In this document: piece by piece, positions 1 to 64,000 of the stretch
Layout of the letters: the number at the start of each line of letters is the position of its first letter
Position numbering within the stretch: the first letter of the stretch is position 1
Origin: an uncultured Acidimicrobiia bacterium
GTDB taxonomy: Bacteria; Acidobacteriota; Terriglobia; Versatilivoradales; Versatilivoraceae
NCBI GenBank assembly: GCA_963752385.1
Contig: CAVVYL010000060.1
Span: 9,133-73,132, forward strand
DNA length: 64,000 bases
Direction: 5' to 3'
Made by a program: the position numbers and the translations under genes
The notes under the pieces: generated by a model
The model's database searches: none
What the model was told of the DNA's origin: nothing
Seen by the model: the letters and a program-made list of their open reading frames with translations, nothing else

Positions 1-576
1 CTGTTGAGCCACAAGCTAGGTGGCCCGAGTGTGTTTCCTCCTCAACCTGCAGCCGTTTTTGCAGACCACTTCATCGAGGGAGGTTTCAATCAGTGGCCCA
101 CGAGCGTAGGCGAGGATCGTTACCGCCGCGGACTCTACACGTTTTACAAACGGACACTGGTGTATCCGACCTTTGCTACTTTTGACGGGCCAGATCGCAC
201 CGTGTGCACTGTGAAGCGGACACGTTCCAACACCCCGCTGCAAGCTCTCGACACGTTAAACGACCCGGTATTCTTTGAAGCGGCGGGCAGCTTGGCACAG
301 CGTCTTCTGACCGAGGCTCACGGCGACGTTAGCGACCGTCTCGCGTATGCGTTCCGGGTTGTCCTCGCTCGCAAGCCCACCACGGATGAGACACAGCGTC
401 TGCAGGATTTCTACCGGAAGATGCGCACGAAATACCAGACGGCGGCGGAGGCCGAAAAAGTCGTGGCAGCGGCGTTCCCGGGTCGAAAGCCGCGGGCAGA
501 CAAGATCGAGTTGCCCGCCTGGATCATGGTCGCCAATGCCTTGCTGAACCTTGACGAAGCCGTAACCCGGGAGTAA
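1..576 (+). CDS. DUF1553 (PSD1-family) protein, C-terminal part; 5' end lies outside the window
   Basis: ORF 4..576. The C-terminal region has the same motif pattern as the intact DUF1553 protein at 20610..23114 (…RRSLY.F..R....P..A.FD.PD...C..R..SNT..QAL..LND…). Confidence 0.65.
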   Translation: MLSHKLGGPSVFPPQPAAVFADHFIEGGFNQWPTSVGEDRYRRGLYTFYKRTLVYPTFATFDGPDRTVCTVKRTRSNTPLQALDTLNDPVFFEAAGSLAQRLLTEAHGDVSDRLAYAFRVVLARKPTTDETQRLQDFYRKMRTKYQTAAEAEKVVAAAFPGRKPRADKIELPAWIMVANALLNLDEAVTRE

Positions 577-870
577 TTCAGCCACTCCTTGACCGAATTG
601 TGAACTTCGTCGCCACCTGGTGGAACCAGGCTCGTGGGGCGCTACGCATGATTTGTCCCGCCTTGGCAAGGGGGACGCCGCGCTGTTTGCGGCAGGGGGT
701 CGAGCCACCGACGTGAAACTAGAACAACGTTTACTTTCGAGCCTCGGTTCACAACAGATTCCGATGAGAAACTTACCTCCGGTCGAGCCAAGGAGAAGTT
801 ATCCGATCCTCGATTGACGAGGGAACATGCTCCTTGGGCTCCTGCCAGAGGCCGGTTTTTGGGGAGAACG

Positions 871-2315
871 ATGATGAATAGTTACGAAGCAGCGCAGCAG
901 ATCACGAGACGGCACTTCTTCCGTTCCGCAGGAGTCAGCGTTGGCGCAATCGCGTTTGCCTCGCTGATGAATCGGGATCTTTTCGGAGCCGGGGTTGGTC
1001 CCAGGCGTGGAAAGAGTTCCCCTCAAGGGCTTGCACTTTCCAGCCAAAGCAAAGAGCATTATTTTCCTCTGTCAGGATGGCGCGCCGTCGCAGCTGGATC
1101 TCTTCGACTACAAACCCAAATTGCAGCAGTATCACGGAACACCCGTACCGGAAGAGCTGGTGAAGGGCGAGCGGTTCGCCTTCCTGTCAGGCCGGCCTCA
1201 GCTACTCGGGCCGCAATTCAAATTCGATCGCTACGGGCAGACGGGGACGTATGTTTCGGATTTGCTGCCTCAGATTGCGGGGATCGTCGATGAGACCGCT
1301 TTCGTGTACTCGCTGACGACTGACCAATTCAACCACACTCCGGCTCAGCTGAAGCTTTTCACCGGGCATGAGCGCTCGGGGCGTCCTTCGATGGGGTCCT
1401 GGCTCACCTATGGAATCGGCAGCGAGAACCAGGACCTTCCCGGTTTTGTGGTCTTGGCCTCTGGCCGCGGGACACGCTGCGGCTCCGCCTGCCACGGCTC
1501 AGGCTTCCTGCCAACGCGTTATCAGGGAGTTCCTTTTCGCTCGGGCGGTGACCCGGTGCTTTTTCTGTCGAATCCGGAAGGTGTCTCCAGCGAGGTTCGG
1601 CGCGATTCGTTAGACGTCATTCGCGACCTGAATCAGTTGAAACTGAAAAGCCAGGGTGATTCCGAGATTGAGACTCGCATTGCTTCCTATGAAATGGCCT
1701 ACCGAATGCAAACGAGTGTCCCAGACCTGATGGATATCTCCAAGGAGCCTCAGTCGATGCATGAGATGTATGGTACCGAGCCTGGGCAAGAGGAGCTTTG
1801 CGAATAACTGCCTTCTGGCGCGGCGGCTTGTTGAACGGGGCGTTCGCTTTGTTCAGCTGATGCATGGCGAGTGGGACCACCACGGTGGCACGCGCACCAG
1901 TCTAAGGCGGGACCTGCCGAAGCGCTGCCAGGAAGTCGATCGAGCCAGCGCTGCACTCATTAGAGATCTCAAGCAGCGAGGAATGCTCGACGAAACGCTT
2001 GTAATTTGGGGCGGCGAGTTTGGGCGCACACCGATGCTACAGGGCGAGCCCGACGATCCCAACGTCGGGCGCGACCACCACCGCACTTTCACCCTGTGGC
2101 TCTGCGGAGGCGGTGTCAAGGCTGGCGCTCGGTTGGGACAAACGGATGAGGTTGGCTATCGCGTCGCCAACGATCCAGTTACGGTGCATGACCTGCAGGC
2201 CACGATTCTCCACCTGATGGGCGTCGATCACACCAAGCTGACCTTCAAGTTCCAGGGTCGCGACTACCGGTTGACGGATGTACACGGTCAGATCCTAAAG
2301 CCAATTCTAAGCTGA
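871..2315 (+). pseudogene. DUF1501 domain protein (Tat signal, sulfatase-like fold) broken by two frameshifts
   Basis: Three ORF pieces in three frames (814..1293, 995..1807, 1761..2315) together are collinear with the intact DUF1501 paralog at 23104..24513: Tat motif RRHFFRSAG, then …[23 protein letters not shown]…, then …[17 protein letters not shown]…HTKLTF…. Frame switches fall near 960-1040 and 1785-1800. The ATG at 871 is preceded by a GGGGAGAA ribosome-binding site. Confidence 0.65.
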
Positions 2316-2323
2316 CTACCATC

Positions 2324-4438
2324 TCAACCTGCGTCTTCTGCCGGATCGATCCAGGCCAGAGCAAACGGCCGCAGGCTCAGATCCAAATTTTGATCGGACG
2401 TTTCCCGCAACAGGCCAGACTGTGCCGCGAATGATTCCGGTGAGGTCATGGCCGTTTCGGCGTTATTCTCGTCCATCTCTTTGACTCGGACACGGCGAGG
2501 CAAGCCTGGGTAAACCAGCCGCACCGGCTGGAAATCAGGGCCGAGGTTGGCTAACAGGATGCGTGTCCGGCCGGCCTTTTGCAGGGCCAGGCCTTCCACT
2601 TTCAGAGGGGCGCTCGAAGTCGAGGGAATCACCCGCCCGCCAGCGTACTGGCCGGCCGCAAAGAGCACGTGGTAGAGCGGGAAAACTGAAGAAGGAATGG
2701 AAAGAAACTTATCCGGCAGCGGCGAGCCGGCCTCACTTTCCATGACGCCGAGCCAGCCGGTGGGTTCATAGTAGGTCACGCTTGCCACACCGTGCTCAGC
2801 GAGATATTTCAAGCTGCCGAGTGTCCAGCCGGCGCCAAACAGCGACATCTGGCGGGGATCTACTTGAGAGGGCAGATCGCCGGGGCGAGCGGCTTCGGCT
2901 GAGGTCGCATTCGGGTTGAAACGCGGCTTGAAAGTGACGGGCGTCACAGCCAGCGGGGTCTTACCGGTGAACTGGCGAGCACTATCTGCTGTGTAGCCCT
3001 GGGCGACGAGGTTTTCGACAAGCGTCAGGTTATCAAACGCGTGGACCTGCGGATTGATTGAATAGCAGACGAGATCTAGCGCGCCGACCGAGGGCCGCTC
3101 CCGATTCAACTCGGTAAAGTATGCGTTGGTTCCTCCTCCGATTCTAACTTTTGGGTCATAGCGAGTCAGGTGACGGCGAGCCAGTTGCACCCATTTCCCG
3201 GAAGTGGACTTCTCTGCTGCATGGAAGATCAGCGCGCTGAAGAGACGTGGCTGAAAGCGCTTCAGATCTTCCAGTAACGCCTGCAACTCCGCTTCAGCGG
3301 AATCACTCAGATGCAGCGCCATTTCGAGCGGTAGCCCAACTGAGCCTGCCTCTGAAACCGCCAACTTGAGAACCTCTTTGTGTCGTGGAAGGGAGAGGTT
3401 CAGATCCACACGGAGGTGAGAGAGGTTCAGTCGCTTCAGCCGTTCTCGCTCTCGAGAACTCAGTTCGCGGCTGGCCAGCCCCAAGCCGATGAGGGGCAGG
3501 GGAGTCGAAGCGACTGCACCCACCTTGATTGTGACTTCCCCCGAACCGCTTGTGGTTACGGGGCTAGCTGACGACGGCCGGCCCTTCAGACTCAGCGTCA
3601 CGGACTGGGCTACGCGGGTGCCTTGCTTCACTTCGACCGGAAACGGCAGCGCCAGCGGCGTGCAGTAGGTCTTGTAAGAGGCATCGGTCCAGTTGCGATG
3701 ATCCTCCATCTCGAAGACGTCACCTTCGCAACGGACCTCGGCAGAGACGCCTGGCAGCACCTCGTGGGTAATGGCACGCAGGTTCATGAACGGTTGATGC
3801 GGAGAGATCTCTTTCGGAAAAACGCCCGGCTGCATACGACCATCGACGGTTTCCACGGTGCAGGGATTGCCGGCGCATTCCTCAACCGGATGGAGTACGC
3901 AGAAGCCGAGGCGGTTGCGGAGGAACGTCGAACGTGCCGTGCCTTCCATACTGAAGCGGACCACCCCAGTTGCTTCGCCGCGGATGGTCCCCTTCCAAAG
4001 GAAGTCGATCTCCCGTTCCTTGCACGTGACATCGAAAGTCAGCTGGAAGGTGTCGCCAGTGGTTTCGAGCCGCAGACCAGAAATCTGAGGAGCGACAGTG
4101 CCCCAGTTACGGTCTCGCACCGCCGAGTAGATGCCGCGAATCACCTCACGTTCACCCAGCCGGATGGAGCGGAGGATCGTCGTTTCGGGCTCGAAGATCA
4201 TTGTAAGGAATCCTGCGCGGAGAGCGAGCCGTTCCGGCAGTGGCTCGTTCTTTCCGTAATAGAGAACTGCTTTGGGAAGCGGGCTACCCCTCCTGCCCGC
4301 ACTGGTGGAAGCAACCTTCGCGGCCGACTGAAGCGACCGGCTGAAGTGAGGCAACGCCATCAGTCCAGCCGAACGGACACTGCCGGCGAGAGCGCCTCCG
4401 ACAACGACCTTCAGAGCATCACGGCGAGTTAGGTTCAT
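2324..4438 (-). CDS. hypothetical exported protein with twin-arginine signal (704 aa)
   Basis: Long ORF with an ATG start. The N-terminus MNLTRRDALKVVVGGALAGS looks like a Tat signal. No family recognised by eye. Confidence 0.5.
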   Translation of the reverse strand: MNLTRRDALKVVVGGALAGSVRSAGLMALPHFSRSLQSAAKVASTSAGRRGSPLPKAVLYYGKNEPLPERLALRAGFLTMIFEPETTILRSIRLGEREVIRGIYSAVRDRNWGTVAPQISGLRLETTGDTFQLTFDVTCKEREIDFLWKGTIRGEATGVVRFSMEGTARSTFLRNRLGFCVLHPVEECAGNPCTVETVDGRMQPGVFPKEISPHQPFMNLRAITHEVLPGVSAEVRCEGDVFEMEDHRNWTDASYKTYCTPLALPFPVEVKQGTRVAQSVTLSLKGRPSSASPVTTSGSGEVTIKVGAVASTPLPLIGLGLASRELSSRERERLKRLNLSHLRVDLNLSLPRHKEVLKLAVSEAGSVGLPLEMALHLSDSAEAELQALLEDLKRFQPRLFSALIFHAAEKSTSGKWVQLARRHLTRYDPKVRIGGGTNAYFTELNRERPSVGALDLVCYSINPQVHAFDNLTLVENLVAQGYTADSARQFTGKTPLAVTPVTFKPRFNPNATSAEAARPGDLPSQVDPRQMSLFGAGWTLGSLKYLAEHGVASVTYYEPTGWLGVMESEAGSPLPDKFLSIPSSVFPLYHVLFAAGQYAGGRVIPSTSSAPLKVEGLALQKAGRTRILLANLGPDFQPVRLVYPGLPRRVRVKEMDENNAETAMTSPESFAAQSGLLRETSDQNLDLSLRPFALAWIDPAEDAG

Positions 4439-4716
4439 ATCGGTTCTCCCTTAGCCTTGTCATCCGCAAAGTGAAACAAGGAACTACCCTGGACTTTCGA
4501 GATTGCTTCCCTGCGATTCCGCGCCCCAGGGAAGTTGCCCCAACTGGCAGATAAGAGTATCTGCGCACGCCGGCACGCTCGCCGACTTAGAAAGGTTCGG
4601 AGGCAAGTTCCTGGTGACGTACACATGGCCGGTTCGTCATGTGTACGAGACAGAACGCAGACATCGCCAGTACAACGCGATGTCTGCGCGACCAATGATC
4701 ACCTGACAGAGTAATA

Positions 4717-7700
4717 CTAGAAGAAGAATCGAAGGGCAAACTGGATGTAGCGCGGTGGACGGGCAGCCACCACCTGCCCGAAGCGCGCGTTGACCTGTGC
4801 GCCGGAAGGGTCGAACCGCGCATTGTTATCCACGGCCAGGTACTGCGTGTGATTGAAGGCATTGTAGAATTCGCTGCGGAATTCCAGATACCGCGCCTCG
4901 CTCCACAAGGGAAACTTCTTGGCGATGTTAATGTCCCAGTTGTTAAATCCGGGGCCGCGGAACAGATCGCGGGCTGCATTGCCAAACGAGCCTTGGGCCG
5001 GACGGCCGAAAGCGTCTGTGTTGAACCAGCGATCGAAACTCTTGCTATCAACGAGGGGGCTGGCCAGCAGATTCACTCGCGCAAAGCCGCTGTCTCCGCC
5101 GCCCGTGATGTCTGCGTTATCGGTCGTGCTGTAGTTGATTCCCGAGGGGCCACCGCTAGCGAAACGTAGTGATTCCAGAAAGTTGCCAGTTGTCCAGCAC
5201 TCCCTTGACAAATGCGTTGTTCCAGCGGCTGCTGGCTTTCGGCAGATCCCAGAGGTAGTTCAACGACAACATGTGGGTTTGGTCGAAGCCCAGCCGGCCG
5301 TACATCCAGGAACTGATGGGCAAGTACGCGGGCAACCCACCGCCATCGCCGTCGGTGAGTCCCATGGCCTTGGACCAAGTGTAGGACACTCCGATCTGGG
5401 GCCCACTGGTGAATCGCCGGTTCAGTGAGACCTGCAACGAGTTGTAGTTGGCGATCCCGGGATGATCAATGTACTTGATGCCGGCATAGCCGCTGTATGG
5501 GCGTAGAAAGTTCTCCGGCAATGCCAGCCCGGTCGTGGGATCGACATTCGCCGGATTGAAACGGGCACCCGGAGCGATCGTGTTGAGGTCGCGGTTCTGG
5601 AGCAGATGCCTGGAAGTATTGCCCACATAAGACACATCCATCACGCTATTACTCCCCAACTGATGCTGAATACCCAAGCTGTAGCTGTAAACCGTGGCGA
5701 CCGGCGGGTCCAGCTCCAGCGCGCTGACCAGCGTCGGGAAAAGCACTCCCTGAGATTGCAGCAACGTGTCCATCGTACCGTAGAAGATCTGCGGCTGGAA
5801 CGTCACCGGCACATTCTGCGTGATCTCCCAAAGGAAGTTTCCGGAAGTCAGCGCCGTTTGCTTGGTAGAGGCAAATCCACCACGAATGGCCGTCTTGCCG
5901 CTGCCGAACACGTCGTAGGCAAACCCAAAACGTGGCGCCACCTGAAGCGACGGTCGTTCACGGAACCCGTCTGGATAGCTGGTGTCACTCGACAGCACCA
6001 TCCCGTTGACCGGGTCGCCGCTATTGGGCACATAAGCGCCGATGTAGGGTGCCGGGAAGATTTGTCCTGAAATCGGGTCCCTGGCCACCCGGCTCCCACT
6101 CGCGTCCAAAGCGGGCCCGTAAAATGCGGGGGCCCTGGCTGGATCAAAACGCTCAAGCACCAGCGCAGCCCCCTCCGTGCGGCCGCGCAGCAGCCAAGGT
6201 GAGAAAGTGGAAAACCGCACGCCGTAACTCAGCGTCAGCTTGCGCGTGGCTTTCCACGTGTCCTGGGCGAAGAACTCGAAGACATTGTTCTTAGCCTTGT
6301 GCAGGTTGCGTTTGTTGGTCTCGGAGTATTGCCGGAACGTGCCCAGAGCCGCGTTGGCGTAGGCGTAGCCTGTGTCGCCGAGATTGTTGGGATCACGACC
6401 AAAATCGAAGCTTCCTGACTGGGGGGCGTTGGCTCGAGGCCCTTCGCTGGCCCAACCCCACTCGGCGTAGATGCCGAACTTCGGGTTGTGGCTGCCCTTG
6501 GCCCAGCTGATGTTATTCGATAGGTTCACCCGGTGATCTCCAGCATCAATGGGGAACCGCGTGTCGTAGTTGACGCTCGCCGCGCCGGGAACCCCGCCAA
6601 AACCCATCTGCGGAATCAGGCCCAGCGGATTGGCTGCTGGGAAGAGTTGTCCCAGGTTGTAACCTACCGTGGAACCCTGAACAGGACCATAGTCGCTGTC
6701 GGAATCCAGATGGCCGAATTCTCCCAGTCCACGGATGCCGATGTTGAACTCGTTCACAAGGCTGGGACTGAAGACCCGCGTGTATCCCACCTGTGCGCTG
6801 CTGTCGGTAAACAGATAACGGTGAATGAACAGAGGCGCGCCGCCGCCCCAACCTGCGCCTGGCTCAAAACCAAAGGTGTCGGTCCTCCAGCGCCGGCCGC
6901 GGATGAAAATGGAGTCCTTGGTGGTCAGATTGAAATCCAGGCGGAGTACCTGGGCCAACTTAGGAACGTCAAGGCTATCCTCCCATTCGAAGTTGTAATT
7001 GCCACCCGTGAGGTTACGATCCAGTCGGTTGGGCAGGGGAAAGACATTCAGCAACGCTTGGCCATTGCGGTTGATTCGATTGGCCGGGATGATATTGTTT
7101 GTGAATTGCTGTCCCGTCTCAGGATCGATGATCGGCACTAGTTGACCATTGAGATCGAGCGTCTGCGAAAAGTCGCCCGCTCGCTCGCGTTCGGTCGGCA
7201 AGGTCACCTGACGCAAACCAGTCGGCTGCTTAACACCCCAATCTTCATGCGCAAAAAAGAAGAAGATCTTGTCTTTGTTCTTGTTGAACTTGTTCGGAAT
7301 GTAGGCGGGCCCACCAACAGTAAATCCCCAGTTGCTGTGCCTGTAGATCGGCTTCGGCTGCCCCGAACGGTTGTTGAAGAAGTTATTAGCATTGAAATTC
7401 TCGTGCCGCTTAAACCAATAGGCATTGCCATGGAAATCCTTCGTGCCTGACTTGGTGACCAGGTTAACCACTGCTCCCGGGTTGCGCCCATACTCAGCCG
7501 CGTAATTGGTGAGCACCGCCTTCATTTCCGAAACGGAGTCAATCCCCGTGGTTTCATTAAACAAACCGACAATGTCTGCATCACCGCCCGGCTGCCCGTC
7601 CAGCGAAAAATTGTTGAAGTAGCTCCGCACGCCTTGAATATTCGGGGTGAAGGTTCCAAACTGGCCGCCCAGCGACTGGTTGCCAAACTGCAAGGCGCCG

Positions 7701-8266
7701 GCTCCTGAAGCCGAGTCTTCCTGCGCGCCCCAGGGAACAAACACTGACTGGCTAACCCCCGGCAAGGTTCGGAGCAAGCTCAACGGGTCGCGACCCTTGG
7801 CAATCATCAATTCGAGCTGGGTAGCGGTGAGCACGCCCGAGTGCTCGGCACTCTCCGTGCTAACCAATTCGCCAGTCGAGGTGACGGAGACGGTTTGAGT
7901 GACTTCCCCCAGCTCCATTGAAATCGAACCGAGGCCCAGGCGCTGGTTGGAGGTCAGACCCAACCCCTTTTGCTCATGTCGCTTGAAGCCGGCTTTCTCG
8001 ACAATCACGGTGTAGATCCCTGGCTGGACGGAATCAAAGACAAAGACTCCAGAGTCGTTGGTGACCCCCGAGCGGGCTACCTCGGTGGCTTCACTTTTTA
8101 GCGTCACGGTGGCGCCAGGAACAATGGCCCCGGAAGTATCGATCACAGTTCCAGTTACGGCACCAGTGATCGTCTGGGCCAAGGCACTTCCCGAGACCAG
8201 CGAAACAAGTAGTATCCCCAACAGCCCGAGGAAGACACCGATTTCTCTCTTTTTCCAGGCCTCCAT
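4717..8266 (-). pseudogene. TonB-dependent receptor with carboxypeptidase-regulatory-like N-terminal domain; frameshift near the 3' end
   Basis: ORF 5156..8266 (1036 aa) has a signal peptide, a CarbopepD_reg-like N-terminus (…TGAVTGTVIDTSGAIVPGATVTL…), plug and barrel. It stops at …WQLSGITTFR*. The barrel C-terminus, ending …RYIQFALRFFF, continues in another frame as ORF 4717..5211. The frame switch is at about 5155-5165. A strong AGGAGGG ribosome-binding site sits before the ATG at 8266. Confidence 0.7.
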
Positions 8267-8595
8267 CAGATCATCCCTCCTTAGAGTTTGCTAGCAGGCT
8301 ATCAGACAGCTTGGCAAGCGGTACGTCCGATTGGAATAATGTGAATACACACGACACAAACTACTGGTTTTCTTGATGTTGACCATGGTAGGACAGGGTC
8401 TTCTTGCATGTCAAGTAAATTTGGTTGAAATCTGTCTGACAACCAGATTAGAATAGGCCTCCGTCTCGCTGGATCGCCCGGAGGCTCCTTCAGAAAACAT
8501 CGTCCCAATGTGACTGTCTCGTGGCCGCTCTTCATTGAGCGGCAACTGACAAGCTGGCGGAGCGCTCCGCTTTGTCTCAATCGAATCCAAGGCCG

Positions 8596-9663
8596 ATGAA
8601 CCAGCTCTTGCGCAATCAAACTCATGGAGCCGTCGGCTGCATCGTGGCTACTGCTCCTGGAAAGGTGATCCTTTTCGGTGAACACGCCATCAATCGCGGA
8701 CAGCCGGCATTGGCGGCCAGTGTCGGATTATGGGCGCGCTGCCGTATCTGCCTTCGAAGCGAGCCAGGGAATGTGTTCCTCAGCGGAACTAACCAGCAGG
8801 CAGTCTCTCAGAAATCGATTCTCGACCTGACGCGCCAGGTTGACCTTGCGCGCAGCCAAGGCAACTATGAGTCCATTCGCCAACTGGCTGCTGAAGACTA
8901 TTTCGCCCCCGCCAAGTACATTCTGGGGTCAGCGCTGGGGGAGCAGTTGCCGGACGGATTCTCGGTGGAGTGGGAAAGCGAGATTCCCGCTTCCTCCGGG
9001 CTAGGGTCTGGCGGAGCAGCGTTTGCGGCCCTTGTCACGGCGCTGAACGGGCTCCTGGTGAAGCCTGCAAGCTTCGAAGAACTCGCCGCCTGGGCCTACC
9101 GCGGTGACGTGGTTGCCCATGGAGGCGTGGCATCGGCCCTCGATACGCAAACGTCGCTCGTGGGCGGTATCATTCGGTTCGCAGGCCAAGGACTAGCGCA
9201 GGCAGTCCCCTGCGCCGAGGGTTTCTCGCTGGTGATTGGGAATACTGGTGTGGCGGCGTCCACCCGTGAAATCAACACGCGGGTACGCCACTGGCTGGAA
9301 GAGAAGCCGGCCAGTCGCCTGGCTTTCTTCGAAGCAATGGGGGCTTTGTCACGAGCTGCCTTGCCGCTCCTGAAAGCAGGCGATTGGAACGAGCTGGGTA
9401 GGCTGTTCAATTTGAACCAACTGGCGCTTGAGAAGATCGGCGTTTCCAGCCCTGAGATTGACCAGCTGATCGAAGCTGCCCGGGAGGCAGGTGCCTTGGG
9501 GGCAAAACTCTCGGGCTCCGGCGGCGGGGGCATCGTCATTGCGTTGGTCACTTCGGAGACACAGCAGCGAGTTGCCCGCGCCATCGTGGAAGCAGGCGGG
9601 ACGGCGCTGCTTCCCGAGATCGGGGAGCGTGGTGCCAACGTAATCGATCGGAGACAAATCTAG
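8596..9663 (+). CDS. GHMP kinase, mevalonate-kinase-like
   Basis: N-terminal APGKVILFGEHA motif, GLGSGGAAFAA phosphate-binding motif and C-terminal KLSGSGGGG motif. The ORF track starts at TTG 8572; the first in-frame ATG was taken as 8596 by codon-offset arithmetic, not a direct base count. Confidence 0.55.
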   Translation: MNQLLRNQTHGAVGCIVATAPGKVILFGEHAINRGQPALAASVGLWARCRICLRSEPGNVFLSGTNQQAVSQKSILDLTRQVDLARSQGNYESIRQLAAEDYFAPAKYILGSALGEQLPDGFSVEWESEIPASSGLGSGGAAFAALVTALNGLLVKPASFEELAAWAYRGDVVAHGGVASALDTQTSLVGGIIRFAGQGLAQAVPCAEGFSLVIGNTGVAASTREINTRVRHWLEEKPASRLAFFEAMGALSRAALPLLKAGDWNELGRLFNLNQLALEKIGVSSPEIDQLIEAAREAGALGAKLSGSGGGGIVIALVTSETQQRVARAIVEAGGTALLPEIGERGANVIDRRQI

Positions 9664-9717
9664 GGCGTCTCCAAGACTCGCCACGTGGCAGACCGTCGCG
9701 AGTGGAAGGGATTCTTC

Positions 9718-10392
9718 ATGAACTTCAAAATCATCGACCTGACCCACAAGCTTCTGCCGGGTGAAGAACAATACCCTGTCGAGGTCAAGCAACGAGGCAA
9801 GCCGCGCGAGACGCCAACCGGCGACATCATGCATGACGTTTACATGTGGTCGCATTCCGGAACTCATGTCGAGGTATCGCTTCACTTCTATGCAGGAGGC
9901 AAAGACACGTCAGATTTTCCACCGGAGACCTTCGTAGGATCAGCCATTCGTCTAGACTTCCGGCACAAGCAGACGAACGAGCCGATCACGCTGGCGGAGA
10001 TTCAGGCCGCCGGCGACGTTCGGGAAGGAGACATCGTTGTCCTCTGGGAGGGGCGAGACCATCTCTATCGCACCAAGGAATCCCACTCCCGCCCCTATCT
10101 CACCGAAGAGGCGGCGCGCTGGCTGGCACTCGAGAAGAAGATCAAGTTGCTGGGAACGGACTCTTCTGGATTTGAGGTGCGTGGCGTCAGCACGCATCCC
10201 AACCACCACCTGTTTTTCAAGGCGGGTGTTGACATCCCAGTTGTGGAATGCCTCTGCCGCCTGGATAAGATTCCCAGCCAGCGATTTTTCTTCGTTGGGT
10301 TGCCTATTCCCGCGAAAGGGCTAGATGCATCGCCGATCCGGGCCATTGCGCTGGACATCGAAGGATGTTGGCCATCGTTGCGTTTCGAATAG
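9718..10392 (+). CDS. cyclase-family protein (kynurenine-formamidase-like metal hydrolase)
   Basis: HSGTHVE (HxGTHxD-like) motif, about 224 aa. The ATG at 9718 lies inside the GTG-started ORF 9685..10392. Confidence 0.55.
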   Translation: MNFKIIDLTHKLLPGEEQYPVEVKQRGKPRETPTGDIMHDVYMWSHSGTHVEVSLHFYAGGKDTSDFPPETFVGSAIRLDFRHKQTNEPITLAEIQAAGDVREGDIVVLWEGRDHLYRTKESHSRPYLTEEAARWLALEKKIKLLGTDSSGFEVRGVSTHPNHHLFFKAGVDIPVVECLCRLDKIPSQRFFFVGLPIPAKGLDASPIRAIALDIEGCWPSLRFE

Positions 10393-10438
10393 CCGTTCGC
10401 ATTGCGGTCGTCGCTTCAACTTGGATTTGCGGGGCTCT

Positions 10439-12154
10439 ATGGTTCGAATCGGGTCGGCATTGTTCAACGCAGATCACACCCGCCTTGGAGACGAGTTGCT
10501 CCGGGCAGAGGCTGCTGGGATTGATTTTTTTCACTTTGATGTCTTTGACGGGTACTTTGTGCCCGACCAGGCGTTTCCGGCCCGAACAATCAAATGGCTG
10601 CGGCGGCTGACGAAGCTGCCGTTTGAGGTGCACCTGGCCGCCAACGATCCGGTTCGCTTCCTGCCCGCGTTGGCAGACGCTGGTGTGGACCTGGTATTTC
10701 TTCCAGCTGAGAGCGTCGCGCTGCTCTACGAAACCATCTTTACCGTCCGCGAACAGGGAATGAGGGTGGGGTTGTGTCTGGCTCTCGGCACTCCGCTGGC
10801 GCTGCTGGATTCCACGTTGCCGATGATTGACTCGGTGCTGCTGCTGGGGCGTGTCACGGGCGAGGGCAAGCGCGGCCGTGACTTCAATCGACTTGTGATT
10901 GAGCGTGTGCGCCAGGTGCGCCAGCGCAGCGATGTCGCGGGAGGCTTGATCGACGTCCAAGCCGCCGGAGGCCTCGAAATAGCAAATTGCGCCGAGGTCG
11001 TTCAGGCGGGGGCCACTTCTCTTCCCCTTGGCGCTGCTTTGCACCGGGAGGCTGACATGGCCCTCTTCGTGTCGCGACTTCGCCAGTGCATCGGGAAAGG
11101 ACTCGAGGACCTCGGGTCGCAGATCGTGGATCGAAGTGCCTCTCGCGATCTCCAAGCTGCAATCCTAGCGCCTGCCAATGCCGCCCGCGGGGCGGAAGCG
11201 CAGACCTTTAACGTCCTGGTGGCTTCGCGCTCCTTTGGCAAGAACTGCCCAGAGGTTCTGGAAAGGATGAAGGCTGCGGGATGTGCCTTCATGCCGAACG
11301 ACTATGATCTTGCGCCCAGTGAAAAAGATCTGCTCGCGCTCATTCCAGAAGCCGACGTCTTGATTTCAGGGACGGAGCCCGTGACCGCCCGCGTGATTGC
11401 TGCCGCACGACGCTTGAAAGTCATCTCGAGGCACGGCGTCGGATTCGAAAATATCGATCTGGCAGCGGCAAGGGAGCGCGGAATTCGCGTTGCGATTGCA
11501 GGTGGAGTCATTGCCGATTCGGTAGCTGACATGACCCTGGCGCTGCTGCTCGCCCTGGCTCGCCAGATTCCTCAGGGCAATGCGTCTGTGAAGCGGGGTC
11601 AATGGCAGCGCTTTGTCGGACCTGAGCTCCGCGGCAAGACGCTCGGCTTGGTGGGACTGGGGCAAATTGGGCGATCCGTGTGTGTTCGAGCCAAGGGGTT
11701 CGGCATGCGGCTGGTTGCCTATGACTTGTGTCCCGATCGAGCTTTCGCAGCTTCGTGGGGGGTGGAGTATCGCGCTCTCGATGAGTTGCTCGGCACGGCA
11801 GACTTCGTCTCACTCCATTTGCCGGTCACCGATGAAACCCGACACCTGATCAACTGTGAGAGGCTGAATCGTATGAAGCGGGGCAGCTTTCTAATCAACA
11901 CCGCGCGGGGCGAGTTGGTCGACGAGGCGGCCCTCTATGAAGTTCTCAGCAGCGGCCACCTGGCCGGAGCCGCTGCCGACGTGTTCAGCACCGAGCCCCC
12001 CGGTGAAAACCGGCTGCTTCAACTCGAGAATTTCGTGGCGATGCCTCACAGCGCCAGCCAGACTCCGGAGGGTTTGCGTCGGATGGGAGAGATAACGGCC
12101 GAGAACGCCCTGCGGGTCCTCCGGGGCCAAGAACCACTGTTTTTCGTCGCCTAG
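10439..12154 (+). CDS. fusion protein: ribulose-phosphate-3-epimerase-like (RPE/AlsE family) N-domain plus D-isomer-specific 2-hydroxyacid dehydrogenase (PGDH-like) C-domain
   Basis: N-half …[20 protein letters not shown]… is RPE-family. C-half …[12 protein letters not shown]…[14 protein letters not shown]…[11 protein letters not shown]…AAADVF… shows the 2-Hacid_dh NAD-binding and catalytic motifs. Both halves lie in one uninterrupted ORF starting at the ATG at 10439. Confidence 0.6.
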
Positions 12155-12158
12155 GGGC

Positions 12159-13652
12159 ATGATGACTCCAAAGATATCCCGGTTTCCGTCGGCTCCAGTG
12201 CGTTTCCGCCAGCGGCGGCTGCACTGCGTCCGCTCTGTTCTGGTTGGGTTGGCGATCCTGGTCGCGGCACTTCCTTGCTTAGCGCTGCCTCGTCTTAAGG
12301 TTAGCGGGAACCGGCGGTTCCTCGTCGCGGAGAATGGGGAGCCCTTCTTCTATCTGGGTGATACGGCCTGGGAGCTGTTCCATCGGCTCAATCGCGAAGA
12401 AGCGGAACGCTACCTGAAGGACCGCGCAAAAAAAGGGTTCACGGTCATCCAGGCGGTGGCGTTGGCGGAGCTGGATGGGCTGAATGATCCGAATCCTTAC
12501 GGTCACCGTCCTCTGGTGAACAATGATCCGACTCAGCCGGATGTCAGGGAAGGAAGGGACAACGACTACTGGGATCATGTGGACTTCATCGTCAGCAAGG
12601 GAGAATCTCTTGGACTCTACATTGGTTTTCTGCCGACCTGGGGTGACAAATGGAACAGACGGCAGGGAGCCGGTCCGGAAATCTTCAACCCTCAAAACGC
12701 AGCTGTGTATGGCACATGGCTAGGGCAGCGTTATCGGAGCTCTGCGAACATCATTTGGATTCTGGGCGGCGACCGGCCAGTGGAAAGCGACACCCATCGA
12801 GAAGTAATTCGCGCCATGGCGCAGGGCTTGCGCAAAGGGCATGGCGGTGCACACCTGGCGACGCTGCATCCGCCGGGAGGCGAGGGTTCCTCGCGCTGGT
12901 TCCACGAAGACGAGTGGCTGGATTTCAACATGCGCCAGAACGGTCATGTCACGGAGTTCAACCCGCGCTACGAAGCGACCCGAGCCGATTACGAACGCGT
13001 GCCTGTCAAGCCGGTGCTGGATGGGGAACCGATTTACGAAGACCACCCGATATCGTTCAAGGCCCAAGAGCTGGGCCATTCTGTGGCAGCCGACGTCCGG
13101 CGGCCGCTCTATTGGGACCTGTTCAGCGGCGCGTTCGGGCACACCTATGGCCATCACTCGGTTTGGCAAATGTGGCAGCCGGGCCGCAAGCCTGTCAACA
13201 GCCCGCTGATGCCGTGGTTTGAAGCGCTCGATCAGCTCGGCGCCAGCCAGATGCAGTACGGTCGCAGGCTCATCGAGTCGCGGCCCTTCCTGACACGAAT
13301 TCCGGACGACTCCGTGATTGTTCCTACGGATCCAGCCTCTTCCGTGCCTGGAGCAGGGCTGAAGCGCTTTGCCGCCACCCGCGATGCCGAGGGCAGCTTC
13401 GCTTTGGTTTATGCTCCAACCGGAAGGCCCTTTAAGGTGCGCATGGACAAGATCCGCGGCGCGCTCGTGAAGGCGTGGTGGTACAACCCGCGCGACGGCG
13501 AATCCACGGTGATCGGAGAATTCTCCAGCGCCGGGCAGCGAGAGTTCGTTCCCCCGAGCTTGGGAGAGAACATGGACTGGGTGCTCGTTTTAGACGATGC
13601 TGCCCGGGGTTTCCCTGCGCCGGGAAAAGGCAAAGCCAAGAAGACGCCGTAG
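12159..13652 (+). CDS. glycoside hydrolase family 140-like (DUF4038) with C-terminal collagen-binding-like domain
   Basis: …[43 protein letters not shown]… is the characteristic DUF4038/GH140 N-terminus. It has a signal-like N-terminus and is 497 aa. Confidence 0.55.
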
Positions 13653-13774
13653 TCCACTAGGTGGCGACGAAGTTCACAATTCGGTCAAGTTTGTAGTCCC
13701 GCCTTCAGCCGGCCCTGGTCATCGCCGCCTGAAGGCGAAGGAGCCCTTGCTCCGTGAACCAGGAGAGGAATGAT

Positions 13775-14791
13775 ATGCAGGTTGCCGTGATTCAAGCGCC
13801 CCGTCAGATGCAACTGGAATCCTGGACAATACCCCAGCCCGGGCAGGGCGAGGTTTTGGTTTCAGTGCGAGCCGTCGGGGTCTGTGCTGGGGACCTGTAC
13901 ATTTATCAAGGGAAAAATCCTTATGCCAGCTATCCCGCCGTCGGAGGGCATGAGATCGCCGGCGTGATCGCAAGGGTTGGGGCCGGTGTCGCGGGTTTCG
14001 AGCCTGCGGAGCGTGTTGTCGTCGAACCGTTCATAGGTTGCGGGACCTGCTATCCGTGCCGGGTGGGCAAGTCCAATTGCTGCGCAAGGCTTGAGATCAT
14101 CGGTGTCCACCGGCCGGGAGGGTTCGCTGAATTCCTGACCGTACCCGCGCACAATCTTCATCGGATTCCCGACGGGCTTTCTTTCTCCATGGCCAGTTTT
14201 GCCGAGCCTGTGGCCATCGGTGTCCAGGCCTGCCGTCGAGGACAAGTGGCGAAGGGTGAATACGTGCTCATCCTGGGGTGTGGGCCAATTGGCCTGGCTC
14301 TCGTCGAAGTGGCAAGACAACGAGGCGCCCGGGTTGTTGCCACTGACATCCGGCCTTCTCGGCTCGAGATCGCCAAGCAGCTCGGAGCAGAGACGCTTGT
14401 GGCAGACGACCACTTGTTGTCCAGGGTCCTTGATCAGACCAACGGAGAGGGAGCCCCGGTGGTGATCGAGGCGACGGGAGACAGCAAAGCCATCGAGCTG
14501 ACGGTAGAGCTGGTTGCCGCCGGAGGGAGGATCGTGATTGTCGGGCTCATCAAAAGAGGCATCGGCGTGACTTTCCAGGGTCTGGATTTCACGCGCAAAG
14601 AGATGACCATTGTGGGATCCCGAGCGTCGGTGAGCTGTTTTCCTGAATCGCTGGAGCTTCTGGCGAGTGGGGCAGTCCAGTATCCGAAGGTGGCGACCGA
14701 GTTTACTCTTTCGGAGGCGCCCCGGGTGCTGGCTCAGATGGCCCAAGATCCAGCAGCGGTCCACAAGAGTCTGTTGGTCGTGGAGACTTGA
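13775..14791 (+). CDS. zinc-dependent alcohol/polyol dehydrogenase (MDR family)
   Basis: GHEIAG…, structural-Zn Cys cluster CGTCYPCRVGKSNCC and GCGPIGL Rossmann motif. The ATG at 13775 is preceded by AGGAGAGG. Confidence 0.75.
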   Translation: MQVAVIQAPRQMQLESWTIPQPGQGEVLVSVRAVGVCAGDLYIYQGKNPYASYPAVGGHEIAGVIARVGAGVAGFEPAERVVVEPFIGCGTCYPCRVGKSNCCARLEIIGVHRPGGFAEFLTVPAHNLHRIPDGLSFSMASFAEPVAIGVQACRRGQVAKGEYVLILGCGPIGLALVEVARQRGARVVATDIRPSRLEIAKQLGAETLVADDHLLSRVLDQTNGEGAPVVIEATGDSKAIELTVELVAAGGRIVIVGLIKRGIGVTFQGLDFTRKEMTIVGSRASVSCFPESLELLASGAVQYPKVATEFTLSEAPRVLAQMAQDPAAVHKSLLVVET

Positions 14792-14886
14792 ATGTGGGGG
14801 GAGCCGGCCGTCGTCTGATTGATCTGAAGGTCCAGATCGACGCCGGTGTTCTTTCGCAGTTTCCTATAGGGCTGAACAGGTGAACT

Positions 14887-15636
14887 ATGTTGAAGGCGGT
14901 TTCACGAGATCTAACTTTGGTGGACCAAGCTCTGAACCAGCTCGAGGGCTTAATCCTGGACGGAAGTTATGCACCTGGCAATCGTCTTCCTTCCGAAAAA
15001 GAGATGTCTTTGAAGCTCGGGGTCAGTCGTTCGGTGGTTCGAGAGGCCATCCATAGTCTGATCGCGAAAGGGCTGGTTGAGACGCGCACGGGGTCGGGGA
15101 TTTATGTTCGCGACCTGGGTTCACACCTCGTTACGGAGCCGATCAATCTGTTGCTTCGGTCACGCTGGTTCAACACGGACGAGATTCTGGAAGTCCGGGA
15201 GGTTCTCGAAATCAAAATTGCAGGCTTGGCGGCAGAGCGCGCCCAGGCCCGCGACCTCGAAGACTTGCAGGCGACCATTGATGCCCTCGGCAATCCAAAA
15301 CTGGCCCCGGCGGAGTACGCCCAAATCGACGTCGCGTTTCACAATCGCCTGGCGGCAGCGGCGGGCAATCCGTTATTTACGGTACTCGCGAACTCAATTA
15401 ACGACGTCATGATCAATATCCGGTTGCGAGCATTCAGGGTTGACGGCCCCTTGGTCGTGGAGCGCTCAGCCTTCTATCACGGGCACATCCTCGAGAAGGT
15501 ACGCGCACATGACGTCGAAGGTGCCCGCCGTGCCATGGAAGAGCATCTGGCCGAGGCTCGGGACACGTTACGTCGAGCGGATGCCACTTTTGTCAGAACC
15601 GCACGGCAGGTTGAACTGGAAAGGCCCAGCAATTGA
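14887..15636 (+). CDS. GntR-family transcriptional regulator (FadR/FCD subfamily)
   Basis: N-terminal wHTH …LPSEKEMSLKLGVSRSVVREAIHSLIAKGLVETRTGSGIYV… plus an all-helical FCD-like C-terminus. Confidence 0.75.
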   Translation: MLKAVSRDLTLVDQALNQLEGLILDGSYAPGNRLPSEKEMSLKLGVSRSVVREAIHSLIAKGLVETRTGSGIYVRDLGSHLVTEPINLLLRSRWFNTDEILEVREVLEIKIAGLAAERAQARDLEDLQATIDALGNPKLAPAEYAQIDVAFHNRLAAAAGNPLFTVLANSINDVMINIRLRAFRVDGPLVVERSAFYHGHILEKVRAHDVEGARRAMEEHLAEARDTLRRADATFVRTARQVELERPSN

Positions 15637-15677
15637 GCGAGGGTGCCATGTAGCGAGCAACCTCACTGCCGAGGGAA

Positions 15678-17297
15678 ATGGTATTGAAAGCGCCAAAGGA
15701 CGCCGGTCCGGGCTTTTCAGCCAAGAAAGGAATTGGGGGTATGTTTGATTTGAATATCCACACGGCTCGCCTGATGGCCGCGACGACAGTTCTCCAGCCT
15801 CGAATAACCAAGCCTTCCGTTGGGGCAACAGTTCTTGCCTTGTTCCTCTATTTCAGTCTCGGGATCGGCCAACTGGTTGCCGCCGAACCATTGAAGTTGC
15901 ATCCTGAGAATCCGCACTACTTTCTCTTTCGAGGAAAGCCGACCGTACTGATTACTTCCGCAGAACACTACGGAGCTGTGCTCAACCTGGATTTCGATTA
16001 CATCCGGTATTTGGACGAACTTCAGGCGAAGGGCTTGAACCTGACCAGGATCTGGCCCGGGGGCCCATACCTGGAGGTTCCCGGTACCTTTGACATCGCC
16101 AAGAACACACTGGCCCCTTTGGCGAACCGTTTCAGTTGCATCTGGCAGCGGAGTTCCTCTCCTGGCTACAAGCGCGGAGGAAACAAGTTCGACCTCACTT
16201 CCTGGAACCAAGCCCATCTCGCGCGGCTAAAGGACTTTGTGGCCCAAGCCGGCAAGCGCGGAGTGGTTGTCGAGTTAAGTCTGTTCTGTCCCTTCTACAC
16301 CGAGGATATGTGGAATGTGAGCCCCTGGAAGGCAAGCAACAACGTCAACGGAGTCGGAAACCTGGCTCGCACAGAGACGTTGACGTTGAAGAATGGTGGC
16401 CTTCTGGCTATTCAAGAGGCCATGGTGCGCAAGATTGTTTCTGAGCTTAAAGACTTTGACAACCTCTACTACGAGATCTGCAATGAGCCCTATGTCGGTG
16501 GTGTCACACTGGATTGGCAACATCACATCGCCGAGACCATTGTGGAGGCAGAATCTGCCTTTGCCCAAAAACACTTGATCGCCCAGAACATTGCGAATGG
16601 TTCGACGCAAATCGAGAATCCCCATTCAGCCGTTTCCATCTTCAACTTTCACTACTCACGGCCGCCGGATAGTGTTCGGATGAACTATGGGCTTAACCGA
16701 GTGATTGGCCTTAATGAGACAGGCTTCGACGGTCCTGCCGATGCGACCTATCGCATCCAGGGATGGGACTTCATCCTGGCAGGCGGAGCGCTCTACAACA
16801 ATTTGGACTACTCCTTCACGGTGGAACATCCCGACGGGACATTTGTGCCAGATCCAAAAACGCCCGGCGGAGGGAGCCCGGCTTTGCGTAGTCAGCTGAA
16901 GGTTCTCAAAGATTTAATTCACAGCGTCGATTTCATCAGGATGGCTCCTCGCGACTCTGTCGTCAAAGGAGTATTCCCAGCGGGTGCCACGGCTCGGGCC
17001 CTGGCCGATCAAGGCAAGGCCTATGCCATTTATGTTCATCATGGACAGCCCGGGTACGATCACACGAGCACGGGCACGCGGTCGAGACCGCCGTACAAAG
17101 TGGCTCCAGGTCCGCAACAGGTGGAGCTCGTATTGGACGTGCCGAGCGGTTTGTACCAAGCCGAATGGATCAGCACAAAGTCGGGCCATATTGAGAAGAC
17201 CGAGAAATTCAAGAGTACGAGCACACCGCACACCGTGCGCTCTCCCTCCTACTCGGAAGACATCGCGCTTCGCATCAAGCGTCTCGAGGCTGAATGA
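15678..17297 (+). CDS. glycoside hydrolase family 5-like (cellulase superfamily) protein
   Basis: TIM-barrel GH motifs including …LYYEICNEPY… (NEP acid/base motif) and an N-terminal hydrophobic segment. Confidence 0.5.
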   Translation: MVLKAPKDAGPGFSAKKGIGGMFDLNIHTARLMAATTVLQPRITKPSVGATVLALFLYFSLGIGQLVAAEPLKLHPENPHYFLFRGKPTVLITSAEHYGAVLNLDFDYIRYLDELQAKGLNLTRIWPGGPYLEVPGTFDIAKNTLAPLANRFSCIWQRSSSPGYKRGGNKFDLTSWNQAHLARLKDFVAQAGKRGVVVELSLFCPFYTEDMWNVSPWKASNNVNGVGNLARTETLTLKNGGLLAIQEAMVRKIVSELKDFDNLYYEICNEPYVGGVTLDWQHHIAETIVEAESAFAQKHLIAQNIANGSTQIENPHSAVSIFNFHYSRPPDSVRMNYGLNRVIGLNETGFDGPADATYRIQGWDFILAGGALYNNLDYSFTVEHPDGTFVPDPKTPGGGSPALRSQLKVLKDLIHSVDFIRMAPRDSVVKGVFPAGATARALADQGKAYAIYVHHGQPGYDHTSTGTRSRPPYKVAPGPQQVELVLDVPSGLYQAEWISTKSGHIEKTEKFKSTSTPHTVRSPSYSEDIALRIKRLEAE

Positions 17298-17371
17298 AGC
17301 TGTTGAGTTCGACACCGAAGCGGCAAGGACGACGATGCAGCCGTTGAAGCGGCCGAAGCCAAGGAGCAACA

Positions 17372-18340
17372 ATGAAAATCGCTGTAATTGGCGCCGGAGC
17401 AATGGGGAGCGTCATGGGTGGACTGCTAGCCAAAGCGGGAAACCAGGTGACGCTGATTGAGGTCTCGCAGCAAGTTGTCGAAGCCATCAATAGCAGAGGG
17501 TTGCGCCTTGAAGCCAAGTCCGGCGCCACGGAGACCATCCATGTGCCCGCGACCGCTGAGTCCAGCCGCGTGGGCATCGTTGACCTGGTTCTCGTGTTCG
17601 TGAAGTGCTACCACACAGAAGCGGCAGTACACGCGGCATCGCCTCTGATTGGTCCCGACACGATGGTGTTGTCTCTGCAGAATGGTTGGGGTAACGGGCC
17701 AAAGATCAGCGCCATCGTGGGCGAGCAGCGATTGTTGCTGGGAGTGTGTTACCACAGCGCGACTGTTGCAGGACCAGGACACGTCCGGCACGTAGGGCAG
17801 GGTATGACGTTTATCGGAGAGTTGAACGGCAAAATCACTTCCCGGCTGAAACGTATCACCGAGACGTTTGAGAAGGCCGGGATTGAGGTGACCGCCACGC
17901 CTGCTGTCCTCAAGGAGATTTGGTCCAAGCTGGCGCTGAACGCTTGCACGCTGCCGACCTCAGCCCTGCTCCGTTTGTTCTCCCCTCAACTGATTCAACA
18001 CCAGAGCATGCTCGAACTGATGCGTGCCCTGCTGGGAGAGGTTGTCGCGGTTGCCCAGGCCCAACAGATCCCCCTCGACTTCGATGAGCGCTGGGATGTG
18101 ATCACCGGACTGTTGAAGGGCCTGGCGCCAAGTGCCAAGTCTTCTATGTGTCAAGATGTGGAGAAGGGCCGGCAGACCGAGATCGAAGTGATTAACGGCG
18201 CGATCGTGGAGTCGGGTCGGCGGTTGGGCATCGGCACCCCTTACAACGACGTGATGGTGTGGCTGGTGAAAGCATTGGAAGAAACCTTTCAGCAGCCTGG
18301 GTCGCCAGATCTTTCGACGGTGGAGTCCCTGCGCGCTTAA
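17372..18340 (+). CDS. 2-dehydropantoate 2-reductase family (PanE/ApbA) oxidoreductase
   Basis: MKIAVIGAGAMGS Rossmann start and the KLALNA / C-terminal ApbA_C pattern. AAGGAG ribosome-binding site before the ATG at 17372. Confidence 0.7.
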   Translation: MKIAVIGAGAMGSVMGGLLAKAGNQVTLIEVSQQVVEAINSRGLRLEAKSGATETIHVPATAESSRVGIVDLVLVFVKCYHTEAAVHAASPLIGPDTMVLSLQNGWGNGPKISAIVGEQRLLLGVCYHSATVAGPGHVRHVGQGMTFIGELNGKITSRLKRITETFEKAGIEVTATPAVLKEIWSKLALNACTLPTSALLRLFSPQLIQHQSMLELMRALLGEVVAVAQAQQIPLDFDERWDVITGLLKGLAPSAKSSMCQDVEKGRQTEIEVINGAIVESGRRLGIGTPYNDVMVWLVKALEETFQQPGSPDLSTVESLRA

Positions 18341-18417
18341 CGCGTGCGGTATTGACTGCCCGGAGTCCATTGCGTCCTGGTCAGATTCTCACTGTAGTCA
18401 GATGGAGCAGCTATTCA

Positions 18418-19194
18418 ATGACTCGAATTCGCTTCTTTGGTGTGGCTGCCTACGAACTGACCACCGGCAGGGGCCAGCGAATTCTGGTTGACCCGTTTCT
18501 GGATGAGAACCCGGGCAGTCCCGTGAAATCTCACCAGCTCGAGAAGGTCGATCTGATCGTTGTCTCTCATGCCGCGGCCGATCACCTGGGAGACACCGAA
18601 GCCATTGCTCGGCGCACTGGCGCACCGGTTGTGTGTGGAGGCGAGGTCAAAGCCTACCTAACGGCGCGCGGTGTTCCTGCCACCCAGATCCGTGCAACCA
18701 CTTGGGGAATCGCCGTCGAGGTGGCTGGAATCCGCGTGCAGCCGCTGGAATGCCATCACTGGTCGCAGATTCAGATGCCCGACGGCACGTTTGCTTCAGG
18801 AGTGCCCATGGCATTTGTCATTTACACTGACCCTGGGGTCCGCTTTTACCACTACGGTGATACGGCGATCTTCAGCGATATGAAACTGCAGAGAGAGCTC
18901 TATCAGCCCACTATCGGATGTATTGGAATAGCCAACCCTCTTGAGATTCTGGATCGTAACCCCATGCCGGGGCAGATGCTAACCGCCGAGATGAGTCCGC
19001 GCGAAGGGGCGCTGGCTGCAGAATGGCTTGGGCTCGAGACCGTCCTGCCCTGTCACTACATCAATCCGGACTGCGATCAAGTTCGCGAGTTCAACCTTCT
19101 GTTGGAACAAGCCGGGCGGGACGGACGAAAAGTCCCGCGGTCGTTGGTGCTGAGGCCGGGAGAAGTCTTTGCCGCCCCTCCAGGCGTGATTTGA
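18418..19194 (+). CDS. MBL-fold metallo-hydrolase (UlaG/UPF0173-like)
   Basis: …RILVDPFLDENPG…DLIVVSHAAADHLGDT… (HxHxDH-like motif), about 258 aa. The ATG was placed at 18418 inside the longer ORF 18259..19194 by approximate count. Confidence 0.55.
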   Translation: MTRIRFFGVAAYELTTGRGQRILVDPFLDENPGSPVKSHQLEKVDLIVVSHAAADHLGDTEAIARRTGAPVVCGGEVKAYLTARGVPATQIRATTWGIAVEVAGIRVQPLECHHWSQIQMPDGTFASGVPMAFVIYTDPGVRFYHYGDTAIFSDMKLQRELYQPTIGCIGIANPLEILDRNPMPGQMLTAEMSPREGALAAEWLGLETVLPCHYINPDCDQVREFNLLLEQAGRDGRKVPRSLVLRPGEVFAAPPGVI

Positions 19195-19235
19195 CCGGCA
19201 AGTTGCTCTCATGCGAGGTTGAGAAGGGATCATTG

Positions 19236-19370
19236 ATGCAAGCCGCCGTTATTCAGGCTCCGCTGCGGATGGGTATGGAGTCGCGCCCGCCGCCGCTCCT
19301 GGGTCCCGGTGAAGTGTTGGTTGGGGTCAAGTCGGTGGGTGTCTGTGCGGGCCCGATAGTCTGGTCGCAG
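19236..19370 (+). pseudogene. N-terminal remnant (about 45 aa) of a Zn-dependent alcohol dehydrogenase paralog
   Basis: MQAAVIQAPLRMGMESRPPPLLGPGEVLVGVKSVGVCAG parallels the N-terminus of the ADH at 13775 (MQVAVIQAPRQMQLESWTIPQPGQGEVLVSVRAVGVCAG), then diverges to nonsense. Confidence 0.4.
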
Positions 19371-19437
19371 CTGGCACTCGAGAGCGCCGTCTTTTGCTGG
19401 ACCCGGCCACTCCCACATTCGTCAACAGAGGTGATTC

Positions 19438-20367
19438 ATGCGGCTCTACAGCTTTGAACGTCATGGGGAACAGCGCATCGGTGCCGAACACGACAACCAG
19501 TTAGTGGATCTTAGAGCGGCGGCCGAGGCTTTGGAGCGCGAGCAACGCTCGGCGGGCGGCGCCCAGGCATTCTCTGCAGGCATGCTGGGCCTGATCCGGG
19601 CCGGTGACACCGGCATGAACGCGGCCAGGCGGGTCTTTCAATACGCGCTGGGACGTGACAGGTCCAATCCGCCACTAATGATCCCGCTGGGCGAGGTGCG
19701 CCTGTTGGCTCCGATTCCCCGGCCAGGCAAAATCCTTTGCTCCGGCATCAATTACCTGAGTCATAAGGACGAGAACCCCAACGCCGTTCTGCCTGAATCT
19801 CCTTTCTTCTTCTCGAAGCTGCCTTCCGCGGTGATCGGTCCAGGAGCACCGATTGTCCATCCCAGGGCCACGCGACAGATGGATTACGAGGTGGAGCTCG
19901 CCGTGGTCATTGGCAAGCCCATGCATCACACTCCTGAGGAGGCAGTGATGGCAAGCATTGCCGGCTATACGATCTTGCACGACGTTTCCGCTCGCGATGT
20001 CCAATTCAAAGACAACCAGATCACTCTGGGAAAGAATTTTGACACCTTCGCTCCCATGGGACCGTGCCTCGTCACGACCGATGAGCCAATCGAACCGGGC
20101 AACGTGCGTCTTCGTACGCTGCTCAATGGCCGCGTGATGCAGGACGGCTCCACACGCGACTGGCTATTCCCACTCCCCAGGCTGCTTTCGCTCCTCTCAC
20201 AGGTGATGACTCTGGAGCCGGGTGACGTTGTGAGCACGGGGACTCCTGCCGGAGTCGGTGTCTTTCGCCAGCCGCCGGTCTTCCTCAAGCCAGGTGACCA
20301 GGTTGTTCTGGAGATCGAGAAGATCGGACGGTTGGAGAATCCGGTCGTTGGGCCGGCACAGACTTAA
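19438..20367 (+). CDS. fumarylacetoacetate hydrolase (FAH) family protein
   Basis: …ILCSGINYLSHKDE…DYEVELAVVIGK…GTPAGVG… are FAH-family motifs. RBS-like AGAGGTGA before the ATG. Confidence 0.75.
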   Translation: MRLYSFERHGEQRIGAEHDNQLVDLRAAAEALEREQRSAGGAQAFSAGMLGLIRAGDTGMNAARRVFQYALGRDRSNPPLMIPLGEVRLLAPIPRPGKILCSGINYLSHKDENPNAVLPESPFFFSKLPSAVIGPGAPIVHPRATRQMDYEVELAVVIGKPMHHTPEEAVMASIAGYTILHDVSARDVQFKDNQITLGKNFDTFAPMGPCLVTTDEPIEPGNVRLRTLLNGRVMQDGSTRDWLFPLPRLLSLLSQVMTLEPGDVVSTGTPAGVGVFRQPPVFLKPGDQVVLEIEKIGRLENPVVGPAQT

Positions 20368-20609
20368 GGCTAGCGCCGGGTGCCTTGCATGCGAGCTACG
20401 GGAAGGCAAGATGATACACGGCCCAGAATTTTTCTTGCCGGTTTGTCGCGTCTGGGCTTATCAGTCGTATCAGCCATGGATCTTGATCCGATTTGGGATG
20501 ATCATTTTGAAGGAAGAATTCTTAGGAAACGCCTATAGTTGACACGCAATGTGGTAATGCAACAATAAGCTGTTCACTTTGTGCCTTGTGGCTCAATGGC
20601 GGACCACGC

Positions 20610-23114
20610 ATGAACCGTTACTTCCGATTTCTCACTTGTCTTGCCTTAACGTTTGCTTTTGCGTCGCCGGTTCCAAACTTGTCTGCTGCCACCGGCGATC
20701 TGGCTCAGAGAGCGGTCTCCGTTTTGCAGGAGCAGTGTCTGCCGTGCCATGGCGAATCGACTGCCATGTCGGGCTTGAAGCTCACGTCGCGCCAGCTTGT
20801 GTTGAAGGGCGGCACCCGCGGACCGGCTCTCGTTCCCGGCAAAGCGGAGGCAAGCCTCTTGTTTCAGGCGGTTAGCCATACAGAAAAGCTTGCCATGCCA
20901 CCTGGGAAGAAGCTGCGAGCTGAAGATGTCGCTTTGTTGCGTGAGTGGATTGAGGCTGGGGCCGCGTGGCCCCAGGGCGCTGCTACCCTCGAAAACATGA
21001 CTGCCTCCACGTGGTGGGCCTTCCGCAAGCCGGTGCGCCCCGAAGTGCTGCGATCAGGCCATGAGTGGGTGCGGAATCCCATCGACGAGTTTGTGCTCAA
21101 TAAGTTGGTTGAAAACGGGCTGAAGCCTGCTTCTGAAGCCAGCCGTCCCACCCTGATCCGTAGGCTTTATTACGATCTCACCGGTCTGCCGCCCAGCGCC
21201 GAAGAGGTGAGGGTCTTCGTTGAAGACCAGTCCGCCGACGCCTATGCGAAGCAAGTGGACCGACTGCTGGCCTCATCCCATTACGGAGAAAAGTGGGGGC
21301 GCCACTGGCTTGACTTGGTTCGGTACTCCGACACGGCCGGTTTCGAGCTGGACTCCTACATTGCTGACGCGTGGCGCTACCGCGACTGGGTGATCGAGTC
21401 ATTCAACAGCGACAAGCCTTATGACCGCTTTATCCGCGAGCAGATTGCGGGCGACGAGTTCTTTGCGGAGGACCCGGTTGCCCAAACCGGCACCGGCTTT
21501 TTCTGCGTCGGCCCCAATCGCGACCTCTTCCCTGACCAGTCAGACATCAACCGCGAAGAAACACTCACTGACTTTGTAGATACGACGGCCTCCGTCTTTC
21601 TGGCTTTGACAGCCGGCTGCGCGCGCTGTCACGATCATAAGTTCGATCCGATTTCGCAGCGCGACTACTTCCGCGTCCAAGCGATCTTCGAGCCCTTTGC
21701 AAAGACCCGGATACCCCTCGATCGCCTCTCTTCCCTCGCTTTTGACACTGCCGAGAACGTGCGTGAAATCAAGCTTCGCGAGATCGGTGAGCAGATTCGA
21801 GCGGCCCAAGGGCGCTGCCGGACGCAGCTTTTTGAGGAAAAGCTCAGAGTTCTGCCTGCTGAAGCCCAAGAAGCCCTACGCCTGGATGATTCGAAGCGCA
21901 CGGCCCGGCAGCGTGCACTCGTTACTGAATACGGTCCGAAGGCGCGGGTCAGCGATGATGAGGTCCGGGCCTGTCTGACGAGCGAGGAATCGGCTCGGCT
22001 CCATCTCATCGAGAAGGGGTTGGTCTCCATGTTTGCCGATTACCGGCCGAAGTCCTTTGCCTGCGGTATTACGGATATTGGCTACGTCTCACCCAAAACC
22101 TATGTTCCGGGCAGAGGCTCGCGCCCGCGCGAGGAGGTTCAGCCGGGCTTCTTTTCGATTCTCGGCGGCGGCGAAGTGCCACCTCCTGCCGAGAAACGGG
22201 AAGGCACGGGACCGATTCCGCTGAACCCAACGACTGGCCGCCGCCGAGCCCTTGCCGATTGGATTGCCACGCCCGACAATCCGCTCACCGCTCGGGTCAT
22301 GGTGAACCGCATCTGGCAATACCACTTCGGTCGCGGCATTGTGGCGACGCCATCGGATTTCGGCACGCGCGGCCGCCTCCCCTCCCACCCTGAGCTGCTC
22401 GATTGGCTGGCGACGGAGTTCGTGGCGCGGGGCTGGTCGGTGAAGCAGGTGCACCGGCTCATCTTGAACTCAGCCGCCTACCAGCAGGATTCCGTTGGTG
22501 CGCCTGAGGCTGCTCAGAAAGACCCTGAAAACCTGCTGCTGTCCCGTTTCTCGCGCCGCCGCCTCAATGCCGATGAGATCCGCGACTCGGTGTTGGCGAC
22601 CGCGGGCCGGCTCAACCGGAAGGCGGGCGGCCGCCCCGTCGTGACCCCGCTTTCCAAAGAGGAAATGCAAAGTCTCACCCAGCGCCCGGCTGATGCCTGG
22701 GTTGTGACCGCCGATACTTCCGAATACAGCCGGCGCAGCATCTACCTGCTTCAGAAACGCACTTTCCGGCTTCCCATGATGGAAGTGTTCGATGCGCCGG
22801 AACCGATGCTGACCTGTCCGCGCCGTGAGTCGTCCACTACGGCTCCCCAGTCGCTTACGCTGCTGAACGGCGCCTTTGTCATGGAGCAATCACGCGCGCT
22901 GTCAGAGAAACTGGCTGCGGAGCACGCCTCCGACGAGAAACTCATCCGAGCCGCTTGGTTGCAGGTTCTGGCGCGCGAGCCTGATTCCGAGGAGATGAAG
23001 CTTGCGAATCGCTTCCTGGCCCGTCAAACTGAGAATACCGGCGGCCGTCTGGGGGCTGCCACTGAAATGATTCGTGGTCTATTTAACTTGAACGAGGTTC
23101 TCTATGTGGACTAA
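20610..23114 (+). CDS. PSD1-family protein (planctomycete-type cytochrome-c domain plus DUF1549 plus DUF1553)
   Basis: Signal peptide, CxxCH (CLPCHG), DUF1549 motifs (…RRLYYDLTGLPP…) and DUF1553 C-terminus. Its stop overlaps the start of the downstream DUF1501 gene by 4 nt. Confidence 0.75.
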   Translation: MNRYFRFLTCLALTFAFASPVPNLSAATGDLAQRAVSVLQEQCLPCHGESTAMSGLKLTSRQLVLKGGTRGPALVPGKAEASLLFQAVSHTEKLAMPPGKKLRAEDVALLREWIEAGAAWPQGAATLENMTASTWWAFRKPVRPEVLRSGHEWVRNPIDEFVLNKLVENGLKPASEASRPTLIRRLYYDLTGLPPSAEEVRVFVEDQSADAYAKQVDRLLASSHYGEKWGRHWLDLVRYSDTAGFELDSYIADAWRYRDWVIESFNSDKPYDRFIREQIAGDEFFAEDPVAQTGTGFFCVGPNRDLFPDQSDINREETLTDFVDTTASVFLALTAGCARCHDHKFDPISQRDYFRVQAIFEPFAKTRIPLDRLSSLAFDTAENVREIKLREIGEQIRAAQGRCRTQLFEEKLRVLPAEAQEALRLDDSKRTARQRALVTEYGPKARVSDDEVRACLTSEESARLHLIEKGLVSMFADYRPKSFACGITDIGYVSPKTYVPGRGSRPREEVQPGFFSILGGGEVPPPAEKREGTGPIPLNPTTGRRRALADWIATPDNPLTARVMVNRIWQYHFGRGIVATPSDFGTRGRLPSHPELLDWLATEFVARGWSVKQVHRLILNSAAYQQDSVGAPEAAQKDPENLLLSRFSRRRLNADEIRDSVLATAGRLNRKAGGRPVVTPLSKEEMQSLTQRPADAWVVTADTSEYSRRSIYLLQKRTFRLPMMEVFDAPEPMLTCPRRESSTTAPQSLTLLNGAFVMEQSRALSEKLAAEHASDEKLIRAAWLQVLAREPDSEEMKLANRFLARQTENTGGRLGAATEMIRGLFNLNEVLYVD

Positions 23115-24513
23115 GTCGAGACGAGAGTTCCTGCGCACTGCCGGCATGGGCTTCGGCGCAGCCGCTGCCTCTTCGCTGCTGGAAGCCGCAACACCGAATC
23201 CGCTGGCGCCCAAGCCGCCTCACGAAATCGCGCGTGCGAAGAGTGTCATTTGCCTGTTCATGCACGGCGGCGTCTCTCATGTGGACACCTGGGATCCGAA
23301 GCCAGAGCTTGCCCGGTTGTCGGGAAATACGCTGCCCGCAAGCTTTGTGAAAGGTCTCAAGACCAGCCGCATTGATTTCACGAAAGCCCTGGCCCGCGGC
23401 GCTGCCTTCAACTTTCAGCGGCATGGCCAGTCCGGCATTGAGATTTCCACGCTATTTCCGGAGATCGCGCGCCACGCTGACGAACTATTCCTGGTACGTT
23501 CATGCCACGGCGACGCGTTTGATCACGCGCCGGCGATGTACTCCCTCAGCACGGGTTCTCAGTTTCCAGGCAAGCCTTGCCTGGGCTCGTGGTCCATCTA
23601 TGGGCTGGGTACCGAGAACCAGGACCTGCCGGCCTTTGTGGTGATGACCGACGGCGCCATGAAATGCGGCCCGCAGGGCTACGGCGCGGGGTACCTGCCT
23701 GCCGTATATCAAGGCACCGTGTTTCGAGGGGGGCAATACCCGGTGCTCGATCTGGCCACGCCAGAGGGTGTCCCGGCCGGTGCACAGCGGACGACGCTCG
23801 ACTTTATCAGCGAGATGGATCGTCGTCACCTGGCCAGCCGTCCCGGCGATTCCGACCTGGAAGCGCGGCTGGCTGCCTATGAGCTTGCGTTCCGCATGCA
23901 GGCGACAGCACCCGAAGCCGTAGACATCGGAAAGGAGACTACGGCGACGAAGAGGCTGTACGGCATCGGCGAGCCGCAGACCGACGACTTTGGCCGGAAG
24001 TGCCTGCTGGCCCGGCGCCTGGTGGAGCGCGGGGTGCGCTTTGTGCAGCTGTACTCGGGCACTCACCTGGGCGACGACTGGGACGGTGCGCATAGCGATC
24101 TGATCGGGTCCCACACCAGGATGGCCGCCAAGACCGACAAGCCGGTCGCTGCCCTGCTCACCGACTTGAAAGCGCGCGGCTTGTTCGACTCCACTCTGGT
24201 CTTGTGGTGCAGTGAGTTTGGCCGCACACCGCTTGCCGAAGGCCGTAACGGTCGTGACCACCATCCGTACGCTTTTTCGGTTTGGTTTGCCGGAGCCGGT
24301 GTTCGCGGCGGAAGGGTCTATGGAGCCACCGACGAGTTTGGCCTGCGGCCGGTGGAACACCCGCTCGTCAATCATGACATCAATGCTACCCTGCTGCGTC
24401 TGCTGGGCCTGGACCACACGAAACTGACCTACTTCCATCAAGGCCGCGACCAGCGCCTGACCGACGTCCACGGCGAAGGCGAGTTTACCCGTCAACTGCT
24501 TGGCCTGATCTGA
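23104..24513 (+). CDS. DUF1501 domain protein (Tat signal, sulfatase-like)
   Basis: MWTKSRREFLRTAG Tat motif and the conserved DUF1501 core. The ATGTGGACTAA 4-nt overlap with the upstream gene suggests translational coupling. Confidence 0.8.
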   Translation: MWTKSRREFLRTAGMGFGAAAASSLLEAATPNPLAPKPPHEIARAKSVICLFMHGGVSHVDTWDPKPELARLSGNTLPASFVKGLKTSRIDFTKALARGAAFNFQRHGQSGIEISTLFPEIARHADELFLVRSCHGDAFDHAPAMYSLSTGSQFPGKPCLGSWSIYGLGTENQDLPAFVVMTDGAMKCGPQGYGAGYLPAVYQGTVFRGGQYPVLDLATPEGVPAGAQRTTLDFISEMDRRHLASRPGDSDLEARLAAYELAFRMQATAPEAVDIGKETTATKRLYGIGEPQTDDFGRKCLLARRLVERGVRFVQLYSGTHLGDDWDGAHSDLIGSHTRMAAKTDKPVAALLTDLKARGLFDSTLVLWCSEFGRTPLAEGRNGRDHHPYAFSVWFAGAGVRGGRVYGATDEFGLRPVEHPLVNHDINATLLRLLGLDHTKLTYFHQGRDQRLTDVHGEGEFTRQLLGLI

Positions 24514-24770
24514 CGGCTCCGCGCCTGGGAGGGCGGGAAGCGGCCACCTGTCTCCCCTTTAAGCTCTATCCGCGTTCATCCGGGACCATCCGTGTCCGGA
24601 AGTCTTCTCCGCCTCCGTGTCTTTGTAGATTCGTTCGTTGAGAAAAGGCTTTGCCTGGACCAGCGCGGATAACTGCAGAAGAGTGGTCATCGTTGTCCAG
24701 GCATCTCTCCTGAGGCGATCTAAGCTGGGAGAAGGTGCAAAGTGGTGCATCATCATGTAGAATCGCAGCC

Positions 24771-25028
24771 ATGGTGATCATAGAAAAACCAATCCGTCAG
24801 AGCATCTCGTTGCCCTCTCGCCTGGCCAAGCGGGTCAGGGCCTTGGCCAAGCATCAGAAAACCAGCGCAAACCGTGTTCTGGTTGAGCTCATCGAGACTG
24901 GGCTGGAATCGAAGGAAGCTGAGAAACGCCGGTTCTTTGAACTGGCAGACCAGCTGTGTGCCTCGACCGATAGCGCAGAGCAGCAGCGCATCAAGGAAGA
25001 ACTGTCGCGCCTGACGTTCGGGGAATAG
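24771..25028 (+). CDS. ribbon-helix-helix (CopG/Arc-like) DNA-binding protein, antitoxin-like
   Basis: …IRQSISLPSRLAKRVRALAKHQKTSANRVLVELIETGL… is an RHH signature. The first ATG lies within a GTG-started ORF. Confidence 0.5.
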   Translation: MVIIEKPIRQSISLPSRLAKRVRALAKHQKTSANRVLVELIETGLESKEAEKRRFFELADQLCASTDSAEQQRIKEELSRLTFGE

Positions 25029-25280
25029 ATGCCGAAGATTCAGTGGACGAATCTGCCGCCTGCTCTCCGCGATCACCTTTTCGAGCGACTTCGCGAGGCA
25101 AGAGAGCGCAAGATCACAGTCGAAGACCTCTATCAATTGAAACTGTGGCGTGAAACTGCGCCCGAGGCTCCGGAAGGACTTTGGTACAAGGACTTCGGAT
25201 CGTTCAAGATCTGTGGCAACGGGAGATATCCGAAGACCTTTCTGCTGCGAGGCCAGACCGCCAAAGGGGTGAGACTCTGA
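25029..25280 (+). CDS. hypothetical 83-aa protein, immediately adjacent to the RHH gene
   Basis: Its ATG directly abuts the TAG of the RHH gene (…TAGATG…). No recognisable family. Confidence 0.35.
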   Translation: MPKIQWTNLPPALRDHLFERLREARERKITVEDLYQLKLWRETAPEAPEGLWYKDFGSFKICGNGRYPKTFLLRGQTAKGVRL

Positions 25281-25479
25281 ACCGCTGGAGCCGAAGGTCG
25301 TTAAGCTCGAACTACGGCTTCAATTGTGGCAATTCGCACCACATATCGCCTTGATCCATTTTCTTAGGAGCTTCTGCTGTGCATTCACAGCCTGAGATTA
25401 CGATGGACGAGACTCCACGGCAGGCATTAGAAGCGCCGGGAGGAAGCACCTCACAGGCCGACTACCCAGCCACTGCTAC

Positions 25480-26940
25480 ATGTGTCTGCTGACTCTTTAT
25501 CATCATCTTGGCGTCCCTCAAATCCTGAGAAGCCTTTGTCTCCTGTTAGGTCTTTGGATTCTGTGCCCACCCGCCTGGCTGTGCCAGGGCTTTGCGAGTG
25601 CCTGGACGGGTTTCGGGGAACCATTTCCCGATTCACTCGCAGCTCTCGGACCCCCGCGCCTCGCGACAGACATTCAGGAACCACTTCGGACAATAGGGCG
25701 GCCTGTTCCTGAGGCTTCCCACAACAAAGCCCGTGCCAACAACCAGGCAGCAGCTGACAAGTATCAACTTGCCAAAACTCTGGAGGGGAACGGCAAGAAT
25801 GTCGAAGCTATCGAAGCCCTCAGAGCGGCGATACAACTCCAACCCGATTTCATTGAGGCTCATTTTTCCCTCGGAGTCCTCTTGGCTCGTCTAGGCGGGG
25901 AACAGTACGGCGTCGCCTTGGACGAGTTCATAGAGGTCTTGCGATTGGATCCCAAGCATGCAGATGCACGAATCAACTTGAGCAATCTGTTTGAACAAGG
26001 AGGAAACCTCGAAGCGGCCCTGGCGCAGATCCAGGAGGCTCTCCGGGTCAGTGGAGGAACCGCTGAGCTTCACACGTTGCTCGGAGAGAAACAGGTACGT
26101 GCCAGGAGATACTCAGAGGCGATCCAGTCATTTCACAACGCGCTCGAGTTGGATGCCCGGTCCTCCACCGCTCACTATGGCATTGGGATGGCTTTGCGCT
26201 CGTTAGGCAGATTGTCGGAAGCACGTTCAGAATTTGAAGCGGCACTCGAACTCGATGCTGGGGACCCGTACGCTCACTATCAACTGGGCAGGCTCCTTGC
26301 TCAAGACGGGGAAGTCCAGGAGGCAATGAGTCATCTCAGGGAGTCCATTCGGCTGAAGCCGACTTTGTCTGAGGCCTGGGCCGAACTGGGTGGGCTCCAC
26401 CGGCGCCTAAACAAGCCGGAAGAGGCTGAGCAAGCCTTCCGCAAAGCTCTCGAATCAAGCCCTGACCAGGAAAGGGCATGCTATGCGCTGGCGCAGCTCC
26501 TTCAGACCGAGGGCAAAAACGCCGAAGCCAAGGAGTTCTTCGAGCGCGTCGAACAAATAAAGCAAAAACGGCATGCCTCAAATCAAGCTTCCAGTTTGAA
26601 TTCCAGAGGTGTTGAACTGATGAATCAGGAACGTCTGGATGAGGCCCTAATCCTGTTCAGAGATGCCCTGTCACGGGATCCCCTGCATGCTGAAGCCGCC
26701 TACAACCAGGGACTGGTGCTCGCTCGTCTGGGAAAAGCCACGGAAGCCGTCGAGTCCTTTCGGATGGCCGTTCGGCTTCGCCCAGGATTCGTGCTTGCCG
26801 AGTCTGGTCTTGGTTTGGCGCTGAAGATCGCAGGAGACCCTTCCGCGGAAAGACAGCTTCAAAAAGCCAGATTGATGGAGGAATTGATACCAAGAAACGA
26901 AACCACGATTCAGACGCCAGCTCAGAAGGAGCCTGACTGA
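25480..26940 (+). CDS. tetratricopeptide-repeat protein
   Basis: Repeated TPR-like 34-aa helical units (…AL..AI.L.P….A….LG..L…G……). Confidence 0.7.
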   Translation: MCLLTLYHHLGVPQILRSLCLLLGLWILCPPAWLCQGFASAWTGFGEPFPDSLAALGPPRLATDIQEPLRTIGRPVPEASHNKARANNQAAADKYQLAKTLEGNGKNVEAIEALRAAIQLQPDFIEAHFSLGVLLARLGGEQYGVALDEFIEVLRLDPKHADARINLSNLFEQGGNLEAALAQIQEALRVSGGTAELHTLLGEKQVRARRYSEAIQSFHNALELDARSSTAHYGIGMALRSLGRLSEARSEFEAALELDAGDPYAHYQLGRLLAQDGEVQEAMSHLRESIRLKPTLSEAWAELGGLHRRLNKPEEAEQAFRKALESSPDQERACYALAQLLQTEGKNAEAKEFFERVEQIKQKRHASNQASSLNSRGVELMNQERLDEALILFRDALSRDPLHAEAAYNQGLVLARLGKATEAVESFRMAVRLRPGFVLAESGLGLALKIAGDPSAERQLQKARLMEELIPRNETTIQTPAQKEPD

Positions 26941-27006
26941 ATCGAATCAAGTACAAGATTTCGAGGGGCACACCAGGGAGCTGCTAAAATTGCACGTCAG
27001 CGAAGA

Positions 27007-27057
27007 GCCGGCTCTCCTTTCCCCTCGCGGGAGCGAGGGGAGGCGAAGTTTTCAGCC
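27007..27057 (+). terminator. candidate intrinsic terminator downstream of the TPR gene
   Basis: GC-rich hairpin cccctcgc-ggga-gcgagggg with extended stem, followed by …gaagttttcag. Confidence 0.35.
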
Positions 27058-27084
27058 GTTGCGCAGCTTTCGGGCTGACCATGG

Positions 27085-28284
27085 TTGCTTGGGAAGGAGC
27101 GCCGGTTCACGTATAAAGTGACGACCTTACTCCTGGCCATCTGTGCCACACTGCTGTATCTGTTGTCGACTTCCGCTCAAACGAAGTCTTCGCTCGATCA
27201 ATCGGACAAACACTTCGCCCGAGGCGTCGAGCTTCAGCAAAAGAACGACTTGGCAGGAGCGCGTCAGGCGTACCTTGAGGCATTGAGATTGGGGCCAGGC
27301 AGGATCGACGCCCTTTCCAATTTGGGCTCGGTCTACGCGCAGACAGGTCAGTTTGACGCGGCTATCCGATCGTACCAACAGGTACTCAAGTCCGATTCGA
27401 AACTGCACGTCGTTCGGCTACACCTGGCAATTGCTTACGTGCAGCTGCAACAATGGCCGGAGGCAGAGAGAGAGCTCTCCGCTGTTCTCACTGCGCAGCC
27501 AGACAATCTCCAGGCACGCCACCTACTAGGCATATCGCAATTGAAACAGAACAAGCTGAATGATGGCATCGCCGAGCTCGAAACGGTGCAGCGCGCTCAG
27601 CCGAAGAATCTCGCTGCGGCTTACACCCTGGTGTCCTCGTATATCAAAACCGGTCAACCGGAGAAGGCTCAGCCCCTTGTCGAGGGAACTTTACGACATC
27701 TCGACACGGCAGAGGCTCATCTGCTTACCGGTTCTTACGAAATGGCGAAGCGACGCTATCAAAGAGCTTTGGAAGAGTTCCGGCGAGCAGAGACATTGAA
27801 TCCATCGCTTTCTGGACTCTATTCAGAACTCGGCCACGCCTACGCCATGATTGGCAACCGGGTTCTCGCAATGCAAATGTTCGAGAAGCAGCTACAACGG
27901 AGCCCAGGGGATCCGAACGCGACTGCGTTTCTTGCCTGGTACTACCGTGAAGACGGTCGAGTGGATGAGGCTACAAGTCTGCTTCGGACAGCCCAGAGGC
28001 AGAAGGTCGACGACCCAGGGGTACTCTTTCAAATGGCGCAGCTCTCTCAGGCAAGAGGAGAGTCTGCAGCAGCGATTGCCCTCCTGGAAAAGGTCGTCCT
28101 GCAACGACCGGACTACACGCCCGCCCATGTGGTTCTATCGCAGCTCTATTTTAAGCAGAAGCGCCTTGCCGAAGCGCGGCGTGAGCGGGCGATTATCGAC
28201 CGCCTCAACGCTGCCGAACAGGATCGCCAGCCGGTAGCCGACGACTTGCGTTACACGGGCATTGGCAGCCCGATTCCCAAATGA
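27085..28284 (+). CDS. tetratricopeptide-repeat protein with N-terminal signal/TM segment
   Basis: TPR repeats throughout. The hydrophobic N-terminus TTLLLAICATLLYLLSTSAQT suggests the start could be GTG 27118 rather than TTG 27085. Confidence 0.65.
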   Translation: MLGKERRFTYKVTTLLLAICATLLYLLSTSAQTKSSLDQSDKHFARGVELQQKNDLAGARQAYLEALRLGPGRIDALSNLGSVYAQTGQFDAAIRSYQQVLKSDSKLHVVRLHLAIAYVQLQQWPEAERELSAVLTAQPDNLQARHLLGISQLKQNKLNDGIAELETVQRAQPKNLAAAYTLVSSYIKTGQPEKAQPLVEGTLRHLDTAEAHLLTGSYEMAKRRYQRALEEFRRAETLNPSLSGLYSELGHAYAMIGNRVLAMQMFEKQLQRSPGDPNATAFLAWYYREDGRVDEATSLLRTAQRQKVDDPGVLFQMAQLSQARGESAAAIALLEKVVLQRPDYTPAHVVLSQLYFKQKRLAEARRERAIIDRLNAAEQDRQPVADDLRYTGIGSPIPK

Positions 28285-28322
28285 GCCAGACACTCGCCGT
28301 CGAGCCAAAGGCGTCTGTTTGA

Positions 28323-30089
28323 ATGAACCCGGATCTGGAGAAACCGCCAAGAATGCCGCTGATAAGGCCCGAGTTAAGCGTGCAGCAGTCAATACTGGTC
28401 GGACTTCTCCTTACATTCTCGATACTGGGCTTTCGCAGGTTTCCTGCGGAGGTGTCAAAGGCAGATTCCGAGCGCGCTATCTTGTTTGAGGAACTCCCGT
28501 CAAAAGTCACCGGAATTGCCTGGGTTCATGACAACGCGATGTCGCCAGAGCGCCACTTGCCCGAGACCACGGGCTCAGGATGCGCATTTTTTGACTACAA
28601 CAATGATGGCTGGCTAGACATTTTTTTGGTCAACAGTGGAGTGTCGGACTTCTTCGCTCCCAAGAGTCCCCTCAAGAATGCCCTGTACCGCAACAATCGA
28701 GATGGGACATTCACGGATGTGACCGATCCAGCGGGACTGTCGGGCGGCCGGTTCGGTATGGGTGTCGCGGTGGGCGACTACGACAATGACGGCTGGCAAG
28801 ACTTGTACGTGACTAACTACGGGCACAACTATCTCTATCACAACCGGGGAGACGGTACGTTTCTAGAAGTTGCCAAGAAGGCGGGTGTGGATCTCAACGT
28901 CTGGTCCACTTCAGCCGTCTGGTTCGACTATGACAACGATGGACGATTGGACTTGTTTGTCTGCAACTACGTTTACTATGAGAGGGCCCTCAGCCGTCTC
29001 TGCCATGACGAAAGGCAGCGGGCGCGCTACTGTATCCCCCGCCTCTTCAAACCGACGCCGAGCCGTTTGTACTGGAACAAGGGAGACGGCACCTTCGCCG
29101 ACGTCTCAACGGAGTCGGGCATTGATGGCGTTTTGGGGAAGGCCTTCGGAGTGGTCGCAACCGATGTCAACAACGACAGGATGCCGGACTTGTTTGTGGC
29201 AAACGATATGGTTGCCAATTTCCTCTTTGTCAATCAGGGCAAAGGGAAGTTCGAAGAAGTTGGGTTGTGGTCCGGAGTAGGGTATAGCGAGGCGGGTTCT
29301 CCTCGCTCGGGAATGGGAGCCGACGCGACAGATTTTGATGGCGACGGCTGGCAGGATCTCTTTGTCGCCAATGTCGACCATCAGCGCTTCAGCCTCTACC
29401 GCAATCTCAAGGATCTGACGTTCCGTGAAGAGCCGGGCGAGATTGCTCGAGACACCTTGCTGCTGAGCGGTTGGGGATTGCGCTTCTTTGATTGTGACAA
29501 CGACGGTGACTCAGACCTGTTCCTGGCAAACGGCCACCCGGATGACATGGTCGATGAGGTCAACCTCCAGGTGAAGTACAAGGAGCCTTTGTTGCTGTTT
29601 GAGAATCGGGATGGAATCTTCAAGAATATCAGCGCCCACTCCGGCTCCATTTTCGCGAAGGATTTTCCCGCAAGAGGCTTGGCCACGGGAGATGTAGATA
29701 ACGACGGGCATTTGGACGTACTCATCAATGTCAATGGTCAGCCGCCTCTGCTGCTTCGGAACTCCGGTGGCGATCGCCATCATTGGATCGGTCTCAAATT
29801 GGTGGCGACTAAGAGCAATCCCGCGGCCGTTGGCGCACTCATTACCTGGCGCGTGGGCGAGAGAAAGAGGAGCCGGTTGAAAACGAGTGGAGGCAGTTAT
29901 TTGTCCTGGCACGACCCTAGGGAGATCCTGGGACTCGGCCCTTCAACCAAGATCGACGAGCTGGAAATCCGCTGGCCCAGTGGACAGATGGACAGGGTTC
30001 TTAATCCTCCGGTTGATACCTACGTTGAGCTGCGAGAGGGCAGCGGGACCGTGTCGAGGCAACTTCCCAAGGCAGAGACTCAACGATAA
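28323..30089 (+). CDS. CRTAC1-family protein (FG-GAP/VCBS repeats plus ASPIC/UnbV C-terminal domain)
   Basis: Repeated …[12 protein letters not shown]…, …[15 protein letters not shown]…, …[15 protein letters not shown]… Ca-binding repeat motifs and a UnbV-like C-terminus. This family commonly follows TPR genes in Acidobacteria. Confidence 0.75.
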
Positions 30090-30155
30090 TAGAGGCAGGG
30101 ACCCCGAGTTAGTTCCTGCCCATTTCGAGTGACTGTACCTGAAAGAGGAAAGGCT

Positions 30156-32051
30156 ATGTATCAGGATCGCTGCGTCAAAGAAGGCCACTTGCTCATCAAC
30201 CACACAAAGTCCTGGAGGAATCAGGCCGTGTTGCTGGCTATCGCACTGCTACTTTGCAGCCTCAGCAGCATGGGGGCTATTCAAAGTCCGATGGGGCCTC
30301 AGCTTACTGGCGAGCTCAAGCGCTGGCACAAGGTGACCCTGTCTTTCAGGGGACCCGAAGAAAGTGAAGCGGGCCGTAAAGCCCAGCACTACTGGCTGAG
30401 CCCCTTTCGCGACTATCGTATGGAGGTCACTTTCAGACGTACCGGCAGTGATACTTCTTATCGAGTCCTTGGTTACTTCGCCGCCGACGGCCAGGCTGGG
30501 GAAACCGGCGCCGAGAAGGGCAACGTTTGGCGGGCGCATTTCATACCCGATGCGGAAGGCAGATGGGAGTGGAGGACATCGTTCCGATTTGGCCGCAATG
30601 TGGCGGTGAGCGATGACGACACCGAAAGCCAATCTGTCGCGTTCGACGGTGCAGTCGGTTCCTTCGAAGTAGGTCCGAGTGACAAGACTGGTCGCGACTT
30701 TCGCAACCAGGGACGGCTGGAGTACGCTGGCGGACGCTACTTGCGGTTTGGCGGCTCCAAGCAGTACTTTCTCAAGGGTGGCACCAACAGTCCGGAGAAC
30801 CTTCTCGCCTACAGTGACTTCGATGGCACCTGGACACAGAAAAAAGCCGGTGCCAAGCCCGAGCACGGAGAGGCACTCAGCTCCGGCCTGCACCGCTACG
30901 AGCCACACACTCGAGACTGGCGTGCGGGCGACCCCTCCTGGCGTGGTGGCAAAGGCAAGAATATTATCGGGGCACTAAACTATCTGGCCGGAAAGGGGAT
31001 GAACTCCGTTTACTTTCTTACCATGAATGTTACCGGTGATGGCGACGACGTTTGGCCCTGGGCGAAACCAAACGAGCCCTTCTTCTTTGACTGCAGCAAG
31101 CTCGACCAGTGGGAGATTATTTTCGAACACATGACGCGTCTGGGTCTCATGCTGCATGTCATTACGCAGGAGACCGAAAACGATGCCTTGCTTGACAGCG
31201 GCGAGCTAGGCCTACAGCGGAAACTTTACTACCGTGAACTGATCGCGCGTTTCGCCCATCATCCGGCGCTGGTGTGGAATCTGGGAGAGGAAAGCGTCAA
31301 TACCGACCGGCAGCGGAAGGCCTTTGCCGACTGGATTCGCCGGCATGACCCCTATCAGCATCCCATCGTGATTCACACACATCCAGGTGAAAAACAGAAC
31401 GTTTACCCAAGCCTGCTGGACTTCAAAAATTTGGAAGGACCATCGTTGCAAGTCTCACCCCAAACCACAGTCCACGCGGACACGATTGAATGGATCGATC
31501 GTTCGGCCCAGGCAGGCCGACCATGGTTCGTGTGCCTCGATGAAATTGGGCCGGCAGACACGGGTGTGAAACCGGATGTGAACGATCCCGAGCGCTTCGA
31601 AGTCCGCTGGCAGTCGCTATGGGGCAACCTGATGGCTGGAGGGGCTGGAGTGGAGTCGTATTTTGGGTATAAATATGCCCACAACGACTTGAATGCCGAG
31701 GACTGGCGGTCGCGCGATAAGTTGTGGGATCAGACTCGCTACGCCTTGGAGTTTTTCCATCGCCATTTGCCGTTCACTCAAATGGCGCACGCCGACCAGT
31801 TGACAAGTGCGTCCGATGATTACTGCTTTGCCAAACCCGGCGAAGTCTATGCGATCTATCTCCCGAAGGGTGGCAGCACGGAGTTAGACCTGGGATCCGC
31901 GACAAGGAGTTATCAAGTTACCTGGTACAACCCACGCATCGGAGGCGAACTGCAAAGCGGCGGTGTCAAACAGGTGAAGGGTCCAGGCAAGGTCTCAGTC
32001 GGAAACCCGCCGAGTGACCCGCAAAAAGATTGGGCCGTCTTGGTGAAATAG
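30156..32051 (+). CDS. DUF5060-domain glycoside-hydrolase-like protein (TIM-barrel GH5/GH140-like)
   Basis: Signal peptide, then …ELKRWHKVTLSFRGPEESE…YRVLGYFAADGQAG…WRAHFIPDAEGRWEW… is DUF5060-like, followed by a barrel region with …VWNLGEE…. GAAAGAGGAAAGG ribosome-binding site before ATG 30156. Confidence 0.45.
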   Translation: MYQDRCVKEGHLLINHTKSWRNQAVLLAIALLLCSLSSMGAIQSPMGPQLTGELKRWHKVTLSFRGPEESEAGRKAQHYWLSPFRDYRMEVTFRRTGSDTSYRVLGYFAADGQAGETGAEKGNVWRAHFIPDAEGRWEWRTSFRFGRNVAVSDDDTESQSVAFDGAVGSFEVGPSDKTGRDFRNQGRLEYAGGRYLRFGGSKQYFLKGGTNSPENLLAYSDFDGTWTQKKAGAKPEHGEALSSGLHRYEPHTRDWRAGDPSWRGGKGKNIIGALNYLAGKGMNSVYFLTMNVTGDGDDVWPWAKPNEPFFFDCSKLDQWEIIFEHMTRLGLMLHVITQETENDALLDSGELGLQRKLYYRELIARFAHHPALVWNLGEESVNTDRQRKAFADWIRRHDPYQHPIVIHTHPGEKQNVYPSLLDFKNLEGPSLQVSPQTTVHADTIEWIDRSAQAGRPWFVCLDEIGPADTGVKPDVNDPERFEVRWQSLWGNLMAGGAGVESYFGYKYAHNDLNAEDWRSRDKLWDQTRYALEFFHRHLPFTQMAHADQLTSASDDYCFAKPGEVYAIYLPKGGSTELDLGSATRSYQVTWYNPRIGGELQSGGVKQVKGPGKVSVGNPPSDPQKDWAVLVK

Positions 32052-32091
32052 GTTCGGCGGTGAGCGGCCTTCGGTGCAGGGCGACAGAAAT

Positions 32092-32688
32092 ATGTCTCGG
32101 GACAGGCAATCATTTCGAGCCGCTGTTGGGTTCCGTGTGAAGACGGGTTGGGCCACGGCGGTCTTGTTGGCCGGTCCCGTGCAATCACCGCGAATCCTGG
32201 ATCGTCGGGTCATCGATCTGTGCGACTCAGCCGTTCCGGAATCCAAGCAACCATATCACGCTGCTATGGGGCAGCTGGAAGAGAATGACGCGAAAGTCGA
32301 AGGTCGGGTTAAGATTGTTCGGCGGGTCACAAAGGCATCCGTGCTTGGGCTTCTGGAAGACTATCGCGACGCGGGTTGGCAGGTACGAGACGCAAGTTTG
32401 GCGGTGGGCAGCGAAATCGATCCAGCCTCGATCAAGAACCCGCACATCCGCGCACATGCTCTTGAGGGACGATTGTTCAGAACGGTGCTTGAGGACGCAT
32501 TGCAGGCATGCGGACTGTCGTGCTCGATTCTCGTCGAGCGAAGGGCTTACTCGAAGGCGATATCGGTCTTGTCCCAATCAGAGGACAAGCTAAAGCGGAC
32601 TGTCCTGGAAATCGGTCGCCTGCAAAATGGACCGTGGCGGGCCGATGAGAAAATCGCAGCGCTCGTAGCCTGGATGTCCCTTGCCTAA
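32092..32688 (+). CDS. hypothetical protein
   Basis: ORF with no recognisable domain. The ATG lies inside a GTG-started ORF. Confidence 0.3.
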   Translation: MSRDRQSFRAAVGFRVKTGWATAVLLAGPVQSPRILDRRVIDLCDSAVPESKQPYHAAMGQLEENDAKVEGRVKIVRRVTKASVLGLLEDYRDAGWQVRDASLAVGSEIDPASIKNPHIRAHALEGRLFRTVLEDALQACGLSCSILVERRAYSKAISVLSQSEDKLKRTVLEIGRLQNGPWRADEKIAALVAWMSLA

Positions 32689-32833
32689 GTCGGTACAGAA
32701 GGGCAGAGGTGCTGTTTTGAGACCTGGTCAACTAGAGTAAGCTCTGGAGAGTTTCTATTGAACCGCTCAAGCGAGGATGATAGGTTTTCTGATAACGTTT
32801 CTCTAAGAATCAAATTCTGACAGGAGTCTGATC

Positions 32834-34177
32834 ATGAAAGGCAGTTTGTCACGGCGCCGCTTTATTGAAGCTGCCTTTGCGAGCAGCGTGATTTCAGGGT
32901 TAACTCACCAGCCGCCTTCCCTGAGCGCATCTCCAGTTAACAATAAGCCGGCTCTGTTAGGAGGAACTCCAGTTCGCACGCAGCCGTTCCCTTCCTGGCC
33001 TATTATCAGCGAAAACGATGAACAGGCCTGGATGGAAGTGTTCCGCACGAAACGCTGGAACCGGCTCGACGGCACCTATGTGGAACAGTTCGAGAAGACC
33101 TGGGCGAAACGCTTAGATACTCGGCACTGCCTCGCGACCGCGAGTGGAACCAGTGCTCTGGTGACTGCGCTGAACGCCATGGAGATCGGGCCCGGTGATG
33201 AGGTTCTGGTGCCTCCTTACACATTCGTCGCGACCGTGAATGCGGTTCTGCTGCAGCATGCCTTGCCCGTGTTCGTGGATACTGACCGGGAAACCTTTCA
33301 AATCGATGCAAAGAAGATCGAAGCTGCAGTCACCAAGCGTACGCGATGCATCTTGCCAGTTCATATGGGAGGAGCATCGGCTGACCTGGATTTCATTCTG
33401 TCGGTCGCTAAGAAGCACCAACTCTTGGTGCTCGAAGATGCCTGCCAGTCGCATCTTGGAGAATGGCGACAGCGCAAGGTGGGAACCTGGGGCGACCTGG
33501 GCTGCTTCAGCTTTCAGGCCTCCAAGCACCTCAACTCCGGCGAAGGCGGAGCGGTTGTTGGCAACAACGAGTCGCTAATGGAGATTGCCAGGAGCTTTCA
33601 TAACCAGGGCCGGGCGGCCGAGAATGCCGGTTTTTCCTGGGCGCGACAGGGTGACAACCGCCGCCTGACGGAGTTTCAGGGGGCGCTGCTGCTGGCACAA
33701 CTGACGCGGCTCGAGGAGCAGTCCCGAGTCCGGGAACAGAACGCAAACTATTTGACAAAGTTGCTCGTTGAGATCGCCGGTATCCAGCCGGCCCGAATGG
33801 TTGAAGGGTGCACCCGCAACGCTTATCATCTGTATATGTTCCGCTATACCCCATCTGAGTTCAGCGATTTGCCCCGCAAGCACTTTCTCAAAGCCCTGCA
33901 AGCGGAAGGAGTGCCCTGCTCGGCTGGTTACGCGCCACTGAACAAAGAACCGTTCTTGAAGCAGACCTTGCATTCCCGCGGATTCCGCTACATCTATCCT
34001 CCCAAAGAGATTGCCGAGCTCGACGCTCGCAATCACTGTCCGGAAAACGACAAGCTCTGTCAGGAGGCGGTTTGGTTTACCCAGAATCTACTGCTGGGAA
34101 CCAAGTCGGACATGGAACAGATTGCGGAGGCTATCCGGAAGATCCAAAAGCAGTCCTCGCTACTGGCTCACTCGTGA
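32834..34177 (+). CDS. DegT/DnrJ/EryC1/StrS-family PLP-dependent aminotransferase with twin-arginine signal
   Basis: [13 protein letters not shown] Tat motif. Core …[12 protein letters not shown]…, …[13 protein letters not shown]…, …[11 protein letters not shown]…[17 protein letters not shown]… (PLP-lysine region). Confidence 0.7.
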
Positions 34178-34377
34178 CAGCAACACTCACGCGGTTTTTG
34201 AGGCGGATCAAGATTGGCAGCTGCTGGAACGTTCAGGAAGATCGGTATGCCACCTTCCATCGGCAGCTCGCCTTAGTTTGAAGCAGTGTCTGACCGAGCA
34301 AAGTCTCCAAACCAGTTGCCAGTTCTACTTAGATTTGCATGTCGCGGTCCTCAGACCGCTCCTTTATGAGGTTATCT

Positions 34378-36285
34378 ATGAGAGCTAGTGCCCTCAACTA
34401 CGATGGACTCTACACGCAGTCGCTGCAGGACCCTGAAGCCTTCTGGGGCCAGGCTGCGGAGAATGTGCAGTGGTATAAGAGGTGGATCAAAGTGCTGGAT
34501 CAATCCCGGCCACCCTTTTACCGGTGGTTCAGCGGTGGCGTGGTCAATAGTTGCTATAACGCGCTGGATCACCACGTTCAAAACGGCCGAAGCCAGCAGG
34601 TGGCTCTCATCTACGACAGCCCGGTCGCAAATAGGGTTCAGCGGTTCACCTATGCGGCGCTGCGGGATGAAGTGGCGCGCTTTGCCGGGGCGCTGCGCAA
34701 CCAGGGCGTGCAGAAAGGTGACCGGGTCATCATCTACATGCCAATGGTCCCGGAAGCGGTCATCGCGATGCTGGCCTGTGCGCGGCTTGGGGCTGTCCAT
34801 TCGGTTGTTTTCGGTGGTTTTGCTGCGAATGAGCTCGCCACTCGCATTGACGACGCCAAGCCAAGACTCATTGTTTCCGCCTCGTGTGGTATCGAGGTCA
34901 ATCGTGTGGTGCCGTATAAGCCATTGCTTGACACGGCCATCGAAATGGCTAAAGTCCAGCCAGAGAAGTGCATCATCTTGCAACGCCCCCAAGCTCAAGC
35001 CCCAATGGTTCCTGGGCGCGACCTGGATTGGTCGCAGGTCATGGCTACAGCGCAACCCGTTGACTGTGTGCCGGTGGCCGCGACCGACCCACTCTACATC
35101 CTGTACACCTCAGGCACGACTGGCCAACCCAAGGGTGTAGTGCGCGACAATGGCGGGCATCTCGTGGCCTTGAAATGGAGTATGCAGCATATCTACGGAG
35201 TGGCGTCGGGCGAAGTCTACTGGGCCGCCTCGGATGTGGGCTGGGCTGTCGGGCACTCCTATCTAGTTTATGGACCACTGTTTCATGGCTGCACCACCAT
35301 CCTCTACGAAGGAAAGCCCGTGGCCACGCCCGATGCGGGCGCGTTTTGGCGAGTGATCTCGCAGCACGGCGTGCGGGTGCTGTTCACGGCACCGACGACC
35401 TTTCGGGCCATCAAGCGGGAGGACCCAAACGGCGAACATATCCGCAAATATGATCTAAGCGACTTCAGAACCCTGTTCCTGGCCGGTGAACGCTGTGACC
35501 CCGACACACTCCTATGGGCGCAGCGCCAGCTCCGTGTCCCGGTGATTGACCACTGGTGGCAAACGGAAACGGGTTGGCCGATTACCTCCAACTTTGCCGG
35601 GCTAGGGCTGTTCCCCATCAAACCTGGGTCGGCTGGCAAGGTGGTGCCTGGATTCAATGTCCAGGTTTTGGATGCGGCTGGCCACGAAATGCCAACCGGT
35701 CAAATTGGGAATGTCGTCGTCAAGTTACCCCTGCCACCGGGTTGTCTGCCGACTCTTTGGAACAACGACGAGGGCTTCGTCGGGTCTTACCTCAGTACTT
35801 TTCCCGGCTACTATCTGACGGCGGACGCCGGCTATAGGGATGACGAGGGCTATCTCTGGATCATGAGCCGAACGGACGACATTATCAACGTGGCCGGGCA
35901 TCGGCTGTCTACCGGCGCGATGGAGGAAGTGCTCGCTTCCCATCCAGATGTGGCGGAATGCGCCGTGATGGGTATCGACGACGCAATCAAGGGGGAGATT
36001 CCGGCCGGCGCGATTGTCCTCAAAACGGGTGTAGAACGGCCTCATGATGAAATTATTCAAGAGCTCATAGAGACGGTTCGGGAGAGAATCGGCCCTGTTG
36101 CTTCCTTCAAAGTCGTCGCCGTCGTCAAGCGTCTCCCCAAGACGCGGTCGGGCAAGATCCTGCGCGGGACGATGAAGAAAATCGCAGATGGGGTCGAATA
36201 TCGCATGCCCGCGACCATCGATGATCCGGCCATCCTCGATGAAATCGCAGCGGCCTTTTCGATTTTGGGTTATCCAAAGCGTTAG
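34378..36285 (+). CDS. prpE: propionate--CoA ligase-like short-chain acyl-CoA synthetase
   Basis: AMP-binding motif YTSGTTGQPKGV. N-terminus …LNYDGLYTQSLQDPEAFW…PPFYRWFSGGVVNSCYNALDHHV… aligns better to PrpE than to Acs. About 636 aa. Confidence 0.6.
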   Translation: MRASALNYDGLYTQSLQDPEAFWGQAAENVQWYKRWIKVLDQSRPPFYRWFSGGVVNSCYNALDHHVQNGRSQQVALIYDSPVANRVQRFTYAALRDEVARFAGALRNQGVQKGDRVIIYMPMVPEAVIAMLACARLGAVHSVVFGGFAANELATRIDDAKPRLIVSASCGIEVNRVVPYKPLLDTAIEMAKVQPEKCIILQRPQAQAPMVPGRDLDWSQVMATAQPVDCVPVAATDPLYILYTSGTTGQPKGVVRDNGGHLVALKWSMQHIYGVASGEVYWAASDVGWAVGHSYLVYGPLFHGCTTILYEGKPVATPDAGAFWRVISQHGVRVLFTAPTTFRAIKREDPNGEHIRKYDLSDFRTLFLAGERCDPDTLLWAQRQLRVPVIDHWWQTETGWPITSNFAGLGLFPIKPGSAGKVVPGFNVQVLDAAGHEMPTGQIGNVVVKLPLPPGCLPTLWNNDEGFVGSYLSTFPGYYLTADAGYRDDEGYLWIMSRTDDIINVAGHRLSTGAMEEVLASHPDVAECAVMGIDDAIKGEIPAGAIVLKTGVERPHDEIIQELIETVRERIGPVASFKVVAVVKRLPKTRSGKILRGTMKKIADGVEYRMPATIDDPAILDEIAAAFSILGYPKR

Positions 36286-36707
36286 GGAAGCGAGACTTGG
36301 CGAGTCGTCGTCCATCAAGTCCTTGCTTGGTAGAGCTCAGTAGCAGTTCGCCATGCCGATCTGGGCTGCGTTCGAATTTCTTCACAGCTCCAGGGGACAA
36401 GTCGTTGCGGAGCACACGGGCCATCGACGGCAGTGCCCACAAGCGTAACTTAAGATTCGCACAGTTCGCGTCGTCCAGGGACTGAAGAGCAAGGTGATTG
36501 CTTCCGTATAGCCGACGATCCAGGGAGTTGAGACTTCGATCAACAGAACGGCGTCTTTCACGAGCTCTGAGCATCGGAGGGTGCTTGCCTAATCGACTGT
36601 TGGTGGTTGGTTCTCAACCCGTTGTTGCAAAGGCACTTGCTGTCGATTTTGAGTTAGCTGGATCTTGTGGTGCTAAATTTGACTGTAACCTATCGTTGCC
36701 CACAATC

Positions 36708-37514
36708 TTAGATTGATCCAAACAACAATTGATGACGGAAGCACCGCTCTGCTGGCCAGCTCCGCCCGTAGAAGGATTTGCGATCGGTTCCAATACCGGC
36801 CGCGGTGTCGTGTGTCAGGGAGATCAAATCGACGGAGACCGTCTGGATGCCTTCGAGAGCCCCAGGTGCGCGATGGTTTCCGGCTTCAGGGTGCACGCCA
36901 ACATCAGTGTAAAAGCCCCGCGCGTTTGGGGGTGCTTGCCAGTAAGAAACTTGGCCCTCCTTCAATTTGAGCTTCAATTCCTTCCTTAGCTCGATCCTCA
37001 GCAGCGTGCCTTTCTTCAGTTTCAGGCCTTCGCCACCGCCGCCGAAGAAAATCCGTCCGATGCCCTTAACTGCGGAGCCCGCAATGCCGCCCGTCGCCAT
37101 GCCCGTCGCCGTGGTCCCAACAGCAGCGACCTTCTTCTTGCCCGATTTGCCGGGGGATTCCAGTTCGTTCTCTTCGACCTTGACGTTCTCCGCATCGACG
37201 CCCACGAGCCGGGCCTCGATCGACTTCTTGCCGGACGGAGTCTTAATCTCCTTGAACTTCAACGTAAGATGTCGTTCGTCGGCATCCTCGATCCTGCCTT
37301 TTAGCTCACTGCCGGCGGGTATGATCACCTGTCCGCCAGCCCCTGTTACGGGCTCCGATAAATGGGCTTTGAATTCCTTCCCCTTTTTTACCTTCTTCCC
37401 TTCCAGTTCTTGGTCGAGCGCAAGCGTCAGCACAGTCGTCTTGGGAATGCGAGCCTCGGCAGCATGAATCGAAGGCACCAACAGCAGAATCGAAGCGAGA
37501 CTGATTACACGCAT
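36708..37514 (-). CDS. hypothetical secreted Lys/Gly-rich protein
   Basis: ATG at 37514 followed by signal peptide MRVISLASILLLVPSIHAAEA. No family recognised. The 3' portion of the ORF may be non-coding read-through. Confidence 0.3.
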   Translation of the reverse strand: MRVISLASILLLVPSIHAAEARIPKTTVLTLALDQELEGKKVKKGKEFKAHLSEPVTGAGGQVIIPAGSELKGRIEDADERHLTLKFKEIKTPSGKKSIEARLVGVDAENVKVEENELESPGKSGKKKVAAVGTTATGMATGGIAGSAVKGIGRIFFGGGGEGLKLKKGTLLRIELRKELKLKLKEGQVSYWQAPPNARGFYTDVGVHPEAGNHRAPGALEGIQTVSVDLISLTHDTAAGIGTDRKSFYGRSWPAERCFRHQLLFGSI

Positions 37515-38029
37515 GCTGCAATTGTATCTCACTGCGGTTCTACGACGAAATCGTCGCAGATCACACGCGCTGGCTGGACTGGCCTCGCTTTCGCGGACGG
37601 CTGCTGGGGTCTGCTGATGCAATGCCCACCCGGGACGAGCCAGCTGGGAGCTTTCAATTCGCTCGAATGAGCGCCATCTCCGTCCTCGTTGCTCATGCTT
37701 TACTCGCTGAGCGAAGGTTCATCTGGCTCTTCTCAGAAGAAAGTGTGTCCGGCTAACAATGCATTACTCCCTTCCAAGCAGTCGTCAGTCTGATTTCTAT
37801 TCTCGGCTGGTCCTTGCGACCGAATCCTCCACGGGCTGCCTTCAACCGAAATTCTCATTGCCTCGCAGAGAATTCTGAGGATATCATCCCACTACATTTT
37901 CCTTATCCCGTATTGCCGACACTTGTGTCGGTGGGACTCCTAGATAAGATGGTAAAAACCAATCTAAAATCGGTTCGGTTTCTGGCAACCTGGCCTATCC
38001 TCTTCGATAATCAAAACAAGGAGTTCTGT

Positions 38030-38518
38030 ATGAACACCATTCCGCGAAAACTGGTCATCGGGGCACTGTATGTAGTAATTGGTCTATGGATCACGACTGC
38101 TACCCTGTGGGCTGCTGATCCTTTCGTTGGAACGTGGAAACTGAACTTGGCCAAGTCCAAGTACAGTCCTGGCCCACCTCCCAAGAATCTGACCATAACG
38201 TATGAGGCAACCGAGAATGGGATAAAAGCAACTACCGAGGGAATTAATGCAGAAGGCAAACCAATCGCCACTACCTATTCTGCCACCTACGATGGCACGG
38301 ATGTTCCGGTAACGGGAACAGGAGCACCCTATGACACGATTGCGCTCAAACGAATTAACCCTAACACTGTGGAATTGACCACTAAGAAGGACGGGAAAGT
38401 GGTTGGCAAAGGTAAACGCGTTGTGTCGAAGGATGGGAAAATATTGACGGTCACCACCAAAGGCACCAACGCAAAAGGTGAACCAACCAATAACGTCGCG
38501 GTCTACGAAAAGCAGTAG
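38030..38518 (+). CDS. lipocalin-like-domain secreted protein
   Basis: Signal/TM, then …DPFVGTWKLNLAKSKY… (the GTWKL lipocalin-like start) and a beta-rich Thr/Lys/Gly composition. Confidence 0.5.
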   Translation: MNTIPRKLVIGALYVVIGLWITTATLWAADPFVGTWKLNLAKSKYSPGPPPKNLTITYEATENGIKATTEGINAEGKPIATTYSATYDGTDVPVTGTGAPYDTIALKRINPNTVELTTKKDGKVVGKGKRVVSKDGKILTVTTKGTNAKGEPTNNVAVYEKQ

Positions 38519-39039
38519 TCCCGCTTTGGCAATCCTCGGGGACCTCTCATTCGATGTCCCCGCATGATTCCTCCAAACGTTTCTTCAATCTTCCTTCTCA
38601 CGTTCGGCGCGGGGCTTCGAAGTCCACGGGCTTGTGTTAGAGAATTCGGGAAATGGCAAAGAAGCCAAAGCCCGCTGCAAGATCCTCTGTGAGACCCACT
38701 GCGAGAGCTTCGGCAAGGCCACATCCGACGGCGATTTTGCCGTCCGAGCGGACTTCATCGTCCGAGCCGGAATGCGTAGAATTGCTGAACGAGCTTATTG
38801 AGGCGTTTCAGCGCATCCCACAGCGCTATTGTTTGCTGTGCAAGGCGAAAACTCGGCTGGGAATCGACGGTGCTTCCGTCATCAATTGTTGGTAGGGCTA
38901 AGGTAAAGTTTTCGATTGCAATATTTACCGCCGAATTTGGCGTCACCAACTCTGGTTGGCTTTCCAAATCGGGAACAAGTGCTTTTGTCAAATATAGATA
39001 ACGACAAGTTACCAACAGTAGGATGCGGAAGCACCGGAG

Positions 39040-39183
39040 CAGCGATTCCACTTCTCGACGCAGCTCTTCATCGCCGCCACATGCCCCATCCAGGAAGGCT
39101 CTGCGCCGGCTCTCTCCCAGCTCCAGCGCGGATTGACAAATCCTCTCGATCTGTTCCCAACGGTCAGTCATAAAGGCGCCCAT
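39040..39183 (-). pseudogene. N-terminal fragment of a Ser/Thr protein kinase paralog
   Basis: MTDRWEQIERICQSALELGESRRRAFLDGACGGDEELRREVESLL parallels the N-terminus of the kinase at 51885 ([46 protein letters not shown]), then degenerates. Confidence 0.45.
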
Positions 39184-39234
39184 AACCGATGAATGGCAAG
39201 TCGGAGCTTCTCCAAGGCCAAGGAATTACCTCCG

Positions 39235-39323
39235 CTCCAAGCCTGGAGTAATTGGACGACTTCCGGAGCGAGACTGCAGCCATATTAATCCGTTGAGTTG
39301 ACGACCTTAACTATGAATGCTCC
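39235..39323. repeat. about 85-bp conserved element, copy 1 (second copy at 51945..52033)
   Basis: About 75-80% identical to 51945..52033 (…ctggag.aattgg..gactt…ccatattaa.cc.ttgagtt.acgacc…tatgaatg.tcc). Both copies lie just upstream of a Ser/Thr-kinase N-terminus. Confidence 0.4.
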
Positions 39324-39691
39324 TTCAGGGTTCGGATACCTGTCTCTCCATGGTAGACCGCCGACAGCAGTCCGGCGCGCAACAGTTCGGCCAGCTTTCG
39401 GGCATCGATCCGGTCACTCTTATTGCCTGTTTTCAGCAAGGCGTTCCTTCGTGGATTACACACCACGACTTTCGTGACGTAAGGCTTGAGAAGGTCGTAC
39501 AACCAGGTGGCCCAGGTTCCTTCTTCAAATGTGACCCGCAGGGTTCCGCGGAGTCCTTGGACAAACTGCAAAAGGGTCATGGCTTTGGTTTCGACGATCG
39601 ACTCTATCATCAGCTTGCCGGCTGAATTCATCACCGCGATCGAAATCGTGTCTTTGTGAACGTCCATTCCGATGTACTTCGTGCTTTCCAT
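39311..39691 (-). mobile_element. IS110-family transposase, N-terminal (DEDD) domain fragment only; truncated IS copy
   Basis: …YIGMDVHKDTISIAV… and …KSDRIDARKLAELLRAGLL… are IS110 N-domain motifs. The ORF is only 126 aa and lacks the Transposase_20 C-domain. Confidence 0.6.
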
Positions 39692-40283
39692 ACAGCGTGC
39701 TCCTTTCTATAGGATTGAGGTCAACCCTCAAACCTTACTTCAAAAAAGGGGCGCCTTTTATAATGCGTGTTTACTGATCCTGTTCAGTGGCCGTGTAGCC
39801 ACTAACTGGAAGCTGCGAAGAAGGCGGCGACTGCGCACCACGGTCTCGATGCTCGAAAATGGGTGACCGTGCCCTGCGTCTCGGAAATTCTGATTCACTG
39901 ATTGGACAATCTGTAGTTCTTAGAAGTTCTCAATCATCCAAATGTTGCCATTCTGGGGCTGAGCCGAGCAGTGCCAAATGGGTCCGTCAGGACAAGGAAC
40001 ACCTCATGCTTCAGAACCTCCCTTTAGTTCCCATAGGACGTACCCTTTTCTTCTTTAGGTCCACATGCATCAGGGGAGAGGCCTCGCTGCACAAGCCATA
40101 AAATAGTTCTAGGTGCAGGCTTGAAGTCATCCTCTACCCTCAAGCAGCATTCCGCGGCTCGTCGGGTTTGCTCAGGCCTGATTCGGGACGTGGGATCCCT
40201 TTCTCTTTTCGTGGTATTCTTTCGACCGTTCTCGCAACCGATTTGGGTATTCGGGCACAAGCACAGGAGAGAAAATCCTGGCT

Positions 40284-41366
40284 ATGACGACGCCACAGAT
40301 AGACCTCAGTATTGATGAGTACCTGCGCAAGAGACTGATGCCAGTGGAAGGTGCTATTCCTCAACTGGCCGGGATCGACATGTACGGCAGCTCCATCCCG
40401 GCAGGAACGGTAGGCGGTGATCTCTTTGAATACATTAACTTTCAACAACGCTACAACATTGACGCGCGTATCGCAGGCGCTCTCAAACTGTCCAGTGAGT
40501 ATCTGGAGCCTCTTCCCAAAGACCAGACTCCGCGGAACTCGGTGGATGATCATGTGCGGTGGTTGGAGTCCAAACCGGGCTACGACGCTACGGTCGCAAC
40601 TGAGTACAGAAAAGCAAAAAGCTCAGAGCAGCTCAGGATCGCTGAAGATCTGCAAGAACTCTACGCGACAGCAGGAGTCCTGTTGGTGGATGCCCAGGGG
40701 CACGGGATCATCTCGGCGAAGATTGCGTCGACGGTGCACGACACTTTTCATGCATTCATGCTTTCGGAGCTCGATCGGAGCGGAAAGACAACGCCAGAGC
40801 TTTTCGAGAAGATCAATCTCAGGCTGGCCCTGTCCGTCACGGCACGAAATGCCTTGGGACGCGATTCGGATGACATTTCGCGCGAAATCGCGACTATGCT
40901 GTACGGTGAAATACATCCTGATGGACATTTCCGCTTTGTAAGTTTTGGGCACCCACCGCCGCTAGTGTTCTCCGCGGAGTTCGGAAGGTTCATGAAGATT
41001 GACAAGAATCGCATGGTGCAGTTCCTACCGCTCGGGCTGGAAATTCCCGATGACCATCCGGACCGGAATAGGTATTTTTCCATGAAGCTCGGCAGGAAAC
41101 GGATGAACTCTTCGGACGTGGCAGAAATCACACTGATGAGCCCGGGAGACATCCTTTTCCTTCATTCAGATGGGGTTTATGACGGCAGCGAGGAACAGGA
41201 CCGGCTGCAAATCGAACGAGTTATCCGTGAGCAGAAAAGTGAATCGGCAAAAGAGATTTGTAACGCGATCCTGGACCACGCAGTGAAGCAGGACGCGTAC
41301 CGGCGGCAGATGGGTGAAGAGGACCGCATCGACGACAAGACCGTGTCTATCATCAAACACAGGTGA
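40284..41366 (+). CDS. PP2C-family (SpoIIE/RsbU-type) serine/threonine phosphatase
   Basis: GGDLFEY motif, …LVDAQGHGIISA… metal site, …ILFLHSDGVYDG…, C-terminal …DDKTVSIIKHR. Gene GC appears lower (roughly 52%) than the surroundings. Confidence 0.6.
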   Translation: MTTPQIDLSIDEYLRKRLMPVEGAIPQLAGIDMYGSSIPAGTVGGDLFEYINFQQRYNIDARIAGALKLSSEYLEPLPKDQTPRNSVDDHVRWLESKPGYDATVATEYRKAKSSEQLRIAEDLQELYATAGVLLVDAQGHGIISAKIASTVHDTFHAFMLSELDRSGKTTPELFEKINLRLALSVTARNALGRDSDDISREIATMLYGEIHPDGHFRFVSFGHPPPLVFSAEFGRFMKIDKNRMVQFLPLGLEIPDDHPDRNRYFSMKLGRKRMNSSDVAEITLMSPGDILFLHSDGVYDGSEEQDRLQIERVIREQKSESAKEICNAILDHAVKQDAYRRQMGEEDRIDDKTVSIIKHR

Positions 41367-41755
41367 AGCGGCCTCTTCCTGGGGTTCCTAAGGTAGGACG
41401 CTCGGCGAAAAGTCCGCGTTTACGCAATTGCCGCTCAGCGGTGGAGTGTTGAGTTCGACAAAACACAAATAACCGCCTGATTGCGGATGGGGCGTCAAGT
41501 TGACTTGGTTAGGTAGACACTGGGCGATGATGCAGCATTGATCTGCCAAAACATGGCGGTGGCCTTGAGCGGCCTACTCGATGAACGACGCAGATTCTGC
41601 ACAAGCACGCTCCGCACCAGCTGTACCTCGTCGCCGACGGTAATCTCGCCGCCTACGATCACGAAGCAGTTGAGCGCTAGCTTACCGTCGAAGCGCCGGT
41701 AGATGCTCCGTATGATTTCCTTATCCTGCACCAGTGTGTCGAGCACGGCAAACGA

Positions 41756-42357
41756 TTGCTGGCGGGCGTGAGCCTGGAGTCCCTGCCCGGCAAAAGGAAC
41801 TTCGCCATGCTTGCCATGCTGATCGGGTGTGGGCTGCGTCGAGGCAAGTTGCGGTCCCTTCGCATCGACGCCATTCAGTTGCGAGAGGAACACTGGGTGA
41901 TCGCCGATTTGATAGGGAAGGCTGGCCACGTCCGCACCATCCCGATTCCTGGCTGGGTGAAGGTAGCCATCGATGACTGGAAGGAGGCGAGCGGCATCAA
42001 AGAGGGAGTACTTTTTCGCTCGATAAATAAATAGAGCCGGACGGGTCTGGGGTGATGGAATGACGCCAAAGGTGATTGGGAGGTCGTTCGAGCGGCTGCG
42101 GCGTGTGCCGGTATCGAGAAGCTTGCGCCGCATGACCTTCGCCGCACTTGCGCCCGTCTGTGCCATCTCGCTGGCGGCGAACTAGATCAGATTCAATCCT
42201 GCTCGGGCATGTCTCTATCCAGACTACAGTACGATACCTGGGCTGCAAGCAAAGGCTTCGTAATGCCGTCAATGACCGACTGGGCATTAAGCCAGGCGAG
42301 AAGCCTGACATTGAAAGTCGATGGGCGGCGAATAGGTCGCCACTAGGCGACTTATGA
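41756..42357 (+). pseudogene. tyrosine recombinase / phage-type integrase remnant (3' part, multiply frameshifted)
   Basis: ORF 41756..42034 has …AMLAMLIGCGLRRGKLRSLRIDAI…GKAGHVRTIPIP…. An intervening frame has …HDLRRTCARLCHLAGGELDQIQ…. ORF 42148..42357 has …LLGHVSIQTTVRYLG…. These are catalytic-domain motifs split over three frames. Confidence 0.55.
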
Positions 42358-42431
42358 GGATCTATAGTCTGAGACCGAGCCAGCGTTCTCTGAAGGAACC
42401 ATTCGCTGAAGTTCTTACAGAGCTATCCGCA

Positions 42432-42470
42432 GTTTCCGGTTAGCCGACGACATAACCACGGTACTCGATC
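42432..42470. repeat. about 40-bp dispersed repeat, copy A (cagtttccggttagccgac…ccac.g)
   Basis: Nearly identical core also found at 48848-48886 and 52202-52240. Confidence 0.35.
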
Positions 42471-42584
42471 ACTAAACACTACGCCGTTTATCCGTCCCGG
42501 ACACCGAGGTCAACCGGGGCCCCGCCGCCGTTCTTACGGCAGGCGAGAGCCCGTCAGCGTCCGCTCGAATACTCTCCAACAGTT

Positions 42585-45278
42585 TCATTCGCAGCGCAAG
42601 GCATTGATCGGGTCAACGCGAGTGGCTCTTCGCGCAGGGAGGTAGCTGGCTAGCAGGGCAACAGCAGTCAGCAACGCGGAAACACCCAGGAAGACGTAGG
42701 GATCGGTCGGCTCCACGCCGAACAGCAGAGTGGAGAGAACGCGCGTGGCGATTAGCGCCGCGACCAAGCCCACTGCGAGGCCGATCGATGTGACTGTCAT
42801 CGCTTCCCGAAGAACCAGCCTCGTGATGTCGCGAGCCTGAGCCCCCATTGCCATCCGGAGTCCCAGTTCGTGCGTTCGCTGCGTCACTGAGTATCCGATA
42901 ACGCCGTAGATTCCAACCCCTGCCAGCATCAGAGCAAGACCGGCGAAAATCTCCAGCATCAGCATGTTGAAACGTGGTCCGGCGAGCGATCTGTACACAA
43001 GGTCCTCCATGGTGCGGACGTCGTAAATCGGTAAATCGGGATCGATGGCCAGAACCTCACGCCGCGCCGCCGCAGCAAGATTGGCCGGATCACCGCTAGT
43101 TCGCAGCACCACAGTCATCGCATGCTGCGGCCAGAGAGCTTGCGGGTAGGAAAAGTACATTTCCGGAATGGCGGCTAAGCCCAAGCCGCGATACTTCACG
43201 TCGCCGACAACCCCCACGATCGTCCGCCAAGGAAACTTGGTCGAAGTCCTGAAGCGCCGCCCGATCGGGTTCTGGCCGGGCCAAAACCGCCGCGCCATCG
43301 TCTCATTAATGACCGCTACCGGAGGACTGTACTCATTGTCGCGAGCTGTGAGTTCACGCCCTCGCAGAAGGGGGATGCCCAATGTGCGGAAGTAGTTCGG
43401 GCTGATCGGGCGGAAGAACGCCATCGGGACATCGCGCGGCGGAGTCTTGCCCTCCATGTAACGGGCTTCCTCGGTTTCGAAGGTCGCGCTGTTGTTTTCA
43501 CTGGTGAAGGGCGCATATCCGGAAGCCGCCGCTGCGTTGACTCCGGGCAGAGATCTCAAGCGTTCGAGGAGTTCGTCGTAAAAAGTGGGTACCTGGCGGC
43601 CTGACCACACAAACGTGTCGCCGGATGGAACGAGTTGGTCCTTGTATTTGGACTCAGGCAGCGCCACACGGAAGGTGAGCAGTTTCTCGGTGCGAAAACC
43701 GGGGCTCACATTTTGCAGGCGCCAGAAACTGAGCATCAGCAGGCCCGCGCCAATAAGGAGCAGGAAGGAGAGAGCCACCTCGGAGGTAACCAGCGCGTTT
43801 CGCAGCCTGCGGTCGCGCGATCCGGTCCCGGCACTGCGACCGGCTTCCTTGAGCGCTGCGTTCAGGTCGAGTTTCGACGTTCGCAGCGCGGGCGCCAAAC
43901 CAAAGACCAGCGCGGCGAGCAGCGATGCCGCGAGCGTAAACGCCATAACGTGCACGTCAATGCCCAGTTCACCGCGACTGCGAACCAGCACACTTGGAGG
44001 GATCACGAGTACCAGCGCCTTCAGTGCCCACTTGGCCAGCACCAGACCCGCAGCGCCGCCGATGGAAGCCAGTACGACGCTCTCAGTCAGTAACTGGCGC
44101 ACGAGACGGGAACGGCTGGCGCCGAGCGCTGTCCGCAGCGCGATCTCCCGGCGCCGCACAGTTGCTCTGGCGAGCAGAAGATTGCCGATGTTGCTGCACG
44201 CAATCAACAGCACCAAGCCGACGGCCCCGAACAGGACCAGGAGACCCTTACGTACATCCGCGACCATTTGGTCGTTCAGCAGGATGACTTTGGCACTCCA
44301 ATTCACGTACTGGGGATAGAGTCGCTCGTCACGGCGTGCCATGGCCGTTAACTCGGCCTGTGCCTGAGCCGCCGAGACGCCCGGCTTCAGACGGGCGAAG
44401 ACCTGAAAGTTGCTGGTGTGGCGGACCTGGCTCTCTTTGGCGCTCATGGCCAGAGGAGTCCAGACCTCCGGCCCGTTCAAGGGGTATTGGAGGATCGGAG
44501 GCGTTATCCCGATCACCGTATGCACTCTGCCGTTGAGAGTGACCGACCGCCCGACCGCCTGGGGGTCCGATCCAAACTGCTGCTGCCACAGCCTGTAGCT
44601 CAGCATCGCGACGGGCGCGGCGCCATCTCTGTCGTCTTCGGCGAGAAAGGTACGCCCGAGTAATGGCGGCACACCGAGCAGTGAGAAGATCCCGGCGGAG
44701 ACGCGGGCGCCACCCACACGCACGGGTTCCGCGCTGGCGATCAAGTTGACCGTCTCATACTCGAGGCCCTCGGTCTGTTCCAAGACATGGCCTTGATTCT
44801 TGCAGTCGAGGAAACTGGCAGGCGAAAGAAACGACTGGCCTGCACGGCTCGGGGGGATTCCCCATATGCCTACCAGCCGTTCGGGGTCGGAGTAAGGCAG
44901 AGGCCGCAGCATCACGGCATTAACGATGCTGAAGATGGCAGTGTTGGCGCCAATGCCGAGGCCAATCGTCGTCACGGCGACCGCGACGAATCCAGGGCTC
45001 TTGCGCATCAGCCGCACGCAGTAACGAAGGTCCTTCCAGAGTGTCTCCATATGCTCCCTCACGGCCGCGATCGCCAGATCCGGCAGTGCTTCCAACAAGA
45101 CCCGCAGCGTGCCCTCTCGGCGACAACGATCGCGAAAAAGGCGCGCCATCTCACTTCCATACTCGTCCCGAAACTCGCCGGGGCAGAGCAGCAGCAGGAG
45201 CCGATAAAACCGATCCGACACAGTTACCTCAAACCGGCCTGGAACCGGGCAGCAAGCTCGCGACCGCTTGGCTGACAA
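42585..45278 (-). CDS. ABC-transporter permease, FtsX/MacB-like duplicated permease (ADOP family)
   Basis: N-terminal PadR-associated extension (…RFYRLLLLLCPGEFRDEYGSEM…), then two FtsX-like four-TM modules with large periplasmic domains. 897 aa, TTG/other start, overlaps the upstream padR. Confidence 0.75.
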   Translation of the reverse strand: MSAKRSRACCPVPGRFEVTVSDRFYRLLLLLCPGEFRDEYGSEMARLFRDRCRREGTLRVLLEALPDLAIAAVREHMETLWKDLRYCVRLMRKSPGFVAVAVTTIGLGIGANTAIFSIVNAVMLRPLPYSDPERLVGIWGIPPSRAGQSFLSPASFLDCKNQGHVLEQTEGLEYETVNLIASAEPVRVGGARVSAGIFSLLGVPPLLGRTFLAEDDRDGAAPVAMLSYRLWQQQFGSDPQAVGRSVTLNGRVHTVIGITPPILQYPLNGPEVWTPLAMSAKESQVRHTSNFQVFARLKPGVSAAQAQAELTAMARRDERLYPQYVNWSAKVILLNDQMVADVRKGLLVLFGAVGLVLLIACSNIGNLLLARATVRRREIALRTALGASRSRLVRQLLTESVVLASIGGAAGLVLAKWALKALVLVIPPSVLVRSRGELGIDVHVMAFTLAASLLAALVFGLAPALRTSKLDLNAALKEAGRSAGTGSRDRRLRNALVTSEVALSFLLLIGAGLLMLSFWRLQNVSPGFRTEKLLTFRVALPESKYKDQLVPSGDTFVWSGRQVPTFYDELLERLRSLPGVNAAAASGYAPFTSENNSATFETEEARYMEGKTPPRDVPMAFFRPISPNYFRTLGIPLLRGRELTARDNEYSPPVAVINETMARRFWPGQNPIGRRFRTSTKFPWRTIVGVVGDVKYRGLGLAAIPEMYFSYPQALWPQHAMTVVLRTSGDPANLAAAARREVLAIDPDLPIYDVRTMEDLVYRSLAGPRFNMLMLEIFAGLALMLAGVGIYGVIGYSVTQRTHELGLRMAMGAQARDITRLVLREAMTVTSIGLAVGLVAALIATRVLSTLLFGVEPTDPYVFLGVSALLTAVALLASYLPARRATRVDPINALRCE

Positions 45279-45597
45279 GTTTGGAGAGCCGTTCCGTCTC
45301 GGCCGCAGCTACACGCCGTCCGAAATCAGTGATTCGGTAGTATCGCCGCCGCTCGTCATCCAAGTCCGGATCTGGTCTCTCTTCAGATTCCTCGATCAAT
45401 CCTTGGGCCAGCATACGTTTGATAGAGCCGTAGAGCGTTCCGGGACTCAGGCGCATCTTCTGATCAGTCCGAGCGGCAATGTCCTGCATGATTCCGTAGC
45501 CGTGGCGTTCCCGATCGGCCAACGCCACCAGGATGTGAAACAGCGCCGACGGCAGCGGCAGCAATTCTTGCGGATCAGGATTGGCCTTTCGTGCCAT
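45229..45597 (-). CDS. PadR-family transcriptional regulator
   Basis: …LFHILVALADRERHGYGIMQDIAARTDQKMRLSPGTLYGSIKRMLAQGLIEE… is a PadR wHTH. The ATG at 45597 has a GAGGAG ribosome-binding site. Classic PadR-ADOP gene pair. Confidence 0.75.
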   Translation of the reverse strand: MARKANPDPQELLPLPSALFHILVALADRERHGYGIMQDIAARTDQKMRLSPGTLYGSIKRMLAQGLIEESEERPDPDLDDERRRYYRITDFGRRVAAAETERLSKLVSQAVASLLPGSRPV

Positions 45598-46212
45598 AGG
45601 TCTCCTCGGCCTCCGTGTCAAAACTATATCGGCTCATATAATAGATGCTGCAACCGGTCTCCGTCAATATGGGCCGAAATGCGTGCGAACTCGCCAAACC
45701 ATAATTCTCCGTCTAGTACTGGAGCCGATATAGACACTAAAGAATAGGGACGACGGACCAAGCGAAAGGTGAGCGCCGTTTCCTGGCCTTGCATCGCCCG
45801 ATGGCCGGGAGGGACCTCAGGGGGGCGAGCTGGCGGGCCTTCCGTTGCGCTAAGCGATGACAGGAACGATCAGTCCCCAAGTGTTTACTAAAAATAAGTC
45901 AAGGTGACGCATAACGGCGTAACAGTCGATTAGAATGTCGATCCAGAGAACAAGATCTACGAGGTAATAATGCTAACGCTTGTCACTTAGAATCGGTCTA
46001 TGTGAAACTTCCTGCGATGGTGAAAATAATCACACCGCTCAAATCGCTGGAGAAGGATTCGGCTAGTCACCCACGGCAACGTCGAGCTGAGAACCTCGAT
46101 CTCAGAGCTGTGAACCCGAACGCCGAGAAGCACGAAGATACCCTACGCCTGAAGAACTCATCGATCATATCGAAGTCAATGCGAGGGCTACCCTCACGAT
46201 TTGGCGAATGAA

Positions 46213-48588
46213 ATGAAAGGAACACAACCAACGAACTCTCTTCATACAAAACTACCTTCTGAAACCTGCGCCTGTCCGCGTTCACACCGCCGCGCCCACT
46301 CGCTTCTCATCGTGCTCGCCGCTTTATTTGTCTCTACTGCGCCGTCCCTGGCGGCAGCGCAATCCGCTCTCTTTGCCCGCGGCTATACGGTGATCCCCGC
46401 GCCTCAGCAAGTGACCCTGCGCGAGGCTGAGTTCCAAGTTGATTCTGGCTGGCGCCTTGTTTTGGGGTTGAGGGTTCCGCCCAACGATGTTGCCGTCGAA
46501 GCCTTGAGGCAAGACCTCAAGACGCGTTTTGACCTCACACTACAGGAAGGCAGTCCCGCCGACCGCAAACCGGCCCTCCTTCTCGACGTCCAGCCCAACT
46601 CCGTAGTCGTTGGCGAAGCGCTGGACAAGGATCGGCACATTCTGGCAGAACAAGCCTATCGGATCGAGCTTTCGCCCGAAAAAATCCGAATCACGGCCAA
46701 CGCATCGCCAGGCTTGTTCTACGGAGTGGAAACGCTGGTGCAAATGCTCAAGCCCCATCAGGGGAGGCTGTTGCTTCCAGAAGGAGAGGTGACCGACTGG
46801 CCCGACCTCCAGTTGCGCCTCATCTTCTGGGATGATGCCCACCACCTGGAACGCATGGACGCCTTTAAGAAGGCCATCCGGCAAGCGGCGTTTTACAAGA
46901 TCAATGCCATTGCTGTGAAGTTGGAAGGCCATTTTCAATACAAGAGTGTCCCGGCTCTCGTAGAACCGTATGCCCTTTCACCAGAGGAACTCCAGGAACT
47001 GACCAACTACGGCTTGCGTTACCACCTCCAACTCGTTCCCTGGCTTGACGCTCCGGCCCACGTTGCCTTCATCCTCAAGCATCCCGAGTATGCTCGGTTA
47101 CGTGCCTTCCCCGATAGCAACTATGAGTTCTGTGTGACCAATCCCGAGACCATAGACCTGCTGTTGGGGATGTTCGGAGAACTGATCGAAGCCAACCAAG
47201 GCGTCCGATATATCTATTTGTCAAGCGACGAGCCCTACTACATTGGACTGGCTGACAACGCTCAATGCCGCGAGGTGCCCAGGGCGCGGGAACTCGGTAC
47301 CCCCGGGAAGCTAGAGGCTGAGTTCATTACCAAGTTAGCAGAACCCCTGCATCAGAGCGGTCGAACCGTGGTATTCATGGGCGAGTACCCTTTGCGGCCG
47401 GGAGATATCGAAGCGCTTCCTCCCTACCTGGTGAATACCATCGTGAATGGTCCGGAATTCGACCCACTCTATAAGGCCCGCGGTATCCGCCAGATGCTCC
47501 ACACGTCGACCCAGGGTGAAGAACGCTTGTTTCCGAACTACTTCGTCCTTCCCGACTCTGAGTTGCTACACACGCCGGAACGCCATGAAGATCCGAGGGT
47601 CCAGGATGGATTTGGAATGATTTCCTCGCACTCTGCCCGGAAACAAGCAGACATACTGGGTATTATCAATGCTGGCTGGGCTGACGCAGGGTTGCATCCC
47701 GAGACCTTCTGGCTCGGTTATGTGTGCATCAACGCGGCCGGATGGCATCCCGGATTTCCGGATGTGCAAGAAATCATGAGCAGCTTCTATCGGCTCTTCT
47801 ATGGGCCGGGGGCGAAGGACGTAGAGAGGCTCTACCAATTGATGAGCCACCAGGCACAATTGTGGTCCGATAGCTGGGACACAGTCGATTCGACTTCCAC
47901 CAAGCCGATCTTCGGGAACTCCCGCCAGATATTCTCACCCAAGCGTCCGAGGAAGGACCAGACCATCCAGCTGCCTCCACCTCCCTCTGGGCCGGAGCTC
48001 TCCTATTCTTCCTCCTGGATCCAAGCCAACGAGCAACGACTCCGGCTGGTCGCCAAATCCCAAACTGACAACGACGAGCTTATGCGGTTGCTGGCGGCGA
48101 ATTTGGAGAAGGCGGAGTTCAACCGTTACAACCTGGAAGTCCTGCAATCCATCGCGAAGATTTGTCGACAGAACCTGGAATTCCTCCAGGCGCTCGGGCG
48201 CATCAACAAACTGTTCTTCTGGGCACAGAGCGCGGCGCGCGGTGGAGACGCGAAGAAGGCATTAGGCGCCATCGACGAGGCTCTCGAACTAGCCCGCGAG
48301 ATTCACCGTGAACGCAATCGGGTCTTTCACGATGCGGTCCAGGTCTGGTACGCGACCTGGTATCCGCGCGTTGCCGAAGCCAACGGGCGCAAATTCGTTC
48401 ACGATCTTGATGACGTGAAAGATCACGTTCCAGACCGCACGGTCGACATGAGTTTCCTCGTCTATCGCCAGCTCCGGTTGGACTTTGGGCAATGGTTTGG
48501 TCACGTACAAACCTCACGAAACTCTTTCGCTGAGAACAACGGGTTGCCGAAGCGGCAAGCGGAGTTCGACTGGGAGAAACTGGAGTAA
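46213..48588 (+). CDS. glycoside hydrolase family 20-like (beta-N-acetylhexosaminidase-like) exported protein
   Basis: Signal peptide, GH20 N-domain start …GYTVIPAPQQVTL… and catalytic-domain start …VTDWPDLQLRLIFWD…. About 790 aa. ATG position is approximate, taken from the TTG-started ORF at 46201. Confidence 0.5.
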   Translation: MKGTQPTNSLHTKLPSETCACPRSHRRAHSLLIVLAALFVSTAPSLAAAQSALFARGYTVIPAPQQVTLREAEFQVDSGWRLVLGLRVPPNDVAVEALRQDLKTRFDLTLQEGSPADRKPALLLDVQPNSVVVGEALDKDRHILAEQAYRIELSPEKIRITANASPGLFYGVETLVQMLKPHQGRLLLPEGEVTDWPDLQLRLIFWDDAHHLERMDAFKKAIRQAAFYKINAIAVKLEGHFQYKSVPALVEPYALSPEELQELTNYGLRYHLQLVPWLDAPAHVAFILKHPEYARLRAFPDSNYEFCVTNPETIDLLLGMFGELIEANQGVRYIYLSSDEPYYIGLADNAQCREVPRARELGTPGKLEAEFITKLAEPLHQSGRTVVFMGEYPLRPGDIEALPPYLVNTIVNGPEFDPLYKARGIRQMLHTSTQGEERLFPNYFVLPDSELLHTPERHEDPRVQDGFGMISSHSARKQADILGIINAGWADAGLHPETFWLGYVCINAAGWHPGFPDVQEIMSSFYRLFYGPGAKDVERLYQLMSHQAQLWSDSWDTVDSTSTKPIFGNSRQIFSPKRPRKDQTIQLPPPPSGPELSYSSSWIQANEQRLRLVAKSQTDNDELMRLLAANLEKAEFNRYNLEVLQSIAKICRQNLEFLQALGRINKLFFWAQSAARGGDAKKALGAIDEALELAREIHRERNRVFHDAVQVWYATWYPRVAEANGRKFVHDLDDVKDHVPDRTVDMSFLVYRQLRLDFGQWFGHVQTSRNSFAENNGLPKRQAEFDWEKLE

Positions 48589-48847
48589 ATGTGGATCGGG
48601 AGTAAGTCGGTCTATGAAGGAACGGGTGTCTTTGAAGGAGCCCTTGGGCTCCCAAGAGGGTGCGGGAGCGCGCGGGTCGATTCGATCGTTGTGTGCGGCT
48701 AACTGTTCTTTCCGTCGCCCAGCAGTCGTTTGCGAATAGCGGGTTGCAAGGTAGCCTCAGGTGCGCCAATGGGCACAAGAATCGTCGAAGAAATCCCACT
48801 TGAACGGTATCAGAGAGCTGAGCCCCTGTGGAACAGGTATCTTTTGT

Positions 48848-48886
48848 CAGTTTCCGGTTAGCCGACTATACGGCCACGTGAACATC
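48848..48886. repeat. about 40-bp dispersed repeat, copy B
   Basis: cagtttccggttagccgactatacggccacgtg, in the convergent intergenic region between the GH20 and kinase-WD40 genes. Confidence 0.35.
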
Positions 48887-48985
48887 GCTAGTCGAACAAC
48901 GTTTGGTTCGTGCCCACATCCTTCTGATTATGATATGTGGGCATAACGAGCATCACGTTAGGCAATCCAATCCAACTCGTGCCCC

Positions 48986-51885
48986 TCACCGGAAGTTCTC
49001 TACCAGCATCAGATCACTGCCCTGCTGATCGATCTGCGAGTACAAGACCCAGCGCTCATCAGGCGAAACAGAAAGGCCAACAGACACCTGCCTTTCTGTC
49101 ATGGCGATCTCCCTGATCTTTCCCGTTTCAAAATCAAAAAACCGGATTGAAGAGCCCACCGAACCTTCTCGTGGGGCACAAAAATAAATGCCCTTATTGC
49201 CGACGGAAAACGTTCGAGTGAATAGAGTCTCGATGAGCCGCACCTCTGGCCCGCCTCCGACAGGAGCTTTCCACAGGCTGCCTACTTGGGTTTTGTCCCC
49301 TTCCTTAGTGTAATAAACAGAGGTTCCGTCTGGCGACTCGAAGCCTTCCACTCCCCCGTCCTGGGTCACCCGGATCGCTTCTCCTCCGTCGGCTGGCATC
49401 TTCCATATTTGATTCTCGCCACTGCGGTTTGAGGTGAAGTAAATCCATTTTCCATCTCGCGACCAGTGCGGAATGGCGTTCTCCGAAGGAGGACTGGTCA
49501 AGCGCTGCGGCTGGCCACCGTTGGCGTTGACGAGATAGACCTCATACTGTCCCTCTTTGTTTGAATCAAAAGCAATCCGCTCCCCATCGGGGGACCAGCG
49601 CGGCGATCCATTCACTGGACCATCAAAAGAAGTCAACGGCACGGCGTTGGAGCCATCGCTGTCGCACACCCAGATCTGATAGCTGCCTGAACGGTCGGAA
49701 GCAAAAGCGATCTTCTTCCCGTCAGGAGAATAGTCAGGATTACCGTCATTTCGTGTGGTGGGGATAAAGTTGACTGGCCGACTGGCTTTTCCATATGGAG
49801 TCGGGACTTCCACACGCCAGATGTTCTCCTGGGTCAGGCGCTGGACGTAAACAAGGCGGTGTCCCTGACGTGAAATGACCGGCGAACGATTATCTTCTCC
49901 TGGAAATACGAGCGGCTCGGGAATCCTGGCTCCAATGAGGGCAATTCTTGAAAGACTGGAACCTACACTCCACCCCAAGTCAGGAGAGGAAGCAAAGACA
50001 AGCGCTTGGCCATCTGGGGTCCAGGTAGCCGAGCTGACGCCAGCAGGGGGCAACTGTTCGGGCTCCCCCACTGGTTCCAGATTGCCAGAATGAGAGAGCA
50101 GATGGAGATTGGCTGTGCCAGCCCAGCTGACGATCCGAATGAAAGCTAGCGTGCCACTCTTCGGTGAAAATGCGGGATTGATATCACCGATCGATTTCGG
50201 TGTAGGGAAGGTTAGCCTCCGCTTCTCACGGGTGCCCAGTGAGAGGGAGAACAGGCTGAAGGGTTCGGCCGCGGAAGGCTTGTCGACGATGACAAGCGAA
50301 CTGCCGTCGGCGGACCAGGCCAGATAAGTGCTGAATGGATTGACACCACAGGTCAGCGAAGGCGAATGTTTGAATTTCAGTCAGTTTGGAGGCAGCCCCT
50401 CCCAGGGCCGACATCAACATCACAGTCGCCTTCCCTCCTGGAAGCCTCTGAAGGAAAGCGATTTGCCGACCGTCCGGCGACCAGGCAGGGCTAAACTCGG
50501 CAGCCGGATCACGGGTGAGACGCAGCGGCTCCGAGGAACCAATCAATTTGACGTAGATATCGAAGTTGTCGCTCTGGTCCTTATTCGCTACGAAGGCCAC
50601 CTGGTTGCCGTCCGGTGAAAAGGCAGGAGCTGTTTCAAAACCCGGATAACTGGTCAAGGGAACGGGCCTTAGAGGAGTCTGTGGCACTTGGGTAGTAGTT
50701 CGGCCGAACCAGATGGCAGTGGCTCCAATCCCTAAAATAACCAACAACAGAGTGATCCACTTCAGACTTTGGTGATGCCTGCTGTGGTGTAATCATTGGG
50801 ACTTCCCCGCTGGAGTCCAGTTCCTCCCTCAGCTCCAACAGGTTTATCTTGACGTCACCCAAGCTCTGCCAGCGACGTTCACGATCCTTGCGCAAGCATC
50901 GGTCAATGGTCCTTTCGAGGTCTTTGGGAACGCCCTTGACGACTTCACTGGCCGGCTTGGGCTCCTCACGCAAGATCGCTGTCAATATCGCCAGATTCGA
51001 CTCGCCCGTAAACACCTTCTGCCCTGTGACCATCTCATAAAGCACCGCCCCAAAGCTGAAGATGTCACTCCGGGCATCAACCTTTTTTCCTTCTGCCTGC
51101 TCCGGCGACATGTAAGCTGCCGTCCCAACAATCGTCCCTTCTTCCGTCTCGAGCTGCGCCGTGCGCGTCTCCTCTTCGTCACCCGCGACTTCAGTCAGTT
51201 TGGCCAGACCGAAGTCCAGTACCTTCACCAGGCCCTCATCAGTCACCATTACATTGGTCGGCTTCAGGTCGCGATGGATGATCCCGCCTGAATGAGCTTT
51301 GGCCAGGGCGTCGGCCATCTGGACAGCGAGCTTGAGCGTCTCATTCAGTGGCAGTCCCTTACGCGGGATCAACTGATTCAGCGTCTTGCCCGCAACATAC
51401 TCCATCACGACGAAGTCAATGCCGCCTTCGCGTCCGACATCGTGAATCGTGATAATGTTGGGATGGTTCAGTGCCGACGCTGCCCGAGCTTCCTGAATGA
51501 ATCGCCGCTTGCGTTCTGGGTCGCTCACCTGCTCTGCCGGCAATACCTTGATGGCTACAAACCGCTGTAGCCGCGTATCGCGTGCCTTGTAGACGACGCC
51601 CATCCCGCCGGTCCCCAGCAGAGAGAGGATCTGGTAAGAGCCGATCCGTTGCCCTATTAGCGACTGGGGTTCTTCTTGCGCAAACGTCTTCGTCCCTACC
51701 TCTAGGGCCGGTTCCTCCATGAATCGGTCCGCGCTCTGTTCAGACCGGAGCAGAGACTCCACTTCTTGACGCAGAGCTTCGTCGCCAGCGCAAGCCTTCT
51801 CCAGGAATGCGGCCCGCTCGTTCTCTGCCAGCTCAAGGGCTGAGTGACAAACCTTTTCAATCTGTCGCCAACGTTCAGGAGTCAT
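48986..51885 (-). pseudogene. Ser/Thr protein kinase fused to TolB-like/WD40 beta-propeller repeats, interrupted by at least two frameshifts
   Basis: ORF 50635..51885 has an N-terminal helical leader plus full kinase catalytic domain (…VAIKVL…, HRDLKPTNVMV, DFGLAK, …SPEQ…). ORFs 50226..50747 and 48986..50071 in two other frames carry TolB-like repeats (…FSPDGNQVAFV…, …YSPDGKKIAFASDRSG…QIW…). The arrangement is collinear with a roughly 960-aa kinase-TolB protein. Confidence 0.65.
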
Positions 51886-51944
51886 GAAGACAGTGATGAG
51901 TGATCAGCAGCCAATCGGGGTGAAAGCCGAGAACCCCCTCGGCT

Positions 51945-52033
51945 GCAGGTCTGGAGCAATTGGTTGACTTGGGAAGGCGGGACCGCAACCATATTAACCC
52001 TTTGAGTTAACGACCCTGATTATGAATGATCCG
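51945..52033. repeat. about 85-bp conserved element, copy 2 (kinase-upstream element)
   Basis: See 39235..39323. Located 60-150 bp upstream of the kinase ATG at 51885. Confidence 0.4.
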
Positions 52034-52154
52034 AGTATACCACTGGCTTGGTCCGAGTGCGTAGCTGACTCACGATTGGGTAAGGGAGTTCAGTACGCTG
52101 AGGAGGACAGAATGGGTGTGTGCTTAACGGGAGGGATCACTTGGACGGTTGACG

Positions 52155-52240
52155 GGCTAACCGGAAACTGACCGCGATGAAGGCTTGAGTGGCTGGATTA
52201 CTTCCGGATAGCCGACTATACGACCACTGGACTGGATCGA
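52155..52240. repeat. copy C of the about 40-bp repeat, preceded by an inverted partial copy forming a potential hairpin
   Basis: ggctaaccggaaac … (36 nt) … acttccggatagccgactatacgaccactgg. The two arms are about 11/14 complementary. Confidence 0.35.
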
Positions 52241-52870
52241 CACTCCGGCTCCAGGTGGGATCTACTGTCGAGAGGACCAGGATCAGCTCATGAGGGGAGA
52301 AGGCTCCCTCCTGGCGGGAAAGCCCTCAGCCTGAATGAGCGGAAAAAAGGATTGCTGTTTCAACGTGTATCGAAAACCGCTGCGAATTTATCCTGCGTGT
52401 TGCGGAGCGACACAGTAACACGGAGAGCGCGCTGGTGAGTCTTGTTCGCGCTGTTAATTAAATGAATCTGGCTTGTAAACCGGCCTTCTGCCCATCTGTT
52501 CAATAGATAATAGTGTATCCCCCATCAGGTCGCGAAAAAGCCGCTCGAAAACTCCAGGCTGAGAGATCAGCGACACCACCATTCTCTCCAGTGGGCTTCG
52601 CATCTTTTTCCCGAGACGGCAAGTCACACGGTGAAAATGCGCAGGGGCTGGGTCGCGACGGGTGAAGGAGTAACGATCTGCAGCTCTGGCAAAAGAGCAC
52701 GAAGCTATGGCAGCGAACGTCAAGCAACTGAAATGGCAAGCCAACGCCATTCAATCCTCGTGTAGGGCGAGGCGGAAATTATTCATTTCTTACAGTAAGT
52801 TAGCGCTGATGCGCGAAAACGCCAACTTTGCTCTCGTTTTCTCAACTCACACCGCTCACCCCAGCCCTAG

Positions 52871-53344
52871 TTAGCTCGCGTCAACCACAATCTCCGATTT
52901 GAGCGAGTTAGCGATGAAGCACTCCTCGTGTGCGGAATGATGTATCGACCGCAACTCGTCAGCGGAAGGCAGCCTGTCCACGGAGAATTCAACCTTGGGA
53001 CGCAACGTAATGCGGGTGATCAGAAACTTCCCATCTGCGTTTTTCTCCATTGTCCCGAAGGCCTCGTCCACATAGCTTTCCACAATAAATCCCCGTTTCG
53101 CGGCAATCGACAAGAACCACAGCATATGACAGCTCGAGGCGGATGCCACTAAGGCCTCCTCAGGGTCGACAGCTTCGACAACGGAGTACGGCACCGGAAC
53201 CACCATCGGCGATGAGGAGGCTTTGACTGTGACTCCGCCATCGAAGGACCACTCGTGACCTCGGCTATAGCGATTGTCGGAGAACTTGGCCCCACTCCGG
53301 TTCCATGTGATTCGAGCTTCGTATCGGTGCACACTGACCTCCAT
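52871..53344 (-). CDS. OsmC/Ohr-family protein
   Basis: 157 aa with …ASASSCHMLWFLSIAAKRGF…, the OsmC-like Cys-containing helix. ATG start. Confidence 0.5.
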   Translation of the reverse strand: MEVSVHRYEARITWNRSGAKFSDNRYSRGHEWSFDGGVTVKASSSPMVVPVPYSVVEAVDPEEALVASASSCHMLWFLSIAAKRGFIVESYVDEAFGTMEKNADGKFLITRITLRPKVEFSVDRLPSADELRSIHHSAHEECFIANSLKSEIVVDAS

Positions 53345-53507
53345 TCCAAGCCGCTCAACGACTCAAGGCCCAGCGGGTCTTTGGATACCTGGTTTTGGTG
53401 GCTAACGATTCAGGGCTCAGCCGTACCCACGCTTTTGGCGGGCGACGAGCCGGAGTGGCGGAGTTAGACAGGCGTGAAACGGCAGTCTCCTGCCACTCCA
53501 AGAGTCA

Positions 53508-54350
53508 CTACTCGATTTCCAGAATCTTCAACGTATCCCGGAAAAACATCTGTTCCATCATCTCCATGTTGAGTCTGGGCAAGGCGCTCCCGGAAAGCAT
53601 GTCGTTCAGCTTGCGCATCCCCTCAAGGCTGGCGTCAACCGTGGTAAACGGATAATCGCTCCCGAACAGAAGTTTGTTCCAGACTCCGTATTCCTGAAGC
53701 AGCATCAACGAATGATAGAGCTGGAAAGGCCGGTAATGGAGGGCCGAACAATCCGCGTACACATTCGGATGCTTGCGAATGGTGACGACGCACTCGCCTT
53801 CATAGGGATGGGAGAGATGAGCCATGATGATCTTCACCTCAGGAAACCGAATGGCGACGTCGTCAACCAGGCGGGGAAGGGTACATTCCAGCGGGGCCTT
53901 GTCCACAAACGTTGTCCCGGTGTGAAGCAGAACCGGCAACCGGTGTCGAGTAGCGTATTCCCACAAATAGTCCAACGTGCGCTCGTTGGGCTTGAAGCCG
54001 GCATACATGGGAAGAAGCTTGATTCCCTTCATCCTCAGGTCCTGGTGCCCCTGAATCAATTCCTCCTGCCAACCCGGTTGAGTGGGATCGACACAGAGAA
54101 AGGGGACGAGGTTATCTGGATGCTCGTGTACGTACGCAGCGACGTCGGCGTCGGGGACCCATAGTCCCGATAACCTGGCTTTGCCGCCAAAGACGATGGT
54201 CTTGCCGCACTTTGAAGCGGCGGCGTGATACTCCTCCCAGCGCACCGTCAGATCCACTTCGGTACTTCGCGCGCGGCGCGCCTGTTCCCGAAAGCCGTCG
54301 GTGAAGTGTTCGGGATATTTGAAGTAATGGCTATGAACGTCGACGAGCAT
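53508..54350 (-). CDS. amidohydrolase-2 family (TIM-barrel metal-dependent hydrolase)
   Basis: MLVDVHSHYF… (HxH metal motif), …LLHTG…, …IIMAHLSHPY…, …FGSDYPF…. ATG at 54350 inside a GTG-started ORF. Confidence 0.6.
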   Translation of the reverse strand: MLVDVHSHYFKYPEHFTDGFREQARRARSTEVDLTVRWEEYHAAASKCGKTIVFGGKARLSGLWVPDADVAAYVHEHPDNLVPFLCVDPTQPGWQEELIQGHQDLRMKGIKLLPMYAGFKPNERTLDYLWEYATRHRLPVLLHTGTTFVDKAPLECTLPRLVDDVAIRFPEVKIIMAHLSHPYEGECVVTIRKHPNVYADCSALHYRPFQLYHSLMLLQEYGVWNKLLFGSDYPFTTVDASLEGMRKLNDMLSGSALPRLNMEMMEQMFFRDTLKILEIE

Positions 54351-54410
54351 ATTGATCAGTATCGATGACTCAATTCTTTGAGTCACCCGGAAGGCCCAAA
54401 AAATCGTTCA

Positions 54411-55175
54411 TCAACTTTGCCCCGGTGCTAAAGCGGCTTTCATCTGTGAGAGCGCCAGCTCGTTTACTTTTCTTGCCTGCTCGATTTGCTCCAGGATCAG
54501 CTTCCTCTTGAGGCCGTCTTCTTCCTGCTGTCTGGTGAGCACATACATCTCTAAGCTGCTGCCACCCTGACGCAACTTGTCTCTCAGGTCAATTCGCTTC
54601 TGTGCCTTCTCGTCGAGTTGCTCCAGATCCGCCAGTGCCTTGTCGCGTATCCTGGCGCTATCTTTCAACAAGATCAAACTTGCGAGAGAAAGCCGATCGC
54701 TCGCGGAAAGAGCTGGGTCGATCATCAACTCTTTGATCTCGCTTCGTACCTCCGGAGATAACCGGACTAACGCTTGTGGGGCCGTCACTAGCGCTCGGAC
54801 TGATTCAACTAACCGCTTTACCCCCACATCGAAACTGGTCGCCAGGTCGATCCGCTGCAACCCTATCAACTGATACACCATGTCTTTGGGAACGACGGTC
54901 CGTCGGATTTCGACGGGTAGGACCGGTTTGTTGGCTTCCTGCGCAATGTCGAGTTCCTTCCGCACGTTGTCCGATGCAGCGGCATTGGGTGAGAGGGCAA
55001 CCAAAACGACGTCGGCAGCTTCGATAGCATCGACGATTTGCCTACGCCACTTGGCGCCGCCCAGGATGTCTTCACGATCGATCCAAACTGCGACCGCTGC
55101 GGCCTCAAGCTCCCGGACCAGCCTCTCAATAATCTGCGTGTCCTGTCGTGAATAGCTTATGAACACATGTCCCAT
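54411..55175 (-). CDS. TIR-domain protein with C-terminal coiled-coil region
   Basis: N-terminal …VFISYSRQD… and …VLVALSPNAAASDNVRKELDIAQ… (the SxN…S…EL motif with the conserved Glu). The C-terminal 120 aa are heptad-like and charged. ATG 55175, alternative TTG 55187. Confidence 0.65.
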   Translation of the reverse strand: MGHVFISYSRQDTQIIERLVRELEAAAVAVWIDREDILGGAKWRRQIVDAIEAADVVLVALSPNAAASDNVRKELDIAQEANKPVLPVEIRRTVVPKDMVYQLIGLQRIDLATSFDVGVKRLVESVRALVTAPQALVRLSPEVRSEIKELMIDPALSASDRLSLASLILLKDSARIRDKALADLEQLDEKAQKRIDLRDKLRQGGSSLEMYVLTRQQEEDGLKRKLILEQIEQARKVNELALSQMKAALAPGQS

Positions 55176-55363
55176 TCCGGTCTCCAATCAATGCTGGAAG
55201 ACTTGACGACTCCGGTTCAGCCTGCCCGCATTTTTAGGCAGGGCGGCTGCAACAGGCGGGCTAGCCCGTCCTGTTAAGTGGGCCGCAAGCAAGTCGCAGC
55301 AGTCGCAAGGGCCTTAAGTCCAGGTTCAACAGAGTGTGATCGAGTGGGATACGACGGCAAGAC

Positions 55364-56017
55364 TCACTGCCGCTCATAGAACGGGGGCGGCTCGATGCCC
55401 AAAGCGCGCAGGTAGACATACCCTTGGCCGCGATGATGGATCTCGTTGTCGATGACGTAGAAGAGTAGATCGTAGACCCGCCCCTCGTACTGACCGAAGG
55501 CTGTGGTTGTCTCCTGGAAGCGTTGCCGCGGGATCTGCCGCCAGAGGGCATCGATCTGTTTCGTGCTCTCATCCCAGAGCCGAAGAATCTCCTCCCGCGG
55601 CCGGGGCTCGCGAGTTATGGACTGATCCCAATCTCCAGTGACGATACCACGGATCATGGGCAGGGCCATGCTGAGCATCTCAAGGGCCAAGGCTCCGAAA
55701 GGGCGCATGGAGCCCACGGAGAAGGTGAAGAGCCGATCCTCAGGGAAGGCTTCGATCACGCGGCGAGTCAACCGGCGGTGGCCCTGCCAATGTTCCAGCA
55801 GGGCTTCGGGAGTGATGACCACTGCGGCCATCAGGGATCTACTGGCGCCTGTGGCAGTGGCGACTGCCGTGCTGGCAGCCTTTTTGGCTTGCTTGGCAAT
55901 ACCGGGCGTCGAACGCTTCCTGCCGGTCTTCTTCTTAGCTGTGCTCTTTTTGCTCGTGGCACGAGAAGACACCGATATTTTGGACGCAGACTTCTTACCT
56001 CCTCTTTTTGCTGGCAT
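55364..56017 (-). CDS. DinB/YfiT-like (DinB_2) family protein with Lys-rich histone-H1-like N-terminal tail
   Basis: N-terminal 70 aa are KKSASK…KKKTGRK…AKQAKKAAS. C-domain …EIHHRGQGYVYLRALG… is DinB_2-like. Confidence 0.5.
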   Translation of the reverse strand: MPAKRGGKKSASKISVSSRATSKKSTAKKKTGRKRSTPGIAKQAKKAASTAVATATGASRSLMAAVVITPEALLEHWQGHRRLTRRVIEAFPEDRLFTFSVGSMRPFGALALEMLSMALPMIRGIVTGDWDQSITREPRPREEILRLWDESTKQIDALWRQIPRQRFQETTTAFGQYEGRVYDLLFYVIDNEIHHRGQGYVYLRALGIEPPPFYERQ

Positions 56018-56348
56018 TCTTTTGCTCCTTCCGCTGGATCATCAATTGACTTTTCCGATGTCAAGGACCTTACTCTACCATACCCGTGCCATAAGGGAAG
56101 TGGCCCCACCGGCCCTTTTTCGCGCTTCCGGTTGAGCACTGGGTGATGCGGCGAATTCACCACGAAATCGTTCCAATAGATCGTACAAATCCTCGTCCGA
56201 GATAGGCGACAGAGCCTAGCAAGACTCTCATAGGCCAGCCTTCCCCGTTCCGTAGTTACTTCGTTTCCTTGTTTCGGGCTTGCCATAAGGGACGGGCGGG
56301 CATCTTTGCTCCGCTTTCCGCAGTTCGAGGTTGGATTTTACACCATGA

Positions 56349-58712
56349 TCACTGGCTGACCGGCTTCGGCTTGGCGAGGTGCTCGATCAGTTCGAGCACT
56401 GCACGGGCAGCCTTCTTGGCTGCCGGTTGGCCGCGCGCGATGTACGGGTCGAGGACGAACCGCGTCGTGTCGGAGACCGAGCTCCACTGCGTCCCTCCTT
56501 GCGATCGCTTGAAGACGTCACGGAACGATCGTTCGATGGCCGGTAGGTCCTTCGGCAGGGTGTTGCGCGCCACGGCCTCGTACAGGCGCAGCTCCGGCTC
56601 GGCGACCAGGCTCCAGAAGTCCGGGCTGGACTGGTTCTTCCCCCGGACACTGCGCCGCGCCTCTTCGAACAGTTCCGGAGGCAGACCTTTCCATTTCGCC
56701 GTCCCGGCGCGCAGAACGAGCTCCGCGGCAATCAGATTGATGGCCGGGTAAAACAGATCAGCGGCGTCGCGCTTGCGGCCGATCTCCAGCGCGCGCTGGT
56801 AGTGCGCCGCCATGGCCTCGACCGCGTGTCGTGCAGCTTCGGGGCGCCCGACGCCCGCTTCGAGCATCGCGAGGCGTTTCATCGCGGAGCCACGAAGGCT
56901 TTCGCGTTCCGAAGTGTTCCGAAACGCCGTCAACTGCTTGAAGACCTTCATCTCGTCCTTGATGGTCGTGCGAGCTGATGCCATGGCGACGCGTAGCTTC
57001 GCGCTGGCGGCAGCGCGCTGTCGCGCCACGGTCGGGCCGCCGGAGGCGCGGCGCCTGCGCCCGCCATCGTCTGCCGGGGCGGCCGCCAGCCGCTCGCGCT
57101 TCGACTGCGCCTCCTGAACGGCGTTCCACGCGTGCCGGATCCGCAGGTTGCTCAGCTGCTCGAGAATTCGGAACGAGACGTCTCCCTCCGCGTGCTCGAT
57201 CGCGGTTTCGTACCAGCGAATGGTGCTGGGCACGTCGTCTGCGGCGCTGTAGGCACGCGCGAAGAGCTCAGCCACCTCGCTCGCGTCCCAGCGCATCTTC
57301 TGCCACCGTTGCTCGAGCCGCCGCACGCGCTCGAGCTGATACGCCGCGTCGTATCCCTGAAACGTGGACTGCACCACCAAGGTCTCGAGGGCCAGCTGCA
57401 GCGCGGGTACCGACCCCACGTCCTCGAACTCGTCATCGGGCGCCTGCGGTGTCTTGCTCCAGCCGCCCCGGCCCCCGAACGTCCAATCGGGATCGCCGTA
57501 ACACTGATAGGCCGCCCACGTGTTGCCGTCGAACTCGAATGCCTTGGCGCGCGCCTCAGCCACGGCGTCGATGAGTCGCTGGCCTCTGAGCAGCGCGTCG
57601 TAGAACGTGGTCGCGAACGCGCTCGCGGCCTGATCGTCCACGGCCCAGCCGGCGGCGACGACGCACCGAACACCGATTTCGATGAGCGCTTGAGCGACGC
57701 TCGACGCAAACGCCGCGCGGTCGTACAGGCCGCGTTGCGAGGGACGGAGCAGGGAGCTGCGCGAGCCGGCCGCCAGGTGGCAGCAATTGACGAACACGAG
57801 CTCCGGCACGACGCGCATCGCCTTGATTTCGTTGGCGCCGAGGAAGGTGTCGTTCGACAACACCACGCCGCCACGGTTTCCTTTCCTGCTCAGCGGCTCG
57901 CCGTGCCCGGCGACGTGAACCACCCGCCAATTCCGCTCGAACAACGCATCCACGACCTGGCGGGCGTCGGGTCCGTCCTGGAGCTGACCCCCGGCAAACA
58001 AGTCCTTCACGCAGTCGCGATCGAGCCCCGGATTGGACGTGAGGAGACCGAAGACGTCCTTGGCCTCCTGCAGCGCGCCGGGCAGCGGCGGATACTCGGG
58101 CGGGCAGCGCGGCTCGCCAATCACGAGGATCGAAGCCTGCGCATCGGCGTCCGTGACCTGTGGGCGGAAAGTCTCGGTCCTGTACTTCCGGAGCAGCTTC
58201 GATCGAATCGCCCATGGTGGCCGCGGCGCCTGCGTCGCAACCGCGTCGTCGAGCAGCTCCCAGGGAATGCCGGCCGTGCCCTCATCCACTTCGATCTGAG
58301 TCTCACCCGAGCCGGCGAGAAAAGCCTCCAGCTCGATCGGAACCAGCAGGTTGTAGAGCGTGCGGCCGATCTGTGCCTCGGTATTCGGCTCGCTCGAAGC
58401 CGTCGCCACGAGATCGCGTAACAGCCGCGGCTGCGTCGCTTGAGCTCGTACTTCGGTGCGCGCGCGCTTGGTGTCGAGCGCGTACGCAATGAACGTGTTG
58501 CCGTTCACGTCTCGACGGGTTTCCGCCGTGATGAAGTCGTACTCAACGCCGCGATACCCCGACTCGAGTGGTCGTCGCAGCGATCCCGTCCCGGCCACAA
58601 TGGGCTCCGCGACACGGTAGCGAGACGGTGTCGCTTTGGCCTGCATCTTCAGCGCTTCCCACGCTTCGGTGGCGCGGCTCAAATACAACTCGATGAAGCG
58701 GAGCTCGCGCAC
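56349..58712 (-). CDS. CHAT-domain (caspase-fold) peptidase with C-terminal helical/TPR-like region; probably the C-terminal part of one larger frameshifted gene
   Basis: …GIPWELLDD…, His-Cys dyad context …VVHVAGHGEP… and …ELVFVNCCHLAAG…. The reading frame stays open upstream of the annotated GTG start into 58543..60798. Very high GC. Confidence 0.65.
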   Translation of the reverse strand: MRELRFIELYLSRATEAWEALKMQAKATPSRYRVAEPIVAGTGSLRRPLESGYRGVEYDFITAETRRDVNGNTFIAYALDTKRARTEVRAQATQPRLLRDLVATASSEPNTEAQIGRTLYNLLVPIELEAFLAGSGETQIEVDEGTAGIPWELLDDAVATQAPRPPWAIRSKLLRKYRTETFRPQVTDADAQASILVIGEPRCPPEYPPLPGALQEAKDVFGLLTSNPGLDRDCVKDLFAGGQLQDGPDARQVVDALFERNWRVVHVAGHGEPLSRKGNRGGVVLSNDTFLGANEIKAMRVVPELVFVNCCHLAAGSRSSLLRPSQRGLYDRAAFASSVAQALIEIGVRCVVAAGWAVDDQAASAFATTFYDALLRGQRLIDAVAEARAKAFEFDGNTWAAYQCYGDPDWTFGGRGGWSKTPQAPDDEFEDVGSVPALQLALETLVVQSTFQGYDAAYQLERVRRLEQRWQKMRWDASEVAELFARAYSAADDVPSTIRWYETAIEHAEGDVSFRILEQLSNLRIRHAWNAVQEAQSKRERLAAAPADDGGRRRRASGGPTVARQRAAASAKLRVAMASARTTIKDEMKVFKQLTAFRNTSERESLRGSAMKRLAMLEAGVGRPEAARHAVEAMAAHYQRALEIGRKRDAADLFYPAINLIAAELVLRAGTAKWKGLPPELFEEARRSVRGKNQSSPDFWSLVAEPELRLYEAVARNTLPKDLPAIERSFRDVFKRSQGGTQWSSVSDTTRFVLDPYIARGQPAAKKAARAVLELIEHLAKPKPVSQ

Positions 58713-60798
58713 CTCCGGCAGGCGCTGGCGCGCCGAGGCTCGACGAATCAGCTCGTTGGCTTCGTAGCACGCCTTGTGCGATGAGCTGCGCAGCCTGACC
58801 GGGCGTCACGCCGGTACCGCCGCTGGACAGCAGCGTGGTCGCCAGCCGCAGCGGCGCGATGGGGCCGCCCCCCTTCTCGGCCACCCGCTCGGCCCAGGCA
58901 ATCACCGCCTGCCGCACCGTAAGAACGATGTGCGCCGACTGCAGCTTGCCTTCCTGACCAAGGCCGATGACGATCACCGCTTCTGGGCGTGGCGCCGGCC
59001 AGAACTTGCCCTTCGGAATTTGACGATTGATGAAGATGCGATGCGTACCCGGCTCGACCGGGTACACGCCGAGGTCGAGCGCATTGGTCATCGCGCGATC
59101 GAGCAACCGGTCGACGACCTTTTCGGTTCCAGTGAGACGGGTCGCGCGGTAGTGCCCAACCAGCAGCGGACGCTCTTCGAAGGTCAGATCGCCGTTGATG
59201 ACGGTGATTCCAAGTTTCGCCTCGGGCTCAGCCGCGACCGCCCGTGCGGCCCGACCCGTAAACCGCGCTCGCTTGGCCGCGACCGGTCTCCCTCCGGCGA
59301 TGGCCGGCACTGACACTCCGGCCGCACCCGCGCGGAGCAGACGCCGATCGGGCAATTGCTGGGCGGGATCGAGCGGCGCCAGCTTCTGCGCCTGGTCGTT
59401 GAGCGCCGCGACGAGAAACGCCACGGTCTCCGGCTGCGCGAAGAAGTTGACGTGGGTGACGTCGTCGCGGTCGATGTTGCCCCCTGGCCCGAAGCACCCG
59501 ATGCGCGATCCCGGGATGAACGTGCCGCCCGACGGGTCGACGCGCCATCCCCCTTCCGACGGCACCACAAGATCGTTGGCCGTGTTGAAGAACTGATCGA
59601 TGCCCATATCGAGCAGACGCTCAAGCACGGTGCTGCCGGGGTTGTAGTTGGCAGCCAACACGGAGTACCGGTCCGCGGGCGGGCCGGGCGGAGACTGGAG
59701 CTCGCGGATCAGATCGCCGTCCCCATCCATGGAGTGAATGCCCGGCAGGTCGCCCGACGCATGACGCGCGATCCACACGAGACCGTGCGCCACGAACTCG
59801 GCGCCGGTCGTGAACGGGTTCTCAGGAAACAGCTCGAGCAGATTGGCGACCCACCCGACCGTGTCCTCCCACCGCGACGGCGTGGCGAGCGGCGTGCCTT
59901 CATTGGGCGCTGCGACGATGATGGCGCGGCCGAGCGTGAAGCGGGACGCCAGCGCGCCGAACGCGTCCCGCCGCTCGACGAGGTTCCGCAATACCAGCCC
60001 GCCGCGGGAATGTGTGATGACGTCGAAGGTGAAAGCCTTGTCCGGCAGCTCCTTCAGGAGCATCCGGACGTTTTCTTCCGGCGTGCGGCTGATGGAAAAG
60101 TGATCGAACGCGAAGATGCGGTCGCCGTACAGCGGCGCCACTTCCTCGAAGAAGTTCGATTTCGCCAGCGAAGCGAACGCGCCGGAGGCGTTCGAAAAGG
60201 TGCCGTGCACGAGAAGCAGGGACCGCTCCGTGGAAGACGGCTTGCCAGCGTCGAGTCGGCCACCTACGAGCCCCCCCTTCGTGACCTTGAGCCAGCCTTC
60301 TTTGAGTCCCTTGGACTTCCAGACGGCCGTTTCGAAGGCCAGAGCGAGCTTCGACAGCACAAACCCCACGGCGGCGTCGAGGGCGGCGCCTGCGACCTTG
60401 ACGATTACGGCCTTGATGGCCTTGCTGACCACTCCGCGGCTGGTCGTGAGATCGCTCCCCCCGAGGTCCGGCCGAATGGGCGCGATGAATCGCACTTCGA
60501 CCGGCCCGCCGCGGGTGCGGCTGGTTGTCGTGCGTGGCGCATGAAAGGTCAGTGCTCCAGAGGCATGGCGCAGGGCGAGCACGGCAGATTCGCCCGGCGA
60601 TAACTCGTAGGTGATGTCGAGCGCGCTCGGTGCAGCGGCGGCGCCGCGGACGGCGGGCCGAGCTTGCGCGACGAACTCCTCTGTGCTCTTCGCTTGAGTG
60701 AGGAACTCAGGCGGCAGGCTCGGAATACCGGCCCCCAGCCCGCGGGTCGTTGCGGCTGGTTGGATGTTCCAACCGGGAGAATTCAGTTTGATCGCCAT
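58543..60798 (-). CDS. alpha/beta-hydrolase (lipase/esterase-like, PGAP1/DUF676-type) protein; its 3' end (about 58543-58790) looks out of frame and continues in frame with the CHAT ORF
   Basis: ATG 60798 with GAGGAG ribosome-binding site. …LLLVHGTFSNASGAF… and …FDVITHSRGGLV… (GxSxG nucleophile elbow). The last roughly 80 codons are Arg/Ala/Gly-rich nonsense, typical of an off-frame high-GC read. Confidence 0.55.
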   Translation of the reverse strand: MAIKLNSPGWNIQPAATTRGLGAGIPSLPPEFLTQAKSTEEFVAQARPAVRGAAAAPSALDITYELSPGESAVLALRHASGALTFHAPRTTTSRTRGGPVEVRFIAPIRPDLGGSDLTTSRGVVSKAIKAVIVKVAGAALDAAVGFVLSKLALAFETAVWKSKGLKEGWLKVTKGGLVGGRLDAGKPSSTERSLLLVHGTFSNASGAFASLAKSNFFEEVAPLYGDRIFAFDHFSISRTPEENVRMLLKELPDKAFTFDVITHSRGGLVLRNLVERRDAFGALASRFTLGRAIIVAAPNEGTPLATPSRWEDTVGWVANLLELFPENPFTTGAEFVAHGLVWIARHASGDLPGIHSMDGDGDLIRELQSPPGPPADRYSVLAANYNPGSTVLERLLDMGIDQFFNTANDLVVPSEGGWRVDPSGGTFIPGSRIGCFGPGGNIDRDDVTHVNFFAQPETVAFLVAALNDQAQKLAPLDPAQQLPDRRLLRAGAAGVSVPAIAGGRPVAAKRARFTGRAARAVAAEPEAKLGITVINGDLTFEERPLLVGHYRATRLTGTEKVVDRLLDRAMTNALDLGVYPVEPGTHRIFINRQIPKGKFWPAPRPEAVIVIGLGQEGKLQSAHIVLTVRQAVIAWAERVAEKGGGPIAPLRLATTLLSSGGTGVTPGQAAQLIAQGVLRSQRADSSSLGAPAPAGGARAPLHRVVFEPRHRSVGSAEDAGQSDTVSLPCRGAHCGRDGIAATTTRVGVSRR

Positions 60799-60911
60799 TT
60801 ACACTCCTCGGCTCGATAGACGAACGCTTACGACGCCTTAGATTGGGAGCTTGCTGAAAATGTACCAGTGTCAAAGAAACAAAGAGACCTTATCTTCCCT
60901 TCATCGGCCGG

Positions 60912-61934
60912 CTAGCCAGCTTCGGGGACCGGCCACCATCCCGCGAGGCCCATTGTGGCCCACGCGGTACCGACGTAGACGATTGGTTTGAGATCACGGG
61001 CAGGGCCCGGTCCCGGTGGCTCGGCGGATCGTGAAGTCATCTGCCACGATCCGTCCAGCTGCTGTGTGTCGACAAGGAACCTGGTTGCGCGCCGGACAGC
61101 TTCGGCGACACCGGTATCTCTCGATCCCCTCAAGACATAGAGGGCTTGGCCGGTGGCAAAGGCGTCGCTCTTCATGTTCGGCGTTTGGCTCCAGCCTCCC
61201 GCTGCATCTTGTTCGCGCAATAGAGCCGCCACCAGCTGTTTCTTCTGGTCGGAAGCCCCACCCAGCTTCGAGAGCACCATTAGGCGCATAGTTAATGATT
61301 GGTGGTTTGTATCGGACCCGGACCCCATGCGAGTGAGCCACTGCACGGCTTTGTCACGCTGGATCTTCCATCGGTCTACTTCACCTTTCTTGGGAGACGT
61401 CGCGAGGGCCAAATAAAACCAACTCGTCTGGACATCGATTGAGCCGTGAACAGGCGGACGACCACCCTTGTTGGCGTTCCACGAGCCATCTGCCATTTGC
61501 TGAGTCACCACGCGATCCAGCAACGTCTGCTGTACCTTCTCAGTCCAAGAGTCGCCGATTCCCGATCCCATGATCGCGAGAGCCATATTGAGCGGACCAA
61601 GGTAGTCGGGTTCACTTCGTTCCTTATCCAATGGCAAATCGGGGAACACCTTGGCCAGATTACCGTCCAACGCCCAGGATGTAGCCTGGTTGATAGCCTC
61701 CACGTTCACCGGATAGCCGCACTTTCTTCCTTCGCCCAGACCCCAAACCATGAGGGGGATGTGGTGGCAGGAGGCACACTGCTGCTTTTTCATCCACGCC
61801 AGACCTTCCTTTTCCAAAAAGGCAAGGCCACGTTCCACCGACTGGCGCACCTGAAGAGACGAGGAGCTGTCTGAAGGCGAGCTTGCCAGCGAGACACTCG
61901 CGACCACTGTGATGAGAAGCTGCGAAAAATGCAT
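60912..61934 (-). CDS. secreted protein with CxxCH motif and prenyltransferase/squalene-oxidase-like (terpenoid-cyclase QW) repeats
   Basis: Signal peptide, CASCH, and repeated Q..DGSW motifs (QQMADGSW, QDAAGGW, QQLDGSW). Confidence 0.5.
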   Translation of the reverse strand: MHFSQLLITVVASVSLASSPSDSSSSLQVRQSVERGLAFLEKEGLAWMKKQQCASCHHIPLMVWGLGEGRKCGYPVNVEAINQATSWALDGNLAKVFPDLPLDKERSEPDYLGPLNMALAIMGSGIGDSWTEKVQQTLLDRVVTQQMADGSWNANKGGRPPVHGSIDVQTSWFYLALATSPKKGEVDRWKIQRDKAVQWLTRMGSGSDTNHQSLTMRLMVLSKLGGASDQKKQLVAALLREQDAAGGWSQTPNMKSDAFATGQALYVLRGSRDTGVAEAVRRATRFLVDTQQLDGSWQMTSRSAEPPGPGPARDLKPIVYVGTAWATMGLAGWWPVPEAG

Positions 61935-62070
61935 GCCGCCACGCCTCCTGTAGGAGTTCCGACATTATGTTTGAAGGTCATGATTCGGGCGATCGACCGA
62001 GTCGTCTGTCTGGGTAGCGATCGAGTTGAGGGGCGGCCGTAAGCCGTCGCCTCAACTTGTTAGGGCCCGG

Positions 62071-62958
62071 TCACTCCTCGATCTCGCCGAACCCGTGTTC
62101 TGGTTGCGACACACCCGCCGCAGGATCGTGCTTCAACGCTGCCATGGCTACCCCTCCAAGTATCAGAAGGCTCGCGGCGATTAGCCTCATAGACACTTGC
62201 TCTGAAAGCCACGCGACACCACCGAAGGCAGCAAGAACTGGCACCAAGAGCTGCACCACCGATGCCTGAGTTGTCGTCAGGCTTCTCAGCGCTGTGTACC
62301 AAAGAACATATCCCAGTCCGGAGGTAACGATTCCGGATATCAGTGCGAGCAGGATGCCGGACGGCTCCAGGTGAATCGAGGCAAGCGCGACTATGCTCGC
62401 AAGGAGTGCCATCGGCACCGACAGAAGGAAGTTCCCAGCGGTCATGGAAACCGGTGCTGGAGCGCCCTTGCCGCGGATCGAGTACACGCCCCAGGCTATC
62501 CCCGCGACCGACATCAAGAGTGCGCCAATCGGGTCGGGAGCCGAGATCCCCGGTAGCACGAGATAGATGAGACCGGCAATCGCCGCGGCTGAGCCAACCC
62601 ACTGAACGGCTCCGAGACGCTCGCCTGATCTTAGCCCTGCACTGATCATGGTCATCTGCACTGACCCGAAGAGGATGAGCGCTCCCATTCCCGTACTGAG
62701 TGATACATAGGCCAGGGAGAACGCAGCTGCGTAAGCGAACAGCGCGAGACCTGAACCCCAGGAGCCCTTTGTTTTGTGCGGCGCCCTTGATTCCGCGACC
62801 AACCGAGAAATGGGGGCCAGAGCCAGTGCGCCACTGACGAGACGAACAGTAGTGAACGACACCGGATCTATGAGGTCCCCACCCAGCGCCATGCGGCAGA
62901 GCAGGGAGTTTGCGGCAAAAGCGATGAGCGTCAGTGCAGTAAGAGTTACTACGATCAT
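62071..62958 (-). CDS. DMT-superfamily (EamA-like) transporter
   Basis: Ten predicted TM helices in two EamA-like halves. 295 aa. The ORF track offers both 62965 and 62958 as starts. Confidence 0.7.
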   Translation of the reverse strand: MIVVTLTALTLIAFAANSLLCRMALGGDLIDPVSFTTVRLVSGALALAPISRLVAESRAPHKTKGSWGSGLALFAYAAAFSLAYVSLSTGMGALILFGSVQMTMISAGLRSGERLGAVQWVGSAAAIAGLIYLVLPGISAPDPIGALLMSVAGIAWGVYSIRGKGAPAPVSMTAGNFLLSVPMALLASIVALASIHLEPSGILLALISGIVTSGLGYVLWYTALRSLTTTQASVVQLLVPVLAAFGGVAWLSEQVSMRLIAASLLILGGVAMAALKHDPAAGVSQPEHGFGEIEE

Positions 62959-63134
62959 GAATCACGCGGCAGTACCCAGCAATGGCATCGCATAGCAGAG
63001 AACCTCACCCTCAAGGCGCAACCGTGCCGTCATCGCGGTTAAGGCGTTTTCAGTTCTCTCGGCCAGGTCTGCTGGTAGCTCTGGTAGCCTTCTTCCGCTC
63101 TTGCCAGCGCTGCAGCATCTGGAACTCTTCAGGC

Positions 63135-63623
63135 TTACCCGCCTCGCTGTTTCTCCCATCGCCATACCAATCCGTCTTCTGGGTCGATGACCTCTCCGAT
63201 GTAGCGGAAACCACACTTGGTCAAGACCCGTGTCGAAGCGTTCCCTTCCGGGAGCGTGTGTGCCCGGACCGTGCGAACCCGGGAATCGCCAAAAGCGTAG
63301 ATCACCAGCGCTTCCGCGGCTTCGGTGGCGTACCCCTTCCCCTGCTGATCGGGATCGACCCCGTAGGCGATCTCTACCACGCCGTCCGCTGCCGGAGGCC
63401 CTTTGAAGCCACATTTGCCGATGGCAATGCCGGTTTCCCGATGCACCATGGAGAAACCGTGCGTCCACGGATCTGCCGAAGTCGAGGCGTGAAGCCGCGC
63501 CAGCCAGTCCGCTGACAACTCTGCCTTCTCTGAAGGGCTCATCGCCTCGATCATCGCGTGGACATCCTCCAGTGTCATTGGAATCAGCTTCAGGCTTTTC
63601 GTTTGCATGTGCGTTGCGCTCAT
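63135..63623 (-). CDS. GNAT-family N-acetyltransferase (RimJ/RimL-like)
   Basis: …GFSMVHRETGIAIGKCGF…, …DQQGKGYATEAAEALVIYAF…, …NASTRVLTKCGFRYIG…. The first ATG lies inside a TTG-started ORF. Confidence 0.7.
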   Translation of the reverse strand: MSATHMQTKSLKLIPMTLEDVHAMIEAMSPSEKAELSADWLARLHASTSADPWTHGFSMVHRETGIAIGKCGFKGPPAADGVVEIAYGVDPDQQGKGYATEAAEALVIYAFGDSRVRTVRAHTLPEGNASTRVLTKCGFRYIGEVIDPEDGLVWRWEKQRGG

Positions 63624-63752
63624 CGGCTGGCTTAACAATTTCCAGATCTACCTCAAAACGAGACGGCACATCCATGGCGCTGGCCTCCCGCTAATTGGGA
63701 TGTGACGCCGAATAACGCCACAATGTTGGGCGGATGCGGGACGTTATCTGTC

Positions 63753-64000
63753 TTACCACGCAGGGACGCCGCTCTTGTCAGCATAATAAAAAAGGATATC
63801 GAAATTGCCCGGCGCGTAGCCGAGCATTCTCAGCAGCAGCGCGACCTGCCCTCGGTGATGAATCCCATGGATGGCAGCGTGGTGCATCAAGTCTCCCAAT
63901 GGCATTGAGCGGACCTCGGACTGACCGATGGTGTACTCAATGTTGCGAGCCACATCTTCGTCCTTCAGCGTCGATAAGAACTCCCGCACATATCCCTCGA
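63753..64000 (-). CDS. DinB-family protein, C-terminal part (N-terminus beyond window end)
   Basis: …MHHAAIHGIHHRGQVALLLRMLGYAP… is a DinB_2 C-terminal motif. The ORF runs off the window. Confidence 0.5.
   Translation of the reverse strand, partial: EGYVREFLSTLKDEDVARNIEYTIGQSEVRSMPLGDLMHHAAIHGIHHRGQVALLLRMLGYAPGNFDILFYYADKSGVPAW

Follow-up and report, generated by a model that had tools for sequence, protein, structure and literature searches.

A predicted apioside and D-apiose utilisation locus with a mevalonate-kinase-like protein in an uncultured Acidimicrobiia bacterium

Known apiose pathways and the genes of the locus

The oxidative pathways of D-apiose and D-apionate described in Proteobacteria by Carter et al. 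(2018) employ the dehydrogenase ApsD, the lactonase ApnL, the oxidoisomerase ApnO, the kinase OiaK and either the decarboxylase OiaC or the transcarboxylase/hydrolase OiaX (PMC11747546, PMC12994016, PMC6302742). In the literature covered (to 2026, mostly other than subscription journals), the enzymes of that study were the only ones named for the apionate route. The phospho-acid-sugar routes through PdxB (4-phosphoerythronate), SerA (3-phosphoglycerate) and DUF1537/PdxA2 (threonate/erythronate), in which a phosphorylated hydroxy acid is oxidised, also pair a kinase with an NAD-dependent oxidation step on a short hydroxy acid. Regarding glycan breakdown, the rhamnogalacturonan II (RG-II) locus of Bacteroides thetaiotaomicron has the GH140 enzyme BT1012 beside an outer-membrane receptor.

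The window analysed here is a stretch of 64,000 nucleotides from an uncultured Acidimicrobiia bacterium (CAVVYL010000060.1). A first-pass annotation of it had listed ten consecutive plus-strand genes at 8596-20367 and called for their domains to be annotated one by one. This was carried out with Pfam and NCBIfam; the ten ORFs were found at 8572/8596-20367 with domains agreeing with that list, and eight of the gene labels held, while "GH5-like" (22.4 bits, below the Pfam gathering score of 23.5) and "UlaG-like" (the protein is of the UPF0173 type) proved imprecise. The run itself was thus confirmed; its upstream bound was too narrow, as the locus reaches back to about 2324, and it was taken to span about 2324-19194, perhaps extending to 20367. 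Several true starts probably lie downstream of the longest-ORF starts (cyclase, 9718; fusion, 10439; metallo-beta-lactamase-fold hydrolase, 18418), as judged from the gene calls of the near-identical contig L047 and from where the Met codons fall. The features are the following:

2324..4438, minus strand: D-apionate lactonase (ApnL) homologue, 704 aa (tblastn, NCBIfam NF049900)
4717..8266, minus strand: TonB-dependent-type outer-membrane receptor, CarboxypepD_reg + OMP_b-brl_4 (Pfam OMP_b-brl_4, 467 bits)
8267..8571, no strand: intergenic region separating the divergent receptor gene and kinase operon (sigma-70-like matches, inverted repeat)
8572..9663 (alternative ATG 8596), plus strand: mevalonate-kinase-like GHMP kinase (Pfam, NCBIfam, context)
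9718..10392, plus strand: cyclase-family (PF04199) metal-dependent enzyme (90.8 bits)
10439..12154, plus strand: RPE-like barrel fused to a PGDH-like D-2-hydroxyacid dehydrogenase (2HADH) (Pfam Ribul_P_3_epim + 2-Hacid_dh)
12159..13652, plus strand: predicted GH140 apiosidase with N-terminal signal/anchor (Pfam Apiosidase PF13204, 385.9 bits)
13754..14791 (start probably 13775), plus strand: Zn-dependent medium-chain dehydrogenase, polyol or polyol-phosphate type (Pfam, NCBIfam)
14887..15636, plus strand: GntR/FCD transcriptional regulator (Pfam, NCBIfam)
15678..17297 (start uncertain), plus strand: exported protein, weakly similar to clan GH-A/GH5, with an NEP motif (Pfam Cellulase)
17372..18340, plus strand: PanE/ApbA-family 2-oxoacid reductase, accessory (Pfam, NCBIfam)
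18418..19194, plus strand: UPF0173-type (TM_1162 type) metallo-beta-lactamase-fold hydrolase, accessory (Pfam, NCBIfam)
19438..20367, plus strand: FAH-family hydrolase/decarboxylase after a 243-nt gap (Pfam, NCBIfam)

Judging by homology and gene context, the locus is probably an apioside/D-apiose utilisation system, the cytoplasmic part of which would be an undescribed branch of D-apionate catabolism. It shares with the Carter pathways the upstream logic (the ApnL homologue in the window, and in related loci a Gfo/Idh/MocA dehydrogenase next to ApnL), the availability of a kinase and a metal-dependent barrel enzyme for later steps, and similar kinds of regulators and transporters. It differs in having a GHMP kinase, a cyclase-family protein and the RPE-like/2HADH fusion instead of a DUF1537 kinase and a RuBisCO-like protein. 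In particular, no DUF1537/OiaK match (SBD_N/NBD_C, NF042436) appeared among the scanned window ORFs, no RuBisCO_large match representing OiaC/OiaX appeared in the window or the Pfam-annotated related loci, and RuBisCO-like proteins were absent from the conserved neighbour clusters. No locus protein was named ApnO by NCBIfam (the inclusion of an ApnO model there being unconfirmed), Pfam and NCBIfam detected neither PdxA nor transketolase genes in the window, and NCBIfam (June 2026) had no specific model for the kinase, the cyclase or the fusion. As for the phospho-acid-sugar routes, the dehydrogenase domain is nearest to PGDH, and the kinase is of another family. The tertiary C3 of apionate rules out an oxidative decarboxylation like that of PdxA2, and further rearrangement chemistry is required.

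The apiose-linked genes and the conserved module

The ApnL homologue, located 4 kb upstream of the ten-gene run and outside its coordinates, was 53% identical over 660 aa (tblastn) to the Apionate_lact_N/M/C protein of locus L001, and these three Pfam domains were annotated on the near-identical gene of contig L047. Its sole NCBIfam match was NF049900 (ApnL), full length at 350 bits for an equivalog cutoff of 750, so the substrate lactone could be a relative of apionolactone. Close relatives carry the JGI name D-apionolactonase, and an ApnL of the same clade adjoins a DUF5060-Apiosidase gene in locus L048. Its N-terminus (MNLTRRDALK...) is a signal of the twin-arginine (Tat) type, which implies that the lactone is hydrolysed in the periplasm; no periplasmic apiose oxidase was identified.

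The product of 12159..13652 matched only three distinct solved chains: an alignment of 441 residues to PDB 8t9w ('Apiosidase') scored 500 bits, and 3kzs/5msy followed at 267 bits. It also carries Collagen_bind_2 (Pfam). The TonB-type receptor gene is divergent from the kinase operon, and its reading frame is broken near 5156-5211, where the ORFs 5156-8266 and 4717-5211 overlap in different frames; on contig L047 this gene lies in three pieces. The pairing of GH140 with an outer-membrane receptor is that of the B. thetaiotaomicron RG-II locus, from which the window differs in that its glycosidase is embedded in a putative monosaccharide-catabolic operon and its receptor, of the CarboxypepD_reg/OMP_b-brl_4 type, has no SusD partner.

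To compare gene order, a total of 41 non-redundant loci from at least six phyla were considered. The order kinase, cyclase, RPE/2HADH was found in about 35 of them, with the last component either fused or split, and the recurrence of this core in some 35-40 independent loci places the arrangement far beyond chance. The carriers belong to Chloroflexota, Armatimonadota, Abditibacteria, Verrucomicrobiota, Planctomycetota and Actinomycetota, as opposed to the Proteobacteria of the Carter pathways; a search for the gene set in other Acidobacteria and Verrucomicrobia had been suggested by the first-pass annotation. Where the sequence continued for at least 3 kb past the kinase (26 loci), the cyclase came next in 22, and the 2HADH lay within 3 kb in 22. 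Of the loci covered by 7 kb or more in both directions (14), 13 had an SDR and 12 had ApnL or GH140. The recurrent neighbours were SDRs, ApnL homologues (directly adjoining the module in L001, L004, L031 and L033), GH140 (13 related loci, plus 5 more with the DUF5060-Apiosidase type), Gfo/Idh/MocA dehydrogenases (18-20 related loci, none matching an ApsD-specific model), GntR/FCD regulators and ABC transporters. DUF1537-type genes stood beside the module in 4 loci, with a score of only 24.7 bits to the OiaK model. The window itself has neither an SDR nor a Gfo/Idh/MocA dehydrogenase, which are both present in most related loci, and no inner-membrane transporter was found in it.

No protein of the module was better conserved than the cyclase-family enzyme, with 57-84% identity between phyla. 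Instead of the canonical HxGTHxD, a WSHxGTHxE variant is conserved among 30 family members (at least 90% of them), the PNH and ECL ligands being kept, and the arylformamidase model TIGR03035 was matched below its cutoff (52.7 bits vs. 223). The fusion protein has 571-609 aa, and its halves are joined in most loci and encoded by two adjacent genes in about 11. D-3-Phosphoglycerate dehydrogenases (PGDHs) have a catalytic Arg, Glu and His; in the dehydrogenase domain of the fusion the motifs NTARG, TEP and PHSAS are visible. This domain scored 279.6 bits to the PGDH model TIGR01327, below its cutoff of 454, and its nearest PDB chains were PGDHs (214 bits), followed by glyoxylate reductases (about 200).

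Ribulose-phosphate 3-epimerase (RPE) of Streptococcus pyogenes has two catalytic aspartates, Asp36 on one face of the enediolate and Asp176 on the other. The RPE-like domain is a (beta/alpha)8 barrel of this ribulose-phosphate-binding superfamily, which includes KGPDC-type decarboxylases, and scored 107 bits to the S. pyogenes enzyme; it passed PF00834 (127.9 bits) and fell below the cutoff of TIGR01163 (123.7 vs. 212.6). The glycine-rich phosphate loops are retained, as are the His-Asp-His metal ligands, with equivalents of His34, Asp36 and His67. In contrast to RPE, the position of Asp176, the second acid/base residue, is occupied by Ala ('QAAGG' vs. 'VDGG') in the window protein and throughout its family; the positions of Met38, Met69 and the 'IMT' Met of RPE (2fli) are Phe, Ala and Leu, the loop NPGFGGQ is TGEGxRGR, and the domain is fused to a dehydrogenase. 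A barrel with a metal site and one catalytic Asp would fit a one-sided protonation of the enediolate. One subtype of the module had a xylose-isomerase-like TIM barrel in place of the RPE-like domain.

The kinase, the substrate and the proposed route

The kinase could be read as a genuine mevalonate kinase (EC 2.7.1.36) of isoprenoid synthesis with unrelated neighbours, as it has the fold and motifs of that enzyme, passed the NCBIfam model TIGR00549 'mevalonate kinase' (206.6 bits, cutoff 163) and bears the name mevalonate kinase in records of NCBI and JGI. Furthermore, its K31, H38, S188 and D191, invariant among 29 family members, align to Lys9, His16, Ser135 and Asp138 of the Methanosarcina mazei enzyme, so that the catalytic Lys, Asp and Ser are kept together with the His touching the C3 hydroxyl and methyl of mevalonate. 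However, the stricter model NF003036 was failed (196.5 bits vs. 403), and residues ~62-127, between the N-terminal motif I and motif II (GHMP N domain), could not be aligned to the M. mazei enzyme. In a neighbour-joining tree of 181 sequences, built without bootstrap support, the context-verified kinases formed a single 62-tip clade, with the mevalonate kinase of locus L046 and 119 other mevalonate-kinase-like representatives outside. That control, from Brevibacterium and 30% identical to the kinase, is encoded in an operon with diphosphomevalonate decarboxylase (MDD) and phosphomevalonate kinase (PMK), whereas no MDD, PMK, HMG-CoA synthase/reductase or IDI genes were found within ±10 kb of the kinase in any of the 41 loci or in the whole window, and the fixed order with the cyclase and RPE/2HADH across phyla is also against this reading, which is strongly disfavoured. 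The kinase is rather a proposed sugar-acid kinase for apionate or 3-oxo-isoapionate, which, as mevalonate, are tertiary-carbinol hydroxy acids. The suggestion of a repurposed mevalonate-kinase-like enzyme gained support from its separate clade and co-conserved neighbours; the phylogeny of the kinase, the co-conservation of the genes and a complete mevalonate pathway elsewhere in the genome had been named beforehand as what could overturn the pathway idea, which withstood the first two.

If the module is catabolic, its substrate may be some other rare sugar or sugar acid, for example another branched or short-chain aldonate or lactone, or a component of RG-II such as aceric acid, the specificities of the ApnL-like and GH140-like proteins having diverged. 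The ApnL score of less than half the equivalog cutoff speaks for this possibility, as do the large size of the GH140/DUF4038 family, of which the window protein matched three distinct solved chains, the presence of more oxidoreductases (SDR, Zn-ADH, Epi1, PanE and PGDH_C-like) than a simple apionate route requires, and the DUF1537-type genes, related to threonate kinases, beside the module in 4 loci. Against it, two independent apiose-linked families accompany the module in 12 of the 14 fully sampled loci, the GH140 similarity of 500 bits to a solved 'Apiosidase' is far above the family level, and the ApnL clade is tied to apiose both by the JGI naming of its close relatives and by the DUF5060-Apiosidase neighbour in L048. 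Another substrate was therefore considered unlikely, and aceric acid, offered earlier as an alternative, found no specific support. A biosynthetic or salvage role, for instance in making a branched, phosphorylated C4/C5 compound or the precursor of a cofactor, with loose ties to the glycan genes, would agree with the kinase and the dehydrogenase having biosynthetic enzymes (mevalonate kinase and PGDH/PdxB-like enzymes) as their nearest characterised relatives. It is nevertheless quite improbable, given the operons shared with glycoside hydrolases, the lactonase, sugar ABC transporters or the TonB-type receptor and GntR/FCD regulators, and a patchy spread over phyla that is typical of accessory catabolic operons.

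In the preferred reading, D-apionate catabolism, homology and context suggest that the exported GH140 enzyme and the TonB-type receptor would handle apiose-containing glycans, and that the Tat-exported lactonase would open D-apionolactone to D-apionate. We infer that the invariant module substitutes unrelated proteins for ApnO, OiaK and OiaC/OiaX with the chemical logic unchanged: apionate would be oxidised/rearranged, phosphorylated and decarboxylated, with the kinase and the dehydrogenase acting in either order. The PGDH-like domain would oxidise the C2 hydroxyl of apionate or phospho-apionate, and the mevalonate kinase paralogue would phosphorylate a primary hydroxyl of apionate or of 3-oxo-isoapionate, both mevalonate-like. 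On chemical reasoning only, the cyclase-family metalloenzyme and the RPE-like barrel may carry out the rearrangement, decarboxylation or cleavage yielding a C4 ketose phosphate, whose onward passage to central metabolism would fall to the Zn-ADH, SDR and epimerase-like oxidoreductases.

The earlier proposal of an undescribed apiose/apionate route linked to glycan degradation thus gained support from the cross-phylum synteny with ApnL homologues and GH140. That it represents a fifth, non-orthologous D-apionate route, widespread in soil phyla with few cultured members and comprising three activities new to their families, was judged an even call. Such activities would be a sugar-acid kinase of the mevalonate kinase family, a cyclase/formamidase-family metalloenzyme for carbon-skeleton rearrangement or C-C cleavage, and an RPE-like barrel with a single aspartate, joined to its partner dehydrogenase and serving as a decarboxylase or as a one-base enzyme on an enediolate. 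In that case, 'mevalonate kinase' would be a misannotation of many proteins in Chloroflexota, Armatimonadota and related MAGs.

Accessory genes and the putative regulatory region

The ten genes had been taken as one pathway, which stood for the co-conserved core and not for all the members. Orthologues of the Zn dehydrogenase (61-69% identical) and GntR/FCD regulators were each found in 17 related loci. The PanE/ApbA protein, with orthologues (51-62% identical) in 8-9 related loci, and the metallo-beta-lactamase-fold hydrolase, with orthologues (60-65% identical) immediately downstream of 2HADH in L023, L024 and L028 and no UlaG among its matches, appear to be accessory to a subtype. The GH5-like gene, with no NCBIfam match and no significant PDB relative, and the FAH gene were not co-conserved (each in about 1 of the 41 loci), and the membership of the latter in the pathway is doubtful.

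The intergenic region 8267..8571 is probably the promoter/operator region. It contained, on both strands, three of the seven sigma-70-like matches within 2000-21000, as well as the inverted repeat ATCTG-N9-CAGAT at 8430-8448, and had no match in an Rfam search. The GntR/FCD protein, which by homology and context would control the genes of the locus, is probably a sugar-acid-responsive repressor, and a palindrome, GATCTG-N6-CAGATC, was found upstream of its gene at 14821-14838.

Gene content and extent of the locus

Ten plus-strand ORFs in a row were called in the window between positions 8572 and 20367, and two further genes of the locus were found upstream of them on the minus strand. The features are the following:

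2324-4438, minus: ApnL (D-apionate lactonase) homologue, 704 aa (tblastn, NCBIfam ApnL model)
4717-8266, minus: TonB-dependent-type outer-membrane receptor, between the ApnL homologue and the kinase (Pfam)
start 8572, plus: GHMP kinase, best model mevalonate kinase (TIGR00549, 206.6 bits vs. a cutoff of 163; NF003036, 196 vs. 403)
start 9718, plus: 'cyclase' protein (PF04199)
start 10439, plus: RPE-type barrel and D-2-hydroxyacid dehydrogenase (2HADH) in one polypeptide (Pfam, NCBIfam)
plus: GH140 protein (Pfam 'Apiosidase', 386 bits)
plus: Zn-dependent dehydrogenase, Zn-ADH (Pfam, NCBIfam)
plus: GntR/FCD regulator (Pfam, NCBIfam)
plus: protein labelled GH5-like
plus: PanE/ApbA reductase (Pfam, NCBIfam)
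start 18418, plus: MBL-fold hydrolase of the UPF0173/TM_1162 type (Pfam, NCBIfam)
end 20367, plus: FAH-family protein (Pfam, NCBIfam)

Annotation of the ORFs with Pfam and NCBIfam bore out the ten-gene list of the first-pass annotation, except for two loose labels: the 'GH5-like' protein gave a sub-threshold match (22.4 bits) and had no relative in NCBIfam or the PDB, and UlaG was absent among the matches of the 'UlaG-like' MBL protein. The core gene block, drawn there as 8596-20367, was retained, but the locus was found to reach farther upstream, to the receptor and the ApnL homologue. For the cyclase, fusion and MBL genes, later starts were suggested by the way they are called on L047, a near-identical contig from a metagenome. 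The intergenic spacing was 4-122 nt through the MBL gene, after which 243 nt separate the FAH gene; no convincing terminator was found within the cluster and no Rfam match to a regulatory RNA across the window. Moreover, the 305-nt gap 5′ of the kinase contained three of the seven promoter-like matches of the region 2000-21000. Three palindromes, GCAGATA-N4-TATCTGC (4547-4564, upstream of ApnL), ATCTG-N9-CAGAT (8430-8448, upstream of the kinase) and GATCTG-N6-CAGATC (14821-14838, upstream of the GntR gene), had CAGAT/ATCTG arms in common and could be operator sites, though their spacers are unequal (4, 9 and 6 nt).

Two genes appeared to be broken by frameshifts in the window. A DUF1501 gene was read as 995-1807 and 1761-2315 (plus), split by an apparent frameshift, and the receptor tail (4717-5211) overlapped the main ORF (5156-8266, minus) in a different frame. 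In L047, DUF1501 was intact and the receptor was in three pieces, and these differing breaks make errors of assembly or sequencing likelier than pseudogenes.

Relationships of the kinase

Thousands of relatives of the kinase were found at 50-72% identity, and several bear the name 'mevalonate kinase' in records of NCBI or JGI. Residues K31, H38, S188 and D191 aligned with Lys9, His16, Ser135 and Asp138 of the Methanosarcina mazei mevalonate kinase (MVK), whose catalytic and substrate roles have been described (PMC6283576), and were invariant in the family. The best solved relatives were archaeal MVKs, with only ~146 bits, and the stretch between motifs I and II (~residues 62-127) gave no alignment with them. 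Among 1.84 billion representatives searched, the scores dropped from 367 bits into a wide background of MVK-like proteins at ~130-170 bits. A neighbour-joining tree built from 181 sequences, without support values, placed every one of the 36 context-verified kinases in a single clade together with 26 top representatives; the other 119 sequences were outside it. A 30%-identical Brevibacterium homologue, which belongs to a classic MVK-MDD-PMK operon and provides a positive control for a true mevalonate (MVA) context, fell outside the clade. Furthermore, no MVA gene was detected in the window or in 41 related loci, in agreement with the first-pass annotation, which had described a kinase unaccompanied by other genes of that pathway. 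Grouping with true MVKs, combined with a complete MVA pathway elsewhere in the genome and genes neither co-conserved nor co-expressed, had been named there as the result on which the proposed pathway would fall; the separate clade of the kinase, the lack of MVA neighbours and the co-conservation of the genes leave the proposal unrefuted on these points. An MDD-like phosphorylation of a tertiary hydroxyl was also considered and set aside, since MVK is a much closer match to the protein than MDD.

Several clade members (records P0019, P0035, P0064 and P0119, and many JGI entries) carry the public name 'mevalonate kinase' because they pass the TIGR00549 cutoff. This points to a widespread mis-annotation in environmental genomes, and such names can lead to MVA pathways being falsely called in MAGs, among them those of Chloroflexota and Armatimonadota.

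Conservation of the module and its probable link to apiose

One genome per species was scanned with the kinase alignment, which yielded 42 loci, the majority from Chloroflexota and others from Armatimonadota, Abditibacteria, Opitutales, Tepidisphaerales, Rubrobacter and Gaiellaceae. Clustering, both reference-based and de novo, was then used to sort every ORF of the ±10 kb surroundings into families.

Gene families in 41 non-redundant related loci and the window, the latter being counted where the family is present there
Kinase: 38 loci
SDR: 34 loci
Cyclase: 30 loci
2HADH, mostly fused to the RPE-like domain: 30 loci
Stand-alone RPE-like gene (split version): 11 loci
ApnL: 19 loci
Gfo/Idh/MocA: 18 loci
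GntR/FCD: 17 loci
Zn-ADH: 17 loci
NAD-epimerase-like: 14 loci
ABC permeases: 14 loci
GH140: 13 loci
DUF5060-Apiosidase type: 5 loci
PanE: 9 loci
MBL: 4 loci

As many contigs were truncated, a separate count was restricted to well-sampled loci. Among the 26 loci whose sequence extends 3 kb or more past the kinase, the cyclase came directly after it in 22, and the dehydrogenase lay at most 3 kb away in 22; where at least 7 kb were available on either side, SDR was present in 13/14 loci and ApnL or GH140 in 12/14. SDR, kinase, cyclase and RPE/2HADH fusion followed one order in three neighbourhoods (Abditibacteriaceae, Herpetosiphonaceae and a JGI metagenome). The genes to either side were drawn from one set: an Apionate_lact protein, a Gfo/Idh/MocA dehydrogenase, GntR/FCD, Zn-ADH, GH140 or an ABC transporter. 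By gene map, ApnL often shares a transcription unit with the module, as in the orders ApnL-SDR-kinase and ApnL-kinase. A subtype of six loci (L018, L023-L025, L028 and L029) had no RPE-like part; the kinase was preceded instead by a xylose-isomerase-like TIM barrel and a PGDH_C-type dehydrogenase. PanE was present in most of the six, and subsets had the UPF0173 MBL, another epimerase-like gene or a DUF1537-type kinase. The window represents a mixed form, with fused RPE/2HADH, PanE and MBL; neither SDR nor a Gfo/Idh/MocA gene was found anywhere in its 64 kb, nor was an inner-membrane transporter.

The core module (kinase, cyclase-family protein and RPE/2HADH) therefore recurs across several phyla, and this part of the earlier proposal of one pathway of ten genes stood. 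The remainder has to be narrowed: by tblastn against 41-43 related loci, orthologues of the FAH and GH5-like proteins appeared in one locus each, so that both are probably local additions, and the PanE-like reductase and the UPF0173 hydrolase are accessory genes.

Regarding the link to apiose, the ApnL homologue was 53% identical to a protein bearing Pfam Apionate_lact_N/M/C; it had no match of its own in the Pfam copy used, and its only NCBIfam match was the ApnL model, at full length, with 350 bits vs. an equivalog cutoff of 750. Metagenomes contain a very large family of ApnL-like proteins, some members being called D-apionolactonase in JGI naming. Against PDB 8t9w, whose deposited name is 'Apiosidase', the window GH140 protein scored 500 bits across 441 residues, and against 3kzs/5msy 267 bits. 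Since both ApnL and GH140 recur beside the module, two independent apiose-associated families travel with it. A related locus, L048 (GCA_054773435.1, 10001-21280), has an ApnL homologue of the window's clade adjoining a DUF5060-Apiosidase gene, together with a Fucose_iso_C-like isomerase, a split transketolase, a glycerol-kinase-like FGGY kinase, a Gfo/Idh/MocA dehydrogenase, a PGDH_C protein and a xylose-isomerase-like barrel. This composition presumably resembles the isomerase/kinase/transketolase route of apiose, plus oxidative entry steps.

The downstream enzymes of the known apionate route (ApnO, OiaK of the DUF1537 family, and OiaC or OiaX) are given here as far as they are summarized in papers citing Carter 2018 (PMC11747546, PMC12994016, PMC6302742). 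Neither a DUF1537 kinase nor a RuBisCO-like protein was present in the window and the conserved neighbours, and no protein was named ApnO by NCBIfam. The June 2026 release of NCBIfam has models for ApnL and OiaK and none specific for the kinase, the cyclase or the fusion. In the openly searchable full texts to mid-2026, no paper was found that ties apiose to a GHMP or mevalonate-type kinase. The idea of an undescribed apiose- or apionate-linked route, put forward in the first-pass annotation, thus gains support for its core from comparative genomics and from the association with ApnL and GH140.

Proposed route and neighbouring genes

The likely reading, held with reasonable confidence, is that the locus serves apiose/apionate catabolism and that its downstream module is non-orthologous to the known one; the individual steps given below are considerably less certain. 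Homology and context support a locus that would combine apioside hydrolysis by GH140 with TonB-type outer-membrane uptake, a putative opening of an apionolactone-type lactone by ApnL, and predicted control of the locus genes by the GntR/FCD regulator. The ApnL homologue begins with a twin-arginine signal, MNLTRRDALK (MNLTRRDALKVVVGGALAG..., 4220-4438, minus), within an N-terminal extension common to relatives of ~715 aa and absent from most homologues (~650 aa), so lactone hydrolysis may be periplasmic in this lineage through the predicted Tat export, which would imply a periplasmic oxidation step. Subsequently, the invariant trio or quartet would replace ApnO, OiaK and OiaC/OiaX with unrelated proteins of equal chemical logic.

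A 2-hydroxy acid whose C3 is a tertiary carbinol, D-apionate resembles both mevalonate and pantoate. Its C2 would be oxidized by the 2HADH domain, and the MVK paralogue would phosphorylate a terminal hydroxyl of apionate or of a rearranged 3-oxo-isoapionate, in which the spacing between tertiary carbinol and primary alcohol equals that of mevalonate. The cyclase-family metalloenzyme and the RPE-like barrel with one Asp would then carry out a hydroxymethyl shift, decarboxylation or cleavage to a tetrulose phosphate, and Zn-ADH, SDR and epimerase-like oxidoreductases would feed the product into central metabolism. As both fusion domains come from families using phosphorylated substrates, action of the kinase before the fusion enzyme is mildly favoured. 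The ketopantoate of PanE is a close analogue of 2-oxo-apionate. A formaldehyde-releasing retro-aldol route was set aside because the module has no conserved formaldehyde-detoxifying enzyme.

The RPE-like domain aligned at full length with Streptococcus pyogenes RPE (107 bits) and kept the equivalents of His34, Asp36 and His67. The Asp176 position was Ala ('QAAGG' for 'VDGG'), Met38, Met69 and the 'IMT' Met of 2fli were replaced by Phe, Ala and Leu, and the NPGFGGQ loop by TGEGxRGR, these substitutions being common to fused and split versions. In RPE, Asp176 is the second acid/base and a metal ligand, and the mechanism is reportedly a two-base 1,1-proton transfer, which the change to Ala would make unavailable. 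A one-base enediolate reaction (decarboxylation or a retro-aldol/aldol shift) would fit these residues better, and would also suit a substrate with a tertiary C3. The RPE-like part is swapped for a xylose-isomerase-like barrel in one subtype; both folds stabilize enediolates and a decarboxylase of the xylose-isomerase family takes part in one known apionate route, so the exchange would be in keeping with a barrel that acts as decarboxylase or isomerase. The dehydrogenase domain carried the catalytic Arg/Glu/His (NTARG, TEP, PHS) and was closest to 3-phosphoglycerate dehydrogenases (NCBIfam 280 bits, PDB 214 bits), with glyoxylate/hydroxypyruvate reductases narrowly second. The cyclase-family protein was the most conserved member (57-84% identity between phyla), with a variant motif WSHxGTHxE and conserved PNH and ECL ligands; its nearest solved relatives were metal-dependent hydrolases of unknown substrate, isatin hydrolase and kynurenine formamidase. 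In the literature searched, only a carboxylesterase screen was found on PF04199, and nothing pertinent on RPE catalytic residues.

Apiose is universal in plant pectin (RG-II, apiogalacturonan) and occurs in more than 1000 plant glycosides, and the bacterial catabolic routes in the searchable literature all go back to one 2018 study. A further route would explain the use of apiose carbon by abundant soil phyla with few cultured members, the carriers being Chloroflexota, Armatimonadota, Abditibacteria, Verrucomicrobiota and the window's organism. Moreover, it would make new reaction types probable in three well-known enzyme families and correct a systematic annotation error, the naming of TIGR00549-passing kinases as mevalonate kinase. 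The compact set of three or four genes is directly testable on D-apionate.

Pairs of PSCyt/DUF1549/DUF1553 (PSD1) proteins with a cytochrome-c domain and DUF1501 proteins flank the locus (4-2315 and 20586-24513); speculatively, they might be tied to the periplasmic oxidation step. Downstream, 25480-32051 encodes two TPR proteins, an FG-GAP/ASPIC (UnbV) protein and a 640-aa protein with DUF5060 and Collagen_bind_2, flanking domains common to the DUF5060-Apiosidase proteins of related loci; this protein had no orthologue in those loci and no match to the Pfam Apiosidase domain. An AMP-forming acyl-CoA synthetase of the propionyl-CoA-synthetase type (34339-36285, plus) was ~75-79% identical to proteins of Anaerolineae, Binatia and Methylomirabilota, and this similar identity to several phyla makes it useless as a taxonomic marker. 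Finally, TIR-domain, DinB, CHAT plus TPR-S and DUF7379 proteins were found together at 54411-60798 (minus), perhaps as an island for defence or signalling; raised G+C (0.65-0.67 at 56-60 kb vs. ~0.57 elsewhere) marks the stretch with the CHAT and DUF7379 genes.

Follow-up and report, generated by a model that had tools for sequence, protein, structure and literature searches.

The gene beginning at position 10439 of the window (the whole 64-kb stretch of DNA that was analysed) encodes a single polypeptide in which a barrel of the ribulose-phosphate 3-epimerase (RPE) family is joined to a complete D-isomer-specific 2-hydroxyacid dehydrogenase (2HADH). The fusion is conserved among soil bacteria and is probably part of a route, so far undescribed, by which apiose from plant cell walls is degraded. 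The best explanation, held with moderate confidence, is that the fusion is a bifunctional enzyme of an ApnO-independent D-apionate pathway and the core of a conserved gene module. In most loci this module appears to fill the place of ApnO, OiaK and the RuBisCO-like OiaC/OiaX in apiose/apionate clusters. The features on which this reading is based are collected in Table 1.

Table 1. Features of the fusion gene and of its neighbourhood in the window
Feature	Position	Strand	Basis or remark
D-apionate lactonase (ApnL) homologue	2324..4438	-	NCBIfam NF049900
Mevalonate-kinase-like GHMP kinase	8572..9663	+	Pfam GHMP_kinases_N, GHMP_kinases_C
Cyclase-family (PF04199) metal-dependent hydrolase	9685..10392	+	Pfam; matches to 1R61, isatin hydrolase, kynurenine formamidase
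Fusion gene (571 aa + stop)	10439..12154	+	RPE-like domain, linker, 2HADH domain
RPE-family (beta/alpha)8-barrel, residues 4-201	10448..11041	+	Pfam PF00834; best PDB matches RPEs
His32-x-Asp34, two kept metal ligands, Asp34 also being the first catalytic Asp (equivalent to His34 and Asp36 in S. pyogenes RPE)	10532..10540	+	2FLI alignment
His65, kept as the third metal ligand (equivalent to His67 in S. pyogenes RPE)	10631..10633	+	2FLI alignment, relatives
Remodelled beta6-alpha6 loop, residues 137-147	10847..10879	+	Alignments
Ala176 at the site of RPE Asp176 (second catalytic/metal-binding Asp)	10964..10966	+	Alignment to 2FLI, 1TQJ, 5UMF
Interdomain linker, residues 216-258	11084..11212	+	Unconserved, variable length, low pLDDT
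D-isomer-specific 2-hydroxyacid dehydrogenase, residues 259-571	11213..12151	+	PF00389, PF02826
NAD-binding GxGxxG (Gly406, Gly408, Gly411)	11654..11671	+	Motif position, conservation
Triad Arg490, Glu519, His537	11906..12049	+	Motif positions
GH140 apiosidase-like glycoside hydrolase	12159..13652	+	Pfam Apiosidase (2.5e-115) and Collagen_bind_2
Zn-dependent medium-chain dehydrogenase	13754..14791	+	Pfam, NCBIfam; 18/30 loci
GntR/FCD regulator	14887..15636	+	Pfam; 18/30 loci
Ketopantoate-reductase-like protein, MBL-fold hydrolase, FAH-family hydrolase	17372..20367	+	Pfam, NCBIfam

The first-pass annotation had described a single-ORF fusion of these two domains for which no frameshift was needed, and both points were confirmed. 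The Pfam scan and the database search for two-domain proteins that it proposed were carried out. The scan placed Ribul_P_3_epim at residues 4-201 (E = 3.6e-37), 2-Hacid_dh at residues 270-568 (E = 2.9e-26) and 2-Hacid_dh_C at residues 367-539 (E = 2.6e-60), all well over their gathering scores, and the search returned at least 120 clusters (90% identity level; 61-98% identical to the query) in which one protein carries all three domains. The signatures quoted from the sequence are also present, namely FHFDVFDG at residues 31-38 and the GxGxxG and catalytic-triad motifs of the dehydrogenase. The frame is open without interruption over 10325..12154 (+), with the supported start at ATG 10439, which lies 46 nt past the stop of the cyclase gene 5' of the fusion. 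The linker, previously estimated at about 40 residues in agreement with its extent here, contains no stop or frameshift in the query ORF; among homologues its sequence is unconserved and its length varies from 15 to 75 aa (median 31).

An assembly or sequencing artefact that erased a stop between two genes might be suspected from the split-gene versions in other lineages and from two other window genes that look frameshifted, but its probability is negligible and it was rejected on the conservation data. The exact 571-aa sequence was also found on a public 144-kb contig, and members of its cluster (at least 90% identical) on contigs of 157 kb and 503 kb in other assemblies, giving three independent long contigs. 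In addition, the fused form is carried by 30 retrieved loci with variable, in-frame linkers, and the fusion extends over four phyla: the window itself probably comes from a Terriglobia MAG, and relatives occur in Armatimonadota, Chloroflexota and Planctomycetota. Because the fusion recurs in so many clusters and on long contigs of other assemblies, a merge of two genes by sequencing error is excluded.

The RPE-like and 2HADH domains are encoded by two separate, adjacent genes in the same order in 24 other loci; the ORF therefore arose by joining of operon neighbours. The 2HADH ATG of one such pair (L016) lies 11 nt before the stop of the RPE-like gene. Fused forms were nested among split forms in a neighbour-joining tree, and some relatives (L015, L029, L032 and L034) fell inside the fused clade without an adjacent 2HADH gene. 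A further stand-alone homologue (P0253) is located on a 1.2-kb contig that gives no gene context.

The N-domain matched PF00834 with 128.2 bits (cut-off 21.1) over profile positions 2-197 of 198, and its best PDB matches were RPEs, ranging from E = 1e-29 for the closest (2FLI, 1.6e-29) to 1e-11 for the most distant RPE. The functional Rpe/AlsE equivalog cut-offs of NCBIfam were not reached, the scores being 124 against 212.6 for TIGR01163 (rpe), 123 against 165 for NF004076 and 69.5 against 271 for AlsE (NF007266). The metal ligands of RPE, as reportedly described by Akana et al. in 2006, are His-Asp-His-Asp, and its acid/base pair is Asp36 and Asp176 (S. pyogenes numbering). Three of these four ligands (His32, Asp34 and His65) are retained in the fusion, and His32 and Asp34 are invariant in 94/94 relatives. 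The RPE motif VDGG is changed to QAAGG, with alanine at the Asp176 position in all 121 close homologues and in 93 of the 94 fused and split relatives; a 1,1-proton-transfer epimerase requires this second acid/base Asp. The three active-site Met residues of RPE are replaced by Phe, by Ala or Gly, and by Leu. On strands 7 and 8, the backbone positions that bind phosphate (GG and G) are retained. Residues 137-147 stand in place of the RPE phosphate loop (S/T)VNPGFGGQ, and the pattern R-V-T-G-E-G-x-R-G-R occurs instead of PGFGGQ; Arg138 and Glu142 (both 94/94) and Gln174 (93/94) are newly fixed. The AlphaFold model suggests that loop residues 140-144 (pLDDT <50) could form a flexible lid. Judged by its residues, the N-domain does not qualify as a canonical epimerase and most likely performs a chemistry other than epimerisation. 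The NCBIfam cut-offs, the genomic context and the lack of Asp176 led to the rejection of a canonical Rpe + SerA fusion.

The dehydrogenase domain scored 92 bits with PF00389 and 203 bits with PF02826, and its best PDB matches were M. tuberculosis SerA (1.8e-62) and glyoxylate reductases. The segment holding GxGxxG spans residues 403-413, followed by NTARG (487-491), DVFSTEP (514-520) and MPHSAS (535-540). Gly406, Gly408, Gly411, Arg490, Glu519 and His537 were invariant in 50 fused homologues. The strand after GxGxxG ends in Asp429, which suggests NAD rather than NADP as cofactor. The scores fell below the SerA equivalogs TIGR01327 (279.8 against 454, with profile positions 28-304 of 525 only) and NF008759 (188 against 404), and also below the NCBIfam glyoxylate reductase cut-off (249 bits scored). 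With SerA, PdxB and GhrB the dehydrogenase domain has in common both 2HADH Pfam domains, the Arg-Glu-His triad and GxGxxG; its sequence identity is about 40% with M. tuberculosis SerA and 43% with Thermus TT0316. Unlike these enzymes, it lies below every NCBIfam equivalog cut-off, carries an attached N-terminal RPE-like domain and has invariants of its own family (Ser263-Arg264-Ser265 and His332); unlike SerA, the fusion has no ACT or ASB regulatory domains.

Two confident domains were predicted by AlphaFold (pTM 0.65), with no defined interdomain packing and with linker residues 230-252 at pLDDT <50. The idea that the fusion channels an intermediate is physically unsupported, since the model lacks a fixed interdomain geometry. 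Foldseek against the PDB matched the dehydrogenase half alone (TMq <=0.51; top matches 2CUK, 2DBQ and 5AOV), and no chain spanning both domains was found there. The view that this is not a described bifunctional enzyme was upheld across public names, NCBIfam, the PDB and the literature: the only public names were 'hypothetical protein', 'ribulose-phosphate 3-epimerase' and 'D-3-phosphoglycerate dehydrogenase', the fusion protein passed no NCBIfam equivalog cut-off, and literature searches for RPE plus 2HADH, GHMP and cyclase, or for apiose with GHMP or mevalonate kinase, returned nothing relevant.

Gene neighbourhoods were counted in the 30 loci that are flanked by 5 kb or more in either direction. 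The order of the module is (KduD-like SDR), mevalonate-kinase-like kinase, cyclase-family hydrolase, RPE-like and 2HADH, with GHMP kinase and cyclase genes each in 29/30, 2HADH in 28/30 and SDR in 26/30 loci. Apiose-linked neighbours were an ApnL homologue (17/30), a Gfo/Idh/MocA dehydrogenase (16/30) and GH140 (11/30); ApnL or GH140 was present in 23 of the 30, in most cases right next to the module and in the same orientation. The module in L011, L016 and L050 is flanked by a Gfo/Idh/MocA dehydrogenase, ApnL, a Zn-dependent dehydrogenase and a GntR regulator, to which GH140 is added in L016 and L050 and an ABC transporter in L011. Because the other seven well-flanked loci carry the module with neither ApnL nor GH140, its substrate may be more general or a different sugar acid. 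Two of these seven, L013 and L014, hold an FAD oxidoreductase, extra SDRs and a different ABC transporter.

In the window, as in the related loci that carry it, the cyclase-family gene is always directly 5' of the RPE-like gene. The kinase exceeded TIGR00549 (206.6, cut-off 163) and its best PDB matches were all mevalonate kinases; the substrate of mevalonate kinase is a branched tertiary-carbinol hydroxy acid. D-apiose is a branched sugar characteristic of apiogalacturonans and of rhamnogalacturonan-II in plants. The neighbouring GH140 gene matched PF13204 (Apiosidase) with 385.9 bits over profile positions 2-319 of 320, and its product is a predicted beta-D-apiosidase; BT1012, the founding GH140 member, is a beta-D-apiosidase according to bioRxiv 10.64898/2026.03.13.711244. 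The ApnL homologue aligned with NF049900 over its full length (2.2e-104; 350 bits, where the equivalog cut-off is 750) and shares 50% identity with a protein that has the Pfam domains Apionate_lact_N, M and C; a Pfam scan of the 704-aa homologue itself matched no family. No Gfo/Idh/MocA dehydrogenase, the candidate D-apiose 1-dehydrogenase, was found in the 64 kb. The KPR-like, MBL and FAH trio recurs in L018, L019 and L066, and the window cluster also has a GH5-like gene. A promoter/terminator scan gave no enrichment over shuffles, with only two promoter-like sites upstream of the kinase gene.

Homologs of the known apiose enzymes were sought in 943 kb of related sequence (96 loci). PdxA-family (ApnO) and DUF1537 (OiaK) proteins were absent from it by tblastn with E. 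coli PdxA and YgbK, as were a RuBisCO-like KDDE motif and a class II aldolase decarboxylase, and genes of these four kinds were likewise missing from the Pfam gene tables and the window ORFs. The search covered contigs, and other parts of these genomes could still hold genes for ApnO, OiaK or a RuBisCO-like protein. The known oxidative route comprises ApsD, ApnL, ApnO, OiaK and OiaC (PMC11747546). The apiose routes found in the searchable literature use either ApnO, OiaK and a RuBisCO-like protein or a transketolase. ApnO is described in PMC12994016 as oxidising C2 of D-apionate with migration of the hydroxymethyl group.

The first-pass annotation had a phosphoketose 3-epimerisation feeding the dehydrogenase, which does not agree with the three of four metal ligands, with Ala176 or with the apionate context. 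D-apionate is a branched sugar acid whose C3 bears no proton; for this reason, and because Asp176 is missing, 3-epimerisation is unsupported. The dehydrogenase therefore likely acts before the RPE-like domain. In the proposed scheme, apiose would be freed by GH140 and, after oxidation and delactonisation, give D-apionate, whose primary hydroxyl beside the tertiary carbinol would be phosphorylated by the mevalonate-kinase-like enzyme. The 2HADH domain would then convert the D-2-hydroxyl to a 2-oxo acid, much as PdxB oxidises the D-2-hydroxyl of 4-phosphoerythronate. The resulting 2-oxo-3-hydroxy phosphate would be held on a divalent metal by His32, Asp34 and His65. Because C3 is quaternary, the RPE-like step is proposed to be C-C chemistry via an enediolate, probably in place of epimerisation, with hydroxymethyl migration as in ApnO and possibly a subsequent beta-keto-acid decarboxylation; it would draw the thermodynamically unfavourable oxidation forward. 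The scheme contains no step for the SDR, the Zn-dependent dehydrogenase or the cyclase-family hydrolase.

The proposed functional analogue is ApnO (EC 1.1.1.421, PdxA family), which in apiose clusters works on the pathway after ApnL and has no sequence relationship to the fusion; unlike in ApnO, the chemistry would be split between the 2HADH and the RPE-like barrel and the substrate would probably be phosphorylated. The L-threonate/D-erythronate pathway (LtnD/DenD, OtnI, OtnK, OtnC; E. coli ygbJKLM) shares the proposed logic of 2-hydroxy to 2-oxo to 3-oxo acid, together with the proposed phosphorylation and decarboxylation, whereas the module has a GHMP rather than a DUF1537 kinase, another family for the enediolate step and a branched substrate. 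An OtnI-like isomerase gene lies beside the module in L042, L044 and L078. Mechanistic precedent for the N-domain is offered by KGPDC and HPS, ribulose-phosphate-binding barrels of the OMPDC suprafamily: both use a metal-stabilised enediolate and one proton donor, KGPDC for decarboxylation and HPS for formaldehyde aldol chemistry. These belong to a different family, and no significant sequence match to the N-domain was seen. With Rpe/AlsE (PF00834) the domain shares the (beta/alpha)8 fold family and the HxD + H metal ligands; unlike them, its gene is fused or adjacent to a 2HADH gene in a sugar-acid cluster.

Other functions were considered for the N-domain. It could be a metal-dependent retro-aldolase which, once the substrate is phosphorylated and either the SDR or the Zn-dependent dehydrogenase has oxidised a hydroxymethyl arm, releases glyoxylate or hydroxypyruvate and a triose-phosphate enediolate, the 2HADH then reducing the reactive 2-oxo acid at once as a glyoxylate/hydroxypyruvate reductase. 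One kept base and a metal would suit an aldolase, the 2HADH resembles glyoxylate/hydroxypyruvate reductases no less closely than SerA, and the SDR (26/30) and the Zn-dependent dehydrogenase (18/30) would gain roles. Oxidation rather than reduction is favoured by the catabolic setting and by the NAD-type Asp429, however, and the proposal, which is as speculative as the main model, is considered unlikely; to our knowledge, no aldolase activity occurs within the RPE family. A true ketose-phosphate 3-epimerase with an alternative second base, acting before or after the dehydrogenase, is improbable. Membership of the Pfam RPE family and retention of Asp34 and three metal ligands are consistent with it, and the invariant His13, Glu142 or Gln174 could in principle give the second base; against it stand Ala176 in nearly all relatives, the remodelled Met cushion and phosphate loop, scores that fall short of all RPE and AlsE equivalog cut-offs and a branched sugar-acid context with no proton on C3.

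Loss of a key catalytic residue would also fit a non-catalytic, ligand-binding or regulatory pseudo-enzyme carried on the dehydrogenase, but this is very improbable: the remaining metal ligands and a set of new active-site residues do not vary even though the sequences compared are only about 50% identical, and the N-domain is conserved as a stand-alone gene in at least 24 loci, both of which argue for selection on its active site. The remaining alternative concerns the substrate, which might be another sugar acid or lactone unrelated to apiose, with the ApnL/GH140 link reflecting general plant-glycan islands. The seven loci without ApnL and GH140, the differing contents of L013 and L014 and the GH5-like, KPR-like, MBL and FAH genes of the window cluster are in keeping with this idea; it too is judged unlikely, given the 23 loci with ApnL or GH140, typically adjacent and same-strand, and the three modules directly flanked by apiose-type genes.

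The preferred reading, an ApnO-independent D-apionate pathway, can be extended to a wider and more tentative hypothesis. The 'QxAGG' RPE-like proteins, fused or stand-alone, may be a new functional RPE class that performs C-C chemistry on the quaternary C3 of phosphorylated 2-oxo-apionate, candidate reactions being hydroxymethyl migration, deformylation or decarboxylation. Together with the mevalonate-kinase-like enzyme as an apionate kinase, the cyclase-family hydrolase and the 2HADH they would define a D-apiose pathway independent of ApnO and RuBisCO-like proteins in soil Acidobacteriota, Armatimonadota, Chloroflexota and Planctomycetota. The names ribulose-phosphate 3-epimerase and phosphoglycerate dehydrogenase are very probably wrong for the fused protein and for the stand-alone RPE-like proteins related to it, which now carry them, and would distort metabolic reconstructions of MAGs. 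If the hypothesis is true, the five-activity module would represent a new catabolic route in several abundant soil phyla, the RPE family would gain a new reaction type, and the mevalonate-kinase-like and cyclase-family proteins would gain a role in sugar-acid metabolism.

Within the open frame that holds the fusion, translation from an ATG 46 nt downstream of the preceding gene's stop, a start position common to homologues and also picked by public gene callers, gives a 571-aa product. The first-pass annotation had described a ribulose-phosphate 3-epimerase (RPE)-like domain with an FHFDV(F/M)DG-type signature joined, with no frameshift needed, to a complete D-2-hydroxyacid dehydrogenase (2HADH). 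This was borne out: FHFDVFDG was found at residues 31-38, GxGxxG at 406-411 and the catalytic Arg490, Glu519 and His537 downstream, and three Pfam domains matched far above the gathering score (see table). All three occur together in each of the 120 best-scoring clusters listed from a 5.8-billion-protein collection, in proteins of about 540-600 aa with 61-98% identity to the query. An identical 571-aa protein is present on a 144-kb contig in a public protein collection, and the query's own cluster has 571-aa members on 157-kb and 503-kb contigs of other assemblies. Among species-representative genomes, carriers of the fusion include Chthonomonadaceae and Abditibacteriaceae (Armatimonadota), an Oscillochloris-labelled Chloroflexota MAG and a Tepidisphaerales MAG. 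The frame is fused in 30 of the related loci retrieved for comparison, and the interdomain segment in homologues (15-75 aa, median 31) is unconserved and in frame every time. A lost stop codon or assembly artefact was ruled out by these clusters, contigs, loci and linkers, and the chance that two genes were joined in this way is negligible. This is a real gene, as yet uncharacterised, and public databases mis-annotate it.

Two apparent frameshifts elsewhere in the window have no bearing on this ORF. One DUF1501 gene is split, which looks like a frameshift, due to either pseudogene decay or a sequencing error; it has an intact paralogue. The second case is a TonB-type receptor. The PSCyt1/PSCyt2/PSD1, DUF1501 and FG-GAP/ASPIC-UnbV families are associated with Acidobacteriota and Planctomycetota, and they fit the label of one member of the fusion's cluster, a Terriglobia bacterium. 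The TIR- and CHAT-domain proteins are encoded where GC content peaks in the window (0.65-0.67 versus about 0.58), possibly in an island for defence or signalling.

Features of the window, the fusion protein and three related loci (window nucleotides unless stated)
Feature	Position	Strand	Remarks
PSCyt1/PSCyt2/PSD1 (DUF1549/DUF1553) + DUF1501 gene pair	4-2315	+	
DUF1501 protein, two overlapping ORFs	995-1807 and 1761-2315	+	profile positions 1-224 and 226-389
D-apionate lactonase (ApnL) homologue, 704 aa	2324-4438	-	opposite to fusion
TonB-type outer-membrane receptor (CarboxypepD_reg + OMP_b-brl_4), two overlapping ORFs	5156-8266 and 4717-5211	-	between ApnL homologue and kinase; profile positions 1-708 and 709-838
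Mevalonate-kinase-like GHMP kinase	8572-9663	+	
Cyclase-family hydrolase	9685-10392	+	
Fusion, open frame	10325-12154	+	ATG at 10439
Ribul_P_3_epim	fusion residues 4-201		Pfam, E = 3.6e-37
2-Hacid_dh	fusion residues 270-568		Pfam, E = 2.9e-26
2-Hacid_dh_C	fusion residues 367-539		Pfam, E = 2.6e-60
GH140 apiosidase-like enzyme	12159-13652	+	directly after fusion in gene order
Zn-dependent dehydrogenase, GntR/FCD regulator, GH5-like protein		+	in this order after GH140
Ketopantoate-reductase-like, MBL hydrolase, FAH-family hydrolase	17372-20367	+	after GH5-like protein
PSCyt1/PSCyt2/PSD1 (DUF1549/DUF1553) + DUF1501 gene pair	20586-24513	+	
Intact DUF1501 paralogue	23104-24513		
FG-GAP/ASPIC-UnbV proteins	28323-30089		
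Second GH140-like protein	30129-32051	+	DUF5060 + Collagen_bind_2; 18 kb downstream of cluster
TIR-domain protein	54411-55187	-	
CHAT-domain protein	56349-58712	-	sensor TPR repeats
Four consecutive ORFs, 237-415 aa	59356-63675		no Pfam match at E <= 1e-5
E. coli YgbM (OtnI) homologue	L042 6712-7086; L044 11710-12444; L078 18967-19722		2-oxo-tetronate isomerase

The nearest solved structures of the N-domain are bona fide RPEs (best 2FLI, 1.6e-29). In the S. pyogenes enzyme, Akana et al. in 2006 reportedly assigned His34, Asp36, His67 and Asp176 as metal ligands, with Asp36 and Asp176 as the two bases. Alignment to that enzyme showed His32, Asp34 and His65 kept in the N-domain and Asp176 replaced by Ala (VDGG becoming QAAGG); Phe36, Ala67 and Leu136 take the places of the three active-site Met, and a longer loop of 11 residues stands in place of PGFGGQ. 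The features seen in this alignment define the family. Ala176, Gln174, Arg138, Glu142, Arg145 and Arg147 are invariant in 121 close homologues. When 34 fused sequences are compared with 55 that are split or stand-alone, Asn10, His13, His32, Asp34, Asp37, Glu63, His65, Glu91, Arg138 and Glu142 never vary. Of 94 sequences, 93 have Ala at position 176 and none has Asp. With one base only, an enzyme is unable to perform the two-base 1,1-proton transfer that RPE uses.

In the C-domain the 2HADH is complete: its triad is intact and Asp429 is of the NAD type. Enzymes of the SerA type and of the glyoxylate/hydroxypyruvate-reductase type resemble this domain to about the same degree (M. tuberculosis SerA, 40% identity; Thermus TT0316, 43%); in the NCBIfam search it passed no equivalog cut-off and had no ACT or ASB domains. 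Ser263, Ser265 and His332 are invariant and Arg264 at least 90% conserved across fused homologues. An AlphaFold2 model built on a 50-sequence alignment (mean pLDDT 86.8, pTM 0.65) predicts two well-folded domains in no fixed mutual orientation, with pLDDT below 50 in the linker (residues 230-252) and the remodelled loop (140-144). No PDB chain spans both halves (TMq at most 0.51), so a physical channel between the domains is conceivable but unsupported.

A search restricted to the N-domain returned many stand-alone proteins of 220-240 aa (54-79% identity), whose profile gave 80 further loci from metagenomes. In 24 loci a separate 2HADH gene directly follows the RPE-like gene in the same orientation; in L016 its ATG lies 11 nt upstream of the RPE-like TGA, and the two products match query residues 2-226 (RPE-like) and 257-570 (2HADH). 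When 94 N-domains were placed on a neighbour-joining tree, the fused forms fell into one large clade, which includes a few unfused members, and a small separate lineage (L013, L014), both nested among split forms. Only two full-length fused representatives remain at 50% clustering, and the fused form is therefore a fairly narrow clade. From this gene order and tree, the ORF arose by joining of adjacent operon genes, and this gives independent evidence that both activities work together.

In the window, the plus-strand genes from the kinase to the FAH-family hydrolase are separated by short gaps. The kinase clears the NCBIfam threshold for mevalonate kinase, and all of its top PDB hits are mevalonate kinases. 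Nearest to the cyclase-family protein are 1R61, isatin hydrolases and kynurenine formamidases. The ApnL homologue had no match in the Pfam-A search; this did not mean that it had no family, since the NCBIfam ApnL profile matches it full length and Apionate_lact_N, M and C domains are precomputed for its relatives. The second GH140-like protein shares its accessory domains with GH140 proteins of L010 and L016.

The order (SDR), GHMP kinase, cyclase, RPE-like, 2HADH is repeated in related loci. Among the 30 flanked by 5 kb or more on each side, the kinase and the cyclase-family hydrolase each occur in 29, 2HADH in 28, SDR in 26, the Zn-dependent dehydrogenase and GntR regulator in 18 each, ApnL in 17, a Gfo/Idh/MocA dehydrogenase in 16 and GH140 in 11; 23 have ApnL or GH140. 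L011 and L016 combine regulator, Gfo/Idh/MocA dehydrogenase, module, ApnL and Zn-dependent dehydrogenase, with an ABC transporter in the former and GH140 in the latter, and such loci read like complete apiose-utilisation units from their gene content. The ketopantoate-reductase-like, MBL-fold and FAH-family trio recurs with the module in L018, L019 and L066; speculatively, the first may also use 2-oxo-apionate as substrate, a 2-oxo acid that resembles ketopantoate. A gene for an OtnI-like 2-oxo/3-oxo-acid isomerase accompanies the module in three loci (see table), where it adjoins split RPE-like and 2HADH genes.

The founding GH140 member, BT1012, is described as a beta-D-apiosidase of RG-II degradation (bioRxiv 10.64898/2026.03.13.711244). 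The oxidative apiose route is outlined as ApsD, ApnL, ApnO, OiaK and a RuBisCO-like decarboxylase or transcarboxylase (PMC11747546; PMC12994016), and the non-oxidative one as ApsI, AplK and the AptAB transketolase (PMC13001218). In 943 kb (the window plus related loci), E. coli PdxA (ApnO family), YgbK (DUF1537, OiaK family) and YgbL gave no tblastn match and no RuBisCO-type KDDE motif was found; Pfam tables of the long loci and window ORFs agree. With the downstream apionate enzymes of the oxidative route missing there, the module occupies their position.

It is proposed, with moderate confidence, that the fusion acts as a bifunctional enzyme in an apionate or branched sugar-acid pathway that does not depend on ApnO, and that its RPE-like domain is not an epimerase. 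D-Apionate is a D-2-hydroxy acid whose quaternary C3 bears two hydroxymethyl arms. A primary hydroxyl beside a tertiary carbinol could plausibly be phosphorylated by the mevalonate-kinase-like enzyme. The 2HADH would oxidise C2, in parallel to PdxB acting on 4-phosphoerythronate and to the half-reaction with which ApnO begins, and the product would carry the 2-oxo-3-hydroxy-phosphate motif chelated by an RPE-type metal site. As C3 has no proton, only C-C chemistry would be possible there (hydroxymethyl migration, deformylation, or decarboxylation after migration), which fits a site that lacks one base and has the small Ala at position 176. NAD-linked 2-hydroxy-acid oxidation is unfavourable, so a tethered consuming activity would be a sensible selective reason for fusion. 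The specific sequence, oxidation then migration or decarboxylation, is put forward only tentatively.

Of the other readings, a substrate other than apionate is unlikely, and has in its favour that ApnL and GH140 are both missing from 7 of the 30 loci. L013 and L014 hold a distant fused homologue (47% identity) with the order SDR, GHMP, cyclase, fusion kept, flanked by an FAD oxidoreductase, extra SDRs and an SBP_bac_1 ABC transporter in place of ApnL, Gfo or GH140; their module may take a different input substrate. Pairing of an RPE-like retro-aldolase with a glyoxylate or hydroxypyruvate reductase is similarly doubtful. The phosphoketose epimerisation first suggested for the N-domain was not supported, given the Ala at the second base and scores under every NCBIfam equivalog cut-off (for rpe, 124 versus 212.6), and a true epimerase with a substitute base is improbable. 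A non-catalytic N-domain is more improbable still: the invariance of the remaining and new residues argues for an active but remodelled site. An additional anionic group on the substrate is suggested by the Arg residues that the site has gained.

The fusion is best classed as a variant within kinds already known: the families of RPE and 2HADH, and the catabolic clusters for apiose. It stands a reasonable chance of marking a new pathway and, for the RPE fold, new chemistry.

What the first reader, a model, noticed from the sequence alone, without database searches (positions are those of the whole stretch)
53508..55187. TIR-domain protein (NADase-type motif plus coiled coil) tightly linked to an amidohydrolase-2 gene
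The protein's N-terminal 130 aa carry the canonical TIR box VFISYS and the S.N…S…EL motif (…SPNAAASDNVRKEL…) with the conserved catalytic Glu of NAD-cleaving TIR domains. The C-terminal half is a charged heptad-like coiled coil. The next gene, 60 bp downstream on the same strand, is a TIM-barrel metal-dependent hydrolase (HxH…, amidohydrolase-2). No SIR2/SLOG/Macro partner (ThsA-like) is present, so this is not a recognisable Thoeris. TIR plus amidohydrolase is not a pairing I know from described defence systems. The TIR gene also looks somewhat lower in GC than the flanks.
Basis: partly seen in the sequence, partly recalled or inferred. Interest (0 to 1): 0.65.

Follow-up and report, generated by a model that had tools for sequence, protein, structure and literature searches.

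The report
Lone TIR gene beside unrelated hydrolase
The window does hold a real TIR-domain gene with the catalytic glutamate next to a metal-hydrolase gene, but the two are neighbours by accident, so what remains is an ordinary, rare stand-alone bacterial TIR protein and not a new two-gene defence system.

Summary
The sequence observations hold. On the minus strand, 54411-55175 encodes a 254-aa protein with an N-terminal TIR domain (Pfam TIR_2, E=5e-25) and an invariant Glu74. Its C-terminal half is predicted to be helical. An Amidohydro_2 gene (53508-54350, HxH motif) starts 60 nt downstream.

- The pair occurs only in two near-identical strains.
- Five independent loci with full-length TIR relatives (about 50-79% identity) have no amidohydrolase nearby and no neighbour in common.
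- None of 160 loci with a related TIR domain has a homologue of this amidohydrolase in its flanks.
- The amidohydrolase has more than 5,000 relatives, the best 120 at 75-93% identity. Orthologues sit among catabolic genes with no TIR.
- In a close relative (amidohydrolase 93% identical), a 785-bp deletion removed the TIR gene and left DinB-amidohydrolase-OsmC intact.

The TIR protein belongs to a tiny family. Its C-terminal module has 6 hits among 1.84 billion representatives, and both halves are under purifying selection (dN/dS about 0.3). Its motif is NxxxE rather than WxxxE. I therefore predict an NAD+ hydrolase that is switched on by oligomerisation, not a cyclase that makes a signal. The low-GC claim does not hold. 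Interest is low.

The parts
54411..55175 (-). Stand-alone TIR-domain gene, 254 aa plus stop. Start is ATG 55175 with GGAG 6 nt upstream; the longest ORF begins at TTG 55187.
   Evidence: ORF list, DNA, Pfam TIR_2 E=5.4e-25. Full-length relatives at about 50-99% identity. dN/dS about 0.3.
54783..55175 (-). TIR domain, residues 1-131
54954..54968 (-). Helix alpha-C motif N70-V-R-K-E74. E74 (54954-54956) is the putative catalytic Glu. N70 (54966-54968) stands where WxxxE TIR domains have Trp.
   Evidence: E74 is invariant and N70 is conserved in at least 90% of 64 relatives. Alignment to Cat1 places N70 against its Trp. Role of Trp and Glu in AbTir: preprint 10.1101/2022.05.07.491051.
54414..54782 (-). 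Orphan C-terminal helical module, residues 132-254: a short helix at 141-151 and two long helices at 158-201 and 207-249
   Evidence: Model. No Pfam hit up to E=10 and no PHROG hit. Only 6 hits among 1.84 billion representatives; the three of full length are TIR family members and the other three are short fragments, one of which still carries the end of the TIR domain. dN/dS 0.29-0.49.
54351..54410 (-). 60-nt spacer between the TIR stop and the amidohydrolase start. No terminator-like site was predicted on this strand.
   Evidence: DNA, terminator scan.
53508..54350 (-). Amidohydro_2 (TIM-barrel metal-dependent hydrolase) gene, 280 aa, with HxH at residues 6-8. I judge it an unrelated, conserved metabolic neighbour.
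   Evidence: Pfam PF04909 E=3.9e-28. 5,155 relatives, the best 120 at 75-93% identity. Orthologues lie beside lactonase-type (SGL), short-chain dehydrogenase, enolase-superfamily (MR_MLE), RraA-like, IclR and MFS genes. No PADLOC or NCBIfam hit.
54496..55279 (-). Segment missing in the related locus L093. It covers the TIR upstream region and about codons 1-227. The last codons of TIR (about 25-28) survive there as a remnant.
   Evidence: blastn of L093 against the window, junction alignment, remnant translation LEQIEQARNVNELAPSQVKAAL.

Best explanation
The locus holds two functionally unrelated genes.

(1) The amidohydrolase is a highly conserved catabolic metal-hydrolase of an acidobacterial-type genome. 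Its substrate is unknown. In this lineage its stable neighbours are DinB and OsmC.

(2) The TIR gene is a rare, dispensable, single-gene accessory module. It has an N-terminal TIR domain with the catalytic Glu and an orphan C-terminal helical module that travels only with this TIR.

Most likely mechanism (inferred, not shown). The protein is kept inactive as a monomer or small oligomer. A trigger acts through the C-terminal helices, for example a phage or other foreign protein, or concentration-dependent self-association. This clusters the TIR domains head to tail, which completes the composite active site, as in SARM1, AbTir, SPARTA and SpbK. Glu74 then cleaves NAD+. The aromatic residue needed for cyclisation is replaced by Asn70 and no receptor or effector gene is linked. 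I therefore expect nicotinamide plus linear ADP-ribose as products, so the protein would be an NAD+-depleting, abortive-infection or toxin-type effector and not a signal generator.

What is shown: the domain identity, the conserved Glu, the lack of any conserved partner, dispensability, and purifying selection on both halves. What is inferred: the NADase activity, the product, the trigger and the defence role.
For: Adjacency is incidental:
- The pair occurs only in L004 and L005, whose TIR is 98-99% identical.
- Five independent family loci lack it: L001 at 79%, L002 at 77%, L003 at 52%, L006 at 47% and L189 at 52%. Their downstream genes are unrelated to one another.
- tblastn of the amidohydrolase against 174 loci (1.3 Mb) still detects a 35%-identical paralogue. 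It finds nothing next to any of the 160 loci with related TIR domains.
- A Pfam census of 101 same-strand neighbours shows no family in more than 5 of them, and Amidohydro_2 is not among the 25 families listed.
- The amidohydrolase has 5,155 relatives and sits in catabolic contexts without TIR.
- L093 kept DinB-amidohydrolase-OsmC after a 785-bp deletion of TIR.

TIR as an effector-type NADase:
- TIR_2 at 88.7 bits; E74 invariant.
- Fold matches SARM1, TIR-1 and SPARTA.
- The best PADLOC profiles are the effector TIRs of short-Argonaute and SAVED systems (E about 1e-13). ThsB profiles are weaker (1.6e-6).
- Asn stands at the position where 12 of 12 cyclase TIRs carry an aromatic residue.

A maintained gene: dN/dS is about 0.3 in both halves.

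Accessory nature:
- Very small family.
- Transposase, recombinase or toxin-antitoxin genes lie near L002 and L003.
- Three indels within about 8 kb among close strains.

Precedent for a single-gene TIR NADase with a small docking domain: SpbK (PMC12847820).
Against: - No biochemical or phage data exist for this protein.
- Trp to Asn in WxxxE lowers activity in AbTir (W204A), so this family could be weakly active or inactive.
- The gene is not in a recognised defence island, matches no PADLOC system over its full length and has no full-length relatives on viral contigs.
- Deletion in L093 and a possible frameshift in L005 could mean the gene is decaying in this lineage rather than being used.
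- No terminator-like site was predicted between TIR and the amidohydrolase, so co-transcription in this strain is not excluded.
- Only five independent contexts were available, two of them on contigs under 7 kb.
Confidence: 0.6

Rival explanations
1. TIR and amidohydrolase form a two-gene defence cassette. The TIR makes an NAD-derived product and the amidohydrolase processes it or acts as the effector.
For: Same strand, 60-nt gap and no predicted terminator. The order is kept in L004 and L005. The paper library holds no paper with 'TIR domain', 'amidohydrolase' and 'anti-phage' together.
Against: L004 and L005 are the same lineage (97% DNA identity), so they are not independent evidence. The pair is absent in 5 of 5 independent family loci and in 160 loci with related TIR domains. 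The amidohydrolase is a conserved, catabolism-linked gene with thousands of orthologues and no TIR nearby. It matches no defence profile. It survives unchanged after loss of TIR in L093.
Confidence: 0.04
2. The TIR protein is non-catalytic. It is either a protein-interaction or scaffold module like MyD88 or MAL, or a decaying remnant without function.
Against: The catalytic Glu is invariant across 64 relatives down to about 30% identity, which is not expected if catalysis were irrelevant. dN/dS of about 0.3 in both halves argues against decay of the family as a whole. Non-aromatic residues at this position do occur among ADPR-producing TIRs.
Confidence: 0.2
3. The TIR protein is a ThsB-like signal generator. 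Its effector is encoded elsewhere or is not yet recognised.
For: Weak matches to the ThsB_TIR Pfam profile (26.8 bits) and to NCBIfam Thoeris type III ThcB4 (39 bits).
Against: ThcB4 scores 39 bits against a cut-off of 220. No ThsA-type or other conserved neighbour appears in any context. It lacks the aromatic residue found in all tested cyclase TIRs. Its best profile matches are to effector TIRs.
Confidence: 0.1
4. The TIR gene is part of a larger conflict island together with the upstream CHAT/TPR-S and DUF7379 genes.
For: All are on the same strand within about 6 kb. CHAT and TPR-S are domains of conflict systems. The region varies between strains.
Against: L004 has TIR without the CHAT/DUF7379 block, and L093 has the block without TIR. 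GC differs (0.67 against 0.55). A DinB gene lies between them. None of the other family loci carries CHAT or DUF7379.
Confidence: 0.04

Closest known systems
SpbK of Bacillus subtilis ICEBs1 (single-gene TIR NADase abortive-infection defence)
   Different: No sequence match at E<=0.01. The domain order is reversed: TIR is N-terminal here, whereas the docking domain is N-terminal in SpbK. The accessory module is an unrelated orphan. SpbK also makes N1-cADPR, whereas this protein lacks the aromatic residue linked to cyclisation. Its trigger is unknown.
Coiled-coil plus TIR proteins of bacteria (AbTir, BtTir, TcpB/BtpA, TcpC, TcpS)
   Different: In those proteins the coiled coil is N-terminal to the TIR, the motif is WxxxE, and the products are 2'cADPR or 3'cADPR. 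Here the helices are C-terminal and the motif is NxxxE. No sequence-level relationship exists outside the generic TIR domain.
Effector TIR domains of SPARTA (TIR-APAZ), CBASS TIR-SAVED, and SARM1
   Same: These are the best profile and fold matches for the TIR domain: PADLOC Aga_TIR E=2.6e-13 and SAVED_TIR E=6.6e-13, and Foldseek SARM1 and SPARTA. They deplete NAD+ once oligomerised.
   Different: Those TIRs are fused or paired with APAZ/Argonaute, SAVED, or ARM-SAM sensor modules. None of these is present here.
Thoeris (ThsB TIR plus ThsA)
   Same: A TIR domain protein of similar size, with a weak ThsB_TIR Pfam match.
   Different: No ThsA (SIR2-SLOG or Macro) gene nearby. NCBIfam ThcB4 is far below its cut-off. 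No aromatic residue for cyclase chemistry.

Membership tests
Pfam TIR_2 (PF13676) domain family | Profile score above the gathering cut-off (28 bits) | tested here: met
   88.7 bits, E=5.4e-25, residues 8-127 covering profile positions 1-122 of 122.
Pfam TIR_2 (PF13676) domain family | TIR (flavodoxin-like) fold | tested here: met
Catalytic (NADase) TIR domains | Conserved Glu in helix alpha-C | tested here: met
   E74 is invariant in 64 relatives. It lies in predicted helix 69-80 and aligns with the Glu of Cat1's WCWDE motif.
Catalytic (NADase) TIR domains | Aromatic residue four positions before the Glu (WxxxE), needed for cyclase products | tested here: not met
   Asn70, conserved in at least 90% of relatives. 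An aromatic residue is present in 12 of 12 cyclase TIRs.
Catalytic (NADase) TIR domains | Glu-dependent NAD+ cleavage | not testable with these tools
   Needs an enzyme assay.
Thoeris | ThsB family membership by curated profile | tested here: not met
   NCBIfam ThcB4 scores 39 bits against a cut-off of 220. PADLOC ThsB profiles match the TIR core only, at E>=1.6e-6.
Thoeris | Adjacent ThsA-type effector (SIR2-SLOG, Macro or TM) | tested here: not met
   The neighbours are OsmC, Amidohydro_2, DinB, CHAT/TPR-S and DUF7379. Annotation of the syntenic loci L004 and L005 shows none either.
Proposed TIR plus Amidohydro_2 two-gene system | The gene pair is conserved in independent genomes | tested here: not met
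   0 of 5 independent family loci, 0 of 160 loci with related TIR domains, and 0 of 7 amidohydrolase-orthologue loci. TIR is deleted and the amidohydrolase kept in L093.
Proposed TIR plus Amidohydro_2 two-gene system | Similar phyletic spread of both partners | tested here: not met
   About 14 full-length TIR family clusters against 5,155 amidohydrolase relatives.
SpbK-like single-gene TIR defence | Sequence homology to SpbK, including its docking domain | tested here: not met
   phmmer against PDB sequences at E<=0.01 returns only Cat1 and TRR-2. SpbK is matched by fold only, over the TIR domain.
SpbK-like single-gene TIR defence | Protection against phage; activation by a phage protein | not testable with these tools
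   Needs phage challenge experiments.
Pfam Amidohydro_2 (PF04909) | Profile score above the cut-off (26.4 bits) and an N-terminal HxH metal motif | tested here: met
   99.5 bits. DVHSHYF at residues 4-10.

The most novel reading that the evidence does not exclude
The TIR-plus-helical-module family is a previously undescribed single-gene NAD+-depleting immune sensor-effector. Its orphan C-terminal helices would recognise a phage protein and drive TIR clustering, as in SpbK but with an unrelated sensor and reversed domain order. It would make linear ADPR through an NxxxE active site.
Probability: 0.3. Interest if true: 0.4.

Novelty: new member of a known kind. Interest (0 to 1): 0.2.

Why it matters
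It does not hold, so that lead can be dropped.

What remains adds one small, rare family to the large set of bacterial stand-alone TIR proteins. It has two modest points of interest:
- A conserved NxxxE variant of the active-site motif. It could be used to test the rule that the aromatic residue decides between cyclase and hydrolase chemistry.
- An orphan helical module that is a candidate trigger-sensing or oligomerisation domain.

The case also shows that a tight, same-strand gene pair can be a pure accident. A natural deletion in a sister strain gives an unusually direct control for this.

Tried and rejected
- Looked for a conserved partner of the TIR family in five independent contexts. 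None is shared, and the downstream genes are not homologous.
- Scanned one genome per species (genome contigs) and JGI metagenomes with the family alignment. They served as a negative control for amidohydrolase linkage but added no full-length family members.
- Viral contigs held only weak TIR-domain hits.
- Searched for relatives of the C-terminal module alone in 1.84 billion representatives, in Pfam up to E=10 and in PHROGs. Nothing appeared outside the family.
- Searched for mobile-element borders, repeats, tRNA genes or RNA families around the gene. Nothing meaningful turned up.
- The heptad periodicity test was not significant.
- The low-GC claim is rejected.
- Linkage to the CHAT/DUF7379 block is rejected, because the two are present and absent independently of each other.
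- The closest solved relative of the amidohydrolase is an uncharacterised protein (3irs, E=2e-8), so no substrate could be assigned.

Full report
**What is there**

Both genes lie on the minus strand.

The upstream ORF runs 54411-55187 from a TTG. The ATG at 55175 (MGHVFISYS...) has a GGAG 6 nt upstream and is the likely start, giving 254 aa. Pfam TIR_2 matches residues 8-127 end to end (E=5.4e-25, 88.7 bits, cut-off 28). Weaker overlapping matches are TIR and ThsB_TIR.

The downstream ORF most likely starts at ATG 54350 (MLVDVHSHYF...), 60 nt after the TIR stop. It ends at 53508 and encodes 280 aa. It matches Amidohydro_2 at E=3.9e-28 and has the HxH motif.

The other neighbours on the same strand are:
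- OsmC (52871-53344)
- DinB (55364-56017)
- a CHAT/TPR-S protein (56349-58712)
- a DUF7379 protein (58543-60798)

**The GC claim**

Gene-level GC is 0.549 for TIR, 0.555 for the amidohydrolase and 0.551 for OsmC. There is no dip at the TIR gene. The real compositional anomaly is a 0.67-GC block upstream.

**Is the pair conserved?**

Full-length relatives of the TIR protein are few. About 14 clusters among 5.8 billion cover at least 90% of the query.

*Contexts of the TIR family.* The two nearly identical proteins (L004 at 99%, L005 at 98%) come from the same lineage, with 97% DNA identity over more than 10 kb. They repeat the order DinB-TIR-amidohydrolase-OsmC. Every independent family member differs:

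| Locus | TIR identity | Neighbours |
|---|---|---|
| L001 | 79% | Between a DUF1801 gene and a convergent 2-hydroxyacid dehydrogenase fragment |
| L002 | 77% | Between a PIN_10/DUF5615 gene and a convergent rhomboid gene, with a transposase and a Gp49/HTH_37 pair nearby |
| L003 | 52% | Between a two-component system and a GerE-type gene, with a transposase and a serine recombinase nearby |
| L006 | 47% | Between FAD-dependent enzyme genes |
| L189 | 52% | Followed by a DUF3293-type gene |

The downstream genes of L003, L006 and L189 are not homologous to each other.

*Wider controls.* I fetched 80 loci from one-genome-per-species contigs and 80 from metagenomes that encode the nearest TIR domains.
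- tblastn with the amidohydrolase detects a 35%-identical paralogue in L089 and L090. It found nothing in the flanks of any of these 160 loci.
- A Pfam census of 101 same-strand neighbours showed no family in more than 5 of them. Amidohydro_2 was not among the 25 families listed.

*The reverse direction.* The amidohydrolase has 5,155 relatives, and the best 120 are 75-93% identical. Sources name some of them as from Acidobacteria or Bryobacterales. Orthologues at 78-84% identity sit among lactonase-type (SGL), short-chain dehydrogenase, enolase-superfamily (MR_MLE), RraA-like, IclR, MFS and AstE/AspA-type genes. None has a TIR nearby. It matches no PADLOC or NCBIfam model. Its nearest solved relative is an uncharacterised protein.

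**A natural control**

L093 carries an amidohydrolase 93% identical to the window's, in the order DinB, short ORF, amidohydrolase, OsmC. blastn against the window shows that window 55279-54496 is missing there. The junction alignment and the translation of the short ORF (…LEQIEQARNVNELAPSQVKAAL…) show that the last codons of the TIR gene, about 25-28 of them, survive.

The ancestor therefore had the TIR gene. A 785-bp deletion removed its upstream region and about 227 codons. The amidohydrolase and its neighbours stayed intact. This is direct evidence that the amidohydrolase does not depend on the TIR gene.

L005 has one extra G in a G-run at about codon 27 of TIR. This is either an assembly error or a second inactivation.

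**What the TIR protein is**

- *Model.* The AlphaFold2 model (64-sequence alignment, mean pLDDT 87.8, pTM 0.75) has a TIR fold over residues 1-131. A short helix follows at 141-151, then two long helices at 158-201 and 207-249.
- *Active-site motif.* E74 is invariant across 64 relatives. It aligns with the Glu of Cat1's WCWDE motif. The residue four positions earlier is Asn70, conserved in at least 90% of relatives, where WxxxE TIRs have Trp. In AbTir, E208A is inactive. W204A lowers activity and cuts 2'cADPR from 93% to 24% of product. All 12 tested cyclase TIRs carry an aromatic residue there (10.1101/2022.05.07.491051; PMC11374754).
- *Defence profiles.* The best PADLOC matches are effector TIRs of short-Argonaute and SAVED systems (E about 1e-13). 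ThsB profiles are much weaker. NCBIfam ThcB4 is far below its cut-off.
- *C-terminal module.* It has no Pfam or PHROG match. It has only 6 hits among 1.84 billion representatives. The three of full length are TIR family members. The other three are short fragments, one of which still carries the end of the TIR domain.
- *Selection.* Both halves are under purifying selection, with dN/dS of 0.23-0.49 against L001, L002, L006 and L189.
- *Coiled coil.* A crude heptad test did not beat shuffles. I therefore call the module helical and do not claim a proven coiled coil.

**Most likely mechanism**

This is a stand-alone accessory TIR protein. By analogy with SARM1, AbTir, SPARTA and the single-gene defence SpbK, TIR clustering should build the active site. 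In SpbK a small non-TIR domain docks on the phage portal and thereby clusters the TIR domains (PMC12847820). Here the C-terminal helices are the candidate for controlling clustering.

Glu74 would then cleave NAD+. With Asn in place of the aromatic residue and no linked receptor, the expected outcome is NAD+ depletion to ADPR plus nicotinamide, not signalling. Only the domain identity, the residue conservation, the lack of a partner, dispensability and selection are shown here. The activity, the product, the trigger and a defence role are inferred.

Alternatives are a non-catalytic or decaying protein (about 0.2), a signal generator with an unlinked effector (about 0.1), the two-gene cassette (about 0.04) and linkage to the CHAT/DUF7379 block (about 0.04). 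The last is contradicted because the two are present and absent independently: L004 has TIR without the block, and L093 has the block without TIR.

**Verdict**

The interpretation as a novel TIR plus amidohydrolase system is not supported, and the adjacency is incidental. What remains is a new member of a known kind, the stand-alone bacterial TIR proteins. It has a rare orphan helical module and an NxxxE motif. Interest is low (0.2).

Noticed in passing
window 56133-60609: A 4.48-kb high-GC block (0.67 against about 0.55) is a clean indel between near-identical strains. It is absent from L004, where flanks of 97% identity join 60610 to 56132, and present in L005 and L093. It carries a CHAT plus TPR-S ORF and a DUF7379 (alpha/beta-hydrolase-like) ORF. 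It looks like a horizontally acquired conflict-system module.
   Followed up: partly
window 58543-58820 (minus strand): The DUF7379 ORF (58543-60798) and the CHAT ORF (56349-58712) overlap by 170 nt. The reading frames suggest a single gene of about 1,500 aa split by a frameshift near 58765: ...AQLIAQGV in one frame continues sensibly as YEANELIRRASARQRLPEVRELRFIELY... in the next. There is no homopolymer at the site. L005 calls the same 751-aa product. This may be a real pseudogene, programmed frameshifting, or two overlapping genes.
   Followed up: partly
L093 2069-2260, corresponding to window 54495-54411: A sister-strain locus keeps the last codons of the TIR gene, about 25-28 of them, fused to upstream intergenic DNA after a 785-bp deletion. 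It is called there as a 63-aa ORF.
   Followed up: yes
L005 about 10030-10040, corresponding to window about 55095: The L005 copy of the TIR gene has one extra G in a G-run (GGG to GGGG) at about codon 27, so its called product lacks the VFISYS strand. This is either an assembly error or a second independent inactivation of the gene.
   Followed up: partly
window 52608/52609: L004 has about 1.1 kb (L004 12565-13654, two ORFs of about 186 aa with no Pfam hit) between sequences that are adjacent in the window. This is a third indel within about 8 kb among close strains, so the region is a variable hot spot.
   Followed up: no
window 55364-56017 (minus strand): The DinB-family protein has a roughly 70-aa Lys/Ser/Ala/Thr-rich, low-complexity N-terminal extension before the DinB domain (Pfam match at residues 72-215). 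In L004 the corresponding gene is called at 316 aa, because the indel joins it to upstream sequence.
   Followed up: no
window 48986-51885 (minus strand): A Ser/Thr protein kinase gene (50635-51885) is followed on the same strand by ORFs (50226-50747 and 48986-50071). The 48986-50071 ORF matches Pfam PD40 beta-propeller repeats. The ORF breaks suggest either one long kinase-propeller gene interrupted by frameshifts or separate genes.
   Followed up: no
whole window: No tRNA gene and no Rfam family at gathering score anywhere in the 64 kb.
   Followed up: yes

Follow-up and report, generated by a model that had tools for sequence, protein, structure and literature searches.

A putative decaying copy of a TIR-linked hydrolase-CHAT gene family in an acidobacterial-type chromosome

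The minus-strand genes at positions 53508-60798 of the 64-kb window (the whole stretch of DNA analysed, 64,000 nucleotides) are best explained as a decaying copy of an uncharacterised family of conflict genes, and not as a five-gene defence system. A TIR gene and a giant gene, which encodes a hydrolase, a Macro-fold domain, a CHAT protease and a TPR-S (tetratricopeptide repeat sensor) domain, appear to be individually dispensable. They lie on either side of an ordinary DinB gene, in a plastic region of a chromosome of acidobacterial type. Taken as a whole, this explanation is considered probable, with considerable room for doubt.

Gene content of the locus and the broken giant gene

All minus-strand open reading frames and domains reported in a preliminary description of the sequence were confirmed by Pfam. 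The features of the locus are the following:

53508-54386, minus strand: amidohydrolase gene (Amidohydro_2, Pfam E 4e-28), starting 24 bp past the TIR stop codon
54411-55187, minus strand: TIR_2 open reading frame (Pfam E 5e-25)
54411-55175, minus strand: TIR_2 protein of 254 aa, from the ATG at 55175 (Pfam, PADLOC)
54411-54806, minus strand: helical C-terminal domain of the TIR protein (~125 aa), rare
54807-55166, minus strand: TIR domain, with the conserved Glu in RKEL
55364-56017, minus strand: DinB gene (Pfam E 8e-18)
56349-58712, minus strand: open reading frame with CHAT (E 1.5e-29) and TPR-S (31.6 bits, cut-off 27.6)
58543-60798, minus strand: open reading frame with a DUF7379 α/β-hydrolase (E 2e-42)
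56349-60798, minus strand: the giant gene, ~1,483 aa, with β-domain, α/β-hydrolase (DUF7379), Macro-fold domain, CHAT and TPR-S
56727-57032, minus strand: TPR-S domain (PF20308, 31.6 bits, cut-off 27.6), in the helical C-terminal region
57492-58370, minus strand: CHAT caspase-like protease domain (PF12770, E 1.5e-29), with His965 (HVAGHGE) and Cys1005/1006 (VNCCHLA) intact
58767, minus strand: extra C (GTG-C-TAC), breaking the frame between the Macro-fold and CHAT domains
58768-59211, minus strand: Macro-fold domain (residues about 530-677), with invariant NGD, GHY and SGGxG motifs
59389-60231, minus strand: α/β-hydrolase (lipase/esterase-like, DUF7379) with a lipase-like fold
60391-60798, minus strand: N-terminal β-rich domain (residues 1-136, AF2 model mec2aebae0860), then a hydrophobic helix (residues 148-162)

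The five genes originally counted are actually four. The two large open reading frames, which overlap by 170 nt, belong to one gene; a single inserted base shifts its frame by +1 and makes it appear as two. Full-length homologues of this giant gene measure 1,457-1,530 aa and share 51-96% identity. In a DNA alignment the extra C is private to the window, being absent from the related loci L001, L101, L102 and L087-L089. The gene is intact in L001, L101 and L087-L089, and the intact relatives reach 96% identity.

The N-terminal β-rich domain had no Pfam match, and no family was assigned to it. The hydrolase carries an invariant triad, Ser264 (THSRGG), Asp409 (ANDLVVP) and His449 (VTHVNFF), and the catalytic residues of the giant protein are invariant across 63 homologues. 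The Macro-fold domain was identified from its fold; its sequence gave no Pfam match at E ≤ 10 and none in a profile search against PDB sequences. By inspection, its three motifs lie at loops topologically equivalent to those of Macro domains, and its best structural match is the N-domain of leucine aminopeptidase, which does not bind ADP-ribose. TPR-S lies C-terminal to CHAT and is annotated in roughly half of the giant-gene homologues.

Alternatively, the frameshift might have arisen in sequencing or assembly, or the cell might tolerate the gene as two separate polypeptides; the giant gene would then be functional in this organism as a solo effector. Consistent with this, the indel is a single base private to one assembly, and the window holds other suspect single-base breaks (a kinase-PD40 gene in three open reading frames and a 1-nt deletion, seen in the window alone, at the 3' end of EamA). 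Every catalytic residue is intact, and related systems naturally have separate hydrolase and caspase genes. However, the extra C is outside any homopolymer and is the sole frame-breaking difference across 4.45 kb against two short-read assemblies. The downstream GTG has no good ribosome-binding context, and the same gene has genuinely been deleted in relatives. We give this alternative a sizeable chance, short of even.

Purifying selection acts on the giant gene (dN/dS 0.13-0.23). Relaxed selection on the frameshifted window copy was considered and rejected. Before stratification, the ratio of private nonsynonymous to synonymous changes was 20:26 for the window and 32:100 for the relatives (p = 0.02). 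This excess vanished after stratification by gene half (17:22 against 13:25, p = 0.49), which agrees with an artefact or a tolerated split. The apparent signal arose because the private changes of the window concentrate in the 3' half of the gene and those of L001 in the 5' half. Such an uneven spread probably reflects a recombination mosaic.

The much higher GC content noted earlier for the hydrolase-CHAT gene holds (67% GC and GC3 of 81%, against a window mean of 58%), and the gene probably came from a high-GC donor by horizontal transfer. The TIR gene had been described as lower in GC, but its 55% equals that of the amidohydrolase (54.7%) and OsmC (55.1%) genes. No phage or mobile-element signatures were found at the locus: no tRNA, no Rfam family and no phage homologues of its genes were detected, and flanking direct or inverted repeats were not above chance. 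Promoter and terminator signals at the locus were not above shuffled expectation.

Backbone and accessory genes in close relatives

The amidohydrolase, DinB and OsmC genes are backbone genes, outside the conflict genes. They are kept unchanged in five close, syntenic relatives with or without TIR or CHAT, and the amidohydrolase adjoins OsmC in all five, whether TIR is present or not. It is under strong purifying selection (dN/dS 0-0.16) and had no PADLOC match. DinB, previously thought to be inserted between conflict genes, is a member of this conserved backbone. Its Lys-rich “tail” is really an N-terminal extension of ~62 aa (residues 1-62, with 13 K and 5 R), rich in Lys, Ser and Ala. The extension is clade-specific: P0153-P0155 and L001 alone have it, and it shows in-frame indels. 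The DinB core has at least 8,000 family members, of about 160 aa and at 75-85% identity. The further DinB gene expected at the window edge is there as a partial gene, at about 63,7xx-64000.

These results largely refute the initial proposal that amidohydrolase, TIR, DinB and hydrolase-CHAT form a single new multi-gene defence system or island, which now seems very improbable. The genes are co-directional, only 24 bp separate TIR from the amidohydrolase, and one more CHAT homologue (P0014 context) has a DinB gene directly downstream. Against this, DinB and amidohydrolase genes of the window types were absent near about 95 other CHAT loci, and OsmC was likewise never a companion of CHAT homologues elsewhere. 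PADLOC returned generic TIR-domain matches and one weak CHAT match (SAVED_CHAT, E 2e-5, confined to the CHAT part of the giant protein), and identified no system; PADLOC and NCBIfam gave neither a system-level nor an equivalog assignment. DinB was rejected as a system component, since it is an abundant housekeeping-type family, present in all five relatives and absent near other CHAT loci. The part of the proposal that stands is that the TIR and hydrolase-CHAT genes are conflict-type accessory genes. The window teaches that adjacent, co-directional conflict domains are not necessarily a system.

Both accessory genes are affected by indels in the relatives. L001 has an intact giant gene and lost its TIR gene by a 775-bp deletion, of which the last ~90 nt of the gene remain; in L088 TIR is also deleted, with a 3' end remnant. 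L084 keeps an intact TIR gene, and a 4,477-bp deletion (window positions 56133-60609) left the first ~190 nt of its giant gene. In L101 the giant gene is intact and TIR is frameshifted, and L102 carries indels in both genes, including a TIR frameshift. Exactly one of the two is intact in each reliably called lineage: TIR in the window and L084, CHAT in L001 and L101. BNR_2 and SQHop-like genes have also been deleted in some relatives, and the downstream synteny is different in each relative. A few near-identical genomes are enough to tell backbone from accessory genes, and the same comparison reveals the rapid loss of such conflict genes.

Alternatively, the ancestral TIR and giant genes could have been a Thoeris-like signal/effector pair, with DinB merely lying between them, the active pair being so costly that each lineage knocked out one component. 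The remnants described above show that both genes were ancestral here. The four distinct inactivations, with one intact gene kept per reliably called lineage, would fit a pair better than independence. TIR genes are also enriched within 5 kb of family members, and their spacing from the giant gene is typically 1-5 kb among the acidobacterial relatives, a range that includes the 1.2 kb of the window. However, only four lineages are concerned, the window call hangs on a single-base indel, and the other deletions and the differing synteny point to a general erosion of the patch. Intergenic gaps of 180-330 bp and the unrelated gene between TIR and the giant gene make an operon unlikely.

The TIR protein itself also argues against such a pair, which we regard as rather doubtful. 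Full-length homologues of the window TIR fall in about 11 clusters only, and its C-terminal domain matched just 7 representative clusters among 1.84 billion proteins. This tiny domain family was never found beside CHAT. The TIR orthologues whose context was recovered (L085 and L086, 77-79% identity) have no CHAT gene near, and identity to CHAT-linked TIRs is only 25-38%. The window TIR is probably not a dedicated partner of the giant gene. By analogy, it is most likely a stand-alone NADase or sensor following an SpbK-like logic, or an orphan signal generator.

The giant-gene family and its putative mechanism

The family of the giant gene is large, with more than 700 clusters, and its loci in GTDB number at least 546. 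Its hosts include Acidobacteriota, Vicinamibacterales, Burkholderiales and Cyanobium, and members are found on plasmids and beside transposases. Variovorax sp. J22P240 and Hydrogenophaga taeniospiralis are cultured carriers. A recurrent ~640-aa open reading frame downstream of the Burkholderiales copies had no Pfam match; it is probably a spurious high-GC frame and was set aside.

TIR genes cluster with the CHAT family far above chance. A TIR gene lies within 5 kb at 27 of 62 family loci, about 19 times directly downstream on the same strand, and TIR density is 5.5 matches per 100 kb up to 5 kb from the CHAT-family gene, against 0.97 at 5-10 kb. A small Peptidase_C14 caspase was found within 5 kb at 38 of the 62 loci. 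Beyond 5 kb the density drops ~6-fold for TIR and ~40-fold for C14. On acidobacterial contigs of the family, genes for C14, TIR, TPR-S with patatin, LSDAT and CAP12-TIR lie nearby, and a distant homologue on a Rhizobium plasmid has two flanking TIR genes. The recurrent linkage is a feature of the CHAT family as a whole; the orthologues of the window TIR with recovered context occur without CHAT.

About 40% of the family loci have neither C14 nor TIR near, so the giant protein may act alone. CHAT proteins include developmental regulators. The giant protein could be a regulated housekeeping or developmental protease-lipase, with a HetF-like CHAT function or a role in membrane remodelling. Its proximity to TIR and C14 genes would in that case reflect shared regulation and not defence. 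The purifying selection on the giant gene is compatible with such a role. It is nevertheless improbable, given the patchy presence of the gene among near-identical genomes, its outlying GC content, the plasmid-borne and transposase-flanked copies, and the conflict-type neighbours (TIR, patatin with TPR-S, LSDAT and CAP12-TIR genes).

Under the preferred explanation, the window copy is a remnant. Peptidase_C14, the most constant partner of the family, is absent from the whole 64-kb window, and the extra base interrupts the reading frame past the Macro-fold domain, ahead of CHAT. In complete systems, we infer that an invader would be sensed by the TIR protein, which would produce an ADP-ribose-derived messenger. 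This NAD+-derived signal is likely to be received by TPR-S, possibly with the help of the Macro-fold domain, and binding by either or both would turn on the CHAT protease. CHAT would then activate the lipase-like hydrolase, cut the adjacent C14 pro-caspase, or do both, resulting in cell death or growth arrest. The analysis establishes the domains, the Macro fold, the frameshift, the history of indels and the neighbourhood counts, whereas ligand binding, proteolytic activation and a part in defence are putative.

Tentatively, the family may represent an undescribed Thoeris-like cascade, running from a TIR-made, NAD+-derived messenger through the TPR-S domain, the cryptic Macro-fold domain or both, in a 1,500-1,900-aa lipase-CHAT protein, to a neighbouring C14 caspase. 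On this reading, the reciprocal loss of TIR and effector among nearly identical genomes of soil acidobacteria would be a trace of natural selection against the active pair. If this possible model holds, TIR signalling, a CHAT-to-caspase cascade and a lipase effector, so far studied separately, would be united in one widespread family. The Macro-fold domain also suggests a possible second sensor of the ADP-ribose type besides TPR-S. The family would be an uncharacterised variant of a known system type, and the carriers in culture make testing possible.

Comparison with known systems

According to the preliminary description, the gene combination matched no named system. PADLOC indeed names none, but the TPR-S domain and the TIR linkage group the giant gene with those TIR/NAD+-signal systems whose effectors carry TPR-S. 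Burroughs and Aravind reportedly predicted TIR/TPR-S effector systems in 2020, in the paper that is said to have defined TPR-S. A validated example is type VIII Thoeris, in which a ThsB TIR protein works with ThsI, a CMP-hydrolase-TPR effector whose TPR is the predicted receptor of TIR signals (bioRxiv 10.64898/2025.12.03.692087). As in these systems, the giant protein is an effector enzyme with a C-terminal TPR-S-type sensor (PF20308), TIR genes are recurrently adjacent in the family, and the expected logic would be the activation of the effector by a TIR-made NAD+-derived signal. Unlike in type VIII Thoeris, the effector combines a lipase-like hydrolase, a Macro fold and CHAT instead of a CMP hydrolase, and a third gene, Peptidase_C14, is often present. 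In the portion of the Supplementary Table of a TIR-systems preprint considered here, no entry lists CHAT, PF12770 or PF20308.

The window itself departs from a TIR/TPR-S or generic Thoeris operon. It has a clear TIR gene: the ThsB_TIR model matched at 26.8 bits (cut-off 21.2) and the PADLOC ThsB models matched weakly, while the NCBIfam model for ThcB4 of type III Thoeris scored 39 bits against a cut-off of 220. The TIR is, however, non-adjacent, separated by 1.2 kb with DinB between, and the effector is frameshifted. The TIR orthologues L085 and L086 are unlinked to an effector, and relatives keep one gene alone. In type IV Thoeris, TIR makes N7-cADPR, which switches on a caspase-like protease (Rousset et al., bioRxiv 10.1101/2024.10.24.620036). 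The giant-gene family likewise combines a TIR protein with a caspase-fold executioner. In type IV the signal acts directly on a small caspase-like effector. The CHAT domain here belongs instead to a 1,483-aa multidomain protein that carries putative sensors of its own; family loci usually include a separate C14 gene, and the TIR subfamilies differ.

In type III-B CRISPR, SAVED-CHAT cleaves PCaspase in a proteolytic cascade (bioRxiv 10.1101/2023.06.23.546230). Family loci similarly encode a sensor-fused CHAT protease beside a Peptidase_C14 pro-caspase, and this analogy suggests that CHAT may cleave and activate the C14 protein. Unlike in that system, no cas or SAVED domains were found in the scanned neighbours (34-64 kb); the putative sensor is TPR-S or Macro, and the signal source would be TIR and not Cas10. 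Among those neighbours nothing points to a type III Craspase with TPR-CHAT (Csx29) either. PADLOC and Pfam searches of the seven proteins of the locus found neither a CD-NTase (CBASS) nor an LmuB SMC-like ATPase (Lamassu).

The vWA-MoxR (VMAP) ternary conflict systems obligatorily couple a caspase-superfamily peptidase with an α/β-hydrolase (Kaur et al. 2020, PMC7159879). The same coupling occurs here, although as a single fused polypeptide, and no vWA, MoxR or VMAP genes were found among the scanned neighbours of the giant gene. SpbK is a TIR NADase that works as a stand-alone protein and carries a small helical domain as its sensor (PMC12847820). The domain order of the window TIR protein is reversed relative to SpbK, with TIR at the N-terminus, and similarity is confined to the TIR domain. 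What the two share is a size of about 260 aa, a make-up of one TIR and one small helical domain, and the ability to be encoded with no dedicated effector gene.

A single hydrolase-CHAT gene with a frame break

The minus-strand ORFs between 53508 and 60798 encode an Amidohydro_2 protein, a TIR_2 protein, a DinB protein, a CHAT protein with TPR-S and a DUF7379 α/β-hydrolase. The CHAT and hydrolase ORFs share 170 nt but are read in different frames, and three-frame translation revealed that the hydrolase frame runs straight into the CHAT frame at ...AQGV/YEAN.... A DNA alignment with the 96%-identical, intact gene of the close relative L001 places one extra C at window position 58767 (GTGCTAC in place of GTGTAC). 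The hydrolase and CHAT parts, named as a hydrolase-CHAT gene in the preliminary description, therefore form a single gene, frameshifted in the window. The region is organized as follows:

53508-54386, minus strand, amidohydrolase (Amidohydro_2)
54411-55175, minus strand, TIR protein
55364-56017, minus strand, DinB protein
56349-60798, minus strand, giant gene (lipase-like DUF7379 hydrolase, Macro-fold, CHAT and TPR-S)

The repaired giant protein of 1,482 aa has hundreds of full-length homologues (1,457-1,530 aa, 51-96% identity) and matches 702 clusters at E ≤ 1e-10. The extra C is the sole frame-breaking difference over 4.45 kb in comparison with two short-read assemblies. It is either a real frameshift or an assembly artefact; no robust signature of relaxed constraint was detected on the window gene, and further suspicious single-base breaks are present elsewhere in the window. 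A Ser/Thr kinase (Pkinase) gene with a PD40 β-propeller (48986-51885, minus strand) is broken up into three ORFs that overlap or adjoin one another (50635-51885, 50226-50747 and 48986-50071, all minus strand). This implies two more frameshifts, through either pseudogenisation or assembly indels, and bears on the trust placed in the one at 58767. At the 3' end of EamA (~62100), one base is missing relative to L001, L084, L101 and L102, ~10 codons before the stop, resulting in a product of 295 instead of 299 aa.

The giant gene has a GC content of 67% (GC3 81%), compared to 58% for the whole window, 55% for the TIR gene (GC3 63.5%) and 54.7% for the amidohydrolase gene (GC3 68.9%). Of the heterogeneous composition reported previously, the high value of the giant gene stands; the TIR gene is not low, leaving the giant gene as the sole outlier. 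When 56349-60798 was compared with L001, L101 and L102, 39 of the 46 codon changes private to the window were located 3' of codon 677, and 83 of the 106 private to L001 were 5' of it. This uneven distribution suggests allelic recombination inside the gene.

Domains and neighbours of the giant-gene family

The domains of the giant protein are listed below.

Residues 1-136, β-rich N-terminal domain (AF2 model on 63 homologues)
Residues 148-162, hydrophobic helix (same model)
Residues ~530-677, Macro-fold domain (second model, pLDDT 83.6)
His965 and Cys1005/1006, invariant residues of the CHAT protease
Helical C-terminus, containing TPR-S (Pfam, above cut-off)

The Macro-fold domain scores 14.0 against the macro-like N-domain of leucine aminopeptidase, 10.8 against the DarG macrodomain, 9.0 against MACROD2, 8.7 against Af1521 and 5.0 against the macro domain of Thoeris ThsA. 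Its NGD, GHY and SGGxG motifs are invariant; a search for a sequence-level Macro match gave none. In remoter plasmid homologues, similarity starts exactly at this domain (residue ~525 onward), so that Macro-fold and CHAT constitute the conserved core.

Neighbourhoods were sampled at 79 GTDB loci and on metagenome contigs, and partners were counted over 62 well-flanked loci. A ~300-aa Peptidase_C14 caspase gene (C14) lies within 5 kb of the giant gene at 38 of the 62 loci, mostly upstream at a distance below 2 kb. In Acidobacteria the two genes adjoin, either divergently or convergently. The close homologues P0004, P0006, P0009, P0014 and P0021 have it upstream and divergent. At times C14 carries a fused lysozyme-like N-domain, as in L100 and L011 of the Acidobacteria. 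A TIR-domain ORF is found within 5 kb at 27/62 loci; about 19 of these come immediately after the giant gene in the same orientation and typically encode ~600-aa TIR-TPR proteins, and one is apparently fused to the giant gene. Densities per 100 kb fall from 5.5 within 5 kb to 0.97 at 5-10 kb for TIR, and from 7.0 to 0.16 for C14. In locus L062 (10714-16449), a stop-to-stop ORF of 1,912 aa continues past the giant gene and takes in a weak match to TIR (E 1.5e-4); either effector and TIR are naturally fused here, or a stop was lost or the frame shifted.

The surroundings of close homologues bear this pattern out. P0009 has a TIR_2 gene on each side, and a remote homologue on a Rhizobium plasmid sits between two TIR proteins. 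L050 of Variovorax sp. J22P240 has the giant gene with TIR, and L093 represents a TIR-C14-giant gene type. L100 (ENA ERZ25039531 contig_40824, 2409-17565), whose giant protein is 70% identical, is a true and dense conflict island comprising LSDAT_prok, a CAP12-PCTIR TIR, a lysozyme-like-C14 protein, the giant gene, an unassigned 375-aa protein, a separate TPR-S protein adjoining a patatin phospholipase, and a double-TIR protein. In Burkholderiales (L059 7417-9331; L053, L052, L042 and others), the genes follow in the order C14, Amidase_2 + SH3_3 (a PGRP-like peptidoglycan amidase), giant gene and TIR, and the giant protein has a longer N-terminus (~1,870 aa). These amidases and the lysozyme-like N-domains hint that peptidoglycan fragments may be involved. 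No C14 homologue was found anywhere in the 64-kb window.

Accessory and constant genes in close relatives

Five relatives (90-97% nucleotide identity) share the order DinB(169), GNAT, EamA, SQHop-like, [giant gene], DinB(217), [TIR], Amidohydro_2, OsmC.

Table. State of the giant gene and TIR gene in the window and its relatives (window coordinates).
Window: giant gene, +1 frameshift at 58767; TIR, intact
L001 (L088 alike): giant gene, intact; TIR, deletion of 54501-55275 that leaves ~90 nt at the 3' end of the ORF
L084: giant gene, 56133-60609 (4,477 bp) deleted; TIR, intact, 99% identical
L101: giant gene, intact; TIR, +1 frameshift
L102 (indel-prone assembly): giant gene, three other single-base indels; TIR, one single-base indel

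In L084 (8833-9783), the first ~190 nt (~63 codons) of the giant gene are joined in frame to DinB, via its formerly intergenic upstream region, in a 316-aa chimeric ORF; the deletion junction has 3 bp of microhomology. The remnants of the two genes show that both were ancestral at the locus and were lost repeatedly. Each reliably called relative has kept exactly one of the two, which is suggestive of a shared TIR/giant-gene pathway that is costly when active. However, only four lineages underlie this pattern, and the patch around both genes erodes generally. The SQHop-like gene (60912-61934) is mostly gone in L101 and lies in fragments in L102. Its product, a "squalene cyclase-like" α/α-toroid protein, begins with a signal-like segment and contains a CxxCH motif (QCASCHH). 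At 52146-52660, ~0.4 kb is left of a BNR_2-like gene (423 aa in L001; deletion junction 52608). Past ~52150-52400 the downstream genes differ in every relative, being HisKA/response regulator (L001), epimerase + pentose-phosphate (L084, L102) or kinase (window); this region is a recombination or plasticity hot spot.

DinB, amidohydrolase and OsmC are constant in all five relatives. The first two had been counted as members of one co-directional island, yet no window-type DinB or amidohydrolase was found near the giant gene at the 79 GTDB loci or on the metagenome contigs. The ~160-aa family of the DinB core is very abundant, with at least 8,000 matches at 75-85% identity. Its Lys-rich segment, formerly described as a tail, extends the N-terminus instead and occurs in the nearest three or four clusters only. 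The extension is probably translated, because its indels are in frame and cluster P0155 lacks an internal Met. Similar Lys/Arg/Ser/Ala-rich stretches (55832-56017 in the window) recur in C14 partners, at the N-terminus in L082 (5641-6654) and, in L100, between the lysozyme-like N-domain and the caspase domain; one also opens the 375-aa protein of L100 (L100 coordinates of the two proteins, 5775-7424 and 12070-13197). They may reflect a habit of the Acidobacteriota lineage rather than a histone-like function.

The window TIR protein (254 aa) starts with a TIR_2 domain, in which the conserved Glu is present, and ends with a helical domain of ~125 aa. The latter is found in seven representative clusters among 1.84 billion proteins, every one with the same architecture. 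The orthologues whose context was recovered (L085 and L086, 77-79% identity) adjoin FRG/DUF1801 genes or sit in a toxin-antitoxin/transposase patch, in each case away from any CHAT gene. Identity to the CHAT-linked TIRs is 25-38%, in the TIR domain only. The window TIR gene is rare and small, and its product may act alone, in the manner of SpbK. The effector in the window is a solo, compositionally foreign copy with an apparently broken frame, a degenerate instance of its family, and the genes between and beside effector and TIR are housekeeping genes.

Proposed mechanism and known systems

Caspase-superfamily peptidases of conflict systems are invariably paired with an α/β-hydrolase (Kaur 2020, PMC7159879). 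In type IV Thoeris, a caspase-like effector is switched on by TIR-made N7-cADPR (bioRxiv 10.1101/2024.10.24.620036), and ThsI, the effector of type VIII, has the TPR scaffold predicted to sense TIR signals (bioRxiv 10.64898/2025.12.03.692087). In type III-B CRISPR, SAVED-CHAT, once switched on by its signal, activates a C14 "PCaspase" by cleavage (bioRxiv 10.1101/2023.06.23.546230). The giant-gene family joins these elements. In what we infer to be the most economical model, a TIR would make a signal, received by the TPR-S and/or Macro-fold domain; CHAT would then be activated, followed by activation of the lipase and/or cleavage of C14, and the infected cell would undergo abortive infection.

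In the searchable literature, no description was found of the lipase + Macro-fold + CHAT + TPR-S architecture, nor of a C14 partner of such a protein. The preliminary description could place the genes in no named system. This remains valid for Thoeris in the sense of neighbouring genes kept together as an operon, which the giant gene does not show in this lineage, and likewise for CBASS, Lamassu, Craspase/SAVED-CHAT and the VMAP ternary systems, whose tests the gene also fails. It does fit, however, the class of TPR-S effectors linked to TIR signalling.
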